Origin: an uncultured bacterium
GTDB lineage: Bacteria > Chlamydiota > Chlamydiia > Chlamydiales > JAJFMA01
NCBI GenBank assembly: GCA_964445105.1
Contig: CAYUJS010000002.1
Span: 18,123-82,122 of the forward strand
Direction: 5' to 3'
DNA: 64,000 nt
Within the stretch, counting starts at the first letter, position 1, and every line of letters begins with the position of its first letter. A model generated the notes under the pieces. The model had not been told where the DNA came from. It saw only the letters and a list, made by a program, of their open reading frames with translations, and made no database searches. Below are positions 1 through 64,000 of the stretch, piece after piece. A program made the translations under genes and the position numbers.

Positions 1-1
1 A

Positions 2-1909
2 CCTGCAGTTAAGCGACAAGAAACCGGCGTTTTTGACTCTCGTGCACGCCAAGGTCTACGTGTAGGGGAAGAAGGCTCTTATCGCCGCCGACGCCATCAG
101 AAAGCGATAAAATTTGAAGCGCCAGTTACTAGGCCCACAAGCATCAAGACCCGTCTACCGATTACTGTGAAAGACCTGGCCGTTGAACTTAAACTCAAGG
201 CTTCGCAACTGATTGAAAAACTCTTTTTGCAAGGAGCTATCTTCACCATCAACGATCTGCTTGACGACCCAACCACAGTGCAGCTACTCGGTAATGAATT
301 TGGTTGCGAAATCACGATTGATACTGCAGAAGAAGAGCGCATCCGCATCACTGACAAAACGGTACATGAAGAGGTGCTAGCACTGGATCCTAGCGTACTG
401 ACCACGCGTCCACCGGTTGTAACGTTTATGGGTCACGTCGACCACGGCAAAACAAGCCTAATCGACGCAATACGCAAGACGAACACCGCTTCTGGCGAAG
501 CCGGCGCCATCACGCAGCACATCGGCGCTTTCCGCTGTCAGACCTCAGTCGGCGACCTTACTGTCATCGACACGCCTGGTCACGAAGCTTTCTCAGCGAT
601 GCGCGCTCGCGGTGCCGACGTGACAGATATCGTCGTGCTCGTGGTCGCCGGGGATGAGGGCATCCGCGCTCAAACCGTAGAAGCGATTAACCACGCAAAA
701 GCTGCTGGCGTCACTATCGTCGTCGCCATCAACAAATGCGACAAGCCGAATTTCGATGTAGAACTCGTCTACCGACAGCTTTCCGAACATGAGCTGCTAG
801 CCGAGGCTTGGGGTGGATCGACCATCACTGTAAATTGTTCTGCCGTTAGCGGTCAGGGGATCCAGCAACTACTCGAGATGCTTGCGCTACAAGCTGAAAT
901 ACTTGAACTGCGCGCAAACCCCGTCATGCGCGCTCGTGGGCGCGTCATTGAGTCCGAAATGCACAAAGGTCTTGGCGCTACAGCCACCCTTCTCGTGCAG
1001 AACGGCACGCTCAACCGCGGCGACGCTCTGGTATTTGACATCTATTGGGGCCGTGTCAAGACTATGCGGGATGAATTCGGCAAAGAGCTCGAAAGCGCTC
1101 CACCCTCTTGTCCGGTTGAAATCACCGGCCTATCGGGTCTACCCGAGGCGGGACAAGAGTTCATCGCTGTGGCCACAGAAAAAGCGGCTCGTGAAATTGC
1201 AGAAGTACGCGCACTGGAATTCCGCCAGAAGCGTCTCTCCACAGGTCGTATCCTCACAGCCGATAGCATGGTCGCTCAAGCAGCAGAACACGAGAAAAAA
1301 GTGCTCAACGTTATTCTACGTGCCGACGTGCAGGGCAGCTTAGAAGCGTTAAAAACCGCTTTACAAAGGATTCGCTCAGACAAAGCGACCCTCAATATCA
1401 TTCACGACGAAGTGGGCGAAATTTCCGAATCAGACGTACAACTTGCTGCTACTTCTAAAGCGGTCATCCTAGGCTTCCACACCCAAGTGGAAAGCCATGC
1501 AGACAACCTTATCAAAGAAGCGGGCATCCGCGTCCTTAACTTTGACATCATCTATCACGCTTTGGACGAGGTGAAAAAACTCATGCAAGCTCTTCTGGAC
1601 AAACTTCCGCAAGAGAACGAGAAAGGTAAAGCCGAAGTCAAAGCAGTCTTTAAATCCTCACAACTGGGCCTCATCGCAGGTTGCCAAGTCACTGAAGGAT
1701 CCATTTCGCGCAACCATCGCGCAAGAGTGGCCAGACGAGGTGAAATCATCTGGAGAGGCGCTATCGGCTCTTTGCGCCGTGTCAACGAAGATGTCCGCGA
1801 GGTCCAAAAGGGCATCGAGTGCGGAATTCTTCTCGACGGGTTTAAAGACACACAGGAAGGTGATATCATCGAGACCTATGAAATTGTCTACATCGAACAA
1901 CAACTGTAG
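2..1909 (+). CDS. infB: translation initiation factor IF-2 (5' end lies upstream of the window)
   Basis: The frame is open from nt 2 ([18 protein letters not shown]...). The track ORF only starts at an internal GTG (167). G-domain motifs [17 protein letters not shown] and NKCD are present, with the IF-2 C-terminal domain. The conserved infB-rbfA-truB order follows. Confidence 0.95.
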
Positions 1910-1926
1910 CAAAATGAGAGCCCTTT

Positions 1927-2322
1927 ATGTCTAAACAACGTACGCAGCGCTTGAATTCTCTGTTGCGTGAGGTTATTTCAGACGTGATCCGTTTGGAGCT
2001 GAAGAACCCTCGCGTCTCAGAGCTATTCACGGTAACGGCTGTGGATATCACCAAAGATCTTAGGCATGCAGAGGTCTATATCAGCGTGATAGGCAGCGAT
2101 ATTGATAAGCAAGAGACGATGCTTGCTTTGGACAAAAGCGCCGGGTTTATCGCCGGTACAGCCTCGAAAAAGGTGCGTATGCGCTATTTTCCTGCTCTGC
2201 GCTTTGTCCTTGATAATGGCGTCAACGAACAAATGCGCATCGAAGAACTTTTACAAAAGATTCATCATGAAGAGCAAGATCGACACCCCAAACCAGAGCG
2301 ATGCGAACCTGAAACCGAATAA
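1927..2322 (+). CDS. rbfA: ribosome-binding factor A
   Basis: 131 aa with an RbfA-like N-terminal region (RLNSLLREVISDVI ... VTAVDITKDLRHAEVYISV). It sits between infB and truB. Confidence 0.9.
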   Translation: MSKQRTQRLNSLLREVISDVIRLELKNPRVSELFTVTAVDITKDLRHAEVYISVIGSDIDKQETMLALDKSAGFIAGTASKKVRMRYFPALRFVLDNGVNEQMRIEELLQKIHHEEQDRHPKPERCEPETE

Positions 2323-3028
2323 ACCTAGCTGCGATGCTGCTTCAGGGATCCTATTTGTCGACAAAGCGGCTGGGCGCACTTCCTTCAGCCTAGTGAATCA
2401 GTTGCGGCATCGCTTAGGGGTTAAGACGATCGGTCACAGCGGCACGCTTGACCCCATGGCCACAGGTGTAATGATCTTGCTGATTGGGCGTCAATTTACG
2501 CGCCTCTCCGACCAGTTCCTTACTCAAGATAAAGAATATAGAGCCACTATCCGATTGGGCGTTGAAACAGAGACATACGACGGAGAAGGCGCGCCGACCG
2601 CTTACAGCGATCTTGTGCCCTCGGCGGAGACGCTGACTGAGGTACTGACGCACTTCCAAGGCAGCGTACAACAGATCCCCCCCATGTACTCAGCTAAAAA
2701 ACAGCAGGGCAAAAAGCTTTATGAGCTTGCGCGCAAGGGCATCACGGTGGAGCGACCACCCGTTACCGTCACCTTGCACACCTCTCTGCTGCGCTACGAG
2801 TACCCTGAATTAGAGCTAACCGTAGCGTGCTCCAAAGGCACCTACATCCGTACCATGGCTCACGATATTGGGCAGCAGCTGGGCTGCGGAGCCCACTTGT
2901 CGGCTTTAGCGCGCACACGCTCGGGCAAGATATCCATCGATGAGTGCATCCATTCTGATTTAATTCAGGACGCAGAGTTCAACCTCCACGAAACCATCCG
3001 CAGCCATACCCGTAAGCTAACTAGTTAA
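2267..3028 (+). CDS. truB: tRNA pseudouridine(55) synthase
   Basis: The track ORF opens at 2102, but TruB similarity starts after ATG 2267 (MKSKID...GILFVDKAAGRTSF). The catalytic-Asp motif HSGTLDPMATG is present. The gene overlaps the rbfA 3' end. Confidence 0.9.
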   Translation: MKSKIDTPNQSDANLKPNKPSCDAASGILFVDKAAGRTSFSLVNQLRHRLGVKTIGHSGTLDPMATGVMILLIGRQFTRLSDQFLTQDKEYRATIRLGVETETYDGEGAPTAYSDLVPSAETLTEVLTHFQGSVQQIPPMYSAKKQQGKKLYELARKGITVERPPVTVTLHTSLLRYEYPELELTVACSKGTYIRTMAHDIGQQLGCGAHLSALARTRSGKISIDECIHSDLIQDAEFNLHETIRSHTRKLTS

Positions 3029-4084
3029 AGCTGGTAAGTACTCCCAATCGAATCCAAACGCTGCGGGCCCCACAAGCTCCAAACCTTGCGGGGTCGTCCA
3101 GACGCTGGGAGCGGGTAAAGCAACTACCGATACCCTTAAGCCATATTGCAGCCGCTCGACAGCTACCGGCAGGCCTGTCTCGTGCTCAAAAGCGACAATA
3201 AGATCCGGCGTAGTGACCAAAGGTCGTGGCTGCCCTTCTTTAAAAACAGCTAAAAATTCATTTTGGAAATAGATAACGGTCTGGCTATCGCCGCCCGCCA
3301 CAATCGCACGACCATTTTGAAAGGAAGATTCAACCCAGTGCTCGACATCTATGATGTTTCCAGACGCGACAATACGGCCTCCACAGGCCTCCAAGACAGC
3401 TTCGACGGGATCTTGCTTTCTTTGCTGGGCGCTAAGGATGCTGTTACCCAACCGCAGAGCGTAAGAAAGCGTGCCCACCAGTACGACTTGTGCCGCCACT
3501 GGCTGAGGCATTGGGTGGCTACAAACAGCTGCGTCAGAGCCCATGGCCGTCGTAAGACCCCTGAGAAGGCGCTCCATCTCCTCACCGGAGACGGCACGAA
3601 CGATACCCACGGCATTGCTTGCTGTGTCAACCACAATTGCCGGACCTGGCTTTAGTTGATGCAGTTCAGGTGTACACATATTACAACAGGGGAAAGCCCG
3701 CCCCATCAGGTCCCCGTCTACTACAGGTAGCCCCAAAGCGGCTGCTGCGTAAACGGCCGGCAAGGCGTTCGATCCTCCGATTTCCGCCGGCAAGAGCCCG
3801 CCTACTTTACAAGGAATGACCTGTTCCAGATGTTTCACGATCAGAGAAAACTCATTCCCCGAATGCAATCTTTCGAGACAGACAAGAGGCGCGCCCATAA
3901 AAAACACCGGCAGTACCCAGGTGTCTGAGGGGATTTCTTCGATGGGAACTAAAGCCACTGGGCCATATTGCTGCAGCTCCTCGCGAGCCAACAGCAAATC
4001 ATACGCTGTGTCTCCACCACCGCCAGAACCAAGTACCGCAGCCCCTAAAGCAAGCGCTTCGAGATCATTTAATGTTATTTGCAT
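3017..4084 (-). CDS. DUF917-family protein, paralogue a (partner of a HyuA-like protein)
   Basis: 355 aa with the N-terminal glycine-rich motif LGAAVLGSGGGGD and an overall pattern I recognise as DUF917. Its ATG lies 3 nt after the stop of the upstream HyuA-like gene. It is a clear paralogue of 5632-6753. Confidence 0.75.
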   Translation of the reverse strand: MQITLNDLEALALGAAVLGSGGGGDTAYDLLLAREELQQYGPVALVPIEEIPSDTWVLPVFFMGAPLVCLERLHSGNEFSLIVKHLEQVIPCKVGGLLPAEIGGSNALPAVYAAAALGLPVVDGDLMGRAFPCCNMCTPELHQLKPGPAIVVDTASNAVGIVRAVSGEEMERLLRGLTTAMGSDAAVCSHPMPQPVAAQVVLVGTLSYALRLGNSILSAQQRKQDPVEAVLEACGGRIVASGNIIDVEHWVESSFQNGRAIVAGGDSQTVIYFQNEFLAVFKEGQPRPLVTTPDLIVAFEHETGLPVAVERLQYGLRVSVVALPAPSVWTTPQGLELVGPAAFGFDWEYLPALTS

Positions 4085-4087
4085 TTG

Positions 4088-5650
4088 CTACCAGCGCCTC
4101 CCCGACGCACCAACGACTAATTTTGTAAGATGGTTAGCAGAATAGGGAATAGGCAGCACCTCCACGTAGGTGATGCGCACACTACTGGGACTAGCACCTT
4201 GCTGGATCGCTTTATCAATAGCTTCCTGGCGCAATAAATCCAAGGCTTGCTGCCTTTCTGCCTGATTCACAACGCGGGTGCCAGTCGCACCAATCTCGGC
4301 CAGCGCAGCACCATACGCATTGGCTACCGAAGAAAAAGGCGCGAGCGAAAGACTCGTGGTGAACTCTTCCTGCAGCACGCGGCTCAATACTTCGGCGGCT
4401 CCGCCCACTAGTACGACGGAAGAGTCCTTCATCCCACGAGAAAGTTTTTGTATCTCCCAAGCTGCCTGGGTGCCTATGGAGCGCAGGATAGCACTCGCTT
4501 CAGATTGGCCAATTTTCACAAGCGAGGTTAGCCCTTCTGTGATCTCCATGTCGCCTAAGACGCACGCTAGATCGGTGAGTGTCAATTGTGGTCCACCAAA
4601 TACCTGCGAGAGTTCTGGCAAGCGCGAACCACAGCTAGCGGGACCGACCACCCAGTCCCCCTGCGATCCTTTATCAATATGTGTGCCCCCACCGATCGCT
4701 ATGGAACAGCTATCGGGCATGGCAAAGTTTAACGCCACACCCCCGACGGTAGTGGCTCGCAGCGAGCGGCGCACTAACCCATCTCGCACTACTCCTATAT
4801 CGGTGGAGGTACCTCCAACATCCACTACGATGGCGTTTTCAGTGGTAGCTAATTTTGAACCGCCTACGAAGGAGTTGGTGGGGCCGGCAGCGACAGTTTT
4901 TAGCGGATATCTCCCGGCCTCATCAACAGATAGCAGGGTACCGTCATTTTGGGTCATCCACACCTCTGCAGTCAACCCACAGGAATGCACCAACGAAGCG
5001 AGTCCCTTAAAGCTATGTCCAAGAAAGGGGATGAGCGCAGAGTTCAAAATAGCTGCTTTTTCCCGCTCCAATAAACCCATACCACCTATGGAAGAGGAGA
5101 GTGTATAAGGGAATTCGGGACCTAACAACTTTTCAATAAACTCGCCCACTGCCTGCTCTTGCTCTGGATAGATAGGGCTAAAAGACCCTACGATCGCCAG
5201 CGTTTGGGCGCCCATACTGAGTAGTTCATCCACCGCGCGCGCTGCTTCTCTGAGACTGAAGGGGCTCATCGGCCGACCGTCACATTCGAATCCTCCACCA
5301 ATGGCCCTACAGCTCACCACCACAGCTGCGCGCAAAGCTATGGGCCAATCGCAGGCGGATAAAGGTTTTGGCGATCGACACCCACACATGCGGATCACCC
5401 CGACTGTCGCCAGACGATTGCCCTCTAAAACAGCATTGGCTACTTGCGTAGTCCCAATGTGCACATGGTCAATCTCGGTAAATTCAGTGGGGTAGCGAGT
5501 GCGTAAAACGGCTAGACCCTGCGTAATTCCCATTTCGATGGGGGCCGTGGAATACGTTTTATAAGATCCGATCAATTTGCCGGATCCGTCCACGATAGCA
5601 AAGTCTGTGTTGGTGCCACCAACATCGATACCTAAACTGAGCTTCGACAT
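4088..5650 (-). CDS. hydantoinase/oxoprolinase-family protein (HyuA-like, ASKHA-fold ATPase), paralogue a
   Basis: Phosphate-binding motifs LGIDVGGTNTDFAIVD and VVDVGGTSTDIG are present. The start is taken at ATG 5650 (MSKLSLGIDVGG) rather than the track start 5731, by alignment with paralogue 8225-9778. Confidence 0.8.
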   Translation of the reverse strand: MSKLSLGIDVGGTNTDFAIVDGSGKLIGSYKTYSTAPIEMGITQGLAVLRTRYPTEFTEIDHVHIGTTQVANAVLEGNRLATVGVIRMCGCRSPKPLSACDWPIALRAAVVVSCRAIGGGFECDGRPMSPFSLREAARAVDELLSMGAQTLAIVGSFSPIYPEQEQAVGEFIEKLLGPEFPYTLSSSIGGMGLLEREKAAILNSALIPFLGHSFKGLASLVHSCGLTAEVWMTQNDGTLLSVDEAGRYPLKTVAAGPTNSFVGGSKLATTENAIVVDVGGTSTDIGVVRDGLVRRSLRATTVGGVALNFAMPDSCSIAIGGGTHIDKGSQGDWVVGPASCGSRLPELSQVFGGPQLTLTDLACVLGDMEITEGLTSLVKIGQSEASAILRSIGTQAAWEIQKLSRGMKDSSVVLVGGAAEVLSRVLQEEFTTSLSLAPFSSVANAYGAALAEIGATGTRVVNQAERQQALDLLRQEAIDKAIQQGASPSSVRITYVEVLPIPYSANHLTKLVVGASGRRW

Positions 5651-6753
5651 ACGCCCACCGCCTGTTGATAATCCCAAGAAAAACCGAAGGCCTTCGGACC
5701 AACGAGCTCTAAACCTTTCTCTGTCTTCCAAACGTCAGGCGCGGGCAAAGCGAGCACCTGAACCCTAAGGCCGTACCTTAAGCGCTCTACAGCGAGCGGC
5801 AGACCTGTTTCTGACTCAACTATGACAATGATATCTGGCGTACAAGCTAGCGGCAGGGAGCCGTCCTGCGGAATCACAGCCAAAAATTCATTTTGGAAGC
5901 ATACACTGAATTGCGTACCTTCTGCCACCACAACCGCCCGCCCATGCTGAAAAGCCGATTCGATCCAGTACTCCACGTCGCTGATATAGCCGGAGGCGAC
6001 CAAAGAACCGCCAAAAGTGGCTAAGACAGCTTCCGCTACATCTAGACCGCCTCCCAATGCCGTTTGCCAGCAGCGGCCTATCGCCAACGCGTGAGAAACT
6101 GAGCCGCGCAAGGCTGTTTTTTTGGCAACGGCCCCAGACATAGGGTGTGAGCAAACAGCCGCATCGGACCCCATCGCCGTCGTTAGAGTACGCAAAAGCC
6201 TTTCCATCTCGCTCGATGTTTCCGATTCCAAGATAACCGACGCGCCCGTGGCTGTAGCAACGATGACCCCAGGACCGGGTTTAAGACGATGTAAACCGCA
6301 GGTAGACATGTGACAAAAAGGGAAAGCCCGGCCCATGGTATCGCCATCGATCACTGGCAGCCCCAGCGCGCCAGCTGTATAGAACGGCGGCATGGCGTTA
6401 GACCCCCCTATTTCAGCGGACATCAGACCGACCACAGGAGCCCCGATTCTCTTCTGTAGTTCGTTCACAATAATGTGAAACTCCTCCCCAGAGTGAAGCT
6501 TCTCTAACAGTACCATAGGCGCGCCCATCCAGTAGATAGGCAGGATCCAGCCCTCATCAGGGATATCCTCCACGTCCATTAAACGCACGGGCCCATGCTG
6601 TCGCATATGCTCTTTTGCAACGAGCAGATCGTATCCCGGATCCCCACCGCCTCCGGAGCCTAGCACCTGGGCACCCAGAGCTAGTGTATCCATGTCATCT
6701 AGCGTAATCCAGACGTCTTTCACGATAAGCTCCAATAAATTCAAGACATGCAC
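5632..6753 (-). CDS. DUF917-family protein, paralogue b
   Basis: LGAQVLGSGGGGDPGYDLL aligns with paralogue a along its full length. The true start is uncertain: ATG 6753 overlaps the permease by 59 nt, and an in-frame GTG near 6714 fits the paralogue alignment better. The 3' end overlaps the HyuA-like start by 19 nt. Confidence 0.75.
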   Translation of the reverse strand: MHVLNLLELIVKDVWITLDDMDTLALGAQVLGSGGGGDPGYDLLVAKEHMRQHGPVRLMDVEDIPDEGWILPIYWMGAPMVLLEKLHSGEEFHIIVNELQKRIGAPVVGLMSAEIGGSNAMPPFYTAGALGLPVIDGDTMGRAFPFCHMSTCGLHRLKPGPGVIVATATGASVILESETSSEMERLLRTLTTAMGSDAAVCSHPMSGAVAKKTALRGSVSHALAIGRCWQTALGGGLDVAEAVLATFGGSLVASGYISDVEYWIESAFQHGRAVVVAEGTQFSVCFQNEFLAVIPQDGSLPLACTPDIIVIVESETGLPLAVERLRYGLRVQVLALPAPDVWKTEKGLELVGPKAFGFSWDYQQAVGVCRSSV

Positions 6754-7927
6754 GCGTTACCGCGTAAACCACCCAAGAAGCGATAAAAGCCTCTAGTACA
6801 GGTACACCGCCCCAGTTTGCCAAGCCAGCTAAATAGGAAGCCGCTAAAGCAATAGCGGCGCTAGCGGGAATATAAGCCCGTCGCAAGTTAGGCTTCCACG
6901 AAATCAAGACATATTCGCAGTAGATGATAGCTCCTACGCCAGCTACTAAAATTCCTAGGGTTGTCAGAACAGATTCAAGCCGATCCAGTAAGGGAATGCC
7001 GCACAACGCCGTCGCAAACAGCGCTGAGATCGCCCAGGCCTGCCTTTCAGTCAACTTGGGGAAGCAAACTCTAAGAGACGTTTGCGCACTGAAAAGGTTC
7101 ATGTGGTTGACCGCCCAGATCTGAAAAACTAGATAAAAACTTAGCAGGGCCATCCAAAAAGAGCCAGGTAGATTTGAGAAGGCAACGAGTAAGCTCGTGG
7201 CAGGATAGCACCAATAGCTCAGGGCGCCCACTGCTTCCACCAGCGAGAACACAACCAGAATAGTGATCCAGTTCGTCGTAACTGCATCCGTGCGCGTTTT
7301 AGAGAAACGCAGAAAAGTCGGCAAGTCGATGGTGTAGGCGATATTAAGCGCTAGAACCTGGGAAAGAGAAAATGCGCTCCAGCTCCAGTTGATGGCCTCC
7401 CCTGCTTGGGCCGACCCTTGCCAGCAGAGGCGTACCACAAGAACAGCCAATGCGGCGATAAGGATCGGCGTGGTTTTCTCTGCCCAACGCGCAATTCCTT
7501 CGATGCCCCAGTAGTTAGCCATCACCATGGCGACAGCTAAGCCAGCAGCGATAACCTGCACGCCCGGGCCCCATTGCCAGCCACCGAGTAGTAGAACCTG
7601 CTGGGCAACATACTGCAGCTGGATCGCAAACCAGCCTAGCGCGGTGGCAGCCATCACTAAACTAAACATCTGCTTCCCTAAAGTGCCCACAAGCCTTTCC
7701 GATTGCTGCGTGGTAGGAACGCGATGCTTCACGCTAATGCTGGCAGCCAAATGCCCCAAGCAAAAAAGCAAAAAATTACCTAATACAATAGCGATGAGTG
7801 CAGCTCCCACACCGTACGCTTGCGCCGCTTCATAAGCGACAGATAATATAGGCAAGCATAGCGCCGAGCCAACCTGAAGCCAAGTTAAGCGGCGCCATCC
7901 CATCAACTGAATTTGATCTGCATTCAT
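6695..7927 (-). CDS. NCS1-family (CodB-like nucleobase/hydantoin-type) permease
   Basis: 410 aa and about 12 hydrophobic segments. The segments AIVLGNFLLFCLGHLAASISVKHRVPT...ALGWFAIQ and DLPTFLRFSKTRTDAV align by eye with the equivalent E. coli CodB regions as I recall them. Confidence 0.7.
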   Translation of the reverse strand: MNADQIQLMGWRRLTWLQVGSALCLPILSVAYEAAQAYGVGAALIAIVLGNFLLFCLGHLAASISVKHRVPTTQQSERLVGTLGKQMFSLVMAATALGWFAIQLQYVAQQVLLLGGWQWGPGVQVIAAGLAVAMVMANYWGIEGIARWAEKTTPILIAALAVLVVRLCWQGSAQAGEAINWSWSAFSLSQVLALNIAYTIDLPTFLRFSKTRTDAVTTNWITILVVFSLVEAVGALSYWCYPATSLLVAFSNLPGSFWMALLSFYLVFQIWAVNHMNLFSAQTSLRVCFPKLTERQAWAISALFATALCGIPLLDRLESVLTTLGILVAGVGAIIYCEYVLISWKPNLRRAYIPASAAIALAASYLAGLANWGGVPVLEAFIASWVVYAVTRACLEFIGAYRERRLDYAR

Positions 7928-8001
7928 TCTTGCTCCTTATCGGTTTGGAAGGACGGTATCGTACTTCCATAAGGTTTTTTTAAAGAAGGGCGAACTAAGT
8001 T

Positions 8002-8145
8002 CAGCAGCTCCTGCTAAAAAAAGGCTGACTCCGGGACGGCCATCAGCCTCATTTTGTTCCTCACCCGTAGTCGAGATTACGAATTTGTTGCAAACTAAGC
8101 CTGCTTTCAGTCCTCGCTGAGCCCATTTCTTTTTTTAGCGGGAAT
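8002..8145 (+). repeat. MITE/REP-like element, copy A
   Basis: The left end is CAGCAGCTCCTGCTAAAAAAAGG and the right end is CTTTTTTTAGCGGGAA. The core blocks AGCCTCATTTTGTTCCTCACCCGTAG, CGAATTT and CTAAGCCTGCTTTCAG are shared with the other copies. Confidence 0.75.
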
Positions 8146-8224
8146 AAGTTTAGCCAAAAAATGGCAATCAATCGCACAGTCCAAGCATAAAGCGCCCCGC
8201 CGGCAGCACGCGATCTTTTCCAAA

Positions 8225-9778
8225 TTACATCCACATTCTACCTCCAGAAGCACCTACAACCAATTTTGTTAAGTGATCTGCACTGTAAGGAATGGGGAGC
8301 ACCTCAATGCGCGTGACTCTAGTCTTATGCGGACACGCCCCCTGCTTGATCGCGCCAGCAACCGCCTCCTCTTGCATAGCTTGGAGCGCTACCTGCTTAT
8401 CAGCTAACTTAACCACGCGCACAGAAATAGCTCCTATTTCTGCTAAGGCAGCCCCGTAGGCGTTAGCTACAGCAGCAAAAGGGGCCGTGATGAGCTCTCG
8501 ATTGAACCGTTTCCGCATCACCTCATGCAGGATTGCTGTGCCGCCGCCCACCAAAATAACCGCACAATCTTTGCGGCCCCGAGCGAGTTTTTCGATTTCA
8601 TAAATGACTTTATCAGCGAGCGCCTGCAAGATCCTTTCCGCGTTTGCGCGGGAGGCAGTAACTCGGTCGACGCGCGCGCCAGATATATCTAACAGCCCTA
8701 GCAAACAGGCTAAGTCTGTCAATGTTTGCTGCTGACCCCCAAAAATTTGGGCGCTTTCTTTGAAACGATAGCCACAGCTCGCGCGGCCTACGGCGCCGTC
8801 CTCAACGATTGTGCCACCGCCAATAGCCAAAGAGCAGAGGTCGGGCATAGAAAAATTCAGCGCAATGCCGCCCAGGGTGGCCGCATGTAGCGATCTTCTT
8901 ACGAACCCTCCCTCCACTAAACCGATATCGGTAGATGTACCCCCCACATCGACCACCACCGCTTGCGAAGTAGTGGCAAGCTTGGATCCGCCAATGAAAG
9001 AATTTGTGGGCCCCGCTGCGACAGTTTTAAGGGGTAAGATACCTGCTTCTGCCACAGAAAGCAGCGTGCCGTCATTCTGGGTCATCCAAACCTCTGCTTG
9101 AATTCCGCATGCTTGGACGAGCGAGGCCAGGTTTTTGAAACTTTCCCCCAAAAGCGGGATGAGAGCAGAATTTAGGATCGCCGCATTTTCTCGCTCGAGC
9201 AGCCCCAGGCTGCCAATTGCATGGGACAATGTATAGGGAAAGCGAGGACCTAGTAGCTTCTCGATACGAGCTCCCACTTCAAGCTCCTGCGACGGGTAAA
9301 GAGGACTAAAAGAACCCACCACAGCCAAAGCCTGAGCTCCTTGGCATAAAAGTGCCTTAATGGCCTCTTCGGTCTCATTAATTGAGAAAAGGCTCATGGG
9401 CCTACCATCGCACTCGAAGCCACCCCCAATAGCGCAAAAACCGTTCACTACTGCCGCGCGTATCGGAGCAGGCCAATTACTTGTCGGAAGCGGCTTCGGG
9501 GCGCGACAGCCACATAGACGAATGATGCCCACGCGCGCTAACCTCGTGCCCTCTAGTACCGCGTTGGTGGCCTGAGTAGTGCCTATATTTACATGTTGGA
9601 TCAGGCAATACTCATTGGGGTACTTTTCCTTGAGCTGTGCTAATCCCCTTGCCAGACCCTCTTCGATTGGCTGTGAGGTGGGCGTTTTTATGTAACCCAG
9701 AAGCATACCATGACAATCGACGATGGCAAAGTCGGTGTTTGTCCCTCCAACATCAATGCCTAAAGTAAGCGTTTTCAC
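8225..9778 (-). CDS. hydantoinase/oxoprolinase-family protein (HyuA-like), paralogue b
   Basis: 517 aa, MKTLTLGIDVGGTNTDFAIVD ... VVDVGGTSTDIG. It is collinear with 4088-5650, and more than half of positions are identical by eye. Confidence 0.8.
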   Translation of the reverse strand: MKTLTLGIDVGGTNTDFAIVDCHGMLLGYIKTPTSQPIEEGLARGLAQLKEKYPNEYCLIQHVNIGTTQATNAVLEGTRLARVGIIRLCGCRAPKPLPTSNWPAPIRAAVVNGFCAIGGGFECDGRPMSLFSINETEEAIKALLCQGAQALAVVGSFSPLYPSQELEVGARIEKLLGPRFPYTLSHAIGSLGLLERENAAILNSALIPLLGESFKNLASLVQACGIQAEVWMTQNDGTLLSVAEAGILPLKTVAAGPTNSFIGGSKLATTSQAVVVDVGGTSTDIGLVEGGFVRRSLHAATLGGIALNFSMPDLCSLAIGGGTIVEDGAVGRASCGYRFKESAQIFGGQQQTLTDLACLLGLLDISGARVDRVTASRANAERILQALADKVIYEIEKLARGRKDCAVILVGGGTAILHEVMRKRFNRELITAPFAAVANAYGAALAEIGAISVRVVKLADKQVALQAMQEEAVAGAIKQGACPHKTRVTRIEVLPIPYSADHLTKLVVGASGGRMWM

Positions 9779-9866
9779 GGATTTGCCTCGTGTTTCCAGA
9801 TTTGTGCGCCCTCGGATTGGTACACCCTTGAGTTGGTCGATTGTAAGCCTTTAGCCGTTTTTCATA

Positions 9867-9977
9867 CAGCAGTTCCCGCTAAAAAAAGATGAATTCACAA
9901 CCTCGTCTAAACATGAAAGAGCAAAACGAGGCTGAGAGCCGTCTTTGAGCCAGCCGGCTTCGTTTTTTTTAGCGGAG
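9867..9977 (-). repeat. MITE/REP-like element, copy B (core inverted relative to copy A)
   Basis: The ends are CAGCAGTTCCCGCTAAAAAAAG ... CGTTTTTTTTAGCGGAG. The reverse complement contains CAGCCTCGTTTTGCTC and GTGAATTCA core blocks. Confidence 0.7.
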
Positions 9978-10094
9978 ATTAATACCTCCGCACGGGCGCA
10001 GGAAATCAGTAAAATTTTTTGATCAAACTGGAAGAGCTCTTAAAATGCTCTTGCGTAAAGTGCTTTAGCGCACTGACAGGAGACTTGAAAGCAA

Positions 10095-10157
10095 GGCATT
10101 ATCAACCGGTCTAAAATGACAGTTTGTGCGCCCCACATCAATGCCTAAAAAGAGTGT
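10095..10157 (-). pseudogene. remnant of the 5' end of a further HyuA-like gene
   Basis: The minus-strand translation TLFLGIDVGRTNCHFRPVDNA compares with LTLGIDVGGTNTDFAIVD of the intact paralogues. It shares a 15-nt exact match (ACATCAATGCCTAAA) with the 5' end of 8225-9778. No start codon and no continuation are present. Confidence 0.45.
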
Positions 10158-10578
10158 CCTCGCAGCTTTTTCTCCAGGACTTCGGATGGCCAGCCAAAGC
10201 TGACCAGCCGACGAAGCCAACTAACGTTCTTTTTTAAACAGATGACGGCAGCAAGAAAAGAGACAAGTGAGGCCCAGGGAGCTAGGTTTAAAGGTGACGT
10301 GCCACCTCTCGCCAACATCTCGCTGAAGCTGCGCTCCTGCAATAGCTGCTTTTCCTAGAAAGAGGATGCCAACATTTTAGCAACCTTTAGCCTGTCCTGG
10401 CGGTTATCCATTTTGATACTTCCCTACGTGAGTTTATATAAGAATCTAGGAGCCTGCCTCTTTGTTTATTGCTGTCAACGCCCAAGCGTGCTTTCGTGAA
10501 CTTTTGAACACTTCCCTTTAAACCCTGCCGCCCCTACAATTTGCATTTTACAGATCGACCTCTCCAGAAGGAACCACC

Positions 10579-11316
10579 ATGCGCCTCTACGTTCTGCTCA
10601 CGCTACTTTGTTCGCTCTGCATTAATGCTGTGAGCGACGAAATCTTTCTTCGCGACAATTTGATGCGGGCAAACCCTGGGGATTTCATCGTCAGCGCACA
10701 AAGCCGCAATTACACTGTCTTGATCGTCATGGATAGAACAAAAGACAGCGTGGTCATTCAGGAAATCACCGTCCCTGAAAAGCGCTTCCCCAAAGGCATG
10801 GTGGACTCTTGGCGCGAATGGGTGATGCGCGGTGCTCCTGGCCATACCTCCTGGGTAGGCTACGAGATAGCTCCCTACTCAGGTGAATTCCGCGAATACT
10901 TTTCCTATTCAAGAAATGCGTGGTGCCAGCTCTGCGAAGGCGAAAACATCCTAGGCACGCTACTTAACCTTCGCATGCAACGGCTAGACGATCGTTATCG
11001 TCGACGCGTAGGAGGGGCACCCCCAAACCGCATTGACAATCGCGCTTTTTGGCAACCTCGCCTCATCTTGGATGGCCAAGAGGTCACCGGTGTAAGCTTT
11101 GACGCTTGGCGCGCACGTTGGCCTAAAGATGGCAGCGACCTATCGGGCAAAACTATCGAAGTCTACCTGCCCTCCAAAGAAAGCGGATATCCCTCTTATT
11201 TCCCCTACTGGCTGCAGGTCAGTGGCTTCATTGGTAAAGCGCGCGTACGCATCGTTGACTCCGGCCATCATTTAAATTCGCCTCAACCCCATTTACCGCG
11301 ACGTCCCGCCGCTTAG
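10579..11316 (+). CDS. hypothetical secreted protein
   Basis: 245 aa with an N-terminal signal-like segment (MRLYVLLTLLCSLCINAVS). Its stop overlaps the AGGAG Shine-Dalgarno of lepB, which suggests co-transcription. I recognise no family. Confidence 0.6.
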   Translation: MRLYVLLTLLCSLCINAVSDEIFLRDNLMRANPGDFIVSAQSRNYTVLIVMDRTKDSVVIQEITVPEKRFPKGMVDSWREWVMRGAPGHTSWVGYEIAPYSGEFREYFSYSRNAWCQLCEGENILGTLLNLRMQRLDDRYRRRVGGAPPNRIDNRAFWQPRLILDGQEVTGVSFDAWRARWPKDGSDLSGKTIEVYLPSKESGYPSYFPYWLQVSGFIGKARVRIVDSGHHLNSPQPHLPRRPAA

Positions 11317-11323
11317 GAGCCCC

Positions 11324-13015
11324 ATGTTATTCTGGAAGAGAACAGGACCCTCCAAAAAATCCACCAAAAGATCACTGGTGCGCTATTTTACCGAAGTCGC
11401 CTTAGCTATCGCCGTCGCACTGAGCATCGCCACCGTAATCAGGCAGATGTGGTTTGAGCCTTACAAGATCCCCAGCGGGTCTATGCGGCCCACCTTCCGC
11501 GAACAGGACCATCTTTTGGTCTCTAAAACCGCTTTTTCACTTAATATACCGTTACAAACAAAACATTTTCTCTTCGAACCTGAGAACGTTAAACGCGGCG
11601 GAGTAGTCGTTTGGACGGGAGACAACGTAGACCTGCCGGACACAGACGCTACCTATTTCTGGCTTTTCCCCGGCAAAAAACGCTACATCAAACGATTGAT
11701 GGGTAAGCCAGGAGACTCGCTCTATTTTTACGGGGGAAAAGTTTATGGGATCGATAAAGAGGGCAACGACATCAGTCCAGAATACCAGGCCTCTTACTTC
11801 CAAGGCCTAGAATACATCCCTTTTCTCAACTTCCGTGGACGCGATGTTATTTCCAAAATGGAAAATACACAGCTCACACAGGTGCATTTTAAGCAGATGA
11901 ACCAGGCTTTAGGCCGCCTCACCTTTTTAGGTCCTCAGCCTCTCAAGGGAGAGGTTTTTAACGGTCAAGATTGGGTTAAAGATGACCCGGCCGCACAAAA
12001 AAAATCACACGACACCATCAAGACCTATAGCGATTTTTTCGGCATCCGCAATTTCGCCATGGCGCGCCTACTCACAAAAGAACAGCTCAAATCCCTGCTC
12101 AATATCGATCCAGCTACCCTCGACGAAGGTTTACTCTACCTAGAGCTTATGCACGCCCCCAGCCTCTCATATCCTAGGCCGACCACCCACAACCAGCTGG
12201 TCGGCACACAGTCTTCCGTGATTTCTCTACAGTGCGAGCACCTCAACGCTCTCATGGATACGCTGTACACAGATCGTTTCATCGTCAAAGACGGGCGAGC
12301 GACCTCCTACCGCGGTGAGGACCAGACTCCCTTAAAGTACCGCCCCCCTTTTAGTGACGTCCCCGACGGCACGTACGAGTTCTACTATGGCAAAGGCTAC
12401 GAAGTAGACTCCACAGGCTGGCTGAGAGTCCTCCCTGCTGATCATCCCCTTTACAGTCATGCACTAGACAATATTCAGAGACTGTTTAACTATGGCATCG
12501 AGCCCCATCTCGCCTTCGAACCCCGCCTAGGAAACGCCCTGTTTCCCAATAGATATGCCTACTTTCGCGAAGGAAGCCTGCATCTAATGGGCGGGCCTGT
12601 ATTCCTCAATGGCGACCCCTTGCTTGCAAACTTTGTCAAAAAAGAGCTCGACAAGCAAGCAAACTCCTCGGATAGCGCCCCTTACATCGCTTTCCATGAT
12701 TTCGGACCGCCTTTGCAAGCAGATGGCTCCATCGACCAGCAGTTCCTACGCACGTTTGGGGTCCAACTGCCCGAAGGCCACTACCTTGTACTTGGGGACA
12801 ACCATGCTGTGAGCCAAGACAGCCGCTATTTTGGCTTTCTCCCCGCTGACAATCTGCAAGGTGAACCACTCTTCATCTTTTGGCCGCCAGGGAACCGCTG
12901 GGGTTTCCCCTCGCAAGCAGAGTACCCCTGGATCACCACGCCCAGCGTGATCGCCTGGTCTATCGCGCTGCTTGCGTGGCTCATCAATACCCTCTACCGC
13001 CGCCGCCAAGCCTAG
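11324..13015 (+). CDS. lepB: signal peptidase I (long chlamydial-type)
   Basis: The catalytic Ser box IPSGSMRPTF, the Lys box YIKRLMGKPGD and the GDNHAVSQDSRYFG box are present. There is a TM segment at each end, and AGGAG lies 5 nt upstream of the ATG. Confidence 0.9.
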   Translation: MLFWKRTGPSKKSTKRSLVRYFTEVALAIAVALSIATVIRQMWFEPYKIPSGSMRPTFREQDHLLVSKTAFSLNIPLQTKHFLFEPENVKRGGVVVWTGDNVDLPDTDATYFWLFPGKKRYIKRLMGKPGDSLYFYGGKVYGIDKEGNDISPEYQASYFQGLEYIPFLNFRGRDVISKMENTQLTQVHFKQMNQALGRLTFLGPQPLKGEVFNGQDWVKDDPAAQKKSHDTIKTYSDFFGIRNFAMARLLTKEQLKSLLNIDPATLDEGLLYLELMHAPSLSYPRPTTHNQLVGTQSSVISLQCEHLNALMDTLYTDRFIVKDGRATSYRGEDQTPLKYRPPFSDVPDGTYEFYYGKGYEVDSTGWLRVLPADHPLYSHALDNIQRLFNYGIEPHLAFEPRLGNALFPNRYAYFREGSLHLMGGPVFLNGDPLLANFVKKELDKQANSSDSAPYIAFHDFGPPLQADGSIDQQFLRTFGVQLPEGHYLVLGDNHAVSQDSRYFGFLPADNLQGEPLFIFWPPGNRWGFPSQAEYPWITTPSVIAWSIALLAWLINTLYRRRQA

Positions 13016-13674
13016 CAGATCAAAGCCGCTACGCGATTGATCGTTAGCTCATCGAAAGAACTCACTACTAGGTCGGCTTGAGAGAGCTCGTGGGGGCTGT
13101 GCGAAGTAGAAATGCCAACCACTTTCATGCCTGCTGACTTGGCCGCACGAATGCCCAGGACGGCATCCTCGAAAACGACGCACCGCTCTGGGGGCATCTC
13201 CAACGCTTCTGCAGCCTTAAAAAAAATTTCTGGATCGGGCTTGCCGCGGCGCACGTCATCCACACAGACAAATGCTCTGATCCAGTCGGCAAACCTATAT
13301 TGCGCCAACGCCAGATTCATCACTTCACGCGTTGAGGAAGTTCCTACAGCAATGGGGATCTGCCCTTCGCTAAGTTTTTCTAACCAAGGAAATACCCAAG
13401 AAAATGGCTTCAATTGACCATCCATAATCTGCAAGCAATAGTGCGCCCGCAGCTCTTGCAAAATCACAGAAATTTCATGATCCTCAAATGGCCAGCCAAG
13501 CACCTCTTTCATAAAAGTGGCAGAAGGCACGCCGTTGGAGCGGTAGAAATTACCCACATCATAGGGCAAATTTCGCGCTTGCGATATATGGCTCCAGCAG
13601 CGCTCCCACAAAGGAATAGAATCCACTAGCACACCATCAAAGTCGAAGATGGCCGCCCAGTTTTTCTTTAGCAT
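13012..13674 (-). CDS. HAD-superfamily hydrolase (beta-phosphoglucomutase-like subfamily)
   Basis: Motif I is AIFDFDGVLVDS, and the later motifs are GTSS and GKPDPEIF ... FEDAVLGIRAAKSAGM. The start lies 3 nt downstream of the ileS stop. Confidence 0.8.
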   Translation of the reverse strand: MLKKNWAAIFDFDGVLVDSIPLWERCWSHISQARNLPYDVGNFYRSNGVPSATFMKEVLGWPFEDHEISVILQELRAHYCLQIMDGQLKPFSWVFPWLEKLSEGQIPIAVGTSSTREVMNLALAQYRFADWIRAFVCVDDVRRGKPDPEIFFKAAEALEMPPERCVVFEDAVLGIRAAKSAGMKVVGISTSHSPHELSQADLVVSSFDELTINRVAALIC

Positions 13675-13676
13675 GG

Positions 13677-16600
13677 CTACTTCTCCACTTTGGCAATGCT
13701 GATTAACGCCTTTTCTCCGTTAAGCTCCCATTGTGTCCCCTGTCCAACTGGACTAAAGGCTACAGAAAGAGCCAATACTTCATTTAGAATGTAGTCGCCA
13801 TGTAAAACAAAGCACTGCTGCACCCGCGCAGAAGTATCCATTGCCAGGTGAATCCGATCCGCCACATCTAGCGACGCATCCCTACGCATCGTGTTTACCT
13901 TATTGACAACCTCGCGCGCCAAACCCTCCATCAACAATTCATCGGTCAAGGTGGTATCTAAAGCAATAGTGATCGTGCCCAGGTTCGCTGCCACTAGGCC
14001 CTCGCGTACGCTACGGTGCAGCTCGATATCTTCGGGCCCTAGTACAATAGACTCTCCCTCTACTTCGATGCTCGTAGACCCTTCCCGATGCAGCTGCAGC
14101 AGCTCAGCTTTGGTAAACTGTCCGACAAGCAGCTGTATAGCTGGCATACGCTTGCCTACTTTTCTGCCAAGCGTGCGAAAGTTCGCTTTTGCCTTTAACT
14201 GCACAAACTGCTGCTCGTCCGAACTAAACTCGATTTTTTTTACATTCAGCTCGTCTGCAATCAGTTGTGCGTGCTCCTGAAGAAGCGCTAATTCCTCCGC
14301 ATCGCCGGTCGCTAAATAGGCGGTAGGGAGGGGCTGACGCACTTTTAACTTCTGTTCCTTGCGCAAAGAATGTCCTAGGCTGACCGTGGTTTGCACCGCA
14401 GCCATCGCCTTTTCTAAAGCCAGGTCGCGCGCTGACTCTTGATAGCTCGGGTAATCACAGAGGTGCACCGATTCTGGCATTCCCTCTGTACGCAAGTTAC
14501 GATAAATTACCTCTGTGATGAACGGCACAAAAGGCGCGGCTAGCTTTGTAAACTGCAACAGCACCTCATACAAAGTCGCAAAGGCTTCCAAACAGGCAGG
14601 TGAGCTGTCACCCTCCCAAAAACGACGACGCGAACGACGAATGTACCAATTGGTCAATTGCTCGACAAAGCCTACCAAGGGCTCTACGGCTGCACTCAGA
14701 TCATAGGCATCCATGCCTAGTTCAACCTCATGAATGAGCTTATGCAATACTGACAGGATCCAACGGTCAATCTCTTCGACCGGCTTCTCATTTACTGGCG
14801 ACGGCTTCCAGTTATAAACACGCGCATAGGTAACAAAAAAAGTATAAGCATTCCATAAGGGGATCAAAATCTGCCGCAAGACTAGCTCCACTCTTCTTTC
14901 GGAAAAACAGAGGTCGTCCGCACGCACTGCCGGGCTGTGTAGCATGTAAAGGCGGATTGCATCCGCCCCATACTTCGCTACCACCTCCATCGGATCGGGA
15001 TAGTTCCGCAAACGTTTTGACATCTTTACACCGGACTCTGTCAAAATTAAACCGTTCACAATCACGTTTTTGAACGCCATGGAGTCAAATAAAACGGTCG
15101 AAAGGATCGTGAGCGTGTAAAACCAACCGCGTGTCTGGTCCAATCCTTCAGCGATGAAATCTGCCGGGTGCCCTCGGTCGAAGGCCTCTTTACTTTCAAA
15201 CGGATAGTGGTTTTGCGCGTAGGGCATTGAACCGGCATCAAACCAACAATCAAATACCTCGGGAACACGCTTGAAGGTCTTACCATTTTTGGTAAAGGTC
15301 AGCTGATCTACAAAATGTCGATGCAAATCGTCGAGTTTGGTGCCGCTCAGTTCTTCTAACTCGCGACGACTCCCCACCACGTGTAATTCGCCGTCAGAAG
15401 AGCGCCAGATAGGGATAGGCGTGCCCCAATAGCGGTTGCGACTAATCGCCCAATCGCGCGCTCCCGCCAGCCAATTACCGAAACGGCCCTCTTTCAGATG
15501 GGCAGGCGTCCAATGAATATCCCGATTGATTTCTACCATCCGTTCCTTAATCTTCTCGACTGCTACAAACCAGGTCTGTACGGCTTTATAAATAAGTGGT
15601 GTTTCCGAGCGCGGACAGAAGGGATAGCGGTGGCGAATCGTTCCCTGATGGAAGAGAAGCCCAGCATCCTTCAAACGCCTCGCGATCTGCTTGTCTGCAT
15701 CCTTAACAAACAGCCCCTGATACTCAGGAATTTCTTCCGTGAATTGGCCATTGCTATCCACTGGACAAACAAGCTCAATCCCCTCTCGCTTGCAGGCATA
15801 AAAATCTACCTCGCCAAAAGCCGGCGCCGCATGCACAATGCCCGTTCCCTCTTGCAAAGTCACCGACTCTTCAGCGATGACCCGAAATGCGCCCTGGCGC
15901 AAAGCAAAGTAGGGCAAGAGAGGCTGATAGCGCCTCCCCACCAGTACACGCCCTGTAAATCGCTCCACTACGGTGTGGTTCTGTTCGTCAGCAAAATAGT
16001 TGGCCGCGCGAGCTGCGCCCAACACATAATTTCGACCATCTATGCGGTTATATATTTTAACATAATCGGCTTCTGGATGTACCATGAGGGCTAAATTTGA
16101 AATCAGTGTCCAAGGGGTCGTCGTCCAAGCCAGCAACACTGTATTTGGATCGTCTGCCAAAGGAAAATTCACAACCAAAGACGGATCGTCGACATCTTTG
16201 TAGTTTTCACCTGCTTCAAAGTTGGAGAGGGGAGTACCCAGCTTAGCCGAGAACGGCATCACCTTAAATCCCTCATAAACTAGACCCTTATCATACACCT
16301 GCTTAAAAGCCCACCATACAGACTCCATGAAGTTTGGATCCATGGTTCGATAGGTTTGCTTAAAATCCACCCAACGGCCCATGCGTTCTACTGTTCCACG
16401 CCACTCTTGCGTATAGCGCAACACAATGCTCCGGCAGGCCTCGTTGAACTTGTCTATCCCGAAGGCCTCAATACTCTTAGCACCAGACAGCTGGTACTGT
16501 TTTTCGATTTCGCTCTCTACCGGTAATCCATGACAGTCCCAGCCAAAGCGCCGAGGCACATAAAAACCTTTCATAGCTTTATAGCGCGGCACCACATCTT

Positions 16601-16793
16601 TAATCGTACCCGCCAACAAGTGCCCATAATGCGGCAAGCCGGTCGCGAAAGGGGGCCCGTCATAAAACGAAAACAACGGCGCTCCAGATCGTTGGCTGAG
16701 AGATTTTTGAAAAATATCTTTCTCTCTCCAGAATTCCAAGACAGCGTCTTCCTGCCTAGAAAGAGAATCATGGCTCGGCTCGTCAAACATCAT
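13677..16793 (-). CDS. ileS: isoleucine--tRNA ligase (type 2, eukaryote-like form)
   Basis: 1038 aa with the HIGH region PPFATGLPHYGHLL, the KMSKS motif VKMSKRL and an editing domain. The length and C-terminus are typical of the type-2 enzyme. Confidence 0.97.
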   Translation of the reverse strand: MMFDEPSHDSLSRQEDAVLEFWREKDIFQKSLSQRSGAPLFSFYDGPPFATGLPHYGHLLAGTIKDVVPRYKAMKGFYVPRRFGWDCHGLPVESEIEKQYQLSGAKSIEAFGIDKFNEACRSIVLRYTQEWRGTVERMGRWVDFKQTYRTMDPNFMESVWWAFKQVYDKGLVYEGFKVMPFSAKLGTPLSNFEAGENYKDVDDPSLVVNFPLADDPNTVLLAWTTTPWTLISNLALMVHPEADYVKIYNRIDGRNYVLGAARAANYFADEQNHTVVERFTGRVLVGRRYQPLLPYFALRQGAFRVIAEESVTLQEGTGIVHAAPAFGEVDFYACKREGIELVCPVDSNGQFTEEIPEYQGLFVKDADKQIARRLKDAGLLFHQGTIRHRYPFCPRSETPLIYKAVQTWFVAVEKIKERMVEINRDIHWTPAHLKEGRFGNWLAGARDWAISRNRYWGTPIPIWRSSDGELHVVGSRRELEELSGTKLDDLHRHFVDQLTFTKNGKTFKRVPEVFDCWFDAGSMPYAQNHYPFESKEAFDRGHPADFIAEGLDQTRGWFYTLTILSTVLFDSMAFKNVIVNGLILTESGVKMSKRLRNYPDPMEVVAKYGADAIRLYMLHSPAVRADDLCFSERRVELVLRQILIPLWNAYTFFVTYARVYNWKPSPVNEKPVEEIDRWILSVLHKLIHEVELGMDAYDLSAAVEPLVGFVEQLTNWYIRRSRRRFWEGDSSPACLEAFATLYEVLLQFTKLAAPFVPFITEVIYRNLRTEGMPESVHLCDYPSYQESARDLALEKAMAAVQTTVSLGHSLRKEQKLKVRQPLPTAYLATGDAEELALLQEHAQLIADELNVKKIEFSSDEQQFVQLKAKANFRTLGRKVGKRMPAIQLLVGQFTKAELLQLHREGSTSIEVEGESIVLGPEDIELHRSVREGLVAANLGTITIALDTTLTDELLMEGLAREVVNKVNTMRRDASLDVADRIHLAMDTSARVQQCFVLHGDYILNEVLALSVAFSPVGQGTQWELNGEKALISIAKVEK

Positions 16794-16865
16794 TAAACCT
16801 AAAGTCGCTAAACATTGTTAAAAAACCCCTCCATTGTAGGCGACACAATACTTTCTAGGCAAACG

Positions 16866-17008
16866 AGAACAAAGAGCAGCGGCTCCCGCTAAAAGTAGAA
16901 ACCGTCTCTGTTTCCGACGAATTCGTAGCCGGATGCTACGGGTGACAAGCAAAATAAGGCTAATGGCCACCCCGGAGCCAGTCGGTTCCCTTTTTTAGAA
17001 CAAAGAGC
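16866..17008 (-). repeat. MITE/REP-like element, copy C (inverted core), bracketed by a 12-bp direct repeat
   Basis: CAGCGGCTCCCGCTAAAAG sits at 16877 and a degenerate opposite end CCCTTTTTTAG near 16988. The reverse complement carries GGCCATTAGCCTTATTTTGCTTGTCACCCGTAG and TACGAATTCG. AGAACAAAGAGC occurs at both 16866-16877 and 16997-17008. Confidence 0.7.
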
Positions 17009-17065
17009 GAACCTCTTGACTAAATGCACTTTGGCAGGAAAAATGCGCAAAAACCCAGGCAGCCC

Positions 17066-17962
17066 ATGCGCGCACTTTCCCTCATAACTCTTGTCATTTT
17101 GTCTGCTATCACTCCTGCACAGGCGGTTCCCACTGCATCCAAAGAAATTGGCAGAGACCACTGCCCTAGAGCAATCGCTAAGATCCTGCTAGATATTCAA
17201 GATCAGCTTTTTTACCAAGCTTGGGTTGCGTCTAAAAAAACCTCATTAGGCGACGATTTTGAGCCTGAAAAATACCTGCTAGGCCAGCTCAGCCAAATCG
17301 ATAACATGGTGGCCTGCGAAAGTATAGGCTTTGCGATCCAGCGCAGCATTTATGAACACCCAGATGCCGACGAACAAACCATTGTCGCCAACACAAGTCT
17401 AGAAGATGCGATCGCCTACCAGCTGATGCGCATTGTTTCCACAGACATTTACGGAGAAACCGCCTTAACCCACGCCGCCGCTTCTCAAGAAGGAAAAGGC
17501 TTTGAAACAACCGGTGAGCTGCTGAGAAAAATCCTCAGCAGCTTCCAGGCCGCGGTAGACCAGCGATTGGGAAAAGCGAAGTTAGTCTACAAGGACGCCC
17601 AGATTCACGATTTAGAAGCCCCAGGCCTGCGCGCAGGCTACGAGAAAATACTGCATAGGCTAAAGCAAATCATCGCCCGCGACGGGATCGTCACCGTCTA
17701 TTTCAATTTCATCAGCCCGGCAGACCCACAAAAACTAGGCACAGTACGCCACAGTATTTTCGCTGAGTTTCAGGCCGCCCATTTCTACCTATTCGACATG
17801 AATGCGCCCAAATGGGTGGTCACCTGGGGCAATGGAGACGGAAGCTACCCAGATGCTGAATCATTGCTAAGAAACGCCCTAGACTATATAGGTGCGGCCT
17901 ACCTACAGCCTAACGTCGGTAATAGGCAGACCGCGTTGCAGCTGGCCATATATTCGAATTAG
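17066..17962 (+). CDS. hypothetical secreted protein (possible papain/YopT-like Cys-His-Asp fold)
   Basis: The start is taken at ATG 17066, which gives the signal peptide MRALSLITLVILSAITPAQA|VP. The candidate triad is VACESIGF ... VRHSIFAEF ... FYLFDMNAPKW. The functional call is speculative. Confidence 0.6.
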   Translation: MRALSLITLVILSAITPAQAVPTASKEIGRDHCPRAIAKILLDIQDQLFYQAWVASKKTSLGDDFEPEKYLLGQLSQIDNMVACESIGFAIQRSIYEHPDADEQTIVANTSLEDAIAYQLMRIVSTDIYGETALTHAAASQEGKGFETTGELLRKILSSFQAAVDQRLGKAKLVYKDAQIHDLEAPGLRAGYEKILHRLKQIIARDGIVTVYFNFISPADPQKLGTVRHSIFAEFQAAHFYLFDMNAPKWVVTWGNGDGSYPDAESLLRNALDYIGAAYLQPNVGNRQTALQLAIYSN

Positions 17963-17967
17963 GAGGC

Positions 17968-18351
17968 TTAATGCCTCGCCCCGCCTTTGCGCAACTCACG
18001 ATAGCCTTCCCAATAGTAGCAGTGTTTTTTGGCCCAGTTGCGATACACCTTACGTAAGCACGGGCTAGGACTGCAACACGCACAGTGCAGACAGTGGCTA
18101 GTCCCGCAGTGTGCGCACTCGTGGTAGGAATAGGCGCACTTGTGGCAGTAGTTCTCGTTACACTGCTGCTGAAAACAGGTTTGACCGGTGCAAACGCAAT
18201 CGTTACAATAAAAAACACTACAGAGCAGACGCACCGGTCCTACGGGCACAGCTTCAACGCATGTCTCTGCACCAGCCACCGAGGTTGAGCTCAGACAAAC
18301 CGTTGCTAGAAAAGCGGCTAAAACGATAATGTATTTAGTCAGCGACACCAC
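17968..18351 (-). CDS. small Cys/His-rich secreted protein
   Basis: 127 aa with the signal-like N-terminus MVSLTKYIIVLAAFLATVCLSSTSVAGA. About 17 Cys and many His follow in roughly 100 residues (CNDCVCTGQTCFQQQCNENYCHKCAYSYHECAHCGTSHCLHCACC). Confidence 0.6.
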   Translation of the reverse strand: MVSLTKYIIVLAAFLATVCLSSTSVAGAETCVEAVPVGPVRLLCSVFYCNDCVCTGQTCFQQQCNENYCHKCAYSYHECAHCGTSHCLHCACCSPSPCLRKVYRNWAKKHCYYWEGYRELRKGGARH

Positions 18352-18422
18352 TCAAATCCATGTTATAAATTTCTATGTAGCCAAACCTCGCCACTAGGTC
18401 AATATAAAAAAAGAACAAAAGG

Positions 18423-18944
18423 ATGGCCTCTATGACGCGCCCAGGTAAAACAGTCGCCGAAACAGCTGTAACCGATCATACCTACAAGGTATTTCCCAAC
18501 GACCTAAACTCTCACGGAACTGTTTTTGGAGGCATGGTCATGTCCCAGGCAGACCGCGTTGCTAACGTCGTTGCTGAACGGCACAGCGAGCGACTTTGTG
18601 TCACGGCTTCTGTCGATTCGATGCATTTTCTCGCGCCCGCGCGCAGAGGCGAAACGCTCGTCTTCATGGCCTGCGTGAACCGCGCTTGGCGTAGCTCGAT
18701 GGAGGTCGGTGTTAAGGTCGTTTCAGAAAACTACCGCACAGGTAACCGCGCGCACATACTTAGCGCCTACTTCACCTTCGTGGCCGTAGACGATGAGCAC
18801 CAGCCGTGCGATTGCGCCCCCGTCATCCCCCAATCTCCTATTGAAAAACGCCGTTTCGAAGAGGCTGGCGAACGCCGCAGGCAACGTCAAGAAGAAGCCG
18901 CGCAGCGCCGGGCCCGCCGCCAGCAGGAACCTCTTCAGTCGTAA
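18423..18944 (+). CDS. acyl-CoA thioesterase (hotdog fold, YciA/BFIT-like)
   Basis: VFPNDLNSHGTVFGGMVMSQADRVA is typical of this family. The protein has a C-terminal Arg/Gln/Glu-rich tail. Confidence 0.8.
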   Translation: MASMTRPGKTVAETAVTDHTYKVFPNDLNSHGTVFGGMVMSQADRVANVVAERHSERLCVTASVDSMHFLAPARRGETLVFMACVNRAWRSSMEVGVKVVSENYRTGNRAHILSAYFTFVAVDDEHQPCDCAPVIPQSPIEKRRFEEAGERRRQRQEEAAQRRARRQQEPLQS

Positions 18945-18954
18945 ATTAAGCCTA

Positions 18955-19986
18955 TCAATAACTCGTTGACTCTAATTTTACCTTACCTCGGAAGATCCAG
19001 TAAATCCCCAGCGTGTAGGAAATAACCAGCGGTACACCTATAAACGCCATTAACAATAAAATTTTCAGAGTCATCTCGGAAGATGAGCTATTATAAATCG
19101 TTAAACTCAGATGCTCAGGATCGTTGATCGCGCGCAGCACCGTCGGGTACATTCCCACTGCAAATAGAGAGAAGAGGAAAACCATCGAAAAGCAAGAAGA
19201 GATAAACGCCCTACCGTCGCGACCTGACTGGAGTTCCCTAGGAATATTAGCAATAGCAAACATGTTTGCCACGGCCAGCAAAAAGAAAACAGGCCTCTCT
19301 TGGATAGCTCTCGTCATGTGAGGCTGATAAATCAAAGTCGCCATCGTCGCCAAAACGTAAGTGATTATAAAGAAAACGATCGCAGGGTTAATCCAGCGAC
19401 GTGCGCGCTCGTTTAGCTCGCCCTCCGTTTTCATGGCCACATAGATCGCCCCGTGCATCATAAAGAGAGCCACTGTCATCACGCCAATCAGCAGAGCATA
19501 CGGATGCACAAGCTGCGCAAACGTGCCTGCAAACTCTTGCTCGGCGTTAAGTGGAACCCCACGGATAATGTTGCCCATGATCAGACCAAGATCGAGCGCG
19601 ATCACATAACTCGCCACGCTGAACGCTCGGTCCCAACCGCTTCTCCACCATTTCTGCGCCTGTTTACTGCGAAACTCAATGGCTACCGCACGAAAAATAA
19701 TACCCGCCAAAAGAATCATCACAGGAATGTAAAAGCCTGAGCAAAAAGTCGCGTAGATGGCGGGAAAACCAGCAAATAGAGCGCCGCCCGCGGTGACTAA
19801 CCACACCTCATTTCCATCCCAAACAGGGCCGATCGAGTTCAGCATCAGGCGGCGCTCCTGGTCCGTTTCAGCCAGTAAATGCAACTGCCCGACGCCCAGG
19901 TCAAACCCATCCAAGACAGCGTAACCCGTCAGCAAAATCACAACGATCGAAAACCAAATAAATTGTAAGTCGGATAGAAGATCCAT
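18955..19986 (-). CDS. cydB: cytochrome bd ubiquinol oxidase subunit II
   Basis: 343 aa polytopic membrane protein that begins 6 nt after the cydA stop. The N-terminus LQFIWFSIVVILLTGYAVLDGFDLGVG is CydB-like. Confidence 0.9.
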   Translation of the reverse strand: MDLLSDLQFIWFSIVVILLTGYAVLDGFDLGVGQLHLLAETDQERRLMLNSIGPVWDGNEVWLVTAGGALFAGFPAIYATFCSGFYIPVMILLAGIIFRAVAIEFRSKQAQKWWRSGWDRAFSVASYVIALDLGLIMGNIIRGVPLNAEQEFAGTFAQLVHPYALLIGVMTVALFMMHGAIYVAMKTEGELNERARRWINPAIVFFIITYVLATMATLIYQPHMTRAIQERPVFFLLAVANMFAIANIPRELQSGRDGRAFISSCFSMVFLFSLFAVGMYPTVLRAINDPEHLSLTIYNSSSSEMTLKILLLMAFIGVPLVISYTLGIYWIFRGKVKLESTSY

Positions 19987-19991
19987 ATCAC

Positions 19992-21362
19992 CTACTCCTC
20001 TTCAAAAAGTTGTCTTTGATTGTGGTAAACTAGTTCCGTATCTACCTCTGTGGGGCCTTCTTGAATTTTGTGGTTGAGAAGGTAAATAAAAAGAATTAAC
20101 AAGAAAATATAGACCAAGGAAAACAGGACTAGAGATCCTAGAATATGCCCTGCGGTAACAGACTTGGATAGCCCTTCAGAAATACGCATCAATCCGTAGA
20201 CGATCCAAGGGTAGCGCCCCATTTCAGCCGTCATCCAACCCGCCTGGTTGGCGATCTGTGGAAATACTACGATGCCCACCAAGCATTTTAACAGCAATCG
20301 ATGGCTAAACAGCTTACCGCTTCGCCACTGCACCAACGCGATTACGCTCAGCAGGGTCATGCAAGCCCAGCAGTAAAGCATGATATGATACGACTGAAAC
20401 ACCCAAGGCACCTTCGGCCAATCTTGTCTGGGAAAATGATCCAGGCCGGTCACCGCAGCAGCCGGATCACCGTGCAGCAAAATACTCAGTAACGCAGGGA
20501 TCTTAATGCCGTAATTGACCCTTGCTTCTTGGCTATCTGGCAAGCCAAAAAGGTAAATAGGAGCCTCTCCCCCTGTCTGATAAATCCCCTCCATCGCAGC
20601 CATCTTCGCTGGCTGGTGCTGTGCGACGATCTTGTCGCTCGCATCGCCAGTAACCAGCTGTAAAACGCACGAAAGCATGCAAACAACCAGCCCCACCTTC
20701 AAAGAGGTACGCGCAAAGGGCTCATGCACCCCTTTCAACAGATAGTACGCCCCCACGCTCATCGCCAAAGTCGCACCGGCTAACCAACAGCCCAATCCCA
20801 CGTGTAATAGCCGTACAACTGAAGAAGGGTTAAAGACCATTTCCCAAAAATCTACGATCTCCGCGCGCGCCATCAAGCCTTCCCCAACGATATGGTAACC
20901 AGCAGGCGTCTGCATCCAAGAGTTAGCCACCGTAATCCAAACCGCGCTAAAGTGCGCTCCAAGACAAACCATAAGTGTGGCAAAGAAATGTAATTTGGGC
21001 CCCACCCGATCCCAGCCAAACAAAAGCAATGCCAAAAATCCCGACTCAAGGAAAAAGGCAAACACGCCTTCCGCGGCCAGCGCACTACCAAAAACGTCAC
21101 CAACGAACCGTGAATAGGTCGCCCAGTTTGTGCCAAACTCGAACTCCATCACAATGCCCGTCGCCACCCCAATCGCAAAAGTTAAGGCGAAAATCTTCGT
21201 CCAAAATTTAGCCACCTGGCGGTAATGAACCTCTCCGGTCTTAAGGTATAGTCCCTCGATAATCACCAATATGACACCCAAACCTATGCTTAAGGGGGGA
21301 TAGATATAGTGAAACATAATCGTCACCGCAAACTGGATTCTGGCTAGCGTTTCAGTGTCCAT
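19992..21362 (-). CDS. cydA: cytochrome bd ubiquinol oxidase subunit I
   Basis: 456 aa with the CydA N-terminus [24 protein letters not shown], a Q-loop region and conserved His/Glu positions. Confidence 0.95.
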
Positions 21363-21561
21363 TTACTGCCCTCAGTGTAAACGTTAGAAGGTGCCCAGGA
21401 TTCTGGATTGCGAGACCGAAGTCAATCTAAAAACAGCAAAACGCCAACCAGATTTATTAAAATATAAATACATACATTGAACCCGCGCTGAGATATGGAT
21501 ATGACGGTTTAAAAATGCCCCGCAGGGGCTCTTTCACCAAACAGCGCCAGGATAGACAAGA

Positions 21562-22044
21562 TCAGTAAGATGATCTTAACTGTGCGATTATTTCTGATGA
21601 AAGATTGGTGGCGCGAGCAACCACCTCCGAGCTCAAACCTTCAAGAATCAGTTTTTTTGCTATTGCGATTTTTTCTTCTTCCCAACCCTTTTTATGGCCT
21701 TCTTCTAAGCCTACTAGTCGCGCGTGCTTGAGGCACTCTTTTTCAACGGAGATTTTGTCAGTCATGTCATCGTAAGCCATCAGCTGTTCGGCGGACCACT
21801 TACAGCAATCTGGTTCTGCATACGCCCTATCGATAACGTTGTCATTACCGATAGTCAGTTCCAAACCCTCCGCTTCCGTTTGCCCAGCGTTTTTGAAAAA
21901 ATAGGCCCATTTATCGACCATGGAGGCCAGTTGCTCTTTAGTTTTATTCAATTTAGAAAGCTCTAAAAATGAGAAAGAAAAATCTTTTAGACACCGCACA
22001 TGTACTTTTTCCTGTAAGAGGTAGTGGTGAGAGGGGGTGCTCTT
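21562..22044 (-). pseudogene. truncated Rpn/YhgA-like PD-(D/E)XK nuclease-transposase family gene (C-terminal half only)
   Basis: FSFLELSKL...VDKWAYFFKNA and the tail GLEEGHKKGWEEEKIAIAKKLILEGLSSEVVARATNLSSEIIAQL match the C-terminal half of this family as I remember it. The nuclease N-terminal half is absent, and the frame is closed by TAA at 22045-22047. Confidence 0.55.
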
Positions 22045-22238
22045 TTAGGCTAGGTATGGATCCGCTTCTTATGTTATAGGCCGATCAGCAAAGCGCAAAA
22101 AAGAAAACGGACACCACCCCTAAAGCATAGTACATCAACCTCTCTAAAATCATAATGTCTCCACGTCAGAAATTATAATTGCCGAGAATCGAGGGAAAAT
22201 AGAAAATCTGCCGTGACCTAGCCCCTTCGGTTTGCCCT

Positions 22239-23036
22239 ATGTTGCAGTTACTTATTCCAGCTGTTGAGATTGCCATCGTAGCGGTGTTCTTTTATTACCT
22301 TTTGTCTTTTTTTTGGAATACAAAAGCTATGGACCTCATGCTAGGGCTGGGAGCATTATTGCTATTTTTGGCAGCTGTAAATTGGCTGAAGCTACCTGTC
22401 CTACAAAAAATGTTCATCTATATCGGTAACGTGGCCGTCATCGCTCTTCTGGTTATTTTTCAGCCCGAACTGCGGCTGGCTTTGGCCAAGCTCAGCGTAA
22501 AAGGCAAAAAATTCAAAGAGATCACAGAGTTCGACCGCTTCTTAGATAGCATTGCTCAGACAGTTTACAGGTTGGCCGAAAGACGTATTGGTGCTCTGAT
22601 TGTTTTAGAAAACCAAGACTCACTCGATGACTACGCAAATAAAGCGGTCCTACTTAACGCTGAATTCAGTGCAGAGCTACTGGAGTCGATATTTAGCACC
22701 ACCACACCGTTACACGACGGCGCGGTGATTATACGCGGCACCACCCTAGTTTCGGCAGCTACTATCTTACCTCTGGCCGAGGAGAGCACACAGCTCTCCA
22801 AGTCGATGGGCACGCGCCACCGCGCCGGACTTGGGATTAGCGAATTGACCGACGCACTTATCATTGTTATCTCAGAAGAGACAGGCAGGGTTTCCATCGC
22901 ACGCGAGGGCATCATCACACGCGGCATCAAACCAGATCGTTTTAAAGGCATCGTTCGCAGTATCTTCACCCCTCCCAAGTTAACTGCACAGCAACCCGTT
23001 AAATGGCTTGAACGAATCAGAGCATGGAAAATTTGA
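22239..23036 (+). CDS. cdaA: diadenylate cyclase (c-di-AMP synthase), membrane-anchored
   Basis: Three N-terminal TM segments are followed by DisA_N motifs: GALIVLE, TPLHDGAVIIRG, GTRHRAGLGISE and SEETGRVSIA. Confidence 0.9.
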   Translation: MLQLLIPAVEIAIVAVFFYYLLSFFWNTKAMDLMLGLGALLLFLAAVNWLKLPVLQKMFIYIGNVAVIALLVIFQPELRLALAKLSVKGKKFKEITEFDRFLDSIAQTVYRLAERRIGALIVLENQDSLDDYANKAVLLNAEFSAELLESIFSTTTPLHDGAVIIRGTTLVSAATILPLAEESTQLSKSMGTRHRAGLGISELTDALIIVISEETGRVSIAREGIITRGIKPDRFKGIVRSIFTPPKLTAQQPVKWLERIRAWKI

Positions 23037-24280
23037 TACCTCACACCTTCAACCACGACTGGAAACGCAAGTTCATTGCGTTAATGGGCGCCATAGCTGT
23101 TTGGCTGTTCGTCAACCAAACGATCACTGCCACAAAAACTATCTCCAGCGTACCCATCCGCGTGATCAACTTACCCCAAGATAAGACCATTCAAGGCCTA
23201 TTGCCAAACGGCATTCTAAACCGGCGCGTCACGTTGACATTAACTGGTACAAAAGATGTCGTCGATACATTAGAGCCCAGCGATCTAGAGGTGGTCATCG
23301 ACACCGCCCATCAGCCCGAAGAGTGGGTTTTGCAAGTAAATAAAAAGAACCTTGTCAGTTTAAATCCCGAAGTGGATTTACTGAGGCACATCAAATCTGT
23401 TGCAAATAACGAGTTCGTGGTGAAGATGAGTCGCGTCATCACGCGCCCCGTACCTGTCATCATCAAACCGCCCGCGGAGGCAGCGCCAGAAGGCTACCAA
23501 TTTCTGGATATATGGCCGCAAAATCTTTCTCAAACGGTGACAGGACCAGCCGAGCAGGTCGAACAGCTAGAAGAACGCGGTTTTCATCTCACTTTCGATC
23601 TAAGCCAGATCACCAAAGCACAGCTCGACGCAATGAAAGGTTCCTCACAAACTTTCCGCGACGATGAGGTGGGCTTCATCGTTCCGGATAGCTGGAAAAT
23701 TGTAACCGTACCGTTTGAAAGCGACCTACCGCAAGCCATTAACGACCCTCGAGCGACGAACCTCCAAATAACTTTTCTACGCAAAGAATTGATCCCGATT
23801 CCAAATGAACTGCCAGTACGCGTTTTTTATCCTACGGAACTTAACAAGACCCTTAACCCCATCTCACGCCCATTAAAGCCTAGTAGTCTTATTCAACAGA
23901 CAAACGGCATGCAGTTTCTGAATCGCAAATTGCTGGCTGGTGGAGCCAGTCGTCTTTTCGTGGATATCATACGAGATAGCATAGAGATCGTCATCACAGC
24001 AGCTCCAGAGGCCGAACGCGAATTTTTGCAGTGGAGCCTAGAATTCATCAACCAACGCGAGTTAGAAGACACCTTCGTGGCCCTTTTCATGACAGATCAT
24101 TCCACACATGGCTCCGAAAATTCCGAAGCAGCTCGGAAGCGTGAAAGCCGCCTTAGAAGGCGTTTTAGAGAATACGTGCGCGAACTGACTCTCTACAGTT
24201 CGGCCAGCGACAGCCTGTCGCTTGAAGCTAAAATGACTTCTACCGGCATCGTCATCAATGATATGTCGAGCGCTCCTTAA
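23024..24280 (+). CDS. ybbR: YbbR-domain protein (CdaA regulator-like)
   Basis: 418 aa that overlaps the cdaA 3' end by 13 nt. It has an N-terminal anchor (KFIALMGAIAVWLFVNQ) followed by repeated beta-rich modules. The cdaA-ybbR pairing is conserved. Confidence 0.75.
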   Translation: MENLIPHTFNHDWKRKFIALMGAIAVWLFVNQTITATKTISSVPIRVINLPQDKTIQGLLPNGILNRRVTLTLTGTKDVVDTLEPSDLEVVIDTAHQPEEWVLQVNKKNLVSLNPEVDLLRHIKSVANNEFVVKMSRVITRPVPVIIKPPAEAAPEGYQFLDIWPQNLSQTVTGPAEQVEQLEERGFHLTFDLSQITKAQLDAMKGSSQTFRDDEVGFIVPDSWKIVTVPFESDLPQAINDPRATNLQITFLRKELIPIPNELPVRVFYPTELNKTLNPISRPLKPSSLIQQTNGMQFLNRKLLAGGASRLFVDIIRDSIEIVITAAPEAEREFLQWSLEFINQRELEDTFVALFMTDHSTHGSENSEAARKRESRLRRRFREYVRELTLYSSASDSLSLEAKMTSTGIVINDMSSAP

Positions 24281-24281
24281 G

Positions 24282-25397
24282 ATGCGCCCACGCTTAGTTC
24301 TATTGAAAGGGCAAATTGTCTCTCAGGGTGGCCTGGAAAAGTACACCCTACATTTAGCACAAGCTTTTGTGGCGCATGGCTGCGAGGTCACACTACTCAC
24401 CGCTGGGGAAACACCTCCTCTCTTTCGTGAAACATGCGAAGTCATCTCGCTGTTCCCCAAGTCACGCCTTAGCGTCCTGCACCTCTACCGCTTTGAACGC
24501 GCTTGTCAACAATGGCTAACGCGAACCCGCCCCGAAATTGTCTTTGGGTTAGACCGCAACAGTTTCCAGACGCACTACCGCGCGGGAAACGGGGTACATC
24601 GCGCCTACCTTGCCCAACGGTACTTGATGGAGCCTGGGCTCAAAAAATTCACGCTCGCGCTCAACCCATTCCACCAAGGCATGCTTCATCTGGAGCGAAA
24701 AGCCTTTGAAAACCCAAAACTACAATGCCTCTTTGCTAATTCTGAAATGGTACGTCAAGAAATTTTACAGTACTACCACATCGACCCCACACGCGTGGAG
24801 GTCATCCACAACGGCGTACAGTGGAGTCAATGGCAATCGCATTTCGACCATATTCCACAGAGAACCCAAAACGCTTTCCAATTTTTGTTCATAGGACATG
24901 GTTATCGCCGTAAAGGTCTTGCATTTCTCTTGCAAGGCCTAAGCCTGCTTAAAGACACCAACTGGAAGCTCACAGTCATCGGCAAAGACAACGCCGTCCA
25001 TGAATTTCAAGAAATAGCGCGACGGTTAAAAATAGATGATAAGGTGCGCTTTTTGGGGCCCCAGCCAAACACCATACCCTTCTATCAAGCCGCCGACGCT
25101 TTAATTGCCCCATCCATCTACGACCCCTTCGCCAATGTTACTGTTGAAGCGCTAGCCATGGGGTTGTTTGTGGTTTCCTCTGCATTCAACGGCGGTAAAG
25201 AAATTCTGTGTAAAGAATCGGGGATTGTTATAGAAAACTTGACCGACCCTGATTCCGTGTCCGCAGCTCTGGCTACTGCTCTGAAACGACCTAAGACACT
25301 TGAGCAAGCGTTGACAATACGCAGCTCAGTCCAGCACTTAGACCTTCCCCATCAGCTCAACCGAATCATTAAACAGACCCTTGCCCATGCCGGTTAA
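24282..25397 (+). CDS. glycosyltransferase, GT-B fold (family 1/4-like)
   Basis: The start is taken at ATG 24282 (MRPRLVLLKGQIVSQGGLEKY), one base after the ybbR stop. The C-terminal region has the GT1 signature (FLFIGHGYRRKG ... SIYDPFANVTVEALAMG). Confidence 0.8.
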   Translation: MRPRLVLLKGQIVSQGGLEKYTLHLAQAFVAHGCEVTLLTAGETPPLFRETCEVISLFPKSRLSVLHLYRFERACQQWLTRTRPEIVFGLDRNSFQTHYRAGNGVHRAYLAQRYLMEPGLKKFTLALNPFHQGMLHLERKAFENPKLQCLFANSEMVRQEILQYYHIDPTRVEVIHNGVQWSQWQSHFDHIPQRTQNAFQFLFIGHGYRRKGLAFLLQGLSLLKDTNWKLTVIGKDNAVHEFQEIARRLKIDDKVRFLGPQPNTIPFYQAADALIAPSIYDPFANVTVEALAMGLFVVSSAFNGGKEILCKESGIVIENLTDPDSVSAALATALKRPKTLEQALTIRSSVQHLDLPHQLNRIIKQTLAHAG

Positions 25398-26100
25398 CCG
25401 TTTTTTTATCGATCAACCGTTTGAGGCCAACCAAACAGTGCGCCTAATAGAAGAGGAGTACCGACACCTTCGCGTGCTGCGCCCCAGACCGGGAGACCTG
25501 CTAGAGCTAGTCAACGGTAGTGGACAGCTAGGTATCGCCAAGCTGCTACAACTATCTAAAGATGAAGCCCTGGCGCAACTAAAAAAAGTCTCACACGAGC
25601 AGCCCGCTGGCTATGAGCTCATTCTGGCGCAAGCCATCCCGCGCATCAACCGCCTCGACACCATTCTAGAAAAAGGAACCGAATTGGGCGTAACCCAGTT
25701 CTGGCTATTCCCCGGAGAACAAGGTGAGCGGCTGACCATCTCTTCACAACAAGAACAGCGTATGAAGCACGTCGTAACCGCTGCGTTCAAGCAGTGCGGC
25801 AGGCTATGGTTACCTAAAATCGTGCTCAAACCGCCCCTAAAAGAGTGGATGAACTTGCCAGAAAGAACCTATTTTGGCGATGTGCGACCCTCTGCATCCT
25901 TGTTCTACCAAGCGTGGAAGCCAGCACAAAGAGAGATCGCTTTTTTGGTGGGCCCTGAAGCCGGTTTTAGCGAGCATGAGCTCGCATGCCTTCACAAATT
26001 ACAAGCCGCCGGCGTATCGTTGCATAACAATATTTTACGCGCCGATACAGCTCCATTGGTCGCCTTGAGCGTCATTTACCAACTCGTAGCGGGTGCATAG
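25387..26100 (+). CDS. rsmE: 16S rRNA (uracil1498-N3)-methyltransferase
   Basis: The RsmE N-terminus is MPVNRFFIDQ...EEYRHLRVLRPRPGD..ELVNG, and the C-terminal SPOUT knot region is FLVGPEAGFSEHE...LHNNILRADTA. Confidence 0.85.
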   Translation: MPVNRFFIDQPFEANQTVRLIEEEYRHLRVLRPRPGDLLELVNGSGQLGIAKLLQLSKDEALAQLKKVSHEQPAGYELILAQAIPRINRLDTILEKGTELGVTQFWLFPGEQGERLTISSQQEQRMKHVVTAAFKQCGRLWLPKIVLKPPLKEWMNLPERTYFGDVRPSASLFYQAWKPAQREIAFLVGPEAGFSEHELACLHKLQAAGVSLHNNILRADTAPLVALSVIYQLVAGA

Positions 26101-26306
26101 AGATACGGGTCTCGCTTAAGATGGCGCTTGGCACGACCCAGGAGCCACCCTAGAGCGCTCCTGAGTTTTTTTCAGCTAATAACAGTATCTCCCACAAATA
26201 AAGAGACGAGGCTTAATAGGCGTTTATCCGCAGCCATGGCCTCTTCCCTTCGCGCGCAACCCCACACAAGTCCTGGTACCGACCTATATAGCCTTGACCG
26301 CGACCT

Positions 26307-26681
26307 CTAGACAGGATTTTGATATTCAATTGCCTGCAGAAGATGATAGTCGTTTGGGGCCGGCAGCAGCTCTGTCAGTCGCCCGTCCTGAAGCCTAAAA
26401 AAAGATAGGGTAGCCGGCCTACACGACTCGCCTCCACGAAAAATTTTATAACACACAAGTGCACAAACCGCGGAGATCACAACTAAAGCTCCGCCTACTA
26501 TGGGAGCCATCGTGCGTACAGAAGGAGGCTGACCCTCGTGGATCGCAGTTTGCGCAATTAAGTAGGCTCCGATCGGCAACGCGCCTAAAACGCAACAGAC
26601 CATAGCAAGTACAACATCCCCCCTATTCACTTGTGGCACTTCTTGAAACACTGTACGGTCGTTCTCTCCGAATTGCACCAT
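26307..26681 (-). CDS. small membrane protein with a bilobed hydrophobic domain (Inc-like candidate)
   Basis: 124 aa. Two hydrophobic segments (VVLAMVCCVLGALPIGAYLIAQTAI and MAPIVGGALVVISAVCALVCYKIF) are separated by a loop of about 11 aa, after a hydrophilic leader of about 20 aa. Confidence 0.5.
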   Translation of the reverse strand: MVQFGENDRTVFQEVPQVNRGDVVLAMVCCVLGALPIGAYLIAQTAIHEGQPPSVRTMAPIVGGALVVISAVCALVCYKIFRGGESCRPATLSFFRLQDGRLTELLPAPNDYHLLQAIEYQNPV

Positions 26682-26924
26682 AAAAACCTCACCTTTAAAA
26701 TGTTAGAGATAGAGTAACAATCCCCGTTTGCCTCGGTATCAACTGCCTAAACTGAGGTTACTCAATAAGCCGACAGGTAGCACAACCAATATTTTATCAA
26801 AAATTATTTTTAAAATAAGGTCCAGGCTTGCTGTGTGCTGGAAAAGAATTAAAGAGCTAATCGACGAGAGGCAAGGGCTACAGCAGGATCGAGCACGACC
26901 AATTAACCCCCATAATGAGAACTA

Positions 26925-27034
26925 GCCTTTCGTGCTTGTCAGCGAGCTACAGCCAGATTTGTTCCGTCAACTGGCCTTCTGTCTTGCTGTCAGCCATCTT
27001 TGAGCCTGTTTCTTTTTTTAGTGGGAGCTGCTAG
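26925..27034 (+). repeat. MITE/REP-like element, copy D (left terminus missing)
   Basis: The right end is TTTCTTTTTTTAGTGGGAGCTGCTAG. The core blocks AGCCTTTCGTGCTTGTCAGC, CAGATTTGTT and CTTGCTGTCAGCC are alignable to copies A and E. The left boundary is approximate. Confidence 0.6.
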
Positions 27035-27071
27035 CAAAAAATAAACGCTAATATTTAACGCGCAAGAAGTT

Positions 27072-28841
27072 TTAAAGAACAACACCCTTGTAGACAAGTG
27101 CTTTAGCAGGGTCGAGCGTGACCAGCTGCCCCTCCTTAAGTACTGCAAAAGCGTTACTCACTCCAATGAGAACTGGTTTCTGCCACTTGCTAGCAAGTTG
27201 CAACAAAATTTGTTCCGATAGTTCATCTTCTGGGTGGTTGGCCAGCAAAATGCCAGCAGCGCCCTTGATAAAGGGTTCGTAATTAGCGTCACAGCCTTTT
27301 ACCACCAGTATATGTCCGCGTAACGTAAACAGCTCACGAGCCTCAGGAGCCAGGAGTAAACCAACGTTACCATAGACGCGACTGCCGGCTCCGGAGTGAC
27401 CGCGCAATAGGACATCGCCTATACTTTCTACCAGCATCATGTTCGTCGTGCCAGAAACGCCAAAGGGCGTGCCAGCCGTCACGACTACCAGGTCGCCCAT
27501 ACTCACCAGTTCTTGTCCGATAGCAAATTGGCTGAGCGTTTTATAGGCTTCATCGATCCCTCCAGGCGTATCGCTTTGAAAGGGCGTGACACCCCACTCA
27601 GAAGCTAGCTGATGGTAGGTTTTGATATTGGGAGTCATCGCGACGATTGGCATACTGGGGCGCATACGTGAAAGCAAACGCGCCGTCGAACCACCTCTGG
27701 TAAAAGCGAAAATTGCCTGAGCATTAGAACTATACGCCGTTTTCACCGCTGACATACTCACCGCCGACGGCACATCGTGGTACACCACTTGCCCGTACTG
27801 CGCAAGAAAGTTCAGGTGGGGAAAATCTACCTCGGTCTCTAGAATCACACTACGCATCACCTTTACAGCTTCTATGGGATACTTACCCACCGCTGTTTCG
27901 CCAGATAGCATCACGGCCGAAGTACTATCTAAAATAGCGTTGGCAATGTCTGACACTTCAGCACGGGTGGGACGCGGATTCACCATCATAGATTCCAGCA
28001 TCTGCGTCGCAGTAATAGAGGGTTTGCCCGCCAAGTACGCTTTGCGTATCATCATTTTCTGTAAACGCGGAACCTGGCTGATAGGCACCTCAACGCCTAG
28101 ATCGCCGCGAGCAATCATGACTCCGTCAGCAACTTGGATGATGCTGTCGAAGTTCAAAACACCCTCAGCATTTTCAATCTTGGCCATGACAAGTATGTCT
28201 GGCTTACCATGCTCAGCCAAAAAGTTTTTAATCGCCAATACGTCGCTTGCCGTACGCATGAAAGAAGCTGCGACAATGTCCACATCTTGCTCGCAGCCGA
28301 ATGCTAGATCACGTTCGTCATTTGCTGTCATTGAGGGGAGATTTAGCTTTACATTGGGAATGTTAACGCCTTTGCGCCCCTTGAGCACTCCCCCATTCTC
28401 AATGCGCACCAGCACACCTTCAGGCCGCACCTGGACAACTCTGGAGGAGATATAGCCATTGTCAAACAGAATTTGAGAGCCTACCGAAACTTGATCTAGT
28501 ACCTGTGGGGGCGTAATCGAAAGGCGCTTACACGACCCCTCTACGTTCTCCCTAACTATCCACAACTCATCGCCCAAGCAAAGATTCGCTTCATTTCTCG
28601 CAAGTTGGCCTATGCGAATTTCTAGCCCTTTAGTGTCCAACATAACCGCTAGTGGCACCTGCATGCGTAGGCGAACCCGTTTTAGCAGATCTATCGTCTC
28701 GCGGTGCTCGTCTAGAGATCCATGGCTAAAATTGATCCGAGCGACATTCATGCCTGCTTTGATCAGGTCTTGAATGGCCTCTTCTGATTGAACAGATGGT
28801 CCAATAGTGCAAACGATTTTTGTGCGAATAGGCTTGGGCAT
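27072..28841 (-). CDS. pyk: pyruvate kinase with an extra C-terminal PEP-utilizer-like domain
   Basis: 589 aa, MPKPIRTKIVCTIGPS, MVARGDLGVE-type motif (MIARGDLGVEVP). About 110 extra C-terminal residues resemble the swivel domain seen in Bacillus-type pyruvate kinases. Confidence 0.95.
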   Translation of the reverse strand: MPKPIRTKIVCTIGPSVQSEEAIQDLIKAGMNVARINFSHGSLDEHRETIDLLKRVRLRMQVPLAVMLDTKGLEIRIGQLARNEANLCLGDELWIVRENVEGSCKRLSITPPQVLDQVSVGSQILFDNGYISSRVVQVRPEGVLVRIENGGVLKGRKGVNIPNVKLNLPSMTANDERDLAFGCEQDVDIVAASFMRTASDVLAIKNFLAEHGKPDILVMAKIENAEGVLNFDSIIQVADGVMIARGDLGVEVPISQVPRLQKMMIRKAYLAGKPSITATQMLESMMVNPRPTRAEVSDIANAILDSTSAVMLSGETAVGKYPIEAVKVMRSVILETEVDFPHLNFLAQYGQVVYHDVPSAVSMSAVKTAYSSNAQAIFAFTRGGSTARLLSRMRPSMPIVAMTPNIKTYHQLASEWGVTPFQSDTPGGIDEAYKTLSQFAIGQELVSMGDLVVVTAGTPFGVSGTTNMMLVESIGDVLLRGHSGAGSRVYGNVGLLLAPEARELFTLRGHILVVKGCDANYEPFIKGAAGILLANHPEDELSEQILLQLASKWQKPVLIGVSNAFAVLKEGQLVTLDPAKALVYKGVVL

Positions 28842-28920
28842 AATATCCTCCAGTACTAACGTGCAACGGGAAGATCGATTTTCTCAAGGAGAAATTGCAG
28901 TTTCTGCTAAACTGCCCTTT

Positions 28921-29463
28921 ATGAAGATACTCCTTGCCTTTTTATTATGTCTTTGTGAGGCCCCCTGCCAGGCAGAAATCATGTGGGTTTCAGGCTCATG
29001 GTGGCCAGCCGGTGTGCCAGACAGCACCCAAAAGCTCCTCGAGCGACGCTTCAAAACCGTTGCCGAAGTGCGCCGGTACGAGGTTGACATGGCCTCTGGT
29101 AACGCGGTTCTTTACTGGAAACCCAACGCGAAGTACTCCGACAAGATCGTCAGAAGTATCTTCGCCTGGTCGGGGATCACTAGCTATGAATCGAGAATTA
29201 AAGCGCGCGGGGTTATTGAAGTAAAGGGACGGCAGCTCTACTTGGTTTCCCTTGGCGATGGCACCGAATTTCCCCTCTATAGCCAAAATAGCGACGCCCA
29301 GCTCAGGCCCGTCCTGCAACAGCATGAGCTGGAGCCTCTGATAAAAGCCCGGCTAGAAAGTGCCGCTAGCAACCACGAGTTAATCACTATCCAAGGGCTT
29401 CTTTTCACTTCGCTACGCCCGCCCGTTGGGATTGCTGTCGAGCAGGTCACGTCCGACGAATAG
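28921..29463 (+). CDS. hypothetical secreted protein
   Basis: The start is taken at ATG 28921, which gives the signal peptide MKILLAFLLCLCEAPCQAE. I recognise no family. Confidence 0.5.
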   Translation: MKILLAFLLCLCEAPCQAEIMWVSGSWWPAGVPDSTQKLLERRFKTVAEVRRYEVDMASGNAVLYWKPNAKYSDKIVRSIFAWSGITSYESRIKARGVIEVKGRQLYLVSLGDGTEFPLYSQNSDAQLRPVLQQHELEPLIKARLESAASNHELITIQGLLFTSLRPPVGIAVEQVTSDE

Positions 29464-30185
29464 ATGGGCGTTAAATCAGTCTGCAATGCAAGCCATATGG
29501 AAATGTGCTATTTTTGTCAGCCTCCCAGCATCTATCCAAGCACCATTCCGCGCCGCCAAGTTCTTCTGCTGAGCAGCAAGACTTGCTATCTCGTGAGGCT
29601 CGGCAATTGAGACGAACAGTCTTTCTGCTTCAAGCAGTTGACTATGTTTTTAATCCAAGAAATCACTTGACATCCAGCCCAAAATCGCCGAAGTCCACAC
29701 GCACAGAACCGATTTATGTCCAAGGCTTGCGCAATTAAGTTATTGTCTTTGGCCAAGCGCATATTCAGATCAGTATCTTTAACAAAAGTAAATCCTAGCT
29801 GCTCATCTCCCCTCTACTCCTCATAGTAGCCATGCAATCCGCCGTTGAAACGCACCCTTCATGAGACTGTTTGCAAGCACTGATTGGTCTCGTTACCTAA
29901 AGAACTGGTATCTTGTTTCCGTTCTTCAACGCGACATGGAAGAACTTATCTTGAGGGGCACGAGATTTTTGGCCCGGCTCTAAAACGACATAATTCACCT
30001 CATAGGAATCCAAAGGGTGGCTTACATAAAACTCGAATTGTTGTTTTATGGGATCCCTATTCGCTCTATAACCTGGTATTAGGCCCGTGGAGAAGGCGAT
30101 CCTCCTCCTGTTTTATTAACTCTTCAATAAAACGTGCATCCGACTGCTGATCCTCTGGGCTCATGGCGTCCTCTAGATAACGCAC

Positions 30186-30458
30186 TTACCTTTCGGCTAC
30201 TTTTCTTGCTTGTTTACGTCTGATAGCTTCAATAGAATCTTGTAAAAGAGGGGTAACCACGAGATCCCACTCAAAAGCACTTAAAATTTTATTTAATGTG
30301 GAAAGGCTTACGCTCGCCATCCCCTGTTCGAATCGAAAAACTGTAGACTGTGGGATCTCAGATCGCTTTGCTAATGTTTTTTGCGATATCGCTACTCAAA
30401 GAAGCGCTCCAATGGCAAGGCCTCGAACAGCTAGTTTTGTTTGCCGTGTCGCTTGCAT
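30186..30458 (-). pseudogene. XRE-family helix-turn-helix (antitoxin-like) gene with an in-frame TGA
   Basis: The minus-strand translation is MQATRQTKLAVRGLAIGALL*VAISQKTLAKRSEIPQSTVFRFEQGMASVSLSTLNKILSAFEWDLVV... The HTH_3 pattern (SQ..LA......S.....E.G) is intact apart from TGA at 30396-30398. A CGA (Arg) codon there would restore the usual consensus. Confidence 0.55.
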
Positions 30459-30812
30459 AATTTCTTCAATAACAAGTTTATCTGAAAAGGAGGCGAATTC
30501 ATCGGTTAGCCTCAGCCTTATAATAGCATAAGGGCTATAAAATAGAATCTTTCTTTATGCTTATAGCGCATTGAAATGCACATAAAATATGCCATATTTA
30601 CATATATTTTTGTCTGATCGGCGGAAACTTCCGCTGCTTTTTTAGAAGACCTGAGGGATGGCTTGCCTAGCAAATCCAACGCGGTCGGCAAACCTACTGG
30701 CGGGCCTAATTTTTAAACGAACAAACAGCAAACGCCCCAGCTAGTCCCACGCGCTAGAGTTAGGTATAAAAAGGTGGACATTTTAGCTTTCTTTCGGTGT
30801 ATAATCTCCCGT

Positions 30813-33800
30813 ATGACACAGCAACAAAACATTATTCTGAAAAAAGTGAGAGTGCATAACCTCAAGTCGGTTGATCTTGAGTTAGAGCCCAATCAACTGA
30901 TCGTATTCACCGGTGTGTCGGGATCCGGAAAATCATCCCTGGCGTTCGATACTCTTTATGTCGAGGGCCAGCGACGCTATGTGGAATCCTTGTCGACCTT
31001 TGCCCGTCGCCAGATGGGCGACATGTCGCGTCCCGAGCTAGAACATGCCGAAGGCATCTCTCCCACAATTTCCATCGAACAGAAAACAGCCGGCCGCAAC
31101 CCACGCTCCACTGTGGGAACCCTCACCGAGATTTACGACTACCTCCGTGTTCTTTACGCACGTGTGGCCACGCCGCACTGTCCTGTTAGCGGCGAGCCCG
31201 TCTCTCCTCAAAGCCGCGAGAGGATCATCCGCGAAGTGCAAAGTCTCCCCAACGGCACTAAACTGACCATTCTCGCTCCGTACGCCCGCGGTAAAAAAGC
31301 CGAATTTAAAGAAGACTTTCAAGAACTTCTGCGCAAAGGATTTGTCCGAGCGCGCGTGGACGGACAGATCATTTCCTTATCCGAAGGCATCGCCCTGGAC
31401 GGTAGCGTCTCGCACGATGTAGATGTGGTCATTGACCGTATTGCCCTGCAAAAGGCCAATCATTCGCGCATAGCAGAAGCACTCACACAGGCGTTAGAAC
31501 TAGGAAATGGCTTATGCAGTATCTTAGAGACCGATGCAAGCAATGAACGCCTCTTTTCCATGCACGCCCATTCGCCTAAATCAGGCCTCTCTTACGGCGC
31601 CTTGGAGCCACACGATTTCTCTTTCAATAGCCCCGCAGGCATGTGCTCGCGCTGTAACGGTATGGGACACGTTCAAGAATTCGATCTCGACAAGATCATC
31701 GACCCAAACCTCAGCATTGCAGAAAACTGTTGTAGCGTGGGTAGCGGTTATGAAACTGTCTACTACGGAAACGTCTACGATAATCTCGCTCGCCTCTACA
31801 AATTCAGCGTCGACACACCCTGGAAAAAGCTTTCCAGTACTGCCCAACGCGTTTTTCTGTACGGAATCGGGACCAAAGCTGTGCGCATGCAATTTGCCAG
31901 CAAAACGAAAGATACAATTTGGCATGACTATGTCCACTGGAATGGCGTTTTGGCAGAGGCACACGCCAGATATCGCGATGCTAAAAGCGATAGCTATCGC
32001 AACCGTGTAGAGCAGCTCATGAGCGAACAGACCTGCCCCGACTGCGCAGGTAAGCGGTTGAAACCCTATCCGGCCGCCGCGCGCCTGGCTGGCAAAGGCA
32101 TCAGTGAGCTTACGGCCCTCACCGTCGCCGAATGTGCTGCCTTCTTCGAACGTCTGCAACTACCCGGGCAAGAGCAGATCATCGCCGAGGAGCTACTCAA
32201 AGAGATTAGCCAGAGGCTGCGCTTCCTACTGGATGTCGGTCTCCATTATCTCACGCTCGACCGCACCGCGCCCACCCTCTCAGGTGGCGAGGCGCAGCGT
32301 GTGAGACTAGCCTCTCAGATAGGCTGTGGATTAGTTGGTATCACTTATATTCTCGACGAGCCGTCTATCGGCCTCCATCCACGAGATAACGCAAAACTCA
32401 TTCTCACGCTCAAGGCTCTGCGCGACAAAGGAAATACGGTCATTGTCGTCGAACACGATGCCGAAACCATGTGGGAAGCTGACCACGTCGTCGATTTCGG
32501 ACCCGGTGCCGGCGTAAAGGGAGGCCACATTCTGTGCAGCGGCAAGCTCAAAGACCTCGTCGCCAATAAAAAATCGCTAACCGCCGACTATCTCACCGGC
32601 AGGAAAGAGATCGCCGTTCCCAAAAAACGTCGCTCCGGTAGCGGTGAGAAGCTAACAATCCGCGAAGCCAGCCACCACAACCTAAAAAACATTGACGTAC
32701 AAATCCCTCTGGGGATGCTAATAGCTGTCACCGGCGTCTCCGGCTCAGGCAAATCAAGCCTTATCTCAGAGACACTCTACCCTGCACTTTGCAATCAGCT
32801 CCAAGGTGGCGAACTTACCATCGGTAAATGCAAAAGTATTGAAGGCATCGACCAGATCGACAAGATTATCGCCATCGACCAAACCCCGATCGGGCGCAAT
32901 CCGCGTTCCAATCCTGCCACCTACATCAAGCTATTCGACGACATCCGCGATTTATTCACAGAGCTGCCTGAGAGCCGGGCGCGGGGATATAAGCCTGGCC
33001 GCTTTAGCTTTAACGTCAAAGAAGGCACCTGCTCACGCTGTCTCGGGCTGGGCATGGTCAAAATTGATATGGACTTTCTTGAAGCAGCCTGGATCGACTG
33101 CCCGGCGTGCAACGGCCGACGCTTTGATCATGAAACTCTATCCGTGCTTTACAGAGGGAAAAATATCTATGACGTCCTTGAGATGGATGTCGCAGAGGCG
33201 CTAGAGTTTTTCGAGAACATCCCCTATATCCGGCATAAATTGGAAACGCTAGAGCGCGTGGGCATGGAGTACATAAAGCTGGGACAATCTTCCACCACGC
33301 TTTCTGGCGGTGAAGCCCAACGTATTAAGCTGGCTAAGGAGCTCGTGCGCCCAGCGACCGGTAAAACGATGTACATCCTCGATGAACCGACGACTGGCCT
33401 CCATTTCCACGACATCAATCAGCTACTGGGGGTCCTCCACGCTTTTGTCGAAAGAGGCAATACTGTACTCGTCATCGAACACAACATGGACGTGGTCAAA
33501 ACAGCCGATTGGGTGATCGACCTAGGTCCGGAAGGGGGCGCTGGCGGGGGACGTATCGTCGCTTGTGGTAATCCAGAGCAAATTGCCCGCATGAACACGC
33601 CTACAGGTACAGCAATCAAAGAGATCTTAGAGCATGATCCGCAAAGAAAAGTAGTAGAAGTCCTTAACCAACCGCCAAGACTCAGAGCAGCGCAGTGCGA
33701 TTGCACCCACATCGTGATTCGAGGCGCAGAACAGAACAACCTCCAGCATCTCGACCTCGAAATCCCCCGCAACAAACTAACCGTTTGCACTGGGCCCTCT

Positions 33801-36530
33801 GGCTCGGGGAAAACTAGTCTGGCCTTTGATACGGTCTATGCAGAAGGACAACGGCGTTACATTGAATCGCTCTCCCCTTACGCACGCCAGTTCGTCAAGC
33901 AGATGCCTAAGCCAAAAGTAAGCCAAATAGAGGGTCTTTCTCCCGCCATCGCCATTGAGCAGAAAACCCATGCGGGAAATCCACGTAGTACTGTGGGTAC
34001 AATGACCGAAGTTTACGACTACCTCCGGCTTCTCTTCGCTCGTCTTGGCGTGGCGCACTGCCCCGAAACAGGTGAAGTCATCAAAGCCATCAGCAAAGAG
34101 CATATCGTAGATCGCGCCCTGGCTCTTCCCAAAGGTGAAAAACTTCACTTCCTAGCGGCGCTCGAAGTGCGCAAAAATGAGTCTTTTACCGATGTCATCC
34201 AACGCTACCAGCGTCAAGGATTTCTGCGCATACGCCTCAACGGCCAATTCTACGACATCGACCAGCAAGAGCTGCCGTTCGATCGTAGAAAAAAGAACGA
34301 ACTCTTCCTTGTGGTTGACCGCCTCAAAGTGGAAGATGCCGCCAAAATGCGTCTTCTAGAAGCAGTGGAAAACGCTTCACACATCGGTGGCGGTAAACTA
34401 ACTATCCAACGCGAAAAAGGTCCCGATCTCTTCTTTAACCTCACTTTCGCTGTCGAAAGCACTGGCAGATCCTATCCCGAAATCACGCCTCATACCTTCT
34501 CTTTTAATACGCCAGAGGGGATGTGTTCTGATTGCGAAGGGCTCGGATTTCAATATGGAGCCAACCTTAGCCACAATCTAACCATCATGCATTGTTCCGT
34601 CAACGAACTTCTGCATTTGCTCTGCAAACAACGCCTCACCGGCCCCGCATTTGACTTCGCACGCGCTATTTTCAATCAGGAAGGCATACATCTCTATCTG
34701 CCCCTAAAAATGATCCCCGCGCAGCACCTTAACTTCGTACTGAACGGCTCACCAACGGGAAAATGGTATACCTTAGGCAACGGCCTTAAACTCCAGTGGC
34801 AAGGCATCAACCAAGTGCTAGCCAAAGTGGCTAAAAGCGCCAAAAAAGAGCTCAAAGAGCAGGTCATTCCAATGCTCGATGAGCATGAGTGTCCGATCTG
34901 CCATGGGTCACGCCTCAATGCCTTAGCACGTGCAGTCACCATTAACGGTGCCAGCCTAGCTGATGTGTGCCAATGGCCTCTGGAACGCTCTCTGGAGTTT
35001 ATCTCTCAGATTCCTATACCACCGGCCGAAGGCAAGGTTCTGCAAGAAGTCAAACAACAGCTACTCAATCGACTAGGTTTCTTGGACGAAGTGGGGCTCT
35101 CTTACTTAGCTCTAAACCGTCGTGCACCTACCTTGAGCGGGGGCGAATCACAACGCATCCGGCTCGCCCGGCAGCTCGGTAGCGGCCTGACAGGGGTATT
35201 ATACGTGCTCGACGAACCGACAATTGGTCTTCACCCACGCGATAACCACCGCCTCAACCAAGCGTTAAGCCGTCTACAGAAACTCGGCAACACGCTTCTC
35301 ATGGTTGAGCATGACCCCATGACCGTCCAGACCGCCGATTATCTCCTTGATTTTGGGCCCCAATCGGGCAGGCACGGCGGCCATATCACTGCGAGAGGTA
35401 CGCTCAAGCAGGTACAACTAAACGAGAACTCGTTAACCGGTGCCTATCTGTCAGGTAGACGAGCCATCTCCTGCCCCGCCAAACGCCGCGCACCTACCAA
35501 GGCAAAAATCACCGTGCAAAACGCCTGTAAGCACAATCTAAAAGCCCTTAACGTGCAAATTCCCCTCAGTTTAATGGTCGCCTTTACAGGTGTCTCTGGC
35601 TCAGGGAAATCTACGTTGCTGCACCAAGTCCTCTTACCAGCTTGCGAGCGCCACGTGGGCCAGGCAGGTCCCATTACCATTGAAGGCGCTAAAATAACTG
35701 GCCTACAGCACGTCACGAAGGTGGTGGCTGTCGACCAGAATCCAATTGGGCGCACAAGCCGCTCCGACATAGCCACCTACACGGATGTGCTGACACCGCT
35801 ACGCAATCTGTTTGCCTTGCTACCGGCAGCCAAAATCAAAGGCCTGCAGGCCAAACACTTCAGCTATAACCACCGCAAAGGCATGTGCAGCGCTTGCTGG
35901 GGGCTGGGCTACCGCAGGGTAGAGATGCATTTTCTACCCGACGTAAGGGTGGTATGCCACGAATGCCACGGCCTGCGCCTCAATCCCCTTAGCCTGGAAG
36001 TCTGCTATCAGGAAAAAAACCTAGGGCAATGGCTGGAATGCACCGTAGAGGAGCTAGCGGTGCACTTCGCCCACCACCGCGCACTCAAGCGTCTGCTGGA
36101 TACGCTCATCTCGGTAGGGCTCGGCTATCTTAAGTTAAATCAAGAGATGGTTAGCTTGTCCGGTGGAGAAGCTCAGCGCATCAAACTCAGCCGGGATCTG
36201 GCAAAACGCTCCGCGGGTCCAACCCTGTACCTGCTGGACGAGCCCAGCACAGGTTTACACAGCGAAGATATCCAAAAACTTCTACTCGTCTTGCACCGCT
36301 TAGTCGACCAAGGACACTCCGTCATCTACATCGAGCACCAGGCCGACATGATTCTCAATGCCGACCACGTCATCGACCTGGGACCCGATGCAGGGGACAA
36401 GGGTGGGGAAATCGTCTTCCAAGGCACGCCAGAGGAGCTAGTAAAATGCAAAGAGTCCCTCACAGGAAAATTTCTGACGCACGCAGCAGCGGCTCCTGCT
36501 AAAAAAAGAGGCCGTGCCAGCGAGGGCTGA
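30813..36530 (+). CDS. uvrA: excinuclease ABC subunit A, tandemly duplicated (two complete UvrA modules in one polypeptide)
   Basis: The start is taken at ATG 30813 ([20 protein letters not shown]). Module 1 runs to about nt 33650 and module 2 starts about 33708 ([19 protein letters not shown]). Each module has two Walker A boxes (GVSGSGKSS x2; GPSGSGKTS and GVSGSGKST), two LSGGE(A/S)QR signatures, two (I/V/L)LDEP(S/T) Walker B boxes and Cys-rich zinc modules. Confidence 0.97.
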
Positions 36531-36550
36531 CAGCAGCCTTTGCTTACGGA
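36484..36550 (+). repeat. MITE/REP-like element, copy F (right half missing), overlapping the uvrA 3' end
   Basis: CAGCAGCGGCTCCTGCTAAAAAAAG is followed by GGCTGAC and CAGCAGCCTTTGCTTACGG, which align with copy A. The uvrA stop TGA (36528-36530) lies inside the repeat block GGCTGAC. Confidence 0.6.
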
Positions 36551-36564
36551 TACTGATATAAAGT

Positions 36565-37329
36565 TTAAATCGTGCTCGCTCTCAGCTCTAAGAACGCCAT
36601 GCGTTTTATCCTGAGATCGACCACTACGTCCCCCTTCAGAATATCCTTAAGCAAGCTATACCTCCGCACTCCATCTTCCCATCCATCTGCATCTAGCCGC
36701 AACAGATGCTCTGCGCCCTCATAATCCACCGCAACCACTATCTCACGTGTCCCACAAGAAGCAGCGTTCATTTGCGACAAATCTATACGCTTTACACGCA
36801 CACCTTGAGCACCCAGCCGCTCAGCGATGTTGGCAGCCTTGGTAAATCCATCTTCATCTTTCAGATCCAAATAGAATTCAGGTAAACGCTTTGGAGTGAA
36901 AAATGGCTCGGCTGGGAAAGAAAAGCCTTTAGCATCTAATAGGGTATTGGAAAAGTTGCCCAGGTAAGCTACCGGTGTGCGCAACAAATATTTTACATAT
37001 ACGGTATGGGGAGGCAAGACCTTTACACTTACGCTGCCCTCGTGCACTACTGGTAAGGCAGCCAGTTTGCGGCGTGCAGCCTCCGTATCAAAAGCATAAC
37101 AGTTTGTAGGTTGATCCACCGACAGGTCGAACAGCTCCTCCAGATAACCTGGGTTCAGTGCTTCTCTAGGAGCTTGCACGATGGTCGTTAGGGAGTACGC
37201 AGGACTGTGCTGACGCTCCCATTTATTTTGGCGGTAGTAGCGCCACACACCTATAGCGCTTCCCGTGACAACTGCTGCACTCAGAAGGATAAAAAACAGA
37301 GCGCGTAATAAGGGAACTCTAGGTGGCAT
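36565..37329 (-). CDS. ftsQ: cell division protein FtsQ-like (POTRA domain)
   Basis: 254 aa with an N-terminal TM (LLRALFFILLSAAVVTGSAIGVW) followed by a POTRA-like region. It lies immediately downstream of murC/ddl, as in chlamydial dcw clusters. Confidence 0.8.
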   Translation of the reverse strand: MPPRVPLLRALFFILLSAAVVTGSAIGVWRYYRQNKWERQHSPAYSLTTIVQAPREALNPGYLEELFDLSVDQPTNCYAFDTEAARRKLAALPVVHEGSVSVKVLPPHTVYVKYLLRTPVAYLGNFSNTLLDAKGFSFPAEPFFTPKRLPEFYLDLKDEDGFTKAANIAERLGAQGVRVKRIDLSQMNAASCGTREIVVAVDYEGAEHLLRLDADGWEDGVRRYSLLKDILKGDVVVDLRIKRMAFLELRASTI

Positions 37330-37335
37330 GCCGCA

Positions 37336-46897: not shown

Positions 46898-48112
46898 CTA
46901 CTGAAATTTCAGCGATGCGATTCCAAGCAGCGCCAAAATCAAGCCAATGATCCAAAAACGCACCACCACCTTTGCCTCGGGCCAGCCCAGATATTCGAAA
47001 TGATGATGCAGTGGGGTGCACAAAAAGACCCGTCGCTTATTGCGGTAGCGGTAGCTACCTACTTGGATAATCACCGAAAGTGTCTCGACCACAAAAATCC
47101 CGCCGATCAAAGCCAGCAGCAATTCGCGCTTCAGTAGAACTGTAGAAACCCCGAGCACCCCCCCCAGCGTGAGCGAGCCAATATCACCCATAAATACCTG
47201 CGCTGGGTATCCGTTGTACCAAAGAAAACCCAGACAAGCGCCCGCAAAGGCGCAGAGATAAATACCGATCTCTCCCGCTCCTTCCACGTACAAGATATTC
47301 AGGTAGCGCGCGATCTCACTGTGGTTCGAGACAAATGCAAACAAAGCTAAGCAGCTGGCCACCATGAGCAAACATCCAGCGGCCAGCCCGTCCAATCCAT
47401 CGGTCAAATTCACCGCATTGGATGACCCCACTACTACGAACAAAATAAAAAATACCCCTAAGGGGAGCAGAGCGCCCTTAAACTCCAGTAAAGAGCCCTT
47501 CAAAAAAGGCGCATACAAGCGCCCAGCATAATCCTGCAACGAAATCGCCCGCTGCTGTGGTTCGAGATTTTTACCGAGCACCGCCTCTCTTACCACCGGT
47601 GGCTGCAGACCCGTGACTTGCGCCACCGTCTCCGTAACGACTGGAAAATAGAGATAAGCCGCAACTGCCGCCGCCAGAGCCAGCTGAACCAGCAACTTCA
47701 TCCGCCCTGAAAGCCCGCTATGATGTTTGCGTCGCATTTTCAGGTAATCATCTACCCCCCCAACGGCCCCTAGTACCAGCGTAGTCAGCAATAAAATCCA
47801 GGTAAAGACATGGCCCCAGTCCATCCAAAGCAACATACAAAGCAACATCGAAGAAAGAATAAGTAGACCGCCCATCGTCGGTGTATCTTTCTTGTTCGCA
47901 TGCAATTGGCTAATCAGTCCATAATCTGCCGTACGAATTGGCTGGCCCACTTTTAGTCGGTATAACATCCCGATGAAGCGCGATCCGAAAAAGATACTAA
48001 CCAAGAGCGCCGTCAATGCTGCCAGCACCATGCGCGTGGAATAGTAGTAAAATACGGCCGGTATCTTAAAATCGAACGCACCCTGTAAAAAATCAACCAA
48101 CCATAAAATCAT
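46898..48112 (-). CDS. mraY: phospho-N-acetylmuramoyl-pentapeptide transferase
   Basis: The start is taken at ATG 48112 (MILWLVDFLQG), which forms an ATGA overlap with the murF stop. MraY motifs are present (KKDTPTMGG, NAVNLTDGLDGLA, FMGDIGSL, PLHHHFE). Confidence 0.93.
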   Translation of the reverse strand: MILWLVDFLQGAFDFKIPAVFYYYSTRMVLAALTALLVSIFFGSRFIGMLYRLKVGQPIRTADYGLISQLHANKKDTPTMGGLLILSSMLLCMLLWMDWGHVFTWILLLTTLVLGAVGGVDDYLKMRRKHHSGLSGRMKLLVQLALAAAVAAYLYFPVVTETVAQVTGLQPPVVREAVLGKNLEPQQRAISLQDYAGRLYAPFLKGSLLEFKGALLPLGVFFILFVVVGSSNAVNLTDGLDGLAAGCLLMVASCLALFAFVSNHSEIARYLNILYVEGAGEIGIYLCAFAGACLGFLWYNGYPAQVFMGDIGSLTLGGVLGVSTVLLKRELLLALIGGIFVVETLSVIIQVGSYRYRNKRRVFLCTPLHHHFEYLGWPEAKVVVRFWIIGLILALLGIASLKFQ

Positions 48113-49440
48113 CGCAATAAGTCCTCGACCAGCGTCCAAAGCTGCACGTAATTGGCCCCTTTCAACAACACCACATCACCAGGCTGTAGGACGGCACAAA
48201 CCGCTGCCGACAAATCCTTCTTCTCTTCAAAATACTCCACCTGCCGCCCGCGGCTACGCCACTCTTGCACAATCGGTAGGCAGGCGTCTCCTAAGCAAAA
48301 CAACAAATCTAGATGATCCAGTGCATGGTGTCCAATCGCTTTATGGCAAGCTTCAGAAAATTTTCCTAATTCAGGCACAGGCCCTAAAACGGCTATGCGG
48401 CGCTTGGCGCCCGGGCATAAAACAGCTAGACTCTCTAGGGCGCTTTTCACCGAGGCTTCGCACGCATTATAACTGTCGTTAATCAGCGTTACCCCGTTTC
48501 TCTCGAGGCGCTGTAGACGCCGTTCAGGGAGTTCCAAGAGCGGTAAGCCATCGATTAGCTCAGGCCAAGACAAGCCGCAGGCACGCGCTACCACTAGCGC
48601 CGCCAATAAGTTATGCTTGTTGTGCCCGCCCGCCAACCGGAAGTTTCCCAAAACGACAGACTCGGCGCCCTCACAAAAAACCAAGCGGCCTTCTACCACT
48701 TTTAGAAAAAAATCAGCTTCAGGATGAACCGTAGAAAAAGTCCGCGTAGGCAGTAGCTTCGCGATCTCCGCTTTAGCCGGTAAATCGTACGGAATGATCC
48801 CCAACCTCGTCTGTGGCGAAGAAAAAATTTCCGCTTTGGCCCAGGAGATCTCTTCTATCGAACCAAAAGCCTGCGCATGCACCAACTGCACGGTTGTGAT
48901 CAACGCGATGTCAGGAGCTGCCATATCTATCAAACGCCTGATCTGTCCCGGCTTTGTCATGGCCATCTCCAGAACAGCCACGCCCTCATCACCAGAAAAT
49001 CCATTCAGAATGGCGAGAGGCAAGCCAATTTGCGAATTAGCATTACCCGGAGAAGCTGCCACCTTGTACCGCATACTCAGCAAGGTGCGTAAAAATTCCT
49101 TCGTCGTCGTTTTGCCAATCGATCCGGTTACTCCGCATACAATTTCAGGCCGAATCTGCTTAAACTTTTTATTCGCTAATTCCTGCAAAGTCTTTAGAAC
49201 ATCGTCGACACGAAGCAAAAGCAGCCCGTGATCTGGCCCTTTATAGGCATTGGAAACTACCGCACCAATCGCGCCACGCCCACGCGCCTGAGCGAGATAG
49301 TCATGACCATCCGCCTTAGCGCCCGCAAGAGCAAAAAAAAGATCCCCAGCAGCTACCTGCCGACTATCCACCTGAAACGAGCTAATACGCCGCTCGCCGC
49401 TGCCTGGGATAATATCTGCTAAGGTTAGTTTGGGCATCAA
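48109..49440 (-). CDS. murF: UDP-N-acetylmuramoyl-tripeptide--D-alanyl-D-alanine ligase
   Basis: 443 aa with the P-loop GVTGSIGKTTTKE and the Mur ligase middle and C-terminal domains. It is the first gene of the dcw block in this window. Confidence 0.9.
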   Translation of the reverse strand: MMPKLTLADIIPGSGERRISSFQVDSRQVAAGDLFFALAGAKADGHDYLAQARGRGAIGAVVSNAYKGPDHGLLLLRVDDVLKTLQELANKKFKQIRPEIVCGVTGSIGKTTTKEFLRTLLSMRYKVAASPGNANSQIGLPLAILNGFSGDEGVAVLEMAMTKPGQIRRLIDMAAPDIALITTVQLVHAQAFGSIEEISWAKAEIFSSPQTRLGIIPYDLPAKAEIAKLLPTRTFSTVHPEADFFLKVVEGRLVFCEGAESVVLGNFRLAGGHNKHNLLAALVVARACGLSWPELIDGLPLLELPERRLQRLERNGVTLINDSYNACEASVKSALESLAVLCPGAKRRIAVLGPVPELGKFSEACHKAIGHHALDHLDLLFCLGDACLPIVQEWRSRGRQVEYFEEKKDLSAAVCAVLQPGDVVLLKGANYVQLWTLVEDLLR

Positions 49441-49600
49441 ACAGCAATAAAGTTAAAATGGTTGATAGAAAAGCCTAAATCCTAGGTCGGAAGACGATTT
49501 TAGGCAATCGGAATTATCTTAAAAGCGGTAGTTCGCCTTGCAAAAAGACGCCATTTGCTATAGGCTTGCATTACACGCCAGCTAAAGGAGAGCTAACAGT

Positions 49601-50725
49601 ATGAAAACCAAAGAGTTCAATAAGATTCCCGGTACTTTTATTATTGTTAATCATCTTTTAGCTGTGACCCTTGTGCCCTTCTACTTTTGGTATGGCTCTC
49701 CTTCCTTACTGCTATGGACCCTATCAGCCCTCATGGTCTTGATAACAGGGCTGGCAATCACGGGCGGCTACCACCGCTACTTTTCGCATAAAACCTACAA
49801 AACTTACCCCAAGGTGGAATCCGTCATCCTTTTTTTCGGTAGCATGGCAGCCCAAGGCAGCGCTTTACGATGGTCCTTTGATCATCGCCAACATCACGCC
49901 TACACCGATACCGAGCTCGATCCCTATTCCATCAATAAAGGTTTTTGGTTCGCTCATGTATTCTGGATCTTCCGCAAGCCTGCAGCCATCGATTCCAAAG
50001 TTGTGATTGATCTCATCAACAACCCTCGCGTCGCTTTTCAGCATAGGTATTATCCCCTGTGTGTCACCCTCTCCTCTGTGGCTTGTGCGCTCGTCATCGG
50101 CATCCTAACGGGCGACTGTGCCGGCGCCTTCGCTATAGGCACTGTCTTGCGTATTTTAACGCTACACCACTTTACCTGGTTCATTAACAGCGCCGCACAC
50201 ACTTGGGGCGACAAACCCTTTTGCCAAGAACAGTCCGCCGTCAACAATTACATCCTTTCGCTGCTTACCTTCGGCGAAGGTTATCACAACTACCACCACA
50301 CCTTCGCCAATGATTATAGAAACGGCATCCGCTGGTACCACTTCGATCCAACCAAATGGCTCATCTGGAGTTTAAATAAGCTAGGCCTTGCTCACGGGCT
50401 TAAAAAAGTAGACCCTGTGACGATCCAAAAACGAATGATTCTTCAACGCAAAAATATGCTATTAGAGCGACTTAAAAAGCTCTTTAAAAACCAAAGGTCA
50501 GATCTCGAACACCAAATTCAAGAGCTTTCAGAAGCCGTTCTCAGCCAGGTCGCGGCCTTCGACCAGCTAAAACAACGCTACAAAGACTGGAAACGCGAAC
50601 AAAAACCTAAAGAAGTTCTCACTGAGCTCATTACCGAACTGCGAGCGGTCAAACGCAGTCTAAAAGACTCCTGGCACCAATGGAGTCAGCTCTCCGAGCA
50701 GGTTTTGCAGCTTAAACAGAGTTAA
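49601..50725 (+). CDS. membrane fatty-acid (acyl-CoA/acyl-lipid) delta-9-type desaturase with a C-terminal coiled-coil extension
   Basis: Three His boxes are present: HRYFSHKTYK, HRQHHAYTD and HNYHHTF. AAGGAG lies upstream of the ATG. The last 90 or so residues are heptad-like (LERLKKLFKNQRSDLEHQIQELSEAV...). Confidence 0.9.
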   Translation: MKTKEFNKIPGTFIIVNHLLAVTLVPFYFWYGSPSLLLWTLSALMVLITGLAITGGYHRYFSHKTYKTYPKVESVILFFGSMAAQGSALRWSFDHRQHHAYTDTELDPYSINKGFWFAHVFWIFRKPAAIDSKVVIDLINNPRVAFQHRYYPLCVTLSSVACALVIGILTGDCAGAFAIGTVLRILTLHHFTWFINSAAHTWGDKPFCQEQSAVNNYILSLLTFGEGYHNYHHTFANDYRNGIRWYHFDPTKWLIWSLNKLGLAHGLKKVDPVTIQKRMILQRKNMLLERLKKLFKNQRSDLEHQIQELSEAVLSQVAAFDQLKQRYKDWKREQKPKEVLTELITELRAVKRSLKDSWHQWSQLSEQVLQLKQS

Positions 50726-50788
50726 TCTATGGATTTAATCTTGACCTCTTTTTCGCTCATCAGCTATAAGGGCCTCTTTAACAACTAG

Positions 50789-50860
50789 GGTGGCATAGCC
50801 AAGTGGTAAGGCAGAAGCCTGCAAAGCTTCCATTCCCCAGTTCAAATCTGGGTGCCACCT
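50789..50860 (+). tRNA. tRNA-Cys (anticodon GCA)
   Basis: A manual cloverleaf fits. The acceptor is GGTGGCA/TGCCACC, the D stem GCC/GGC and the anticodon stem GAAGC/GCTTC with loop CTGCAAA. The T stem is CCCAG/CTGGG with loop TTCAAAT. The discriminator is T, consistent with Cys identity, and CCA is not encoded. Confidence 0.85.
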
Positions 50861-50874
50861 AGCTTTTTTCCTGC

Positions 50875-51720
50875 ATGGTATTATATCTCGTAGCGACCCC
50901 GATAGGGAATCTTTCTGACATTACGCTTCGAGCCATAGAAACGCTCCGCGCCTGCGATTACATTCTTTGCGAAGACACGTCTCACAGCAAAATTCTTCTT
51001 AACCACCATAACATCCACAGGCCACTCAAAAGCTACCACAAGTTTAACGAAGCCGCGCGAGAGCGAGAGGTGATCCAAGATCTGCAAGCCGGCAAATCTA
51101 TCGCTCTTATTTCTGATGCTGGTACCCCGGGCATCTCAGATCCAGGAGAGAGCATCGTACAGGCAGCTGTCGAGGCTGGTATTGCCGTCGTCTCTATTCC
51201 AGGAGCCTGCGCGGCCATTGCAGCCATTATTTGTTCAGGCCTACCTACCAAGCAATTTCAGATGGTCGGGTTCCTGCCGAAAAAAGTAGGCGAGCTGGAG
51301 GATAAACTTGTCGAAATTTTCCACTACCCAGGCACCACCCTCTGCTACGAATCGCCACGCAGATTGATGGATGTATTAACCGTCATTCAACGACTCGCAC
51401 CAAAACGCACGCTCTGTGCCGCTCGCGAACTGACAAAACGTTTTGAAGAGCTCGTGCGAGGCACGGCCGACACCCTTATCGCACACTGGAAAGATCGAGA
51501 AATCAAAGGAGAGCTCGTTTTAGTGATCGCTCCACCCACGAGCCAAGAGCTCCACCACGAATGGGCCTCAATGACCCTCGTGGAGCACGTGGCGCGCTTG
51601 GAACATGACTTCGGGCTCTCCCAACAAGACGCCATCAAAATGGTTGCCCAACTGCGCGGCCTCCCAAAAAGGGACGTGTACAAAGTAGCCAAAAACATAC
51701 CTGATCGAAAAAAAACCTAA
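50875..51720 (+). CDS. rsmI: 16S rRNA (cytidine1402-2'-O)-methyltransferase
   Basis: The N-terminus LYLVATPIGNLSDITLRAIETLRACDYILCEDT is that of the tetrapyrrole-methylase-fold RsmI family. 281 aa. Confidence 0.9.
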   Translation: MVLYLVATPIGNLSDITLRAIETLRACDYILCEDTSHSKILLNHHNIHRPLKSYHKFNEAAREREVIQDLQAGKSIALISDAGTPGISDPGESIVQAAVEAGIAVVSIPGACAAIAAIICSGLPTKQFQMVGFLPKKVGELEDKLVEIFHYPGTTLCYESPRRLMDVLTVIQRLAPKRTLCAARELTKRFEELVRGTADTLIAHWKDREIKGELVLVIAPPTSQELHHEWASMTLVEHVARLEHDFGLSQQDAIKMVAQLRGLPKRDVYKVAKNIPDRKKT

Positions 51721-51798
51721 ATTTTTTTTGTTTACAAAATAACTCTCACCTTTCACTATCCGACCTCTAAATTGATCGACTGTTAAGAGGTATTTTCG

Positions 51799-53085
51799 AT
51801 GAAAAATAGTGAATATCGCGTATGGGCGTACATGTTATTATTTGCTTGCATCCCTTGCGCGCACTTGGGCGCCGAGACGTGGGCCAGCGTCAAAGGCCAG
51901 GGCATGGGTCACACAGGTGCTGTCTATCCTCAAGATACCTTGACAGCGGCCCACAACCCCGCCGGTATGGTCTACATGGGCAATCGCGCCGATATCGAGT
52001 GCACCTGGGCAGTGCGCGAAGCGGCAATGGACATCGAAGGAAGCACGCTATTAGGAGGCAATGGCCAGTACCGCGCTTCGGGCGGTCAAAACCAGTGGGC
52101 TCCCGCCTTCGGCGTTAACTGGATGATCGGCAATAGTACCGACGCTTCATTTGGCATCACCGGCTACATTCACGACCACATATACGCCAGCTACGATTCT
52201 GCCGTCCCCGCTTACGGAATCAGTCGATTAAACTTCGATTACCTCGTCGGCACGATCGCGGCTACCTTGGCGATCAGACTCGACTCCCACGCCTTCGGTT
52301 TAGCCGCTCTCTTCCATGAAACGCGCTTTAAAATCGATGGCCTCGAGCAATTCGATGTCGGCACAACGACAACTGTGCCTCCTGTTTTAGGGTTCACTGT
52401 CAGCCCCGGTAATGTCAGCGGTAGGGGCGCCAATCTGGCCGAAGGCTTCGGCGTCTCTATCGGTTGGATGGGCCGCCTCGCCCCTTGGCTGCGCGCTGGA
52501 TTAGCTTGGGAAATCCCCATCTGGCAGCAGCGCTTACCTAAATACGCAGGCTTCATTCCTTACAACCAACGTATGGTCCCCCCACAACGCATTACCGGCG
52601 GCCTCCACTTCAATTTTTATAAAAACGTCAACGTTGTGCTAGAGGCCCAGCAGATACTGTGGCGCATGAACAAACTCTTTCACCATGACGGATTCGCGAC
52701 CGTCGAAGAGCTTCAGTCGCAACCCTTCGGAAGTGCCCAAGGCCCCGGATTTGGCTGGAAAGACCAAACCATTCTGCGCGGCGGTGCGGATATCACTCTG
52801 TGCGACCTCGTGCTACGCATCGGCGGTTCTTGGAGCCGCCTACCCACACGCTCCCCTCAAACCTATCTGAATGCACTCACTCAAGAAATCATCCAAACAT
52901 GGGCCACGGCGGGCTTCACTTACCGTTGGTGCCAGTGCTGGGAATTATCTGGTTTCTATGCCTGGGGCTTTAGGCACGCTGTGAACGGCTCGCAGGACAT
53001 CCCTGCAGGACCCTTTGGCAGCGGGCGAGTCAACCTGAAAAACCAGGAACAGCGCATTGGAGCAGCCCTCGGTTATAAATGGTAG
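51799..53085 (+). CDS. outer-membrane beta-barrel transport protein, FadL/TodX (OMPP1) family-like
   Basis: A signal peptide is followed by GQGMGHTGAVYPQDTLTAAHNPAGMVYMG, the family-typical NPAG box. The sequence has alternating beta-strand character and a C-terminal aromatic residue (ALGYKW). Confidence 0.7.
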   Translation: MKNSEYRVWAYMLLFACIPCAHLGAETWASVKGQGMGHTGAVYPQDTLTAAHNPAGMVYMGNRADIECTWAVREAAMDIEGSTLLGGNGQYRASGGQNQWAPAFGVNWMIGNSTDASFGITGYIHDHIYASYDSAVPAYGISRLNFDYLVGTIAATLAIRLDSHAFGLAALFHETRFKIDGLEQFDVGTTTTVPPVLGFTVSPGNVSGRGANLAEGFGVSIGWMGRLAPWLRAGLAWEIPIWQQRLPKYAGFIPYNQRMVPPQRITGGLHFNFYKNVNVVLEAQQILWRMNKLFHHDGFATVEELQSQPFGSAQGPGFGWKDQTILRGGADITLCDLVLRIGGSWSRLPTRSPQTYLNALTQEIIQTWATAGFTYRWCQCWELSGFYAWGFRHAVNGSQDIPAGPFGSGRVNLKNQEQRIGAALGYKW

Positions 53086-53249
53086 GCTTCTTTTTTTAGC
53101 TTTGACTGCCGCCCAAAAGTTGCCTCAAAAAACCAGAACCCTGTAACCTGCTGATCTGGGTTTGCGATTTATCTGATTCAAAATGAATCTTATTTTGAGC
53201 GGCAACTCCTGGAAACAGGCCGTCGACCCAGGCTAGACTCAGGAGCGCC

Positions 53250-55424
53250 ATGGATTGGATCGAAGGCTACATCGAACGCATCACCTACCAGAATCCCGAG
53301 ACCGGTTATACCGTCGCGCAACTGCAGCGCAAAGGCCGTCGTGATTTAGACACGATTGTGGGCGCAATGCCAATGGTGCAACCTGGTGAGACAGTACGCT
53401 GTTTCGGCACATGGAAACGACATCTAACGCACGGTCTGCAATTTGATTTGCAAGAATACCGCACACAAATGCCAGCGGACACCTTGGGAATTCTGAAGTA
53501 CCTCGGCTCTGGCCTCATCAAAGGAATTGGGCCCGCCTACGCCAAACGGATCGTAGATGTCTTCGGACCTGCGACTCTGGACATCATTGACCTTTCACCA
53601 GAGAAACTCACTCAAGTCGGAGGTATCGGAACCGCACGCCTCAAAAAAATCAAAGAATGTTGGGACGCGCAGCGCTCGATCCGGCAGGTGATGATTTTTC
53701 TCCAACAGTATGGCGTCAGCCCCGCCTATGCCCAAAAAATCTTCAAAACCTATGGCAAACATGCCGTAGAAAAAGTCACCGCAAACCCCTTCCAGCTCGC
53801 GCAAGACATCGCAGGCATCGGCTTTAAAACAGCCGATACCATTGCCCAGAAGATGGGGCATGCGCTCGATTCCCCCGCACGTATCTGCGCGGGTATCGAG
53901 TATGCCCTATCAAAGCTATCCGATGAAGGAAATGTGTGCTTTCCACTAGAGGAACTGCTTATAAAAGTACAGGACCTGCTCGCAGTTCCCGCAGAAATGG
54001 CGCGGACCTGCCTGAAAGCGCTTGTTAAATCAGAACGCGTCGTCCTTGCTCCCCTCGGTGAAGAACTCATGCAAGAGCTCTTTGTCTGGCTCAAACCCCT
54101 CTACACCGCCGAAGGCGGCATCGTACGCGAGATCCAGCGCCTAAAACAAGGAACATGTCGACTACGCGCCGTCGACGTACCTCGCGCGCTAGAATGGGCA
54201 CAGACAACTCTCAACGTAAGGCTCGCAGATGCGCAAAAACACGCCGTTAGCATGGCGTTGGAAGAAAAAATTCAGATTATTTCCGGCGGACCCGGAACAG
54301 GTAAGAGTACGATCACCAAAGCCATCCTAGCAATCACAGAAAAGCTTTCCAGCAACATCCTCCTCGCTGCGCCCACCGGACGCGCCGCCAAGCGGATGCA
54401 TGAAATCACAGGCCACAAAGCCTCCACCATCCACAGCCTACTTGAGTACGATTTTCGTGCTAAAGGCTTCAAACGCAATCGCCAATCGCCCCTCGAATGC
54501 GACCTCATCATCATCGACGAGGCCAGTATGATCGATACCTCGTTAATGTATAGTCTACTCAAAGCCATCCCCGCCCATGCACGCACTGTGTTCGTCGGCG
54601 ACACAAACCAGCTCGCCAGTGTCGGCCCGGGTAACATCCTCAAGGACATGATCCGCTCGCAAGCAATACCCGTCACCACGCTACATGAAATATTCCGCCA
54701 AGCCGCTGGCTCACACATCATCACCAACGCCCACCTGATCAACCAAGGGCGCATGCCCAACATCGACAATGATCCGCAAAGCGATTTTTTCTTCATCGAA
54801 CACAAGGAGCCGCAAGCCGTTTTACAGGCCATTCTCGACCTTGTTTCACGTCGCCTTCCCAAAAAATACGGTCTCCACCCCATCCAGGACATTCAGGTAC
54901 TCGCTCCCATGCGCAAAGGCTTAATTGGCACCGAAAACCTCAATCATCTCCTACAAGAAGCACTCAACCCCAAAAGCAAACCCATGCTACTGCGCGGGCG
55001 CCGCTTTGCGACCGGCGACAAAGTCATGCAACTACGCAACGATTACCAAAAAGAGGTTTTCAATGGGGACGTGGGCTATATCTCTAAGATCGACTCCGTC
55101 GACCAAGAGCTCAAGGTCAATATCGACGGCCGCGAAGTATGCTACGACTTCTCAGACCTGGACGACCTGGTTCTAGCGTACGCTGTATCAGTGCATAAAT
55201 ACCAAGGCAGCGAATGTCCCTGCATCGTGATGCCCATCCATACCTCCCACTACAAGCTTCTCCAACGCAACCTCCTTTATACCGGTGTAACCCGCGGAAA
55301 AAGATTGGACGTACTCGTCGGTACCAAGCAAGCTCTCTACATGGCCGTCAAAAATGATGAGGTCAAACGCCGCTATACCGGCCTCTGCCAGGCCTTACAA
55401 CACATCAAAGGCGCCACGACATGA
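53250..55424 (+). CDS. recD2: RecD2-like SF1 ATP-dependent DNA helicase
   Basis: 724 aa with N-terminal HhH-rich modules (GIGPAYAKRIV, GIGTARLKKI, GIGFKTADTIA), Walker A GGPGTGKST, Walker B IIIDEASM, and later motifs VGDTNQL and SVHKYQGSE. Confidence 0.9.
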   Translation: MDWIEGYIERITYQNPETGYTVAQLQRKGRRDLDTIVGAMPMVQPGETVRCFGTWKRHLTHGLQFDLQEYRTQMPADTLGILKYLGSGLIKGIGPAYAKRIVDVFGPATLDIIDLSPEKLTQVGGIGTARLKKIKECWDAQRSIRQVMIFLQQYGVSPAYAQKIFKTYGKHAVEKVTANPFQLAQDIAGIGFKTADTIAQKMGHALDSPARICAGIEYALSKLSDEGNVCFPLEELLIKVQDLLAVPAEMARTCLKALVKSERVVLAPLGEELMQELFVWLKPLYTAEGGIVREIQRLKQGTCRLRAVDVPRALEWAQTTLNVRLADAQKHAVSMALEEKIQIISGGPGTGKSTITKAILAITEKLSSNILLAAPTGRAAKRMHEITGHKASTIHSLLEYDFRAKGFKRNRQSPLECDLIIIDEASMIDTSLMYSLLKAIPAHARTVFVGDTNQLASVGPGNILKDMIRSQAIPVTTLHEIFRQAAGSHIITNAHLINQGRMPNIDNDPQSDFFFIEHKEPQAVLQAILDLVSRRLPKKYGLHPIQDIQVLAPMRKGLIGTENLNHLLQEALNPKSKPMLLRGRRFATGDKVMQLRNDYQKEVFNGDVGYISKIDSVDQELKVNIDGREVCYDFSDLDDLVLAYAVSVHKYQGSECPCIVMPIHTSHYKLLQRNLLYTGVTRGKRLDVLVGTKQALYMAVKNDEVKRRYTGLCQALQHIKGATT

Positions 55425-56431
55425 GGCGTCGCACTAAAAAAACAAGCCTAAAAATAATTCTAGGGCTTATTATCTTCTTAGTTCTGCACTTTACCTACCA
55501 GGCTACCACCATCCGCTTGCCCGCAAGCGACGGTACTGTCTCCCTCTACTCCACACATGCACAAGATGACCTCCGGTGCACCTACCTGGCGGCAATCGAT
55601 TCAGCCAAACAATCGATCCTACTCGAAGTCTACACACTCACCGACGCAGCCATCATCAACGCTTTAAAGCAGAAAGCCCTAGCGGGCATCCCCGTCAAAG
55701 TAGTCGTCGACAGTAAAGCCAGCCCGCTGGCCAAAAAACAGCTCGGCCCCGCAGTCAGCACTCTCCGACGCACCCCGGCAGGCCTCATGCACCTCAAGAT
55801 CCTCGTCATCGACGACGCACAAGTCTGGATCGGTTCTGCCAACATGACCTATGATTCCATGAAAACCCACGGCAACATCATTACCGCGATGACAAATCCA
55901 GCGCTCGCTGCTACTCTTCGCCAACGTATCGACGCAACGCCAGCCTCAGGACCCGCACCTCACACGCCTACCATCTACTTCTCGCAAAACGGCCAAAACG
56001 GCGAACTCTGGTTTTTGCCCAATCCTGACCAAGGCCTCGACAGATTGATCAAAGCCATTCATGGGGCAAAAAAGCAGATACGCATCGCTATGTTTACCTG
56101 GACGCACCCTCTTCTCACCGCAGCCGTTATCAGCGCCCACAAACGTGGCGTCGATGTGAGAGTAGTCATCGACTCTTATCAAGGCAAAGGCGCTGGCGCT
56201 GAGGTCGTGCAAAAACTTAAGAAAGCCAAAGTCAAGACCTCTCTTAGCCATAGCGACGGACTGCTTCACTACAAGATGCTGATCGTGGATGACGATACGC
56301 TTGTCTGCGGCTCCGCCAACTGGACGCGCGCCGCTTTCAAGCATAACGATGACTGCCTGCTTTTTCTCTTTCCTTTAACCGATTCGCAAAATCAATTCCT
56401 CAATAAAATATGGGCGCAGATCATTCGATAA
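55421..56431 (+). CDS. membrane-anchored PLD/Nuc-superfamily protein with two HKD motifs
   Basis: 336 aa with the N-terminal anchor KIILGLIIFLVLHF. The HKD motifs are MHLKILVIDDAQVWIGSANMT and LHYKMLIVDDDTLVCGSANWT. Its ATG overlaps the recD2 stop (ATGA). Confidence 0.8.
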   Translation: MRRRTKKTSLKIILGLIIFLVLHFTYQATTIRLPASDGTVSLYSTHAQDDLRCTYLAAIDSAKQSILLEVYTLTDAAIINALKQKALAGIPVKVVVDSKASPLAKKQLGPAVSTLRRTPAGLMHLKILVIDDAQVWIGSANMTYDSMKTHGNIITAMTNPALAATLRQRIDATPASGPAPHTPTIYFSQNGQNGELWFLPNPDQGLDRLIKAIHGAKKQIRIAMFTWTHPLLTAAVISAHKRGVDVRVVIDSYQGKGAGAEVVQKLKKAKVKTSLSHSDGLLHYKMLIVDDDTLVCGSANWTRAAFKHNDDCLLFLFPLTDSQNQFLNKIWAQIIR

Positions 56432-57095
56432 GTGAAGAAAAGTTAATTTTTTTCCCTAGCACCTCTTCAAAGGCGTAAAAACCTTTTTTGTCGACCACCC
56501 ACTCAGCCGCCCAAAGAGCTCCTTCAGCAAAAGTCTGACGGGAACGCACCGCGTGCGTCAGCGTAATCGTATCAGCTGACCCATCAAATCGCACCAGGTG
56601 CGTCCCCGGTACCTCCCCACAGCGTTCACTTGAAAATTGTAATGGCTCGTGCAAAGGCAAGCCCAATTTCTCGGTCAAAATCTCTGCCAACTTCTTGGCC
56701 GAGCCAGAAGGTTTATCTATCTTTTGGCGATGATGAATTTCGTGCCCGGAAACATCGTAGCTTGAGAATTCACGCAACAACCGCCCCGCCGCCGCTATCA
56801 GCTGATAAAATAGCTGCATCCCCAAACTAAAATTAGCTGCATAAACACAGCCAACCCCGCCGGCCTCGACTAGCTCTCTTACCGACGAACACTGTGCTTC
56901 CCAACCTGTCGTGCCGATCACCATCGGTTTACCAAGCTCCACCAACAAGCGTACGTTTTGCAGGACCGCATCGGGGCGCGTAAATTCCAAACAAACATCA
57001 GCTTCCTGAAGCGAGACGACCTCGTGTCCCCCCTCGATTGCCAAGCGCTCGATCGCACGTCCCATTTTTCCGTAACCAAGTAAACCGAACTTCAA
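56421..57095 (-). CDS. dapB: 4-hydroxy-tetrahydrodipicolinate reductase (short form)
   Basis: The N-terminal GYGKMG dinucleotide fold is present, with the substrate motif EIHHRQKIDKPSGSA (E.HH..K.D.PSG.A). A TTG start is implied by the track, so the exact start is uncertain. Confidence 0.8.
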   Translation of the reverse strand: MKFGLLGYGKMGRAIERLAIEGGHEVVSLQEADVCLEFTRPDAVLQNVRLLVELGKPMVIGTTGWEAQCSSVRELVEAGGVGCVYAANFSLGMQLFYQLIAAAGRLLREFSSYDVSGHEIHHRQKIDKPSGSAKKLAEILTEKLGLPLHEPLQFSSERCGEVPGTHLVRFDGSADTITLTHAVRSRQTFAEGALWAAEWVVDKKGFYAFEEVLGKKINFSSLIE

Positions 57096-57243
57096 TTCAA
57101 CCCCTCCACATTATAGGATAACCAAAGTATCAGGCTTTTTTATTGCGTACAATCTTCCTTATTCCCGCAAATTCATCACCTATGTTAGGCTACCGTGTAC
57201 ATCATTGCGCAAAACGCAAATTACTAATTAAACGGAGATTTTT

Positions 57244-59097
57244 ATGACAGGACCATTAGCGACAACAGCATCAGGTACTTTAACCAGCCACATGTTTTTT
57301 ACCCCAAGGCCAGGTGCGAGTCTTTCTTGGTATGTGCTCAATCATTCAGACCATTTTCTGCTTTCCAGGTTAGCTGTTGTTCCAGTCTGTTTTACCTCCA
57401 TTGTCGACCCACTTGCTGATATCGTTTGTGGTTCTTTCAGCGTCGGAAACAATCTCCTACATGGCCGTGTGAAGGCAGCGGCTGAAGACGCTACCGGCAC
57501 TTTTTGGCGCGTCCTGGCGAGATTGCCACTATGCTTCACCAATTTATCGACTTGCATCAACCCCGAATGGGCGCGCAGCGCCTTTCCAGAGGAGCTTAAA
57601 TCGAGTCAACCTCGCCGCAATATCGTGGCACTCTCGTACGAAATTGAATCTCAGGCTATTCAAAAAAAATTGGAGGCCGAGCATAAGCAAAGAGATATTA
57701 TCGATGCGATTAGCCCATTTTTGAGTGAAGCGCAAGTCAAAGAGCTCCTGAGTAGCGCTGGCATCGACCTACAGTACGAAAAAGCTGTTAACTTTTGCCT
57801 ACAGCGCCTCCAAGAATTCTATGCTAAACCAAATGTCGAAGTAGCCGTCGAAGAAGAAATAAGGCGCGTCTTAGAGCAATTACTGCCAATGCTGTCTCAG
57901 AAGCAGCAAGAGCAGCTGCAGGAGCAAAGCTCCTCCTCTGCGAGCAAACTCGAGTCTGCCTTAGAACTGTTTAGTGAAAATATCAAATACTCAAATAGTA
58001 ATTTACTAGAATTTGAGGAAGCGATTTTATCCAATATTAAATTGGCTCTGAAAGTAGAAGAACGAGAGCTTGTTCGAGGCAGCGTAGACGAACGCGTCGC
58101 TGTGATTACTAGGTTACTGCCTCCCGAAACCCAAGAAAAAATCGCCAAAGAACTTAATGTTAGCGCAAAGCTCGCTCTCCTTGTCGGCCACTTTGCTGAA
58201 GCCGCAGCAAAGCGCCCCGACCAGGTGGAAGCCCAAGCAGCGCCAGCCTTGAAAGACGAAGCCGAAAGAGAGCAAATGCAGAAAGAGCTAGCCGACGCTA
58301 AGCAAGAAGAGATAGAACTGAGAGCAGTATTAGAAGCGACTGTAAGAAAGGGCCACAGCCTGAAAGAAGAGCTGACAGCTGCACTGCGAGAGAGCAAACA
58401 GTCTCAGGAAGCACTAGTGGCCGCTAAGCAAGAAGAGATAGAACTGAGAGCAGTGTTAGAAGCGGCCGTAACAAAGGGCCACAGCCTGAAAGAAGAGCTG
58501 GCAGCTGCACTGCAAGAGAGCAAACAGTCTCGGGAAGCACTAGAGACTAGTTCTCAAAGAGAACAGCAAGCCCAAGAAAGAGTCTCACAATTGCAAGAGC
58601 AAATCCTGCAATTACAACAGCAAATAGCTGAGCGTATTGACGCAAACAAACAAGAGCCCAGCCAACCATTCACACCATTATCGCCCGCGCAGCAGACAGC
58701 CGTTGAGCTGAGCACCTCTAGTTCTTCGTCATCAAGCGCTTCGCCAATCGATGGTCCCCGATCGCTAGACGCGTTGCGCGCGAAGCTGACCCGCTTCCAA
58801 GAATTGGTGCGCGGTTTGACCAAGCAATCAAATATGGGCAAAGTCACCTACAAGATCACCGCGGAAATTTACGAAGAAGTTAGCCAGAACGTCTCGGAAT
58901 TAGCTTCCTTAGCGTCTAGTATTGCGGGCGAAGAACAGATCGTGCAACACAGGAAATCAATCGAGAGCGCCTGGGGGTTCGTAACGACCACAAAAGTAGG
59001 GAAAGATGGGGCGACCAGAAACATCCCACAAACGGTTCAAACTAAGCTCTCCACGGCTGTTAAAACTTTTTTGGATGGCTTGCCCAAGACAGAGTAA
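57244..59097 (+). CDS. large coiled-coil protein with a hydrophobic N-terminal region, an internal 42-aa tandem repeat and a poly-Ser tract
   Basis: 617 aa, E/K/Q/L/A-rich and heptad-like through most of its length. It contains STSSSSSSAS. The N-terminal 100 or so residues include the hydrophobic stretches LLSRLAVVPVCFTSIV and IVCGSFSV. I recognise no family. Confidence 0.6.
   Translation: MTGPLATTASGTLTSHMFFTPRPGASLSWYVLNHSDHFLLSRLAVVPVCFTSIVDPLADIVCGSFSVGNNLLHGRVKAAAEDATGTFWRVLARLPLCFTNLSTCINPEWARSAFPEELKSSQPRRNIVALSYEIESQAIQKKLEAEHKQRDIIDAISPFLSEAQVKELLSSAGIDLQYEKAVNFCLQRLQEFYAKPNVEVAVEEEIRRVLEQLLPMLSQKQQEQLQEQSSSSASKLESALELFSENIKYSNSNLLEFEEAILSNIKLALKVEERELVRGSVDERVAVITRLLPPETQEKIAKELNVSAKLALLVGHFAEAAAKRPDQVEAQAAPALKDEAEREQMQKELADAKQEEIELRAVLEATVRKGHSLKEELTAALRESKQSQEALVAAKQEEIELRAVLEAAVTKGHSLKEELAAALQESKQSREALETSSQREQQAQERVSQLQEQILQLQQQIAERIDANKQEPSQPFTPLSPAQQTAVELSTSSSSSSSASPIDGPRSLDALRAKLTRFQELVRGLTKQSNMGKVTYKITAEIYEEVSQNVSELASLASSIAGEEQIVQHRKSIESAWGFVTTTKVGKDGATRNIPQTVQTKLSTAVKTFLDGLPKTE
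58297..58548 (+). repeat. 2 x 126-bp tandem direct repeat inside the coiled-coil CDS
   Basis: GCTAAGCAAGAAGAGATAGAACTGAGAGCAGT... occurs at 58297 and again at 58423. I count about 10 mismatches in 126 nt. The repeat is in frame and encodes AKQEEIELRAVLEA.V.KGHSLKEEL.AAL.ESKQS.EAL. Confidence 0.9.
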
Positions 59098-59118
59098 TCG
59101 CTAACCAATCTTGACGTT

Positions 59119-59156
59119 AATGTGCGGACTTTAAAAACCCGCACATTTTTTCTTTT
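59119..59156 (+). terminator. rho-independent terminator downstream of the coiled-coil gene
   Basis: The stem AATGTGCGG (59119-59127) pairs with CCGCACATT (59139-59147) around an 11-nt loop, followed by TTTTCTTTTC. Confidence 0.7.
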
Positions 59157-59218
59157 CATTTAAAAACCTTACCTTGTATAATGATTTTTATATCTACAAA
59201 TCAACAAGGTGAAAACGC

Positions 59219-59914
59219 ATGCAAACAGTCCAGCAGAGAATAGCCCAATCGGCCGCTGTCAGCCACCTAAAAGCTTTTTTGCATATCCAAGTAGGCCCTC
59301 CAAGAGCATTCGTTGCGTTGCAAAAGTTCCAGGACAAGCTCTCTGGATCCGGCGAGTTTTCTGCGCAGCCGTTCACAGCACGTAAACGTACCGCCCGGTT
59401 ATATTCGCTGACATTCTATTGTCTCTCTGGCTTTTTGTTGCTACTTAGCTCGCTTGTTTTTTTGGGAGCCCCGAACTGGTTCTATGCGATGTATGTGGGC
59501 CACTCGTGGCTCATCAAGGCGCTAGTAGGAAGCTTTGGCGTAAGCTTAGCAGGAGCCTCGGCGGTAGTAGCTTTTCATCTTCGCCCGGAAAAGGAGGCGG
59601 CGGTTCTACTGGCCTCACGTGCAAGACGACGGTTAAGGCAGATATACCGGCTAAAGGCCACAGCTTTACCAAAATTGCCGGCAGCCCACCCTAACGGCAA
59701 GGACGAACGCATGAACCATCTCAAAGCCGCTTATGAAGACGCGAAAGCCCAGATTTTTGACATCACGGACGAAAACAACCTCTTGCTGGGACAGATCTCC
59801 AGGACACCTCATCTAGATCCTCCTGATAAGGAAAAACTATTTAACCAAGCGCTGAACGAGCTTGGTCGCCGACTGCAAGAGCTCGTGATCACCTTTCGAG
59901 ATAATCACAAGTAA
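59219..59914 (+). CDS. Inc-like membrane protein candidate (bilobed hydrophobic domain plus C-terminal coiled coil)
   Basis: 231 aa. The hydrophobic domain is LYSLTFYCLSGFLLLLSSLVFLG - APNWFYAMYVGHSW - LIKALVGSFGVSLAGASAVVAF, about 60 residues from the N-terminus. The C-terminus is helical and heptad-like. Confidence 0.6.
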   Translation: MQTVQQRIAQSAAVSHLKAFLHIQVGPPRAFVALQKFQDKLSGSGEFSAQPFTARKRTARLYSLTFYCLSGFLLLLSSLVFLGAPNWFYAMYVGHSWLIKALVGSFGVSLAGASAVVAFHLRPEKEAAVLLASRARRRLRQIYRLKATALPKLPAAHPNGKDERMNHLKAAYEDAKAQIFDITDENNLLLGQISRTPHLDPPDKEKLFNQALNELGRRLQELVITFRDNHK

Positions 59915-59935
59915 GGATAATATGGTCAGCTATAC

Positions 59936-60163
59936 CTACTCTTGTACGCCCCTGAGAGCCACCTGAGCCGCTAACATACCGGCCAACACACCCTCTTCGT
60001 AGCGAAAGAACGGATTACTTTCGAGCTCGACAAAATCATTCGGTTGGAGAAGATCGTCTGGGGTAAGATTAGGCACAAACTGCCTTCCCAGTACGAACAG
60101 CCGCTGTCGCTGATAGTCCAATAGATCGCTCATTATTTTTTCGGCATCAAGCCGCCCAATCAC
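59936..60163 (-). CDS. small conserved-looking hypothetical protein
   Basis: 75 aa. Its start overlaps the tadA stop by 4 nt, which suggests translational coupling. The composition is not low-complexity. Confidence 0.5.
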   Translation of the reverse strand: MIGRLDAEKIMSDLLDYQRQRLFVLGRQFVPNLTPDDLLQPNDFVELESNPFFRYEEGVLAGMLAAQVALRGVQE

Positions 60164-60666
60164 TCTACGCTCCTGCGTTCACGGTTCTCAACTCTTCGTT
60201 GCTCGAAAAATTGTTTGAGGAGCAAAGCAGCCGAATCTGCCAAGACTCCCTTCTCCACCTCTATAGTGTGGGTGGGGTGTTTTTTTGCCAGAAGATCGAC
60301 CCAGCTACCATTTGCCCCGTGCCGGATATCTGGTGCACCCCAGACAAGCCGCTTGATGCGCGCAAGCAACATAGCCCCTGCACACATACTACAGGGCTCT
60401 ATGGTACAGTACAACGTTGCCTTGCTTAGGCGCCATTCGTCAGCCGCGCCAGCCCCTGCGGAAAGACAGAGCATCTCCGCATGCGCGGTGGCGTCTTTCA
60501 GCATCTCCACCTGGTTATAGCCTCTCGCGATCACGCGCCCATCGCGCACCAAAACCGCGCCCACAGGTACCTCACGTGCTTGATAAGCCTTCCAGGCTTG
60601 TCTGAGCGCTTCTAACATGAAGCGCTCATCGTCAGATGAGGGATGATGCGAAAAGGGGAACGTCAT
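60160..60666 (-). CDS. tadA: tRNA adenosine(34) deaminase
   Basis: The CDA zinc motifs HAEMLC and TIEPCSMCAGAM are present. 168 aa. Confidence 0.9.
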   Translation of the reverse strand: MTFPFSHHPSSDDERFMLEALRQAWKAYQAREVPVGAVLVRDGRVIARGYNQVEMLKDATAHAEMLCLSAGAGAADEWRLSKATLYCTIEPCSMCAGAMLLARIKRLVWGAPDIRHGANGSWVDLLAKKHPTHTIEVEKGVLADSAALLLKQFFEQRRVENRERRSVE

Positions 60667-61337
60667 GCATGGCCAGCGAGCTTGCGCTGGAGCCGGGCCA
60701 CTTCGCGCTTCAGCATCTCAGTATCTTGTAAATACTTGCGCTCAAGCCCCGCAATGCGTTTTTCATACTTATCCTTACTTCTCGCCAGCTCTAGCTCCAG
60801 CGTGCGCATAGTGGTCTCTTCCTTTTTCACCCCGGCCTGCTGTTGCTCTTTCGCAGCGCGCTCGGCTGTCTCGCTTTCAGCCAGCTTCGCCAGCTGCTGC
60901 AGCGTCACAGAATCAAATACTACCGAGTTCAAAATCGTAAACAAGTATGTGAGAGTCGCGCCAAATTCTGCCACAGAAAGCTCCATAAGCGCCCTGCCCT
61001 GCTCCGGCTGCAGTTCCTCTAACTCAGTAAAGTTTGGATCTATTGTCTGCAACTGATTTTCAAAAAAATCATACATATCTGAGTGACGCAATAGCCAACG
61101 CGCGGTAATAAGCTGCCCTACCGCCTCGTCGCCTGCTTGTAAAGCTGCTGCGTAGCCGCGCGACATCGACTCTGTGCCCATCTTATTCAAAATTTTCACA
61201 TCGAAATATTGCTGAATGAAGCCCGGATTGCGGCGCAGATGATCATTCTTCAAATCCTTCTTGATCGACTCTATGATCGCCGGTAACCAACTTTGCAGCA
61301 TGGTAAATTTTTGTACATAGGTAGCATTTTTCAACAT
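60663..61337 (-). CDS. hypothetical protein with a C-terminal coiled coil
   Basis: 224 aa. Its stop overlaps the tadA start by 4 nt, so it is the first gene of a three-gene minus-strand unit. I recognise no family. Confidence 0.6.
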   Translation of the reverse strand: MLKNATYVQKFTMLQSWLPAIIESIKKDLKNDHLRRNPGFIQQYFDVKILNKMGTESMSRGYAAALQAGDEAVGQLITARWLLRHSDMYDFFENQLQTIDPNFTELEELQPEQGRALMELSVAEFGATLTYLFTILNSVVFDSVTLQQLAKLAESETAERAAKEQQQAGVKKEETTMRTLELELARSKDKYEKRIAGLERKYLQDTEMLKREVARLQRKLAGHA

Positions 61338-61420
61338 AATGCAAACATCCTTTCGTTAGCATAAAGACGGATATGAGCCTACATGAATAGTCGTTTTATG
61401 GACACCAGATCCTAACGTTC

Positions 61421-61577
61421 GAGCTGCTGCGCAGTCCTCAATGGCTCCCGCTAGAAAAAAGAAACCGAAGCCTCGTTTTGTTCCTCAGCCGTATTCAAGA
61501 GCGCGAATTCGTCGCAGGCTAAGCCCGCTGTCAGACCTTGCTGGGCCGGTTTCTTTTTATGGCTCCAGCAACTGCTC
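61421..61577 (+). repeat. MITE/REP-like element, copy E
   Basis: GGCTCCCGCTAGAAAAAAGAAACC ... GGTTTCTTTTTATGGCTCC, with outer GAGCTGCTG / CAACTGCTC. The core AGCCTCGTTTTGTTCCTCAGCCGTA, GCGAATTCG and CTAAGCCCGCTGTCAG aligns with copy A. Confidence 0.75.
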
Positions 61578-61652
61578 GGCCCGAATCGTGCTTGTTTTTT
61601 ATTCTTCATGCTAGTATGCTATTGTGAGATATGAGAAAACTGGGGGCTTTGA

Positions 61653-61922
61653 ATGACACTAGATAAAGGCACGAAAGAAGAAATCACTAAAAAGTTTCAG
61701 CTTCATGAGAAGGACACCGGCTCAGCAGACGTACAGATCGCTATTTTAACAGAGCGCATCACCGAGCTGACCGACCATCTGAAACGTTCGCCAAAAGACC
61801 ATGCGTCTAGGCTCGCCTTGTTAAAACTGGTGGGACAGCGCCGTCGCCTTCTTGACTACCTCAATTCTACAGACACTAAGCGCTACCAAGCGTTAATTAA
61901 GAAGCTAAACCTAAGAAGATAA
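61653..61922 (+). CDS. rpsO: 30S ribosomal protein S15
   Basis: 89 aa with [48 protein letters not shown]. It is followed by pnp, as in the conserved rpsO-pnp pair. Confidence 0.95.
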
Positions 61923-61928
61923 TTTCTC

Positions 61929-61966
61929 GCTGGTCGCTGTTCTACGGCGATCAGCACTTGTTTTGT
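61929..61966 (+). terminator. hairpin plus T-rich tract after rpsO (terminator/attenuator in the pnp leader)
   Basis: GCTGGTCGC (61929-61937) pairs with GCGATCAGC (61947-61955) with one G-U pair, followed by ACTTGTTTTGTGG. The T-run is weak. Confidence 0.45.
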
Positions 61967-62093
61967 GGAGCTTGAGGACTCACTAGAGCTCAGAAAAACC
62001 TCTTCAATTGCTTGAAGGAGCTTTTCTGGATTCTATTATCGTTCTCCTCCGCACAGCATATCACAGCAATGCTAACGATTCAGGAGTGAATTC

Positions 62094-64000
62094 ATGCAAC
62101 ATCATACAAAAACAGTTACAGTAGGCAGACAAACCCTCATTTTTGAAACAGGCAAGATCGCAAGGCAGGCAAACGGGGCCGTCCTCTTGAAATCTGGCGA
62201 CACTGTCATCTTTTGCTCGGCTTGCGCCACACCAGAGCCTCTTCCCAATTGCGACTTTGTGCCGCTCAGAGTAGACTACCAAGAAAAATTCAGTTCAGCC
62301 GGCAAAACAGTCGGTGGGTTCTTTAAGCGTGAGGGGCGCCCTACAGAGCGCGAAACGCTCATCTCCCGCCTAATTGACAGGCCTATCCGCCCAATGCTCG
62401 AAGAGGGCTACCACCACGATACGCAAGTGCTCTGCTACGTGTGGTCCTATGACGGCGTAGACTCTCCCGATCCTTTAGCGATTTGCGCCGCCTCTGCAGC
62501 CTTAACCATCTCAGACATTCCACTCGTCAAGCCTTTGGGCGCTGTACGCGTCGGATTTATTGATGGCCAATTCGTGGTTAATCCTCAAATCAAGCAGATG
62601 GAGCAATCAAAGCTCGACCTGATGATTGCAGGTACGGAAGACGCTGTTCTGATGATCGAAGGCCATTGCGACTTTCTTACCGAAGAACAAGTGATCCAAG
62701 CCATCGCCGTGGGTCATGAAGGAATCCGCCTGATCACCACCGCTTTGAGTGAGTGGCAGAAAGAGGTAGGTAAAGAAAAGAACCGCTCTACGATCGTAAA
62801 GATTCCCGCCGACGTACGCAAAGCAGTGGCCGCTATTGCTGATAAGCCATTGACCGAAGCTCTGCGCTACACAGAGAAGAAAAAACGCGAAGAAGCTCAA
62901 AGCGCTGTCAAAAAGAGCGTAAAACAACAACTCCTGCCAGAAGGGCAAGCTCCGCTGTTCCCCGCTCAATATGTAGAACGAGCCTACAAAGACCTTTCCT
63001 CTCACCTCATGCGTCAAATGGTCCTCAATGAGGGCAAGCGCTGCGACGGACGTGGAACAAAAGAGATCCGAGCAATCGACATTGAGCCAACTCTGTTGCC
63101 TCGAGCACACGGTAGTGTGCTATTCACTCGTGGAGAAACGCAAACGGTCGCTGTTTGCACACTCGGCGGCGAAAACATGGCCCAGAGATTCGAAACGCTT
63201 GAATCTGAAGGCAGCCACCGCTTTTACCTGCAGTACACCTTCCCTCCTTTCTCAGTAGGCGAGGTGGGCCGCGTAGGAGCTCCTGGCAGACGCGAGATGG
63301 GGCATGGCAAACTTGCTGAGCGCGCCATTTTGGCCGCTTTGCCGCCTAAAGATAAGTTCCCTTACACAATCCGCGTGGAGAGCAACATCACAGAATCTAA
63401 CGGTTCTTCTTCAATGGCTTCCGTCTGTGGCGGTTGCCTGGCGATGATGGATGCAGGCGTACCTATCGAGAGACCTGTTTCAGGAATTGCGATGGGTCTA
63501 GTGCTAGAAAAAGATCGCTACGTCATTCTATCAGATATTTTGGGCGTGGAAGACGCCTTGGGCGATATGGACTTTAAAGTAGCCGGCGATAAAGAGGGCA
63601 TCACCTCTTTTCAGATGGATATCAAAGTAGAAGGCATCACACAAGAGATTATCGCTGCTGCCCTCCAACAAGCCAAAGAGGGACGTATCCATATTCTCAA
63701 TAAAATGCTGGAAGCAGTGCCTAAAGCCAGGGCCCTATCAGCCCACGCACCGCGCATGGAGCTCATCCGCGTTAAGCCTAGTAAGATTGCGACCATCATC
63801 GGCCCAGGCGGCAAACAAATTCGCGCCATCATTGAGCAAACAGGGGTGCAAATCGATATCAACGACGACGGGGTCATCAGCCTATCTGCGCCTTCCGAAG
63901 AGGCAATCAATAACGCTAAGGCCATTATTTTGGGGCTTACCGCCGAGATTGCCGTAGGAACGACCTACACCGGTAAAATTACCTCTATCGTGCCTTTCGG
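62094..64000 (+). CDS. pnp: polyribonucleotide nucleotidyltransferase (3' end beyond the window)
   Basis: It is not in the ORF track because no stop falls inside the window. From ATG 62094 (AGGAG lies 8 nt upstream) the translation reads MQHHTKTVTVGRQTLIFETGKIARQANGAVLL...FKREGRPTERE..SRLIDRPIRP. RNase PH domains follow, then the start of the KH/S1 region. The frame stays open to nt 64000. Confidence 0.95.
   Translation, partial: MQHHTKTVTVGRQTLIFETGKIARQANGAVLLKSGDTVIFCSACATPEPLPNCDFVPLRVDYQEKFSSAGKTVGGFFKREGRPTERETLISRLIDRPIRPMLEEGYHHDTQVLCYVWSYDGVDSPDPLAICAASAALTISDIPLVKPLGAVRVGFIDGQFVVNPQIKQMEQSKLDLMIAGTEDAVLMIEGHCDFLTEEQVIQAIAVGHEGIRLITTALSEWQKEVGKEKNRSTIVKIPADVRKAVAAIADKPLTEALRYTEKKKREEAQSAVKKSVKQQLLPEGQAPLFPAQYVERAYKDLSSHLMRQMVLNEGKRCDGRGTKEIRAIDIEPTLLPRAHGSVLFTRGETQTVAVCTLGGENMAQRFETLESEGSHRFYLQYTFPPFSVGEVGRVGAPGRREMGHGKLAERAILAALPPKDKFPYTIRVESNITESNGSSSMASVCGGCLAMMDAGVPIERPVSGIAMGLVLEKDRYVILSDILGVEDALGDMDFKVAGDKEGITSFQMDIKVEGITQEIIAAALQQAKEGRIHILNKMLEAVPKARALSAHAPRMELIRVKPSKIATIIGPGGKQIRAIIEQTGVQIDINDDGVISLSAPSEEAINNAKAIILGLTAEIAVGTTYTGKITSIVPF

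What the first reader, a model, noticed from the sequence alone, without database searches (positions are those of the whole stretch)
8002..8145. Dispersed MITE/REP-like repeat family with A-run terminal inverted repeats: at least six copies in 64 kb
Six short segments share one architecture. Outer inverted repeats of the type CAGCRGCTCCYGCTAAAAAAAG ... CTTTTTTTAGCGGGAGCTGCTG enclose a 70-110 nt core. The core has conserved blocks: AGCCTCRTTTTGYTC..CACCCGTA, CGAATT and CTAAGCCYGCTKTCAG.

The copies are:
- A, 8002-8145
- B, 9867-9977 (core inverted)
- C, 16866-17008 (core inverted)
- D, about 26925-27034 (left end lost)
- F, 36484-36550 (right half lost)
- E, 61421-61577

The copies are too short to encode a protein and carry no conserved ORF. 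They occur in both orientations and in different states of decay. All lie between genes or at the very edge of one. This is the behaviour of a non-autonomous transposable element or a REP-like structured repeat.

Each copy can form a long imperfect hairpin ending in a U-run on either strand. Copies could therefore also act as bidirectional terminators or RNA-stability elements. I cannot match the element to any repeat family I know.
Basis: seen in the sequence. Interest (0 to 1): 0.78.

Follow-up and report, generated by a model that had tools for sequence, protein, structure and literature searches.

The report
Decayed MITE-like repeat in a chlamydia
Six short non-coding copies of one inverted-repeat element lie between genes in 64 kb of an uncultured chlamydia-related bacterium; they look like worn-out miniature transposons, which is ordinary for bacteria, though this particular family matched nothing in the libraries I could search.

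Summary
The window has four full copies (A, B, C, E; 112-143 nt) and two solo arms (D, F) of one repeat family, and no others. The similarity survives masking of the A/T runs. Independent read-set assemblies reproduce the D and E copies at 100% identity.

The unit is a 22-nt end, CAGCRGYTCCYGCTAAAAAAAG, then a roughly 30-nt subterminal arm, a roughly 45-nt core, and the inverse arm and end.

It encodes no conserved ORF. It matches no Rfam family and nothing in the plasmid, phage or viral sets. It is absent from 89 kb around uvrA in four related chlamydiae, including the orthologous D and F sites of the closest relative.

The same 22-nt end occurs in two unrelated metagenome contigs, once around a different core. 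That suggests an end recognised by a protein.

My best reading is an old, decayed MITE-like element (confidence 0.6). Some ends carry a weak hairpin plus T-run that could terminate transcription.

Not shown: a fixed target duplication, a parent transposase, or the genome-wide copy number. My one genome-collection scan was wasted on a pattern that was too loose.

It is a new member of a known kind and of low to moderate interest.

The parts
8002..8144 (+). Copy A, the most complete (143 nt). Complete left end at 8002-8023 (CAGCAGCTCCTGCTAAAAAAAG). Then the subterminal arm, the core (AGCCTCATTTTGTTCCTCACCCGTAG...CGAATTT) and the right arm. The right end at 8129-8144 is truncated (CTTTTTTTAGCGGGAA).
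   Evidence: D2, D5, D6, I1; I8: 15 nt, 93%. It lies between the hydantoinase stop (8225) and the permease start (7927).
9867..9978 (-). Copy B, in the opposite orientation. Complete end at 9867-9888. The arm next to that end is deleted. The other end is truncated (…TTTTTTTTAGCGGAGA).
   Evidence: (E = 1e-27). The hairpin GAGCCAGCCGGCTT plus T8 at 9947-9960 is flagged as terminator-like. The copy sits 89 nt upstream of the hydantoinase start (9778).
16877..16996 (-). Copy C, in the opposite orientation. Complete end at 16877-16898 (A-run interrupted: AAAAGTAG). The other end stops at the T-run. An exact 12-nt direct repeat, AGAACAAAGAGC, brackets the copy at 16866-16877 and 16997-17008.
   Evidence: (E = 5e-37). 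A terminator-like hairpin plus T6 lies at 16974-16989. The copy sits 84 nt upstream of the ileS start (16793).
26985..27034 (+). Copy D, a solo right-hand arm plus end (…CTTTTTTTAGTGGGAGCTGCTAG). Sequence to its left back to about 26948 may be a degenerate core.
   Evidence: D5 81% to A; I2 75% to F; z = 13 against A. It lies 38 nt past the pyruvate kinase stop (27072). The orthologous spot in relative L126 lacks it.
36484..36545 (+). Copy F, a solo left-hand end plus arm. It overlaps the last 15 codons of the fused double uvrA (stop at 36528-36530) and supplies most of the tail …[17 protein letters not shown].
   Evidence: (D6, I1, I2). Homology to the relative's uvrA stops at about 36477. 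Thirty homologues end 0-17 residues after the conserved TGK(Y/F)L motif with unrelated sequence.
61439..61576 (+). Copy E. Both ends have diverged (CAATGGCTCCCGCTAGAAAAAAG … CTTTTTATGGCTCCAGCAACTG). The left subterminal arm is deleted. The core and right arm are 79% identical to A.
   Evidence: D2; E = 6e-30. It lies between the divergent starts of orf224 (61337) and rpsO (61653). It is present and identical in three independent Logan assemblies.
61420..61430 (+). CGAGCTGCTGC, which looks like the outer part of another right-hand end. It sits 8 nt to the left of copy E, so it may be the remnant of an adjacent insertion.
   Evidence: Read. The 9-mer GAGCTGCTG equals the canonical outer end. The tail-to-head geometry matches L122:3134-3190. 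This is inference.

Best explanation
These are relics of a non-autonomous DNA transposon (a MITE-like element of about 145 nt) that spread in this chlamydial lineage after it split from its nearest sequenced relative.

The mobile unit is a 22-nt terminal inverted repeat, CAGCRGYTCCYGCTAAAAAAAG, followed by a roughly 30-nt subterminal inverted arm on each side of a roughly 45-nt core. A transposase encoded elsewhere, and not identified, would recognise the ends and move the unit.

The copies here are old. They are 75-80% alike, carry internal deletions, include two solo arms, and have one damaged end in each full copy. They are probably no longer mobile.

Where they sit, they are mostly tolerated spacer just upstream of promoters or just past stop codons. 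One copy has rewritten the last codons of uvrA. As a side effect, the hairpin next to the T-run at some ends may weakly terminate transcripts leaving the element.

Shown: the family, its anatomy, its absence from relatives, and the shared end in other organisms. Inferred: transposition, the trans-acting transposase, and any terminator activity.
For: - **Real family with TIR architecture.** It passes statistical tests. Five ends carry the full 22-nt motif.
- **Non-coding.** No frame is conserved between copies. A protein search with the translated copies found nothing.
- **No match to known families.** Rfam gave nothing at gathering or relaxed thresholds. The four full copies share almost no consensus RNA structure.
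- **Location and orientation.** Both orientations occur, always between genes or at a gene edge.
- **Gain, not ancestry.**
  - The closest relative (uvrA 81% amino-acid identity) is syntenic around pyruvate kinase and uvrA.
  - It has no copy at the D or F sites or anywhere in 22 kb.
  - Three further relatives have none in 67 kb.
  - The window has one copy per 10.7 kb.
- **The end is conserved independently of the core.**
  - L124 (41% GC) has CAGCAGTTCCCGCTAAAAAAAG … TTTAGCGGGAACTGCTG around an unrelated 100-nt core.
  - L122 (37% GC) has two such ends tail to head.
  - A protein-recognised terminus would explain this.
- **Decay pattern.** Internal deletions and solo arms are typical of old MITE families.
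- **Size and TIR length fit.** The published range for prokaryotic MITEs is 50-800 bp with TIRs of at least 10-15 bp (PMC11602168). Repeat elements extending the 3' ends of genes are a known effect (PMC3184786).
Against: - **No consistent target-site duplication.** C has an exact 12-nt flanking repeat. A and B have only weak ones of 6-9 nt. E's 8-mer is explained by a near-palindromic end. Lengths of 6-12 nt do not fit one transposase with a fixed stagger, and 12 exceeds the usual 2-10 bp.
- **No parent element.**
  - No transposase was seen among the 10 ORFs next to the copies that I scanned against Pfam; the rest of the window was not annotated.
  - No full-length element with these ends was found.
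  - The IS-like genes next to the L122 and L124 hairpins have their own, different ends.
- **No polymorphism data.** Every available assembly of this organism is identical.
- **Copy number outside the 64 kb is unknown.** Only six copies are known.
- **One damaged end per full copy.** Every full copy has one truncated or diverged end, so none is demonstrably transposition-competent.
Confidence: 0.6

Rival explanations
1. A selected structural repeat rather than a selfish one. This would be a dispersed terminator or RNA-stability module, comparable to the pneumococcal SPRITE element or to REP/BIME units. In that case the A-run, inner hairpin and T-run are the functional part, and copies persist because they punctuate transcription units.
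For: - The layout 'outer arm, A7, inner hairpins, T7, outer arm' places a hairpin directly before a T-run when read outward.
- The scan flags this at B (9947-9960) and C (16974-16989).
- A's left end, read outward, gives GGCTGA…TCAGCC plus T7.
- F is oriented so that the convergent gene at 36565-37329 reads out through hairpin plus T7.
- An unrelated palindromic element in the closest relative has the same layout: arm, A5, hairpin, T7, arm, just past uvrA.
- SPRITE is a precedent for a terminator-like dispersed repeat (PMC3184786).
Against: - Terminator-like hits in the scanned region are no more frequent than in shuffles (16 found against 11.5 ± 3.6).
- The hairpins at several ends (both of E, A right, C left, B left) look weak or absent when read by eye.
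- Folding z-scores are modest, and the consensus structure of the four full copies is about -2 kcal/mol.
- D is oriented so that the pyruvate kinase transcript enters through the end and meets no T-run after a hairpin.
- B, C and E lie upstream of genes, not after them.
- This reading does not explain why the outer GC-rich 14 nt are the best conserved part, nor why they recur in other organisms with another core.
Confidence: 0.15
2. A mobile element that moves by something other than cut-and-paste or copy-paste DDE transposition. Candidates are one-ended or replicative insertion, or template switching at a hairpin. Such a mechanism would leave one exact end, one variably truncated end, and flanking repeats of variable length.
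For: - In A, B and C one end is the full 22-mer. The other is cut at a different point in each: after AGCGGGAA, after AGCGGAG, and directly after the T-run.
- The truncated end is directly abutted by a repeat of the opposite flank. The repeat is 12/12 in C, 8/9 with a gap in A, and 6/7 in B (coordinates in notebook entry 3).
Against: - Only the repeat at C is statistically solid (about 1e-5 by my estimate). Those at A and B are near chance level.
- The truncated end is on the S1' side in A but on the S1 side in B and C. It therefore does not track the internal polarity of the element, as 5'-truncation or rolling-circle models require.
- There are only three cases.
Confidence: 0.08
3. Binding sites for a host DNA-binding protein (regulator, nucleoid protein or promoter UP-like element) that recur upstream of genes. 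In this case the repeat is a regulatory cassette.
For: The complete end of A, B and C lies 75, 89 and 84 nt upstream of the next start codon. E's two ends lie 84 and 76 nt from two divergent starts.
Against: - The neighbouring genes have unrelated functions: a permease, a hydantoinase, ileS, rpsO and an unknown ORF.
- No conserved promoter spacing or shared motif follows the ends.
- D and F lie at 3' ends of genes.
- A constant distance is also what purifying selection would leave, since insertions are tolerated only just outside the promoter.
- The relatives regulate the same genes without the element.
Confidence: 0.05

Closest known systems
Correia repeat-enclosed elements of Neisseria (MITE, about 104-157 bp)
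   Same: - Same size class and terminal inverted repeats of about 22-26 nt.
- Full-length and internally deleted forms.
- Intergenic, close to promoters and gene ends, in both orientations.
- Known to affect neighbouring transcription (PMC3184786).
   Different: - No sequence similarity.
- No TA duplication at the ends.
- Different phylum.
- Promoter, IHF-site and RNase III functions were not tested here.
- Hundreds of Correia copies per genome are documented; only six copies are known here.
[quoted passage not shown]
   Same: A dispersed, non-coding repeat of about 100 nt. Its predicted structure contains a hairpin followed by a T-run, and it is found near gene ends (PMC3184786).
   Different: - Here the terminator-like modules sit inside a pair of GC-rich outer inverted repeats and face outward on both sides.
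- They are weak at several ends.
- No sequence similarity.
Rickettsia palindromic elements (RPE, about 105-146 bp) in another obligate intracellular lineage
   Same: Palindromic repeats of the same size in a host-associated bacterium, some of them fused to protein-coding genes (PMC3184786). Copy F likewise supplies the C-terminal residues of UvrA.
   Different: RPEs are typically inserted in frame inside genes and conserve a reading frame. Here five of six copies are intergenic, and no frame is conserved.
REP/BIME elements with RAYT transposases
   Same: Intergenic, palindromic, dispersed, and proposed to act in termination or mRNA stability (PMC3733652, PMC2817692).
   Different: - REPs are single stem-loops of 20-40 nt with a GTAG or CGTC tag at one end.
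- This unit is 110-145 nt, its arms are about 100 nt apart, and its ends carry no such tag.
- No Y1 transposase was seen among the 10 window ORFs I scanned.
ERIC, RUP and Nezha (other bacterial MITE families of 107-170 bp)
   Same: General architecture and size. Nezha was shown to be mobile by comparing filled and empty sites between related species (PMC3184786), which is the kind of comparison attempted here with L126.
   Different: - No sequence similarity.
- For those families a parent IS or a fixed target duplication is known.
- Here neither was found.

Membership tests
Bacterial MITE | Small (50-800 bp) with no coding capacity (PMC11602168) | tested here: met
   Units are 112-143 nt. Six-frame translations share no open frame. 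A protein search with the translations found nothing.
Bacterial MITE | Terminal inverted repeats of at least 10-15 bp | tested here: met
   The 22-nt end motif is present in full at five ends. Within copy A the two ends pair over 15 nt at 93%. The arms extend to about 50 nt at 75% between copies (I1 and I2).
Bacterial MITE | Flanking target-site duplication of fixed length (usually 2-10 bp) | tested here: inconclusive
   C has an exact 12-nt flanking repeat. A and B have weak ones of 6-9 nt. E's repeat is explained by the near-palindromic end. No common length and no TA. Four copies are too few.
Bacterial MITE | Many dispersed copies in the genome | tested here: inconclusive
   Six copies in 64 kb at unrelated loci.
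Bacterial MITE | A related autonomous IS or transposase with the same ends | tested here: not met
   None among the 10 window ORFs next to the copies (Pfam). The IS-like units beside the L122 and L124 hairpins have different ends. Genome-wide, this could not be tested.
Bacterial MITE | Filled versus empty sites between related genomes | tested here: inconclusive
   The D and F sites are unoccupied by this family in L126. That relative is about 28% diverged in coding DNA, and both sites hold other palindromes, so no clean empty site can be drawn. Assemblies of the same strain are identical.
REP/BIME | Single imperfect palindrome of 20-40 nt | tested here: not met
   The unit is 112-143 nt, with ends 74-105 nt apart.
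REP/BIME | GTAG or CGTC tag at one end of the palindrome (PMC3733652) | tested here: not met
   Ends read CAGCRG…. A CCGTAG occurs only inside the core of A and C.
REP/BIME | RAYT (Y1) transposase in the genome | not testable with these tools
   None among the 10 window ORFs scanned against Pfam. The genome was not available.
Correia element | TA target duplication and sequence homology to the 26-bp Neisseria repeat | tested here: not met
   Flanks are TT, TA, AG and CG at the complete ends. The lack of sequence relation is judged from memory of the Correia sequence; no library of it was available.
Rickettsia palindromic element | In-frame insertion within protein genes with a conserved reading frame | tested here: not met
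   Only F touches a gene, at its last 15 codons. Frames differ between copies.
Bidirectional intrinsic terminator | A-tract, compact GC-rich stem-loop, T-tract | tested here: inconclusive
   The A7 and T7 runs are present but 74-105 nt apart. A compact hairpin directly before the T-run is flagged at B and C and read by eye at A's left end. Other ends look weak. No RNA data.
Integron attC site | R''/R' core sites (RYYYAAC … GTTRRRY) downstream of cassettes, with an integrase nearby | tested here: not met
   The ends lack these cores. The copies are not in a cassette array. No integrase among the 10 ORFs scanned.
Any Rfam family | Covariance-model match | tested here: not met
   Only tRNA-Cys reaches the gathering score in the window. 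Relaxed searches of A and E gave nothing better than E = 2.4.

The most novel reading that the evidence does not exclude
The 22-nt end CAGCRGYTCCYGCTAAAAAAAG defines a wider superfamily of hairpin elements carried by several uncultured bacteria of different GC content, each with its own core. In this reading the elements are moved by a transposase that no current profile library recognises, or by a mechanism that leaves one exact end, one truncated end and target repeats of variable length. In this chlamydia the copies would have been kept as promoter-proximal insulators or terminators at a fixed distance of about 75-90 nt from start codons.
Probability: 0.1. Interest if true: 0.55.

Novelty: new member of a known kind. 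Interest (0 to 1): 0.3.

Why it matters
Small inverted-repeat elements are a routine part of bacterial intergenic DNA, so the existence of one more family is not surprising.

Its value is local.
- It marks recent genome turnover in an uncultured, environmental member of the Chlamydiota. My library searches turned up no paper describing MITE-type repeats in chlamydiae, and a 2024 survey of prokaryotic MITEs does not mention them.
- It explains an odd C-terminal tail on the fused UvrA.
- It is a ready marker for binning contigs, for typing strains, and for spotting annotation errors such as spurious small ORFs and extended gene ends.

The closest relative has other, much better preserved palindromic elements at the same intergenic spots. 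That suggests this clade is a good place to study how hairpin elements colonise and replace one another in compact genomes.

Tried and rejected
1. **Genome-collection scan with RYTCCYGCTAAAAAAAGR.** The pattern was too loose. This cost the chance to count copies genome-wide.
2. **Metagenome scan with the 22-mer.** Five hits. Three are coding sequence for …AAPAKK… and are chance. Two (L122, L124) share the end but not the core.
3. **Viral-contig scans with the core and end patterns.** Chance matches only.
4. **Protein search with translated copies, to find ORFs called over other copies.** Nothing.
5. **Link between the L124 hairpin and the adjacent two-ORF, IS-like unit.**
   - That unit has no Pfam or NCBIfam match.
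   - Its homologues all sit on contigs of 13 kb or less, most of them 1-6 kb.
   - The L127 homologue lacks the hairpin, so the hairpin is a neighbour and not an end.
   - The same holds for the IS in L122, which has its own ends, AGTGCCYGRCAGAAAACC.
6. **Walking beyond the window with exact-protein look-ups.** Only 1.3 kb was gained, with no new copy. All contigs are the same strain.
7. **Small protein or toxin-antitoxin reading.** Rejected because no frame or peptide is conserved.
8. **Structured small-RNA reading.** Rejected for lack of any Rfam match, orientation bias or consensus structure.
9. **attC, REP and RPE memberships.** Rejected on their defining features (see the membership table).
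10. **Plasmid and phage BLAST of copy A.** No match.

Full report
**What is there**

A repeat search links them independently:
- A and E share 95 nt at 79%.
- The end motif CAGCRGCTCCYGCTAAAAAAAG recurs at 8002, 9867, 16877 and 36487.
- The right arms of A and D are the reverse complement of the left arm of F over 48-52 nt at 75%.

A nucleotide profile built from the four full copies recovers them at E = 1e-27 to 1e-38. It also finds F and D, which were not in the model, at 1e-4 and 5e-3. Nothing else in the window scores below E about 0.1. The 18-nt end pattern occurs four times against zero in 100 shuffles.

With every A or T run of five or more masked, the pairs give:

| Pair | E-value |
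|---|---|
| A-E | 7e-16 |
| A-C | 8e-9 |
| A-B | 2e-3 |
| A-F | 1e-2 |

Only D loses support. With the runs left in, the arms of D and F align to the other copies at z = 7-13 above shuffles.

Contigs assembled independently from three sequencing runs are 100% identical to the window across D and E. The repeats are therefore not an assembly artefact.

**Anatomy**

Aligning the copies and anchoring every end on its A-run gives a modular unit:
- an outer 14-nt GC-rich end plus an A-run, together CAGCRGYTCCYGCTAAAAAAAG;
- a subterminal arm of about 30 nt (…AAACCGGCTGGCTCAAAGACGGCYNTCAGCC);
- a core of about 45 nt (TCRTTTTGYTCCTCACCCGTAG…CGAATTCGTCG);
- then the inverse arm and the inverse end.

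The state of each copy:

| Copy | State |
|---|---|
| A | Nearly complete (143 nt) |
| E | Left arm lost |
| B | One arm lost |
| C | Most of one arm lost |
| D, F | One end plus arm only |

B and C are simply in the opposite orientation to A and E.

In A, B and C only one end carries the full motif. The other is cut after AGCGGGAA (A), after AGCGGAG (B), or directly after the T-run (C). The copies are 75-80% alike, so the family is old.

No reading frame is conserved.

RNA folds use the A-run/T-run stem, but they are only z = +0.1 to -4.0 against shuffles. The four full copies share almost no consensus structure (-2 kcal/mol).

**Context**

The window is 50.8% GC. It encodes a fused double UvrA of 1918 residues, isoleucyl-tRNA synthetase, pyruvate kinase, S15 and hydantoinase paralogues. 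The best UvrA relatives are labelled Parachlamydiaceae, Chlamydiales or Chlamydiia. S15 clusters with Parachlamydiaceae, Waddliaceae and Protochlamydia proteins. The organism is therefore an uncultured member of the Chlamydiota.

All copies lie between genes except F, which covers the last 15 codons of uvrA.
- Homology with the closest relative's uvrA ends at about 36477.
- The window protein then continues as …[22 protein letters not shown], which is the element's end read in frame.
- The relative ends …TGKFL-KER.
- Thirty homologues have unrelated tails of 0-17 residues.

The complete ends of A, B and C lie 75, 89 and 84 nt upstream of the next start codon. E's ends lie 84 and 76 nt from two divergent starts. 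No shared promoter motif follows them. I read this as insertions surviving only just outside promoters. The sample is too small to say more.

**Relatives**

The closest genome available (uvrA 81% amino-acid identity, 48% GC) is syntenic around pyruvate kinase and uvrA. It has no copy of this family in 22 kb. Three more distant chlamydiae have none in 67 kb, and none of the four loci has the end motif even with five mismatches allowed.

The closest relative does carry at least ten other long palindromes. The five longest have arms of 62-92 nt at 83-99% complementarity. One lies just past pyruvate kinase and one just past uvrA, the spots where the window has D and F.

One of these elements has the same layout (arm, A5, hairpin, T7, arm) but a different sequence. 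Hairpin elements are therefore common and turn over quickly in this clade.

**The end motif elsewhere**

A scan of the metagenome collection with the 22-mer gave five hits. Three are coding sequence and are chance.

In L124 (41% GC), CAGCAGTTCCCGCTAAAAAAAG is matched 100 nt away by TTTAGCGGGAACTGCTG, around an unrelated GC-rich core.

In L122 (37% GC), a right-type end and a left-type end sit tail to head, 8 nt apart.

An end conserved across organisms while the core changes is what a transposase-recognised terminus would give.

Both contigs also carry IS-like genes. Those have their own different ends, or their homologues lack the hairpin. No parent element was identified.

**Known families**

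Searches that found no match:
- Rfam at gathering or relaxed thresholds;
- 7.3 Gb of plasmids and 2.3 Gb of phages;
- viral contigs.

ISfinder and Dfam could not be consulted.

My searches of the paper library turned up no paper describing MITE-type repeats in chlamydiae. A 2024 survey of MITEs across 183,232 prokaryotic genomes does not mention them.

The size, the terminal repeats, the deleted variants and the 3' extension of a gene all have precedents in Correia, RUP, ERIC, Nezha, SPRITE and RPE elements (PMC3184786; PMC11602168).

**Mechanism**

I commit to a decayed MITE-like transposon relic (0.6).

The evidence is indirect:
- the architecture;
- dispersal to unrelated loci;
- gain relative to the nearest relatives;
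- the portable end.

The gaps are real:
- Flanking repeats are inconsistent. Only C's exact 12-mer, AGAACAAAGAGC at 16866-16877 and 16997-17008, is beyond chance, by my estimate about 1e-5.
- No transposase is known.
- No polymorphism could be examined.

The terminator idea is a plausible side effect rather than the reason the family exists. The scan flags a compact hairpin directly before the T-run at B and C, and A's left end shows one when read by eye. Such hits are no more frequent than in shuffles, and several ends lack them.

The pattern of one exact end, one truncated end and an abutting flank repeat in A, B and C is unexplained. It keeps open a non-canonical insertion mechanism (0.08).

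**Verdict**

This is a new member of a known kind, of low to moderate interest.

The decisive test is a profile search of the whole genome.

Noticed in passing
window 30774-36530: uvrA is a fused double gene of 1918 residues, with two UvrA_inter regions and four ATPase sites. This matches what I recall of chlamydial UvrA. Its last 17 residues after the conserved TGKFL motif come mostly from repeat copy F.
   Followed up: partly
L126:1712-1883, 4331-4657, 12310-12790, 15317-15943 (closest relative, ENA ERZ25039476 contig_54958): There are at least ten long palindromic elements in 22 kb; the five longest have arms of 62-92 nt at 83-99% complementarity. One is built of ATGGAC repeats with a period of 10-12 nt, and others are nested. 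Two occupy the spots where the window has copies D and F. All are unrelated in sequence to the window family.
   Followed up: partly
L124:1107-1230 and L122:3134-3190 (metagenome contigs, 41% and 37% GC): Both carry the same 22-nt end motif as the window family. In L124 it flanks a different 100-nt GC-rich core. In L122 two ends sit tail to head, 8 nt apart. The owner organisms were not identified.
   Followed up: partly
L124:1-950 (minus strand) and L127:812-2070: This is a two-ORF unit: a roughly 100-residue coiled-coil protein, then an A9G slippery-looking run, then a protein of at least 290 residues with D…D motifs. It has no Pfam or NCBIfam match. All 38 homologues sit on contigs of 13 kb or less, most of them 1-6 kb. 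It looks like an undescribed insertion sequence family.
   Followed up: partly
window 10065-10220 (minus strand), especially 10122-10174: This is a fragment resembling the N-terminus (…GIDVG…) of the hydantoinase paralogues at 4088-5731 and 8225-9778. It is probably a pseudogene remnant and lies just beyond copy B.
   Followed up: no
window 29685-29870: A 186-nt stretch is 73% identical to the FGE-sulfatase gene that the relative L126 has upstream of uvrA. The window has no intact gene there, so this is probably a pseudogene remnant.
   Followed up: no
window 58279-58530: A tandem duplication of 126 nt (two copies, 90% identical) lies inside the 617-residue ORF at 57244-59097. That amounts to a 42-residue repeat in the protein.
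   Followed up: no
window 40851-42529: About 1.7 kb has no ORF of 80 residues or more and no Rfam match at gathering thresholds. It may be a decayed gene region.
   Followed up: no
window 17978-21362 versus L126:12791-20670: The cytochrome bd oxidase and thioesterase block lies next to uvrA in the relative but about 10 kb away and inverted in the window. A rearrangement separates the two genomes, and repeat copies lie near its edges.
   Followed up: no
L122:739-2788: A roughly 2-kb insertion sequence has ends AGTGCCYGRCAGAAAACC and two ORFs (133 and 353 residues) with DDE-like motifs (PTD…DKGY…E). It has no Pfam match.
   Followed up: partly

Follow-up and report, generated by a model that had tools for sequence, protein, structure and literature searches.

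A short open reading frame (ORF) on the reverse strand of a 64-kb stretch of DNA from an uncultured bacterium (the whole of which is referred to here as the window) is a genuine gene that is under strong purifying selection and that encodes a small Cys-rich protein with a predicted export leader. Judged by their sequences, this protein and its relatives are a new family within a known chlamydial kind, that of the exported Cys-rich envelope candidates, and the family has so far been found in a few uncultured lineages. The explanation that we favor, tentatively and with somewhat more doubt than belief, is an OmcA-like one in which the protein acts in the periplasm or at the outer membrane as a disulfide cross-linking protein of the envelope. 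The positions of the gene, its parts and the related features are collected in Table 1.

Table 1. Features of the Cys-rich gene, its surroundings and the related loci (positions without a prefix are those of the window)
Feature	Position	Strand	Remarks
Cys-rich exported protein, coding sequence	17968..18348	(-)	126 aa from the second GTG (18348); placed by five-locus alignment and SD spacing
Alternative first GTG	18351	(-)	127 aa; ORF then 17968..18351
Stop codon TAA	17968..17970	(-)	
Signal peptide	18268..18351	(-)	M(V)SLTK, hydrophobic YIIVLAAFLATVCL, SSTSVAGA; predicted SPase I site AGA/E; by inspection
Cys-rich core (ETC...CACCS)	18070..18267	(-)	15 Cys in ∼66 residues; CxxC, CxC and CC motifs
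Basic, aromatic C-terminal tail	17971..18069	(-)	PSPCLRKVYRNWAKKHCYYWEGYRELRKGGARH; near-invariant in five loci
Promoter-like/leader region	18356..18410	(-)	conserved in alignment of 77 nt upstream of the start, five loci
T-tract and -35-like element	TTGACC at 18397..18402	(-)	TATTGACC, invariant in five loci
-10-like element TACATA	18374..18379	(-)	follows a 17-nt spacer
Conserved ATAAC	18362..18366	(-)	
SD-like GGAT	18356..18359	(-)	imperfect in L008
Overlapping shadow ORF	17910..18218	(-)	
Overlapping shadow ORF	17892..18068	(+)	
Overlapping shadow ORF	18085..18288	(+)	
Overlapping shadow ORF	18111..18329	(+)	
Convergent neighbor, exported protein	17066..17962	(+)	298 aa, no assigned family; ORF 17024..17962, start probably 17066
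Double-length UvrA	30774..36530	(+)	1918 aa; chlamydial hallmark
MurC-Ddl fusion	37336..39726	(-)	chlamydial hallmark
Family member ORF	L008:4009-4455	(-)	148 aa; located via convergent-neighbor search
Family member ORF	L010:1159-1575	(-)	138 aa; located via convergent-neighbor search
Wrong-frame public gene call	L008:3978-4364	(-)	128 aa; shadow on same strand as true gene
Wrong-frame public gene call	L010:1131-1430	(-)	99 aa; shadow on same strand as true gene
Locus in the window's organism without a gene call	L006:995-1454		
Collagen-like protein	L001:8820-9812	(+)	long G-x-T triplet repeats; inserted right after Cys-rich gene, on its strand
MOMP-like porin (PF05150)	L001:9828-10907	(+)	acidic, Cys-dense N-terminal segment CCIKMDDCDCCPQVCC; inserted downstream, on the Cys-rich gene's strand

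The coding frame was examined in the window and in four homologous loci. The Cys-rich frame contained no stop codon in any of the five, and each of the other five frames was interrupted by 1 to 13 stops per locus. All of the competing frames being broken in this way, the overlapping ORFs of the window are shadows, as the preliminary description had proposed, and the six-frame comparison detected no better gene on the opposite strand. The last 33 codons, which encode the C-terminal tail, had 6, 5 and 27 variable columns at codon positions 1, 2 and 3, respectively. Across the five loci, the amino acid identity of this tail region was 92% in the Cys-rich frame, at a nucleotide identity of 78%, but just 48% and 54% in the two alternative frames of the same strand; an antisense frame reached 81% and was broken by 10 to 13 stops. 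Over the full alignment, the differences were mostly at codon position 3, with saturated synonymous sites (pS of ∼0.77 to 0.80) and a pN of 0.12 to 0.31. The pN values were 0.04 to 0.07 for the tail and 0.13 to 0.38 for the remainder of the protein, including the Cys-rich core. Scans of the window for Rfam families and tRNAs found no RNA gene at the Cys-rich locus; the sole RNA gene of the window is a tRNA-Cys gene at 50788..50861.

It is scarcely conceivable that the Cys-rich frame is a compositional artefact and that one of the overlapping frames is the truly coding one. Such an artefact would agree with the public gene calls, which use another frame of the same strand in L008 and L010 and place nothing at the locus in the window's organism, and it was refuted by the stop counts and by the tail identities of the different frames over the five loci. 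Also speaking against it, the leader, a promoter-like element and the start codon were all conserved, as was the SD-like GGAT apart from an imperfect copy in L008. The stop-free shadow frames arise because TGY (Cys) codons read as RCA (Ala/Thr) on the opposite strand.

The 127-aa product of the window ORF contains 18 Cys (14.2%) and 7 His. After the predicted leader, 17 Cys are present in 99 residues of a mature protein of ∼11 kDa, a density that bears out the ∼17 Cys in ∼100 residues of the preliminary description, and the peptide quoted there was found verbatim in the ORF product. When the bases of the ORF were shuffled 20,000 times, 4.9 ± 2.1 in-frame Cys codons were obtained, with a maximum of 15, and the Cys background of the window was 1.55% (mean of 44 long ORFs). 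Both values fell well short of those of the gene and indicated a composition far from chance. The G+C content of the ORF was ordinary (52% versus 51% for the window). Two GTG codons could serve as the start, of which the second (18348) is probably the true one because its product begins with MSLTKYII, which aligns with the MSLRYII of the relatives, and because it stands at the GGA-N8 distance seen in the relatives.

The search for homologues that the preliminary description had proposed yielded four relatives (46 to 58% identity), all from uncultured Chlamydiae and all encoded at loci syntenic with that of the window gene. Two of these (P0001, 155 aa; P0002, 137 aa; 46 to 48% identity) came from 5.8 billion protein clusters that were searched with a word index, and P0001 is encoded in a MAG of an uncultured Chlamydiae bacterium. 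The genes of P0001 and P0002 are syntenic with the window gene: each is divergent from a gene for a 4HBT thioesterase and is followed by a convergent gene for an exported protein of ∼300 aa. The cydAB and ileS genes also lie near the P0001 locus. The other two members, in L008 and L010, came from a search with the convergent neighbor (Table 1). When 1.84 billion protein representatives were searched exhaustively with an HMMER profile, no real relative was detected beyond the family's own cluster; one candidate, P0003 (E of 3e-4), was a spurious repeat protein matched through an AYYNSTxKKSYIWDG repeat. A scan of genome contigs returned the MAG carrying P0001 as its sole match. Scans of JGI metagenome contigs with KKHCYYW and YRELRKGGARH found nothing, these patterns being ones that miss the variants KKHCFYW and GFRELRK. 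Variants of this type are carried by the JGI contig L010, which was reached through the neighbor gene only.

The genes of three of the five family members were missed or mis-framed by gene callers. The mis-framed products from L008 and L010 were rich in Ala, Val and Thr and senseless as proteins. The protein sets of NCBI, ENA and Logan contain the 128-aa L008 version and lack the true products of L008 and L010. Identical DNA of the window's organism was present in three other sequencing runs; two of the contigs contain the complete ORF, and no gene was called in either. Neither start variant of the window protein was found in a collection of 15 billion proteins (1.84 billion representatives). 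The callers skipped the gene in the window's organism and mis-framed two relatives because the Cys codons create long stop-free shadow frames, and in consequence of these errors three of the five members are missing from the ∼15-billion-protein collection.

Upstream of the gene, the sequence blocks TTTT.TATTGACC, TA..TAG and ATAAC were invariant in the five loci, and the -10 region followed the pattern TA[CT][AC]TAG. A scan with a consensus promoter did not call this element, the -10 sequence of which matches just three of six positions; it is a putative promoter. The element was kept in L008 even though an ABC transporter has replaced the thioesterase as the upstream neighbor there, and for this reason the Cys-rich gene seems to be transcribed as a unit of its own. 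A search downstream of it revealed no intrinsic terminator. The transporter (L008:4519-7620, reverse strand) lies directly upstream on the same strand as the Cys-rich gene and is made up of two proteins, a BPD_transp_1 permease (596 aa) and an ATPase with an AAA_assoc_C domain (433 aa). In the window, the 4HBT thioesterase gene (18423..18944, forward strand) has in-frame ATG codons at 18423 and 18432, both of which are used in public calls. As the thioesterase and Cys-rich genes start just 71 bp apart, the thioesterase promoter must overlap the Cys-rich gene or its promoter.

The protein is composed of an N-terminal leader, a Cys-rich core and a basic, aromatic tail. By inspection, a leader with n, h and c regions was present in all five members, so that the hydrophobic leader found convincing at the outset was recovered throughout the family: each combines a single basic residue with a hydrophobic run of ∼13 to 14 residues and small residues at positions -3 and -1 of the predicted cleavage site (AGA in the window protein; AFA, AFG, LSA and VCA in the relatives). 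A conserved VPxGP motif follows 6 to 9 residues past this site. The leader is thus predicted to be of the Sec/signal peptidase I export type. A Cys in the leader resembled a possible lipobox in three sequences. A lipoprotein reading was rejected on inspection, as this Cys is Asn in the L010 member and the residue at -1 to it is Val in the window copy (LATVC); in all five sequences, the signal peptidase I-type site lies farther downstream. Export of a cofactor-bearing protein through Tat was likewise rejected, no twin-arginine motif being present in any of the five leaders.

The core opens with VPxGP followed by a conserved YCDxY[IV]C. In the five-sequence alignment, 12 Cys were invariant in the whole protein, 10 of them in the core, and 3 of 7 His were invariant, one of them in the core. 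The length of the core varied through indels of Cys-bearing modules, and the window copy was the shortest: a 12-aa GCRRCGCECQYC block is missing from it, and a further QCGGCH[HR] repeat is peculiar to P0001. The mature proteins ranged from 99 to 132 aa with 17.2 to 23.5% Cys, corresponding to 17, 28, 24, 28 and 27 Cys in the five members, two of these numbers being odd. An AF2 model of the protein, made from a three-sequence alignment, was uninformative (pLDDT of 42.6).

The tail is the most constrained part of the protein, with the 33-residue consensus PSPCLRKVYRNWxKKHC[YF]YWEG[YF]RELRKGGARH. It has a pI of ∼10 and two Cys spaced 13 residues apart, and the hydrophobic moment of its first segment, CLRKVYRNWAK, taken as a helix, is strong at 0.82. 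No match to the heparin-binding consensus XBBXBX or XBBBXXBX was found in the tail.

Comparison with known families placed the protein in none of them. Searches of Pfam and NCBIfam returned nothing significant for the window protein, its mature form or the relatives; the Pfam thresholds were an E value of ≤1 for the full-length window protein and ≤10 for P0001, P0002 and the mature window protein, and the only Pfam match of the full-length protein at E ≤1 was DUF7549 (E = 0.16), far below the cutoff of that family. A profile search of PDB sequences with the family gave no matches at E ≤10. No match to OmcA (PF03503, Chlam_OMP3) was obtained at either Pfam threshold, and an hhalign comparison with an OmcA alignment made from 11 database sequences gave a probability of 3%, over 16 leader columns only. 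OmcB (PF03504, Chlam_OMP6) had no Pfam match either and is a protein of ∼550 aa compared to 126 aa here. The early impression that the protein is unlike both OmcA and OmcB was therefore upheld by the Pfam null result and the hhalign value. A multiheme c-type cytochrome was rejected, since the heme-binding motif CxxCH is not conserved: it is absent from the window protein and was found in P0001 alone, twice, as CGGCH within the insertion specific to that protein.

The likeness to OmcA is one of kind. Both are small chlamydial proteins with an N-terminal export leader and ∼15 to 20% Cys arranged in CC and CxxC motifs, the Cys number varies across species in both, and both can be expected by analogy to join in disulfide cross-linking of the envelope. 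They differ in that OmcA has a lipobox (LSSC/C), compared to a signal peptidase I-type site, recognized by inspection, in the new family; in the length of the mature protein (∼70 aa versus 99 to 132 aa); in the invariant basic, aromatic tail, which is found only in the new family; and in gene order, with OmcA encoded directly upstream of omcB in one operon and the Cys-rich gene flanked by the thioesterase and 298-aa protein genes. OmcB is likewise exported, chlamydial and Cys-rich but is ∼5 times larger, with repeated beta-rich domains. It carries a basic motif that is used in binding. Outside bacteria, the hair high-sulfur keratin-associated proteins, which we take to resemble the family in their CC-x-P-S-x-C motifs (CCRPSPC here), provide a compositional lead only; these are variable Cys-rich matrix proteins with intermolecular disulfide cross-linking, and they are eukaryotic and unrelated.

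The disulfide-linked complex is regarded as the structural element of the chlamydial envelope (PMC2811131), lineage-specific Cys-rich envelope proteins are the rule in the phylum (PMC6490308, PMC2811131), and in Chlamydia the periplasm contains Dsb oxidases and disulfides are managed by Dsb enzymes (PMC6752827). Under the OmcA-like explanation, the Cys-rich protein would be exported through Sec, cut by signal peptidase I and released into the chlamydial periplasm, where its 17 to 28 core thiols would form intermolecular disulfides with other Cys-rich envelope proteins. The partners might be MOMP-like porins and OmcB-type proteins, and the cross-linking would be timed to differentiation into the resistant stage, so that the protein would help to build the cross-linked complex of the outer membrane, as OmcA does in the Chlamydiaceae. 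The invariant tail is probably a docking module that would substitute for the lipid anchor of OmcA; as to what it may dock to, our guesses are the anionic surface on the inner side of the outer membrane, LOS or a partner protein that is itself conserved. The localization, the cross-linking and the role of the tail are all inferred. Several points stand against this explanation: no similarity to OmcA or OmcB was found at the level of sequences or profiles; the gene is not beside omcB, and the window has no OmcB or MOMP-like gene; the AF2 model gives no information; porin and collagen-like neighbors are confined to one of the five loci; and the CxxC, CxC and CC motifs would suit thiolate metal binding equally well.

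This last point leads to an alternative that we consider unlikely, namely that the protein is a periplasmic thiolate metal-binding protein, a metallothionein-like buffer or chaperone in which Zn, Cu, Cd or Ni would be bound up by clusters of reduced Cys together with some His and in which the tail would tether the protein or pass the metal to a partner. The dense Cys motifs include stretches of a metallothionein-like appearance, CCQCQCGDNCPSC in the L010 member and QCGGCHHQCGGCHRQC in P0001, and the high Cys fraction, the CxC, CxxC and CC motifs, the variable Cys number and the modular indels are all shared with metallothioneins such as bacterial SmtA/BmtA (PF02069) and yeast CUP1. The window copy has four HC dipeptides (AHC, SHC, LHC and KHC), as expected from the preliminary description, in which Cys was said to be frequently preceded by His; in the four relatives, only SHC and KHC of these are kept. 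This pattern is mostly private to the window copy, and with a single invariant His in the core and numerous aromatic residues, the metallothionein-like protein that the pattern had been thought to suit became the weaker alternative. Aromatic residues are few or absent in classical metallothioneins but numbered 12 in all three of the mature proteins examined, and the family differs further in having a Sec leader and a long basic tail without such Cys clusters. No metallothionein family of Pfam, PF02069 included, was matched at E ≤10 (P0001, P0002 and the mature window protein) or E ≤1 (the full-length protein). No metal transporter or regulator was consistently adjacent to the gene, the ABC transporter upstream in L008 being an insertion unique to that locus, and no paper on a periplasmic metallothionein of chlamydiae was found in the literature. 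Sec export would also place the protein where, in Chlamydia, Dsb oxidases are present (PMC6752827).

The OmcA-like explanation was favored over metal binding because 12 Cys but only 3 His are invariant, because aromatic residues are numerous and constant in number and because the protein appears to be Sec exported in a phylum that has both lineage-specific Cys-rich envelope proteins and periplasmic Dsb enzymes. One fixed fold held by intramolecular disulfides was disfavored because the Cys number is variable, sometimes odd and altered by indels of Cys modules. Such variation fits intermolecular cross-linking, yet it fits metal clusters as well.

The surroundings of the gene confirmed the chlamydial origin assumed at first. 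In addition to the MurC-Ddl fusion and the 1918-aa UvrA, the window contains a CT021-family protein gene by lepB and ileS, cydAB and a mur/ftsW cluster, and the CT021 family, the fusion and the UvrA, together with the location of the closest relative in an uncultured Chlamydiae MAG, substantiated that assignment. No OmcB or MOMP-like gene was present within the 64-kb window, and no PF03504 protein was detected in the window or in loci L001, L002, L008 and L010. In L001, a porin gene and a collagen-like gene have been inserted beside the Cys-rich gene, giving an envelope theme to that locus, one of the five. Elsewhere in the window, a cluster at 3017..9778 (reverse strand) contains two hydantoinase/oxoprolinase genes, two S-Me-THD-like genes and a cytosine/purine-type permease gene, a duplicated catabolic-looking module that is unusual in a chlamydial genome. 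A 145-aa ORF beside cydA (21562..21999, reverse strand) matches only the C-terminal part of the PD-(D/E)XK transposase family PF12784 and is a probable remnant of a mobile element.

In four of the loci, the convergent gene for the 298-aa exported protein is the immediate downstream neighbor of the Cys-rich gene; L001 is the exception, where it is three genes away. Its family comprises only six clusters among the 5.8 billion, and an alignment revealed a leader and invariant Cys98 (ACES), His243 (RHSI) and Asp258 (LFDMNAP) residues, which we would guess to be a Cys-His-Asp catalytic triad. The AF2 model was of moderate quality (pLDDT of 69), and a Foldseek search of it against the PDB gave no significant fold match (best E of 0.026, TM of ≤0.22); weak hints of a papain-like fold came from phytochelatin synthase and Lpg2622 (E of 0.1 to 0.5, TM of ∼0.15 to 0.2). 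Any functional link between this protein and the Cys-rich one is speculative, and because of their convergent orientation the two genes are not co-transcribed.

This linkage bears on another alternative, which we rate as decidedly unlikely: that the protein is a secreted or surface factor for interaction with the host (an adhesin, a toxin-like protein or a mini-protein inhibitor stabilized by disulfides, with the tail as a binding epitope) or that it serves the exported protein encoded next to it as a substrate or inhibitor. The tightness of the convergent linkage and the three invariant residues of the neighbor would suit such a role, as would the extreme conservation of the tail at the amino acid relative to the nucleotide level and its amphipathic, cationic character. 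The variable and odd Cys counts, however, speak against the defined fold of a knotted mini-protein, no strict XBBXBX site is present in the tail, the neighbor has no significant structural match to any protease, and it is not co-transcribed with the Cys-rich gene. A bolder version of the OmcA-like explanation joins the two genes and is, in our estimation, a long shot: they may form a hitherto unrecognized envelope module of a deep chlamydial lineage in which the pair would replace OmcA, with the Cys-rich protein as a thiol-rich glue that is docked by its tail without a lipid anchor and with the neighbor processing, cross-linking or loading this glue.

The rigidity of the chlamydial infectious-stage envelope depends on disulfide cross-linked Cys-rich proteins, and those outside the Chlamydiaceae are poorly known and vary between lineages. 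The family described here is a concrete new candidate for such a cross-linker in an uncultured lineage, and its invariant C-terminal module can be tested for docking or binding. If the tail does bind LOS or lipid A, it would represent a new kind of motif for anchoring proteins to the outer membrane. Furthermore, surveys of chlamydial envelope proteins that are based on predicted proteomes will overlook genes of this type, and protein databases under-count the family.
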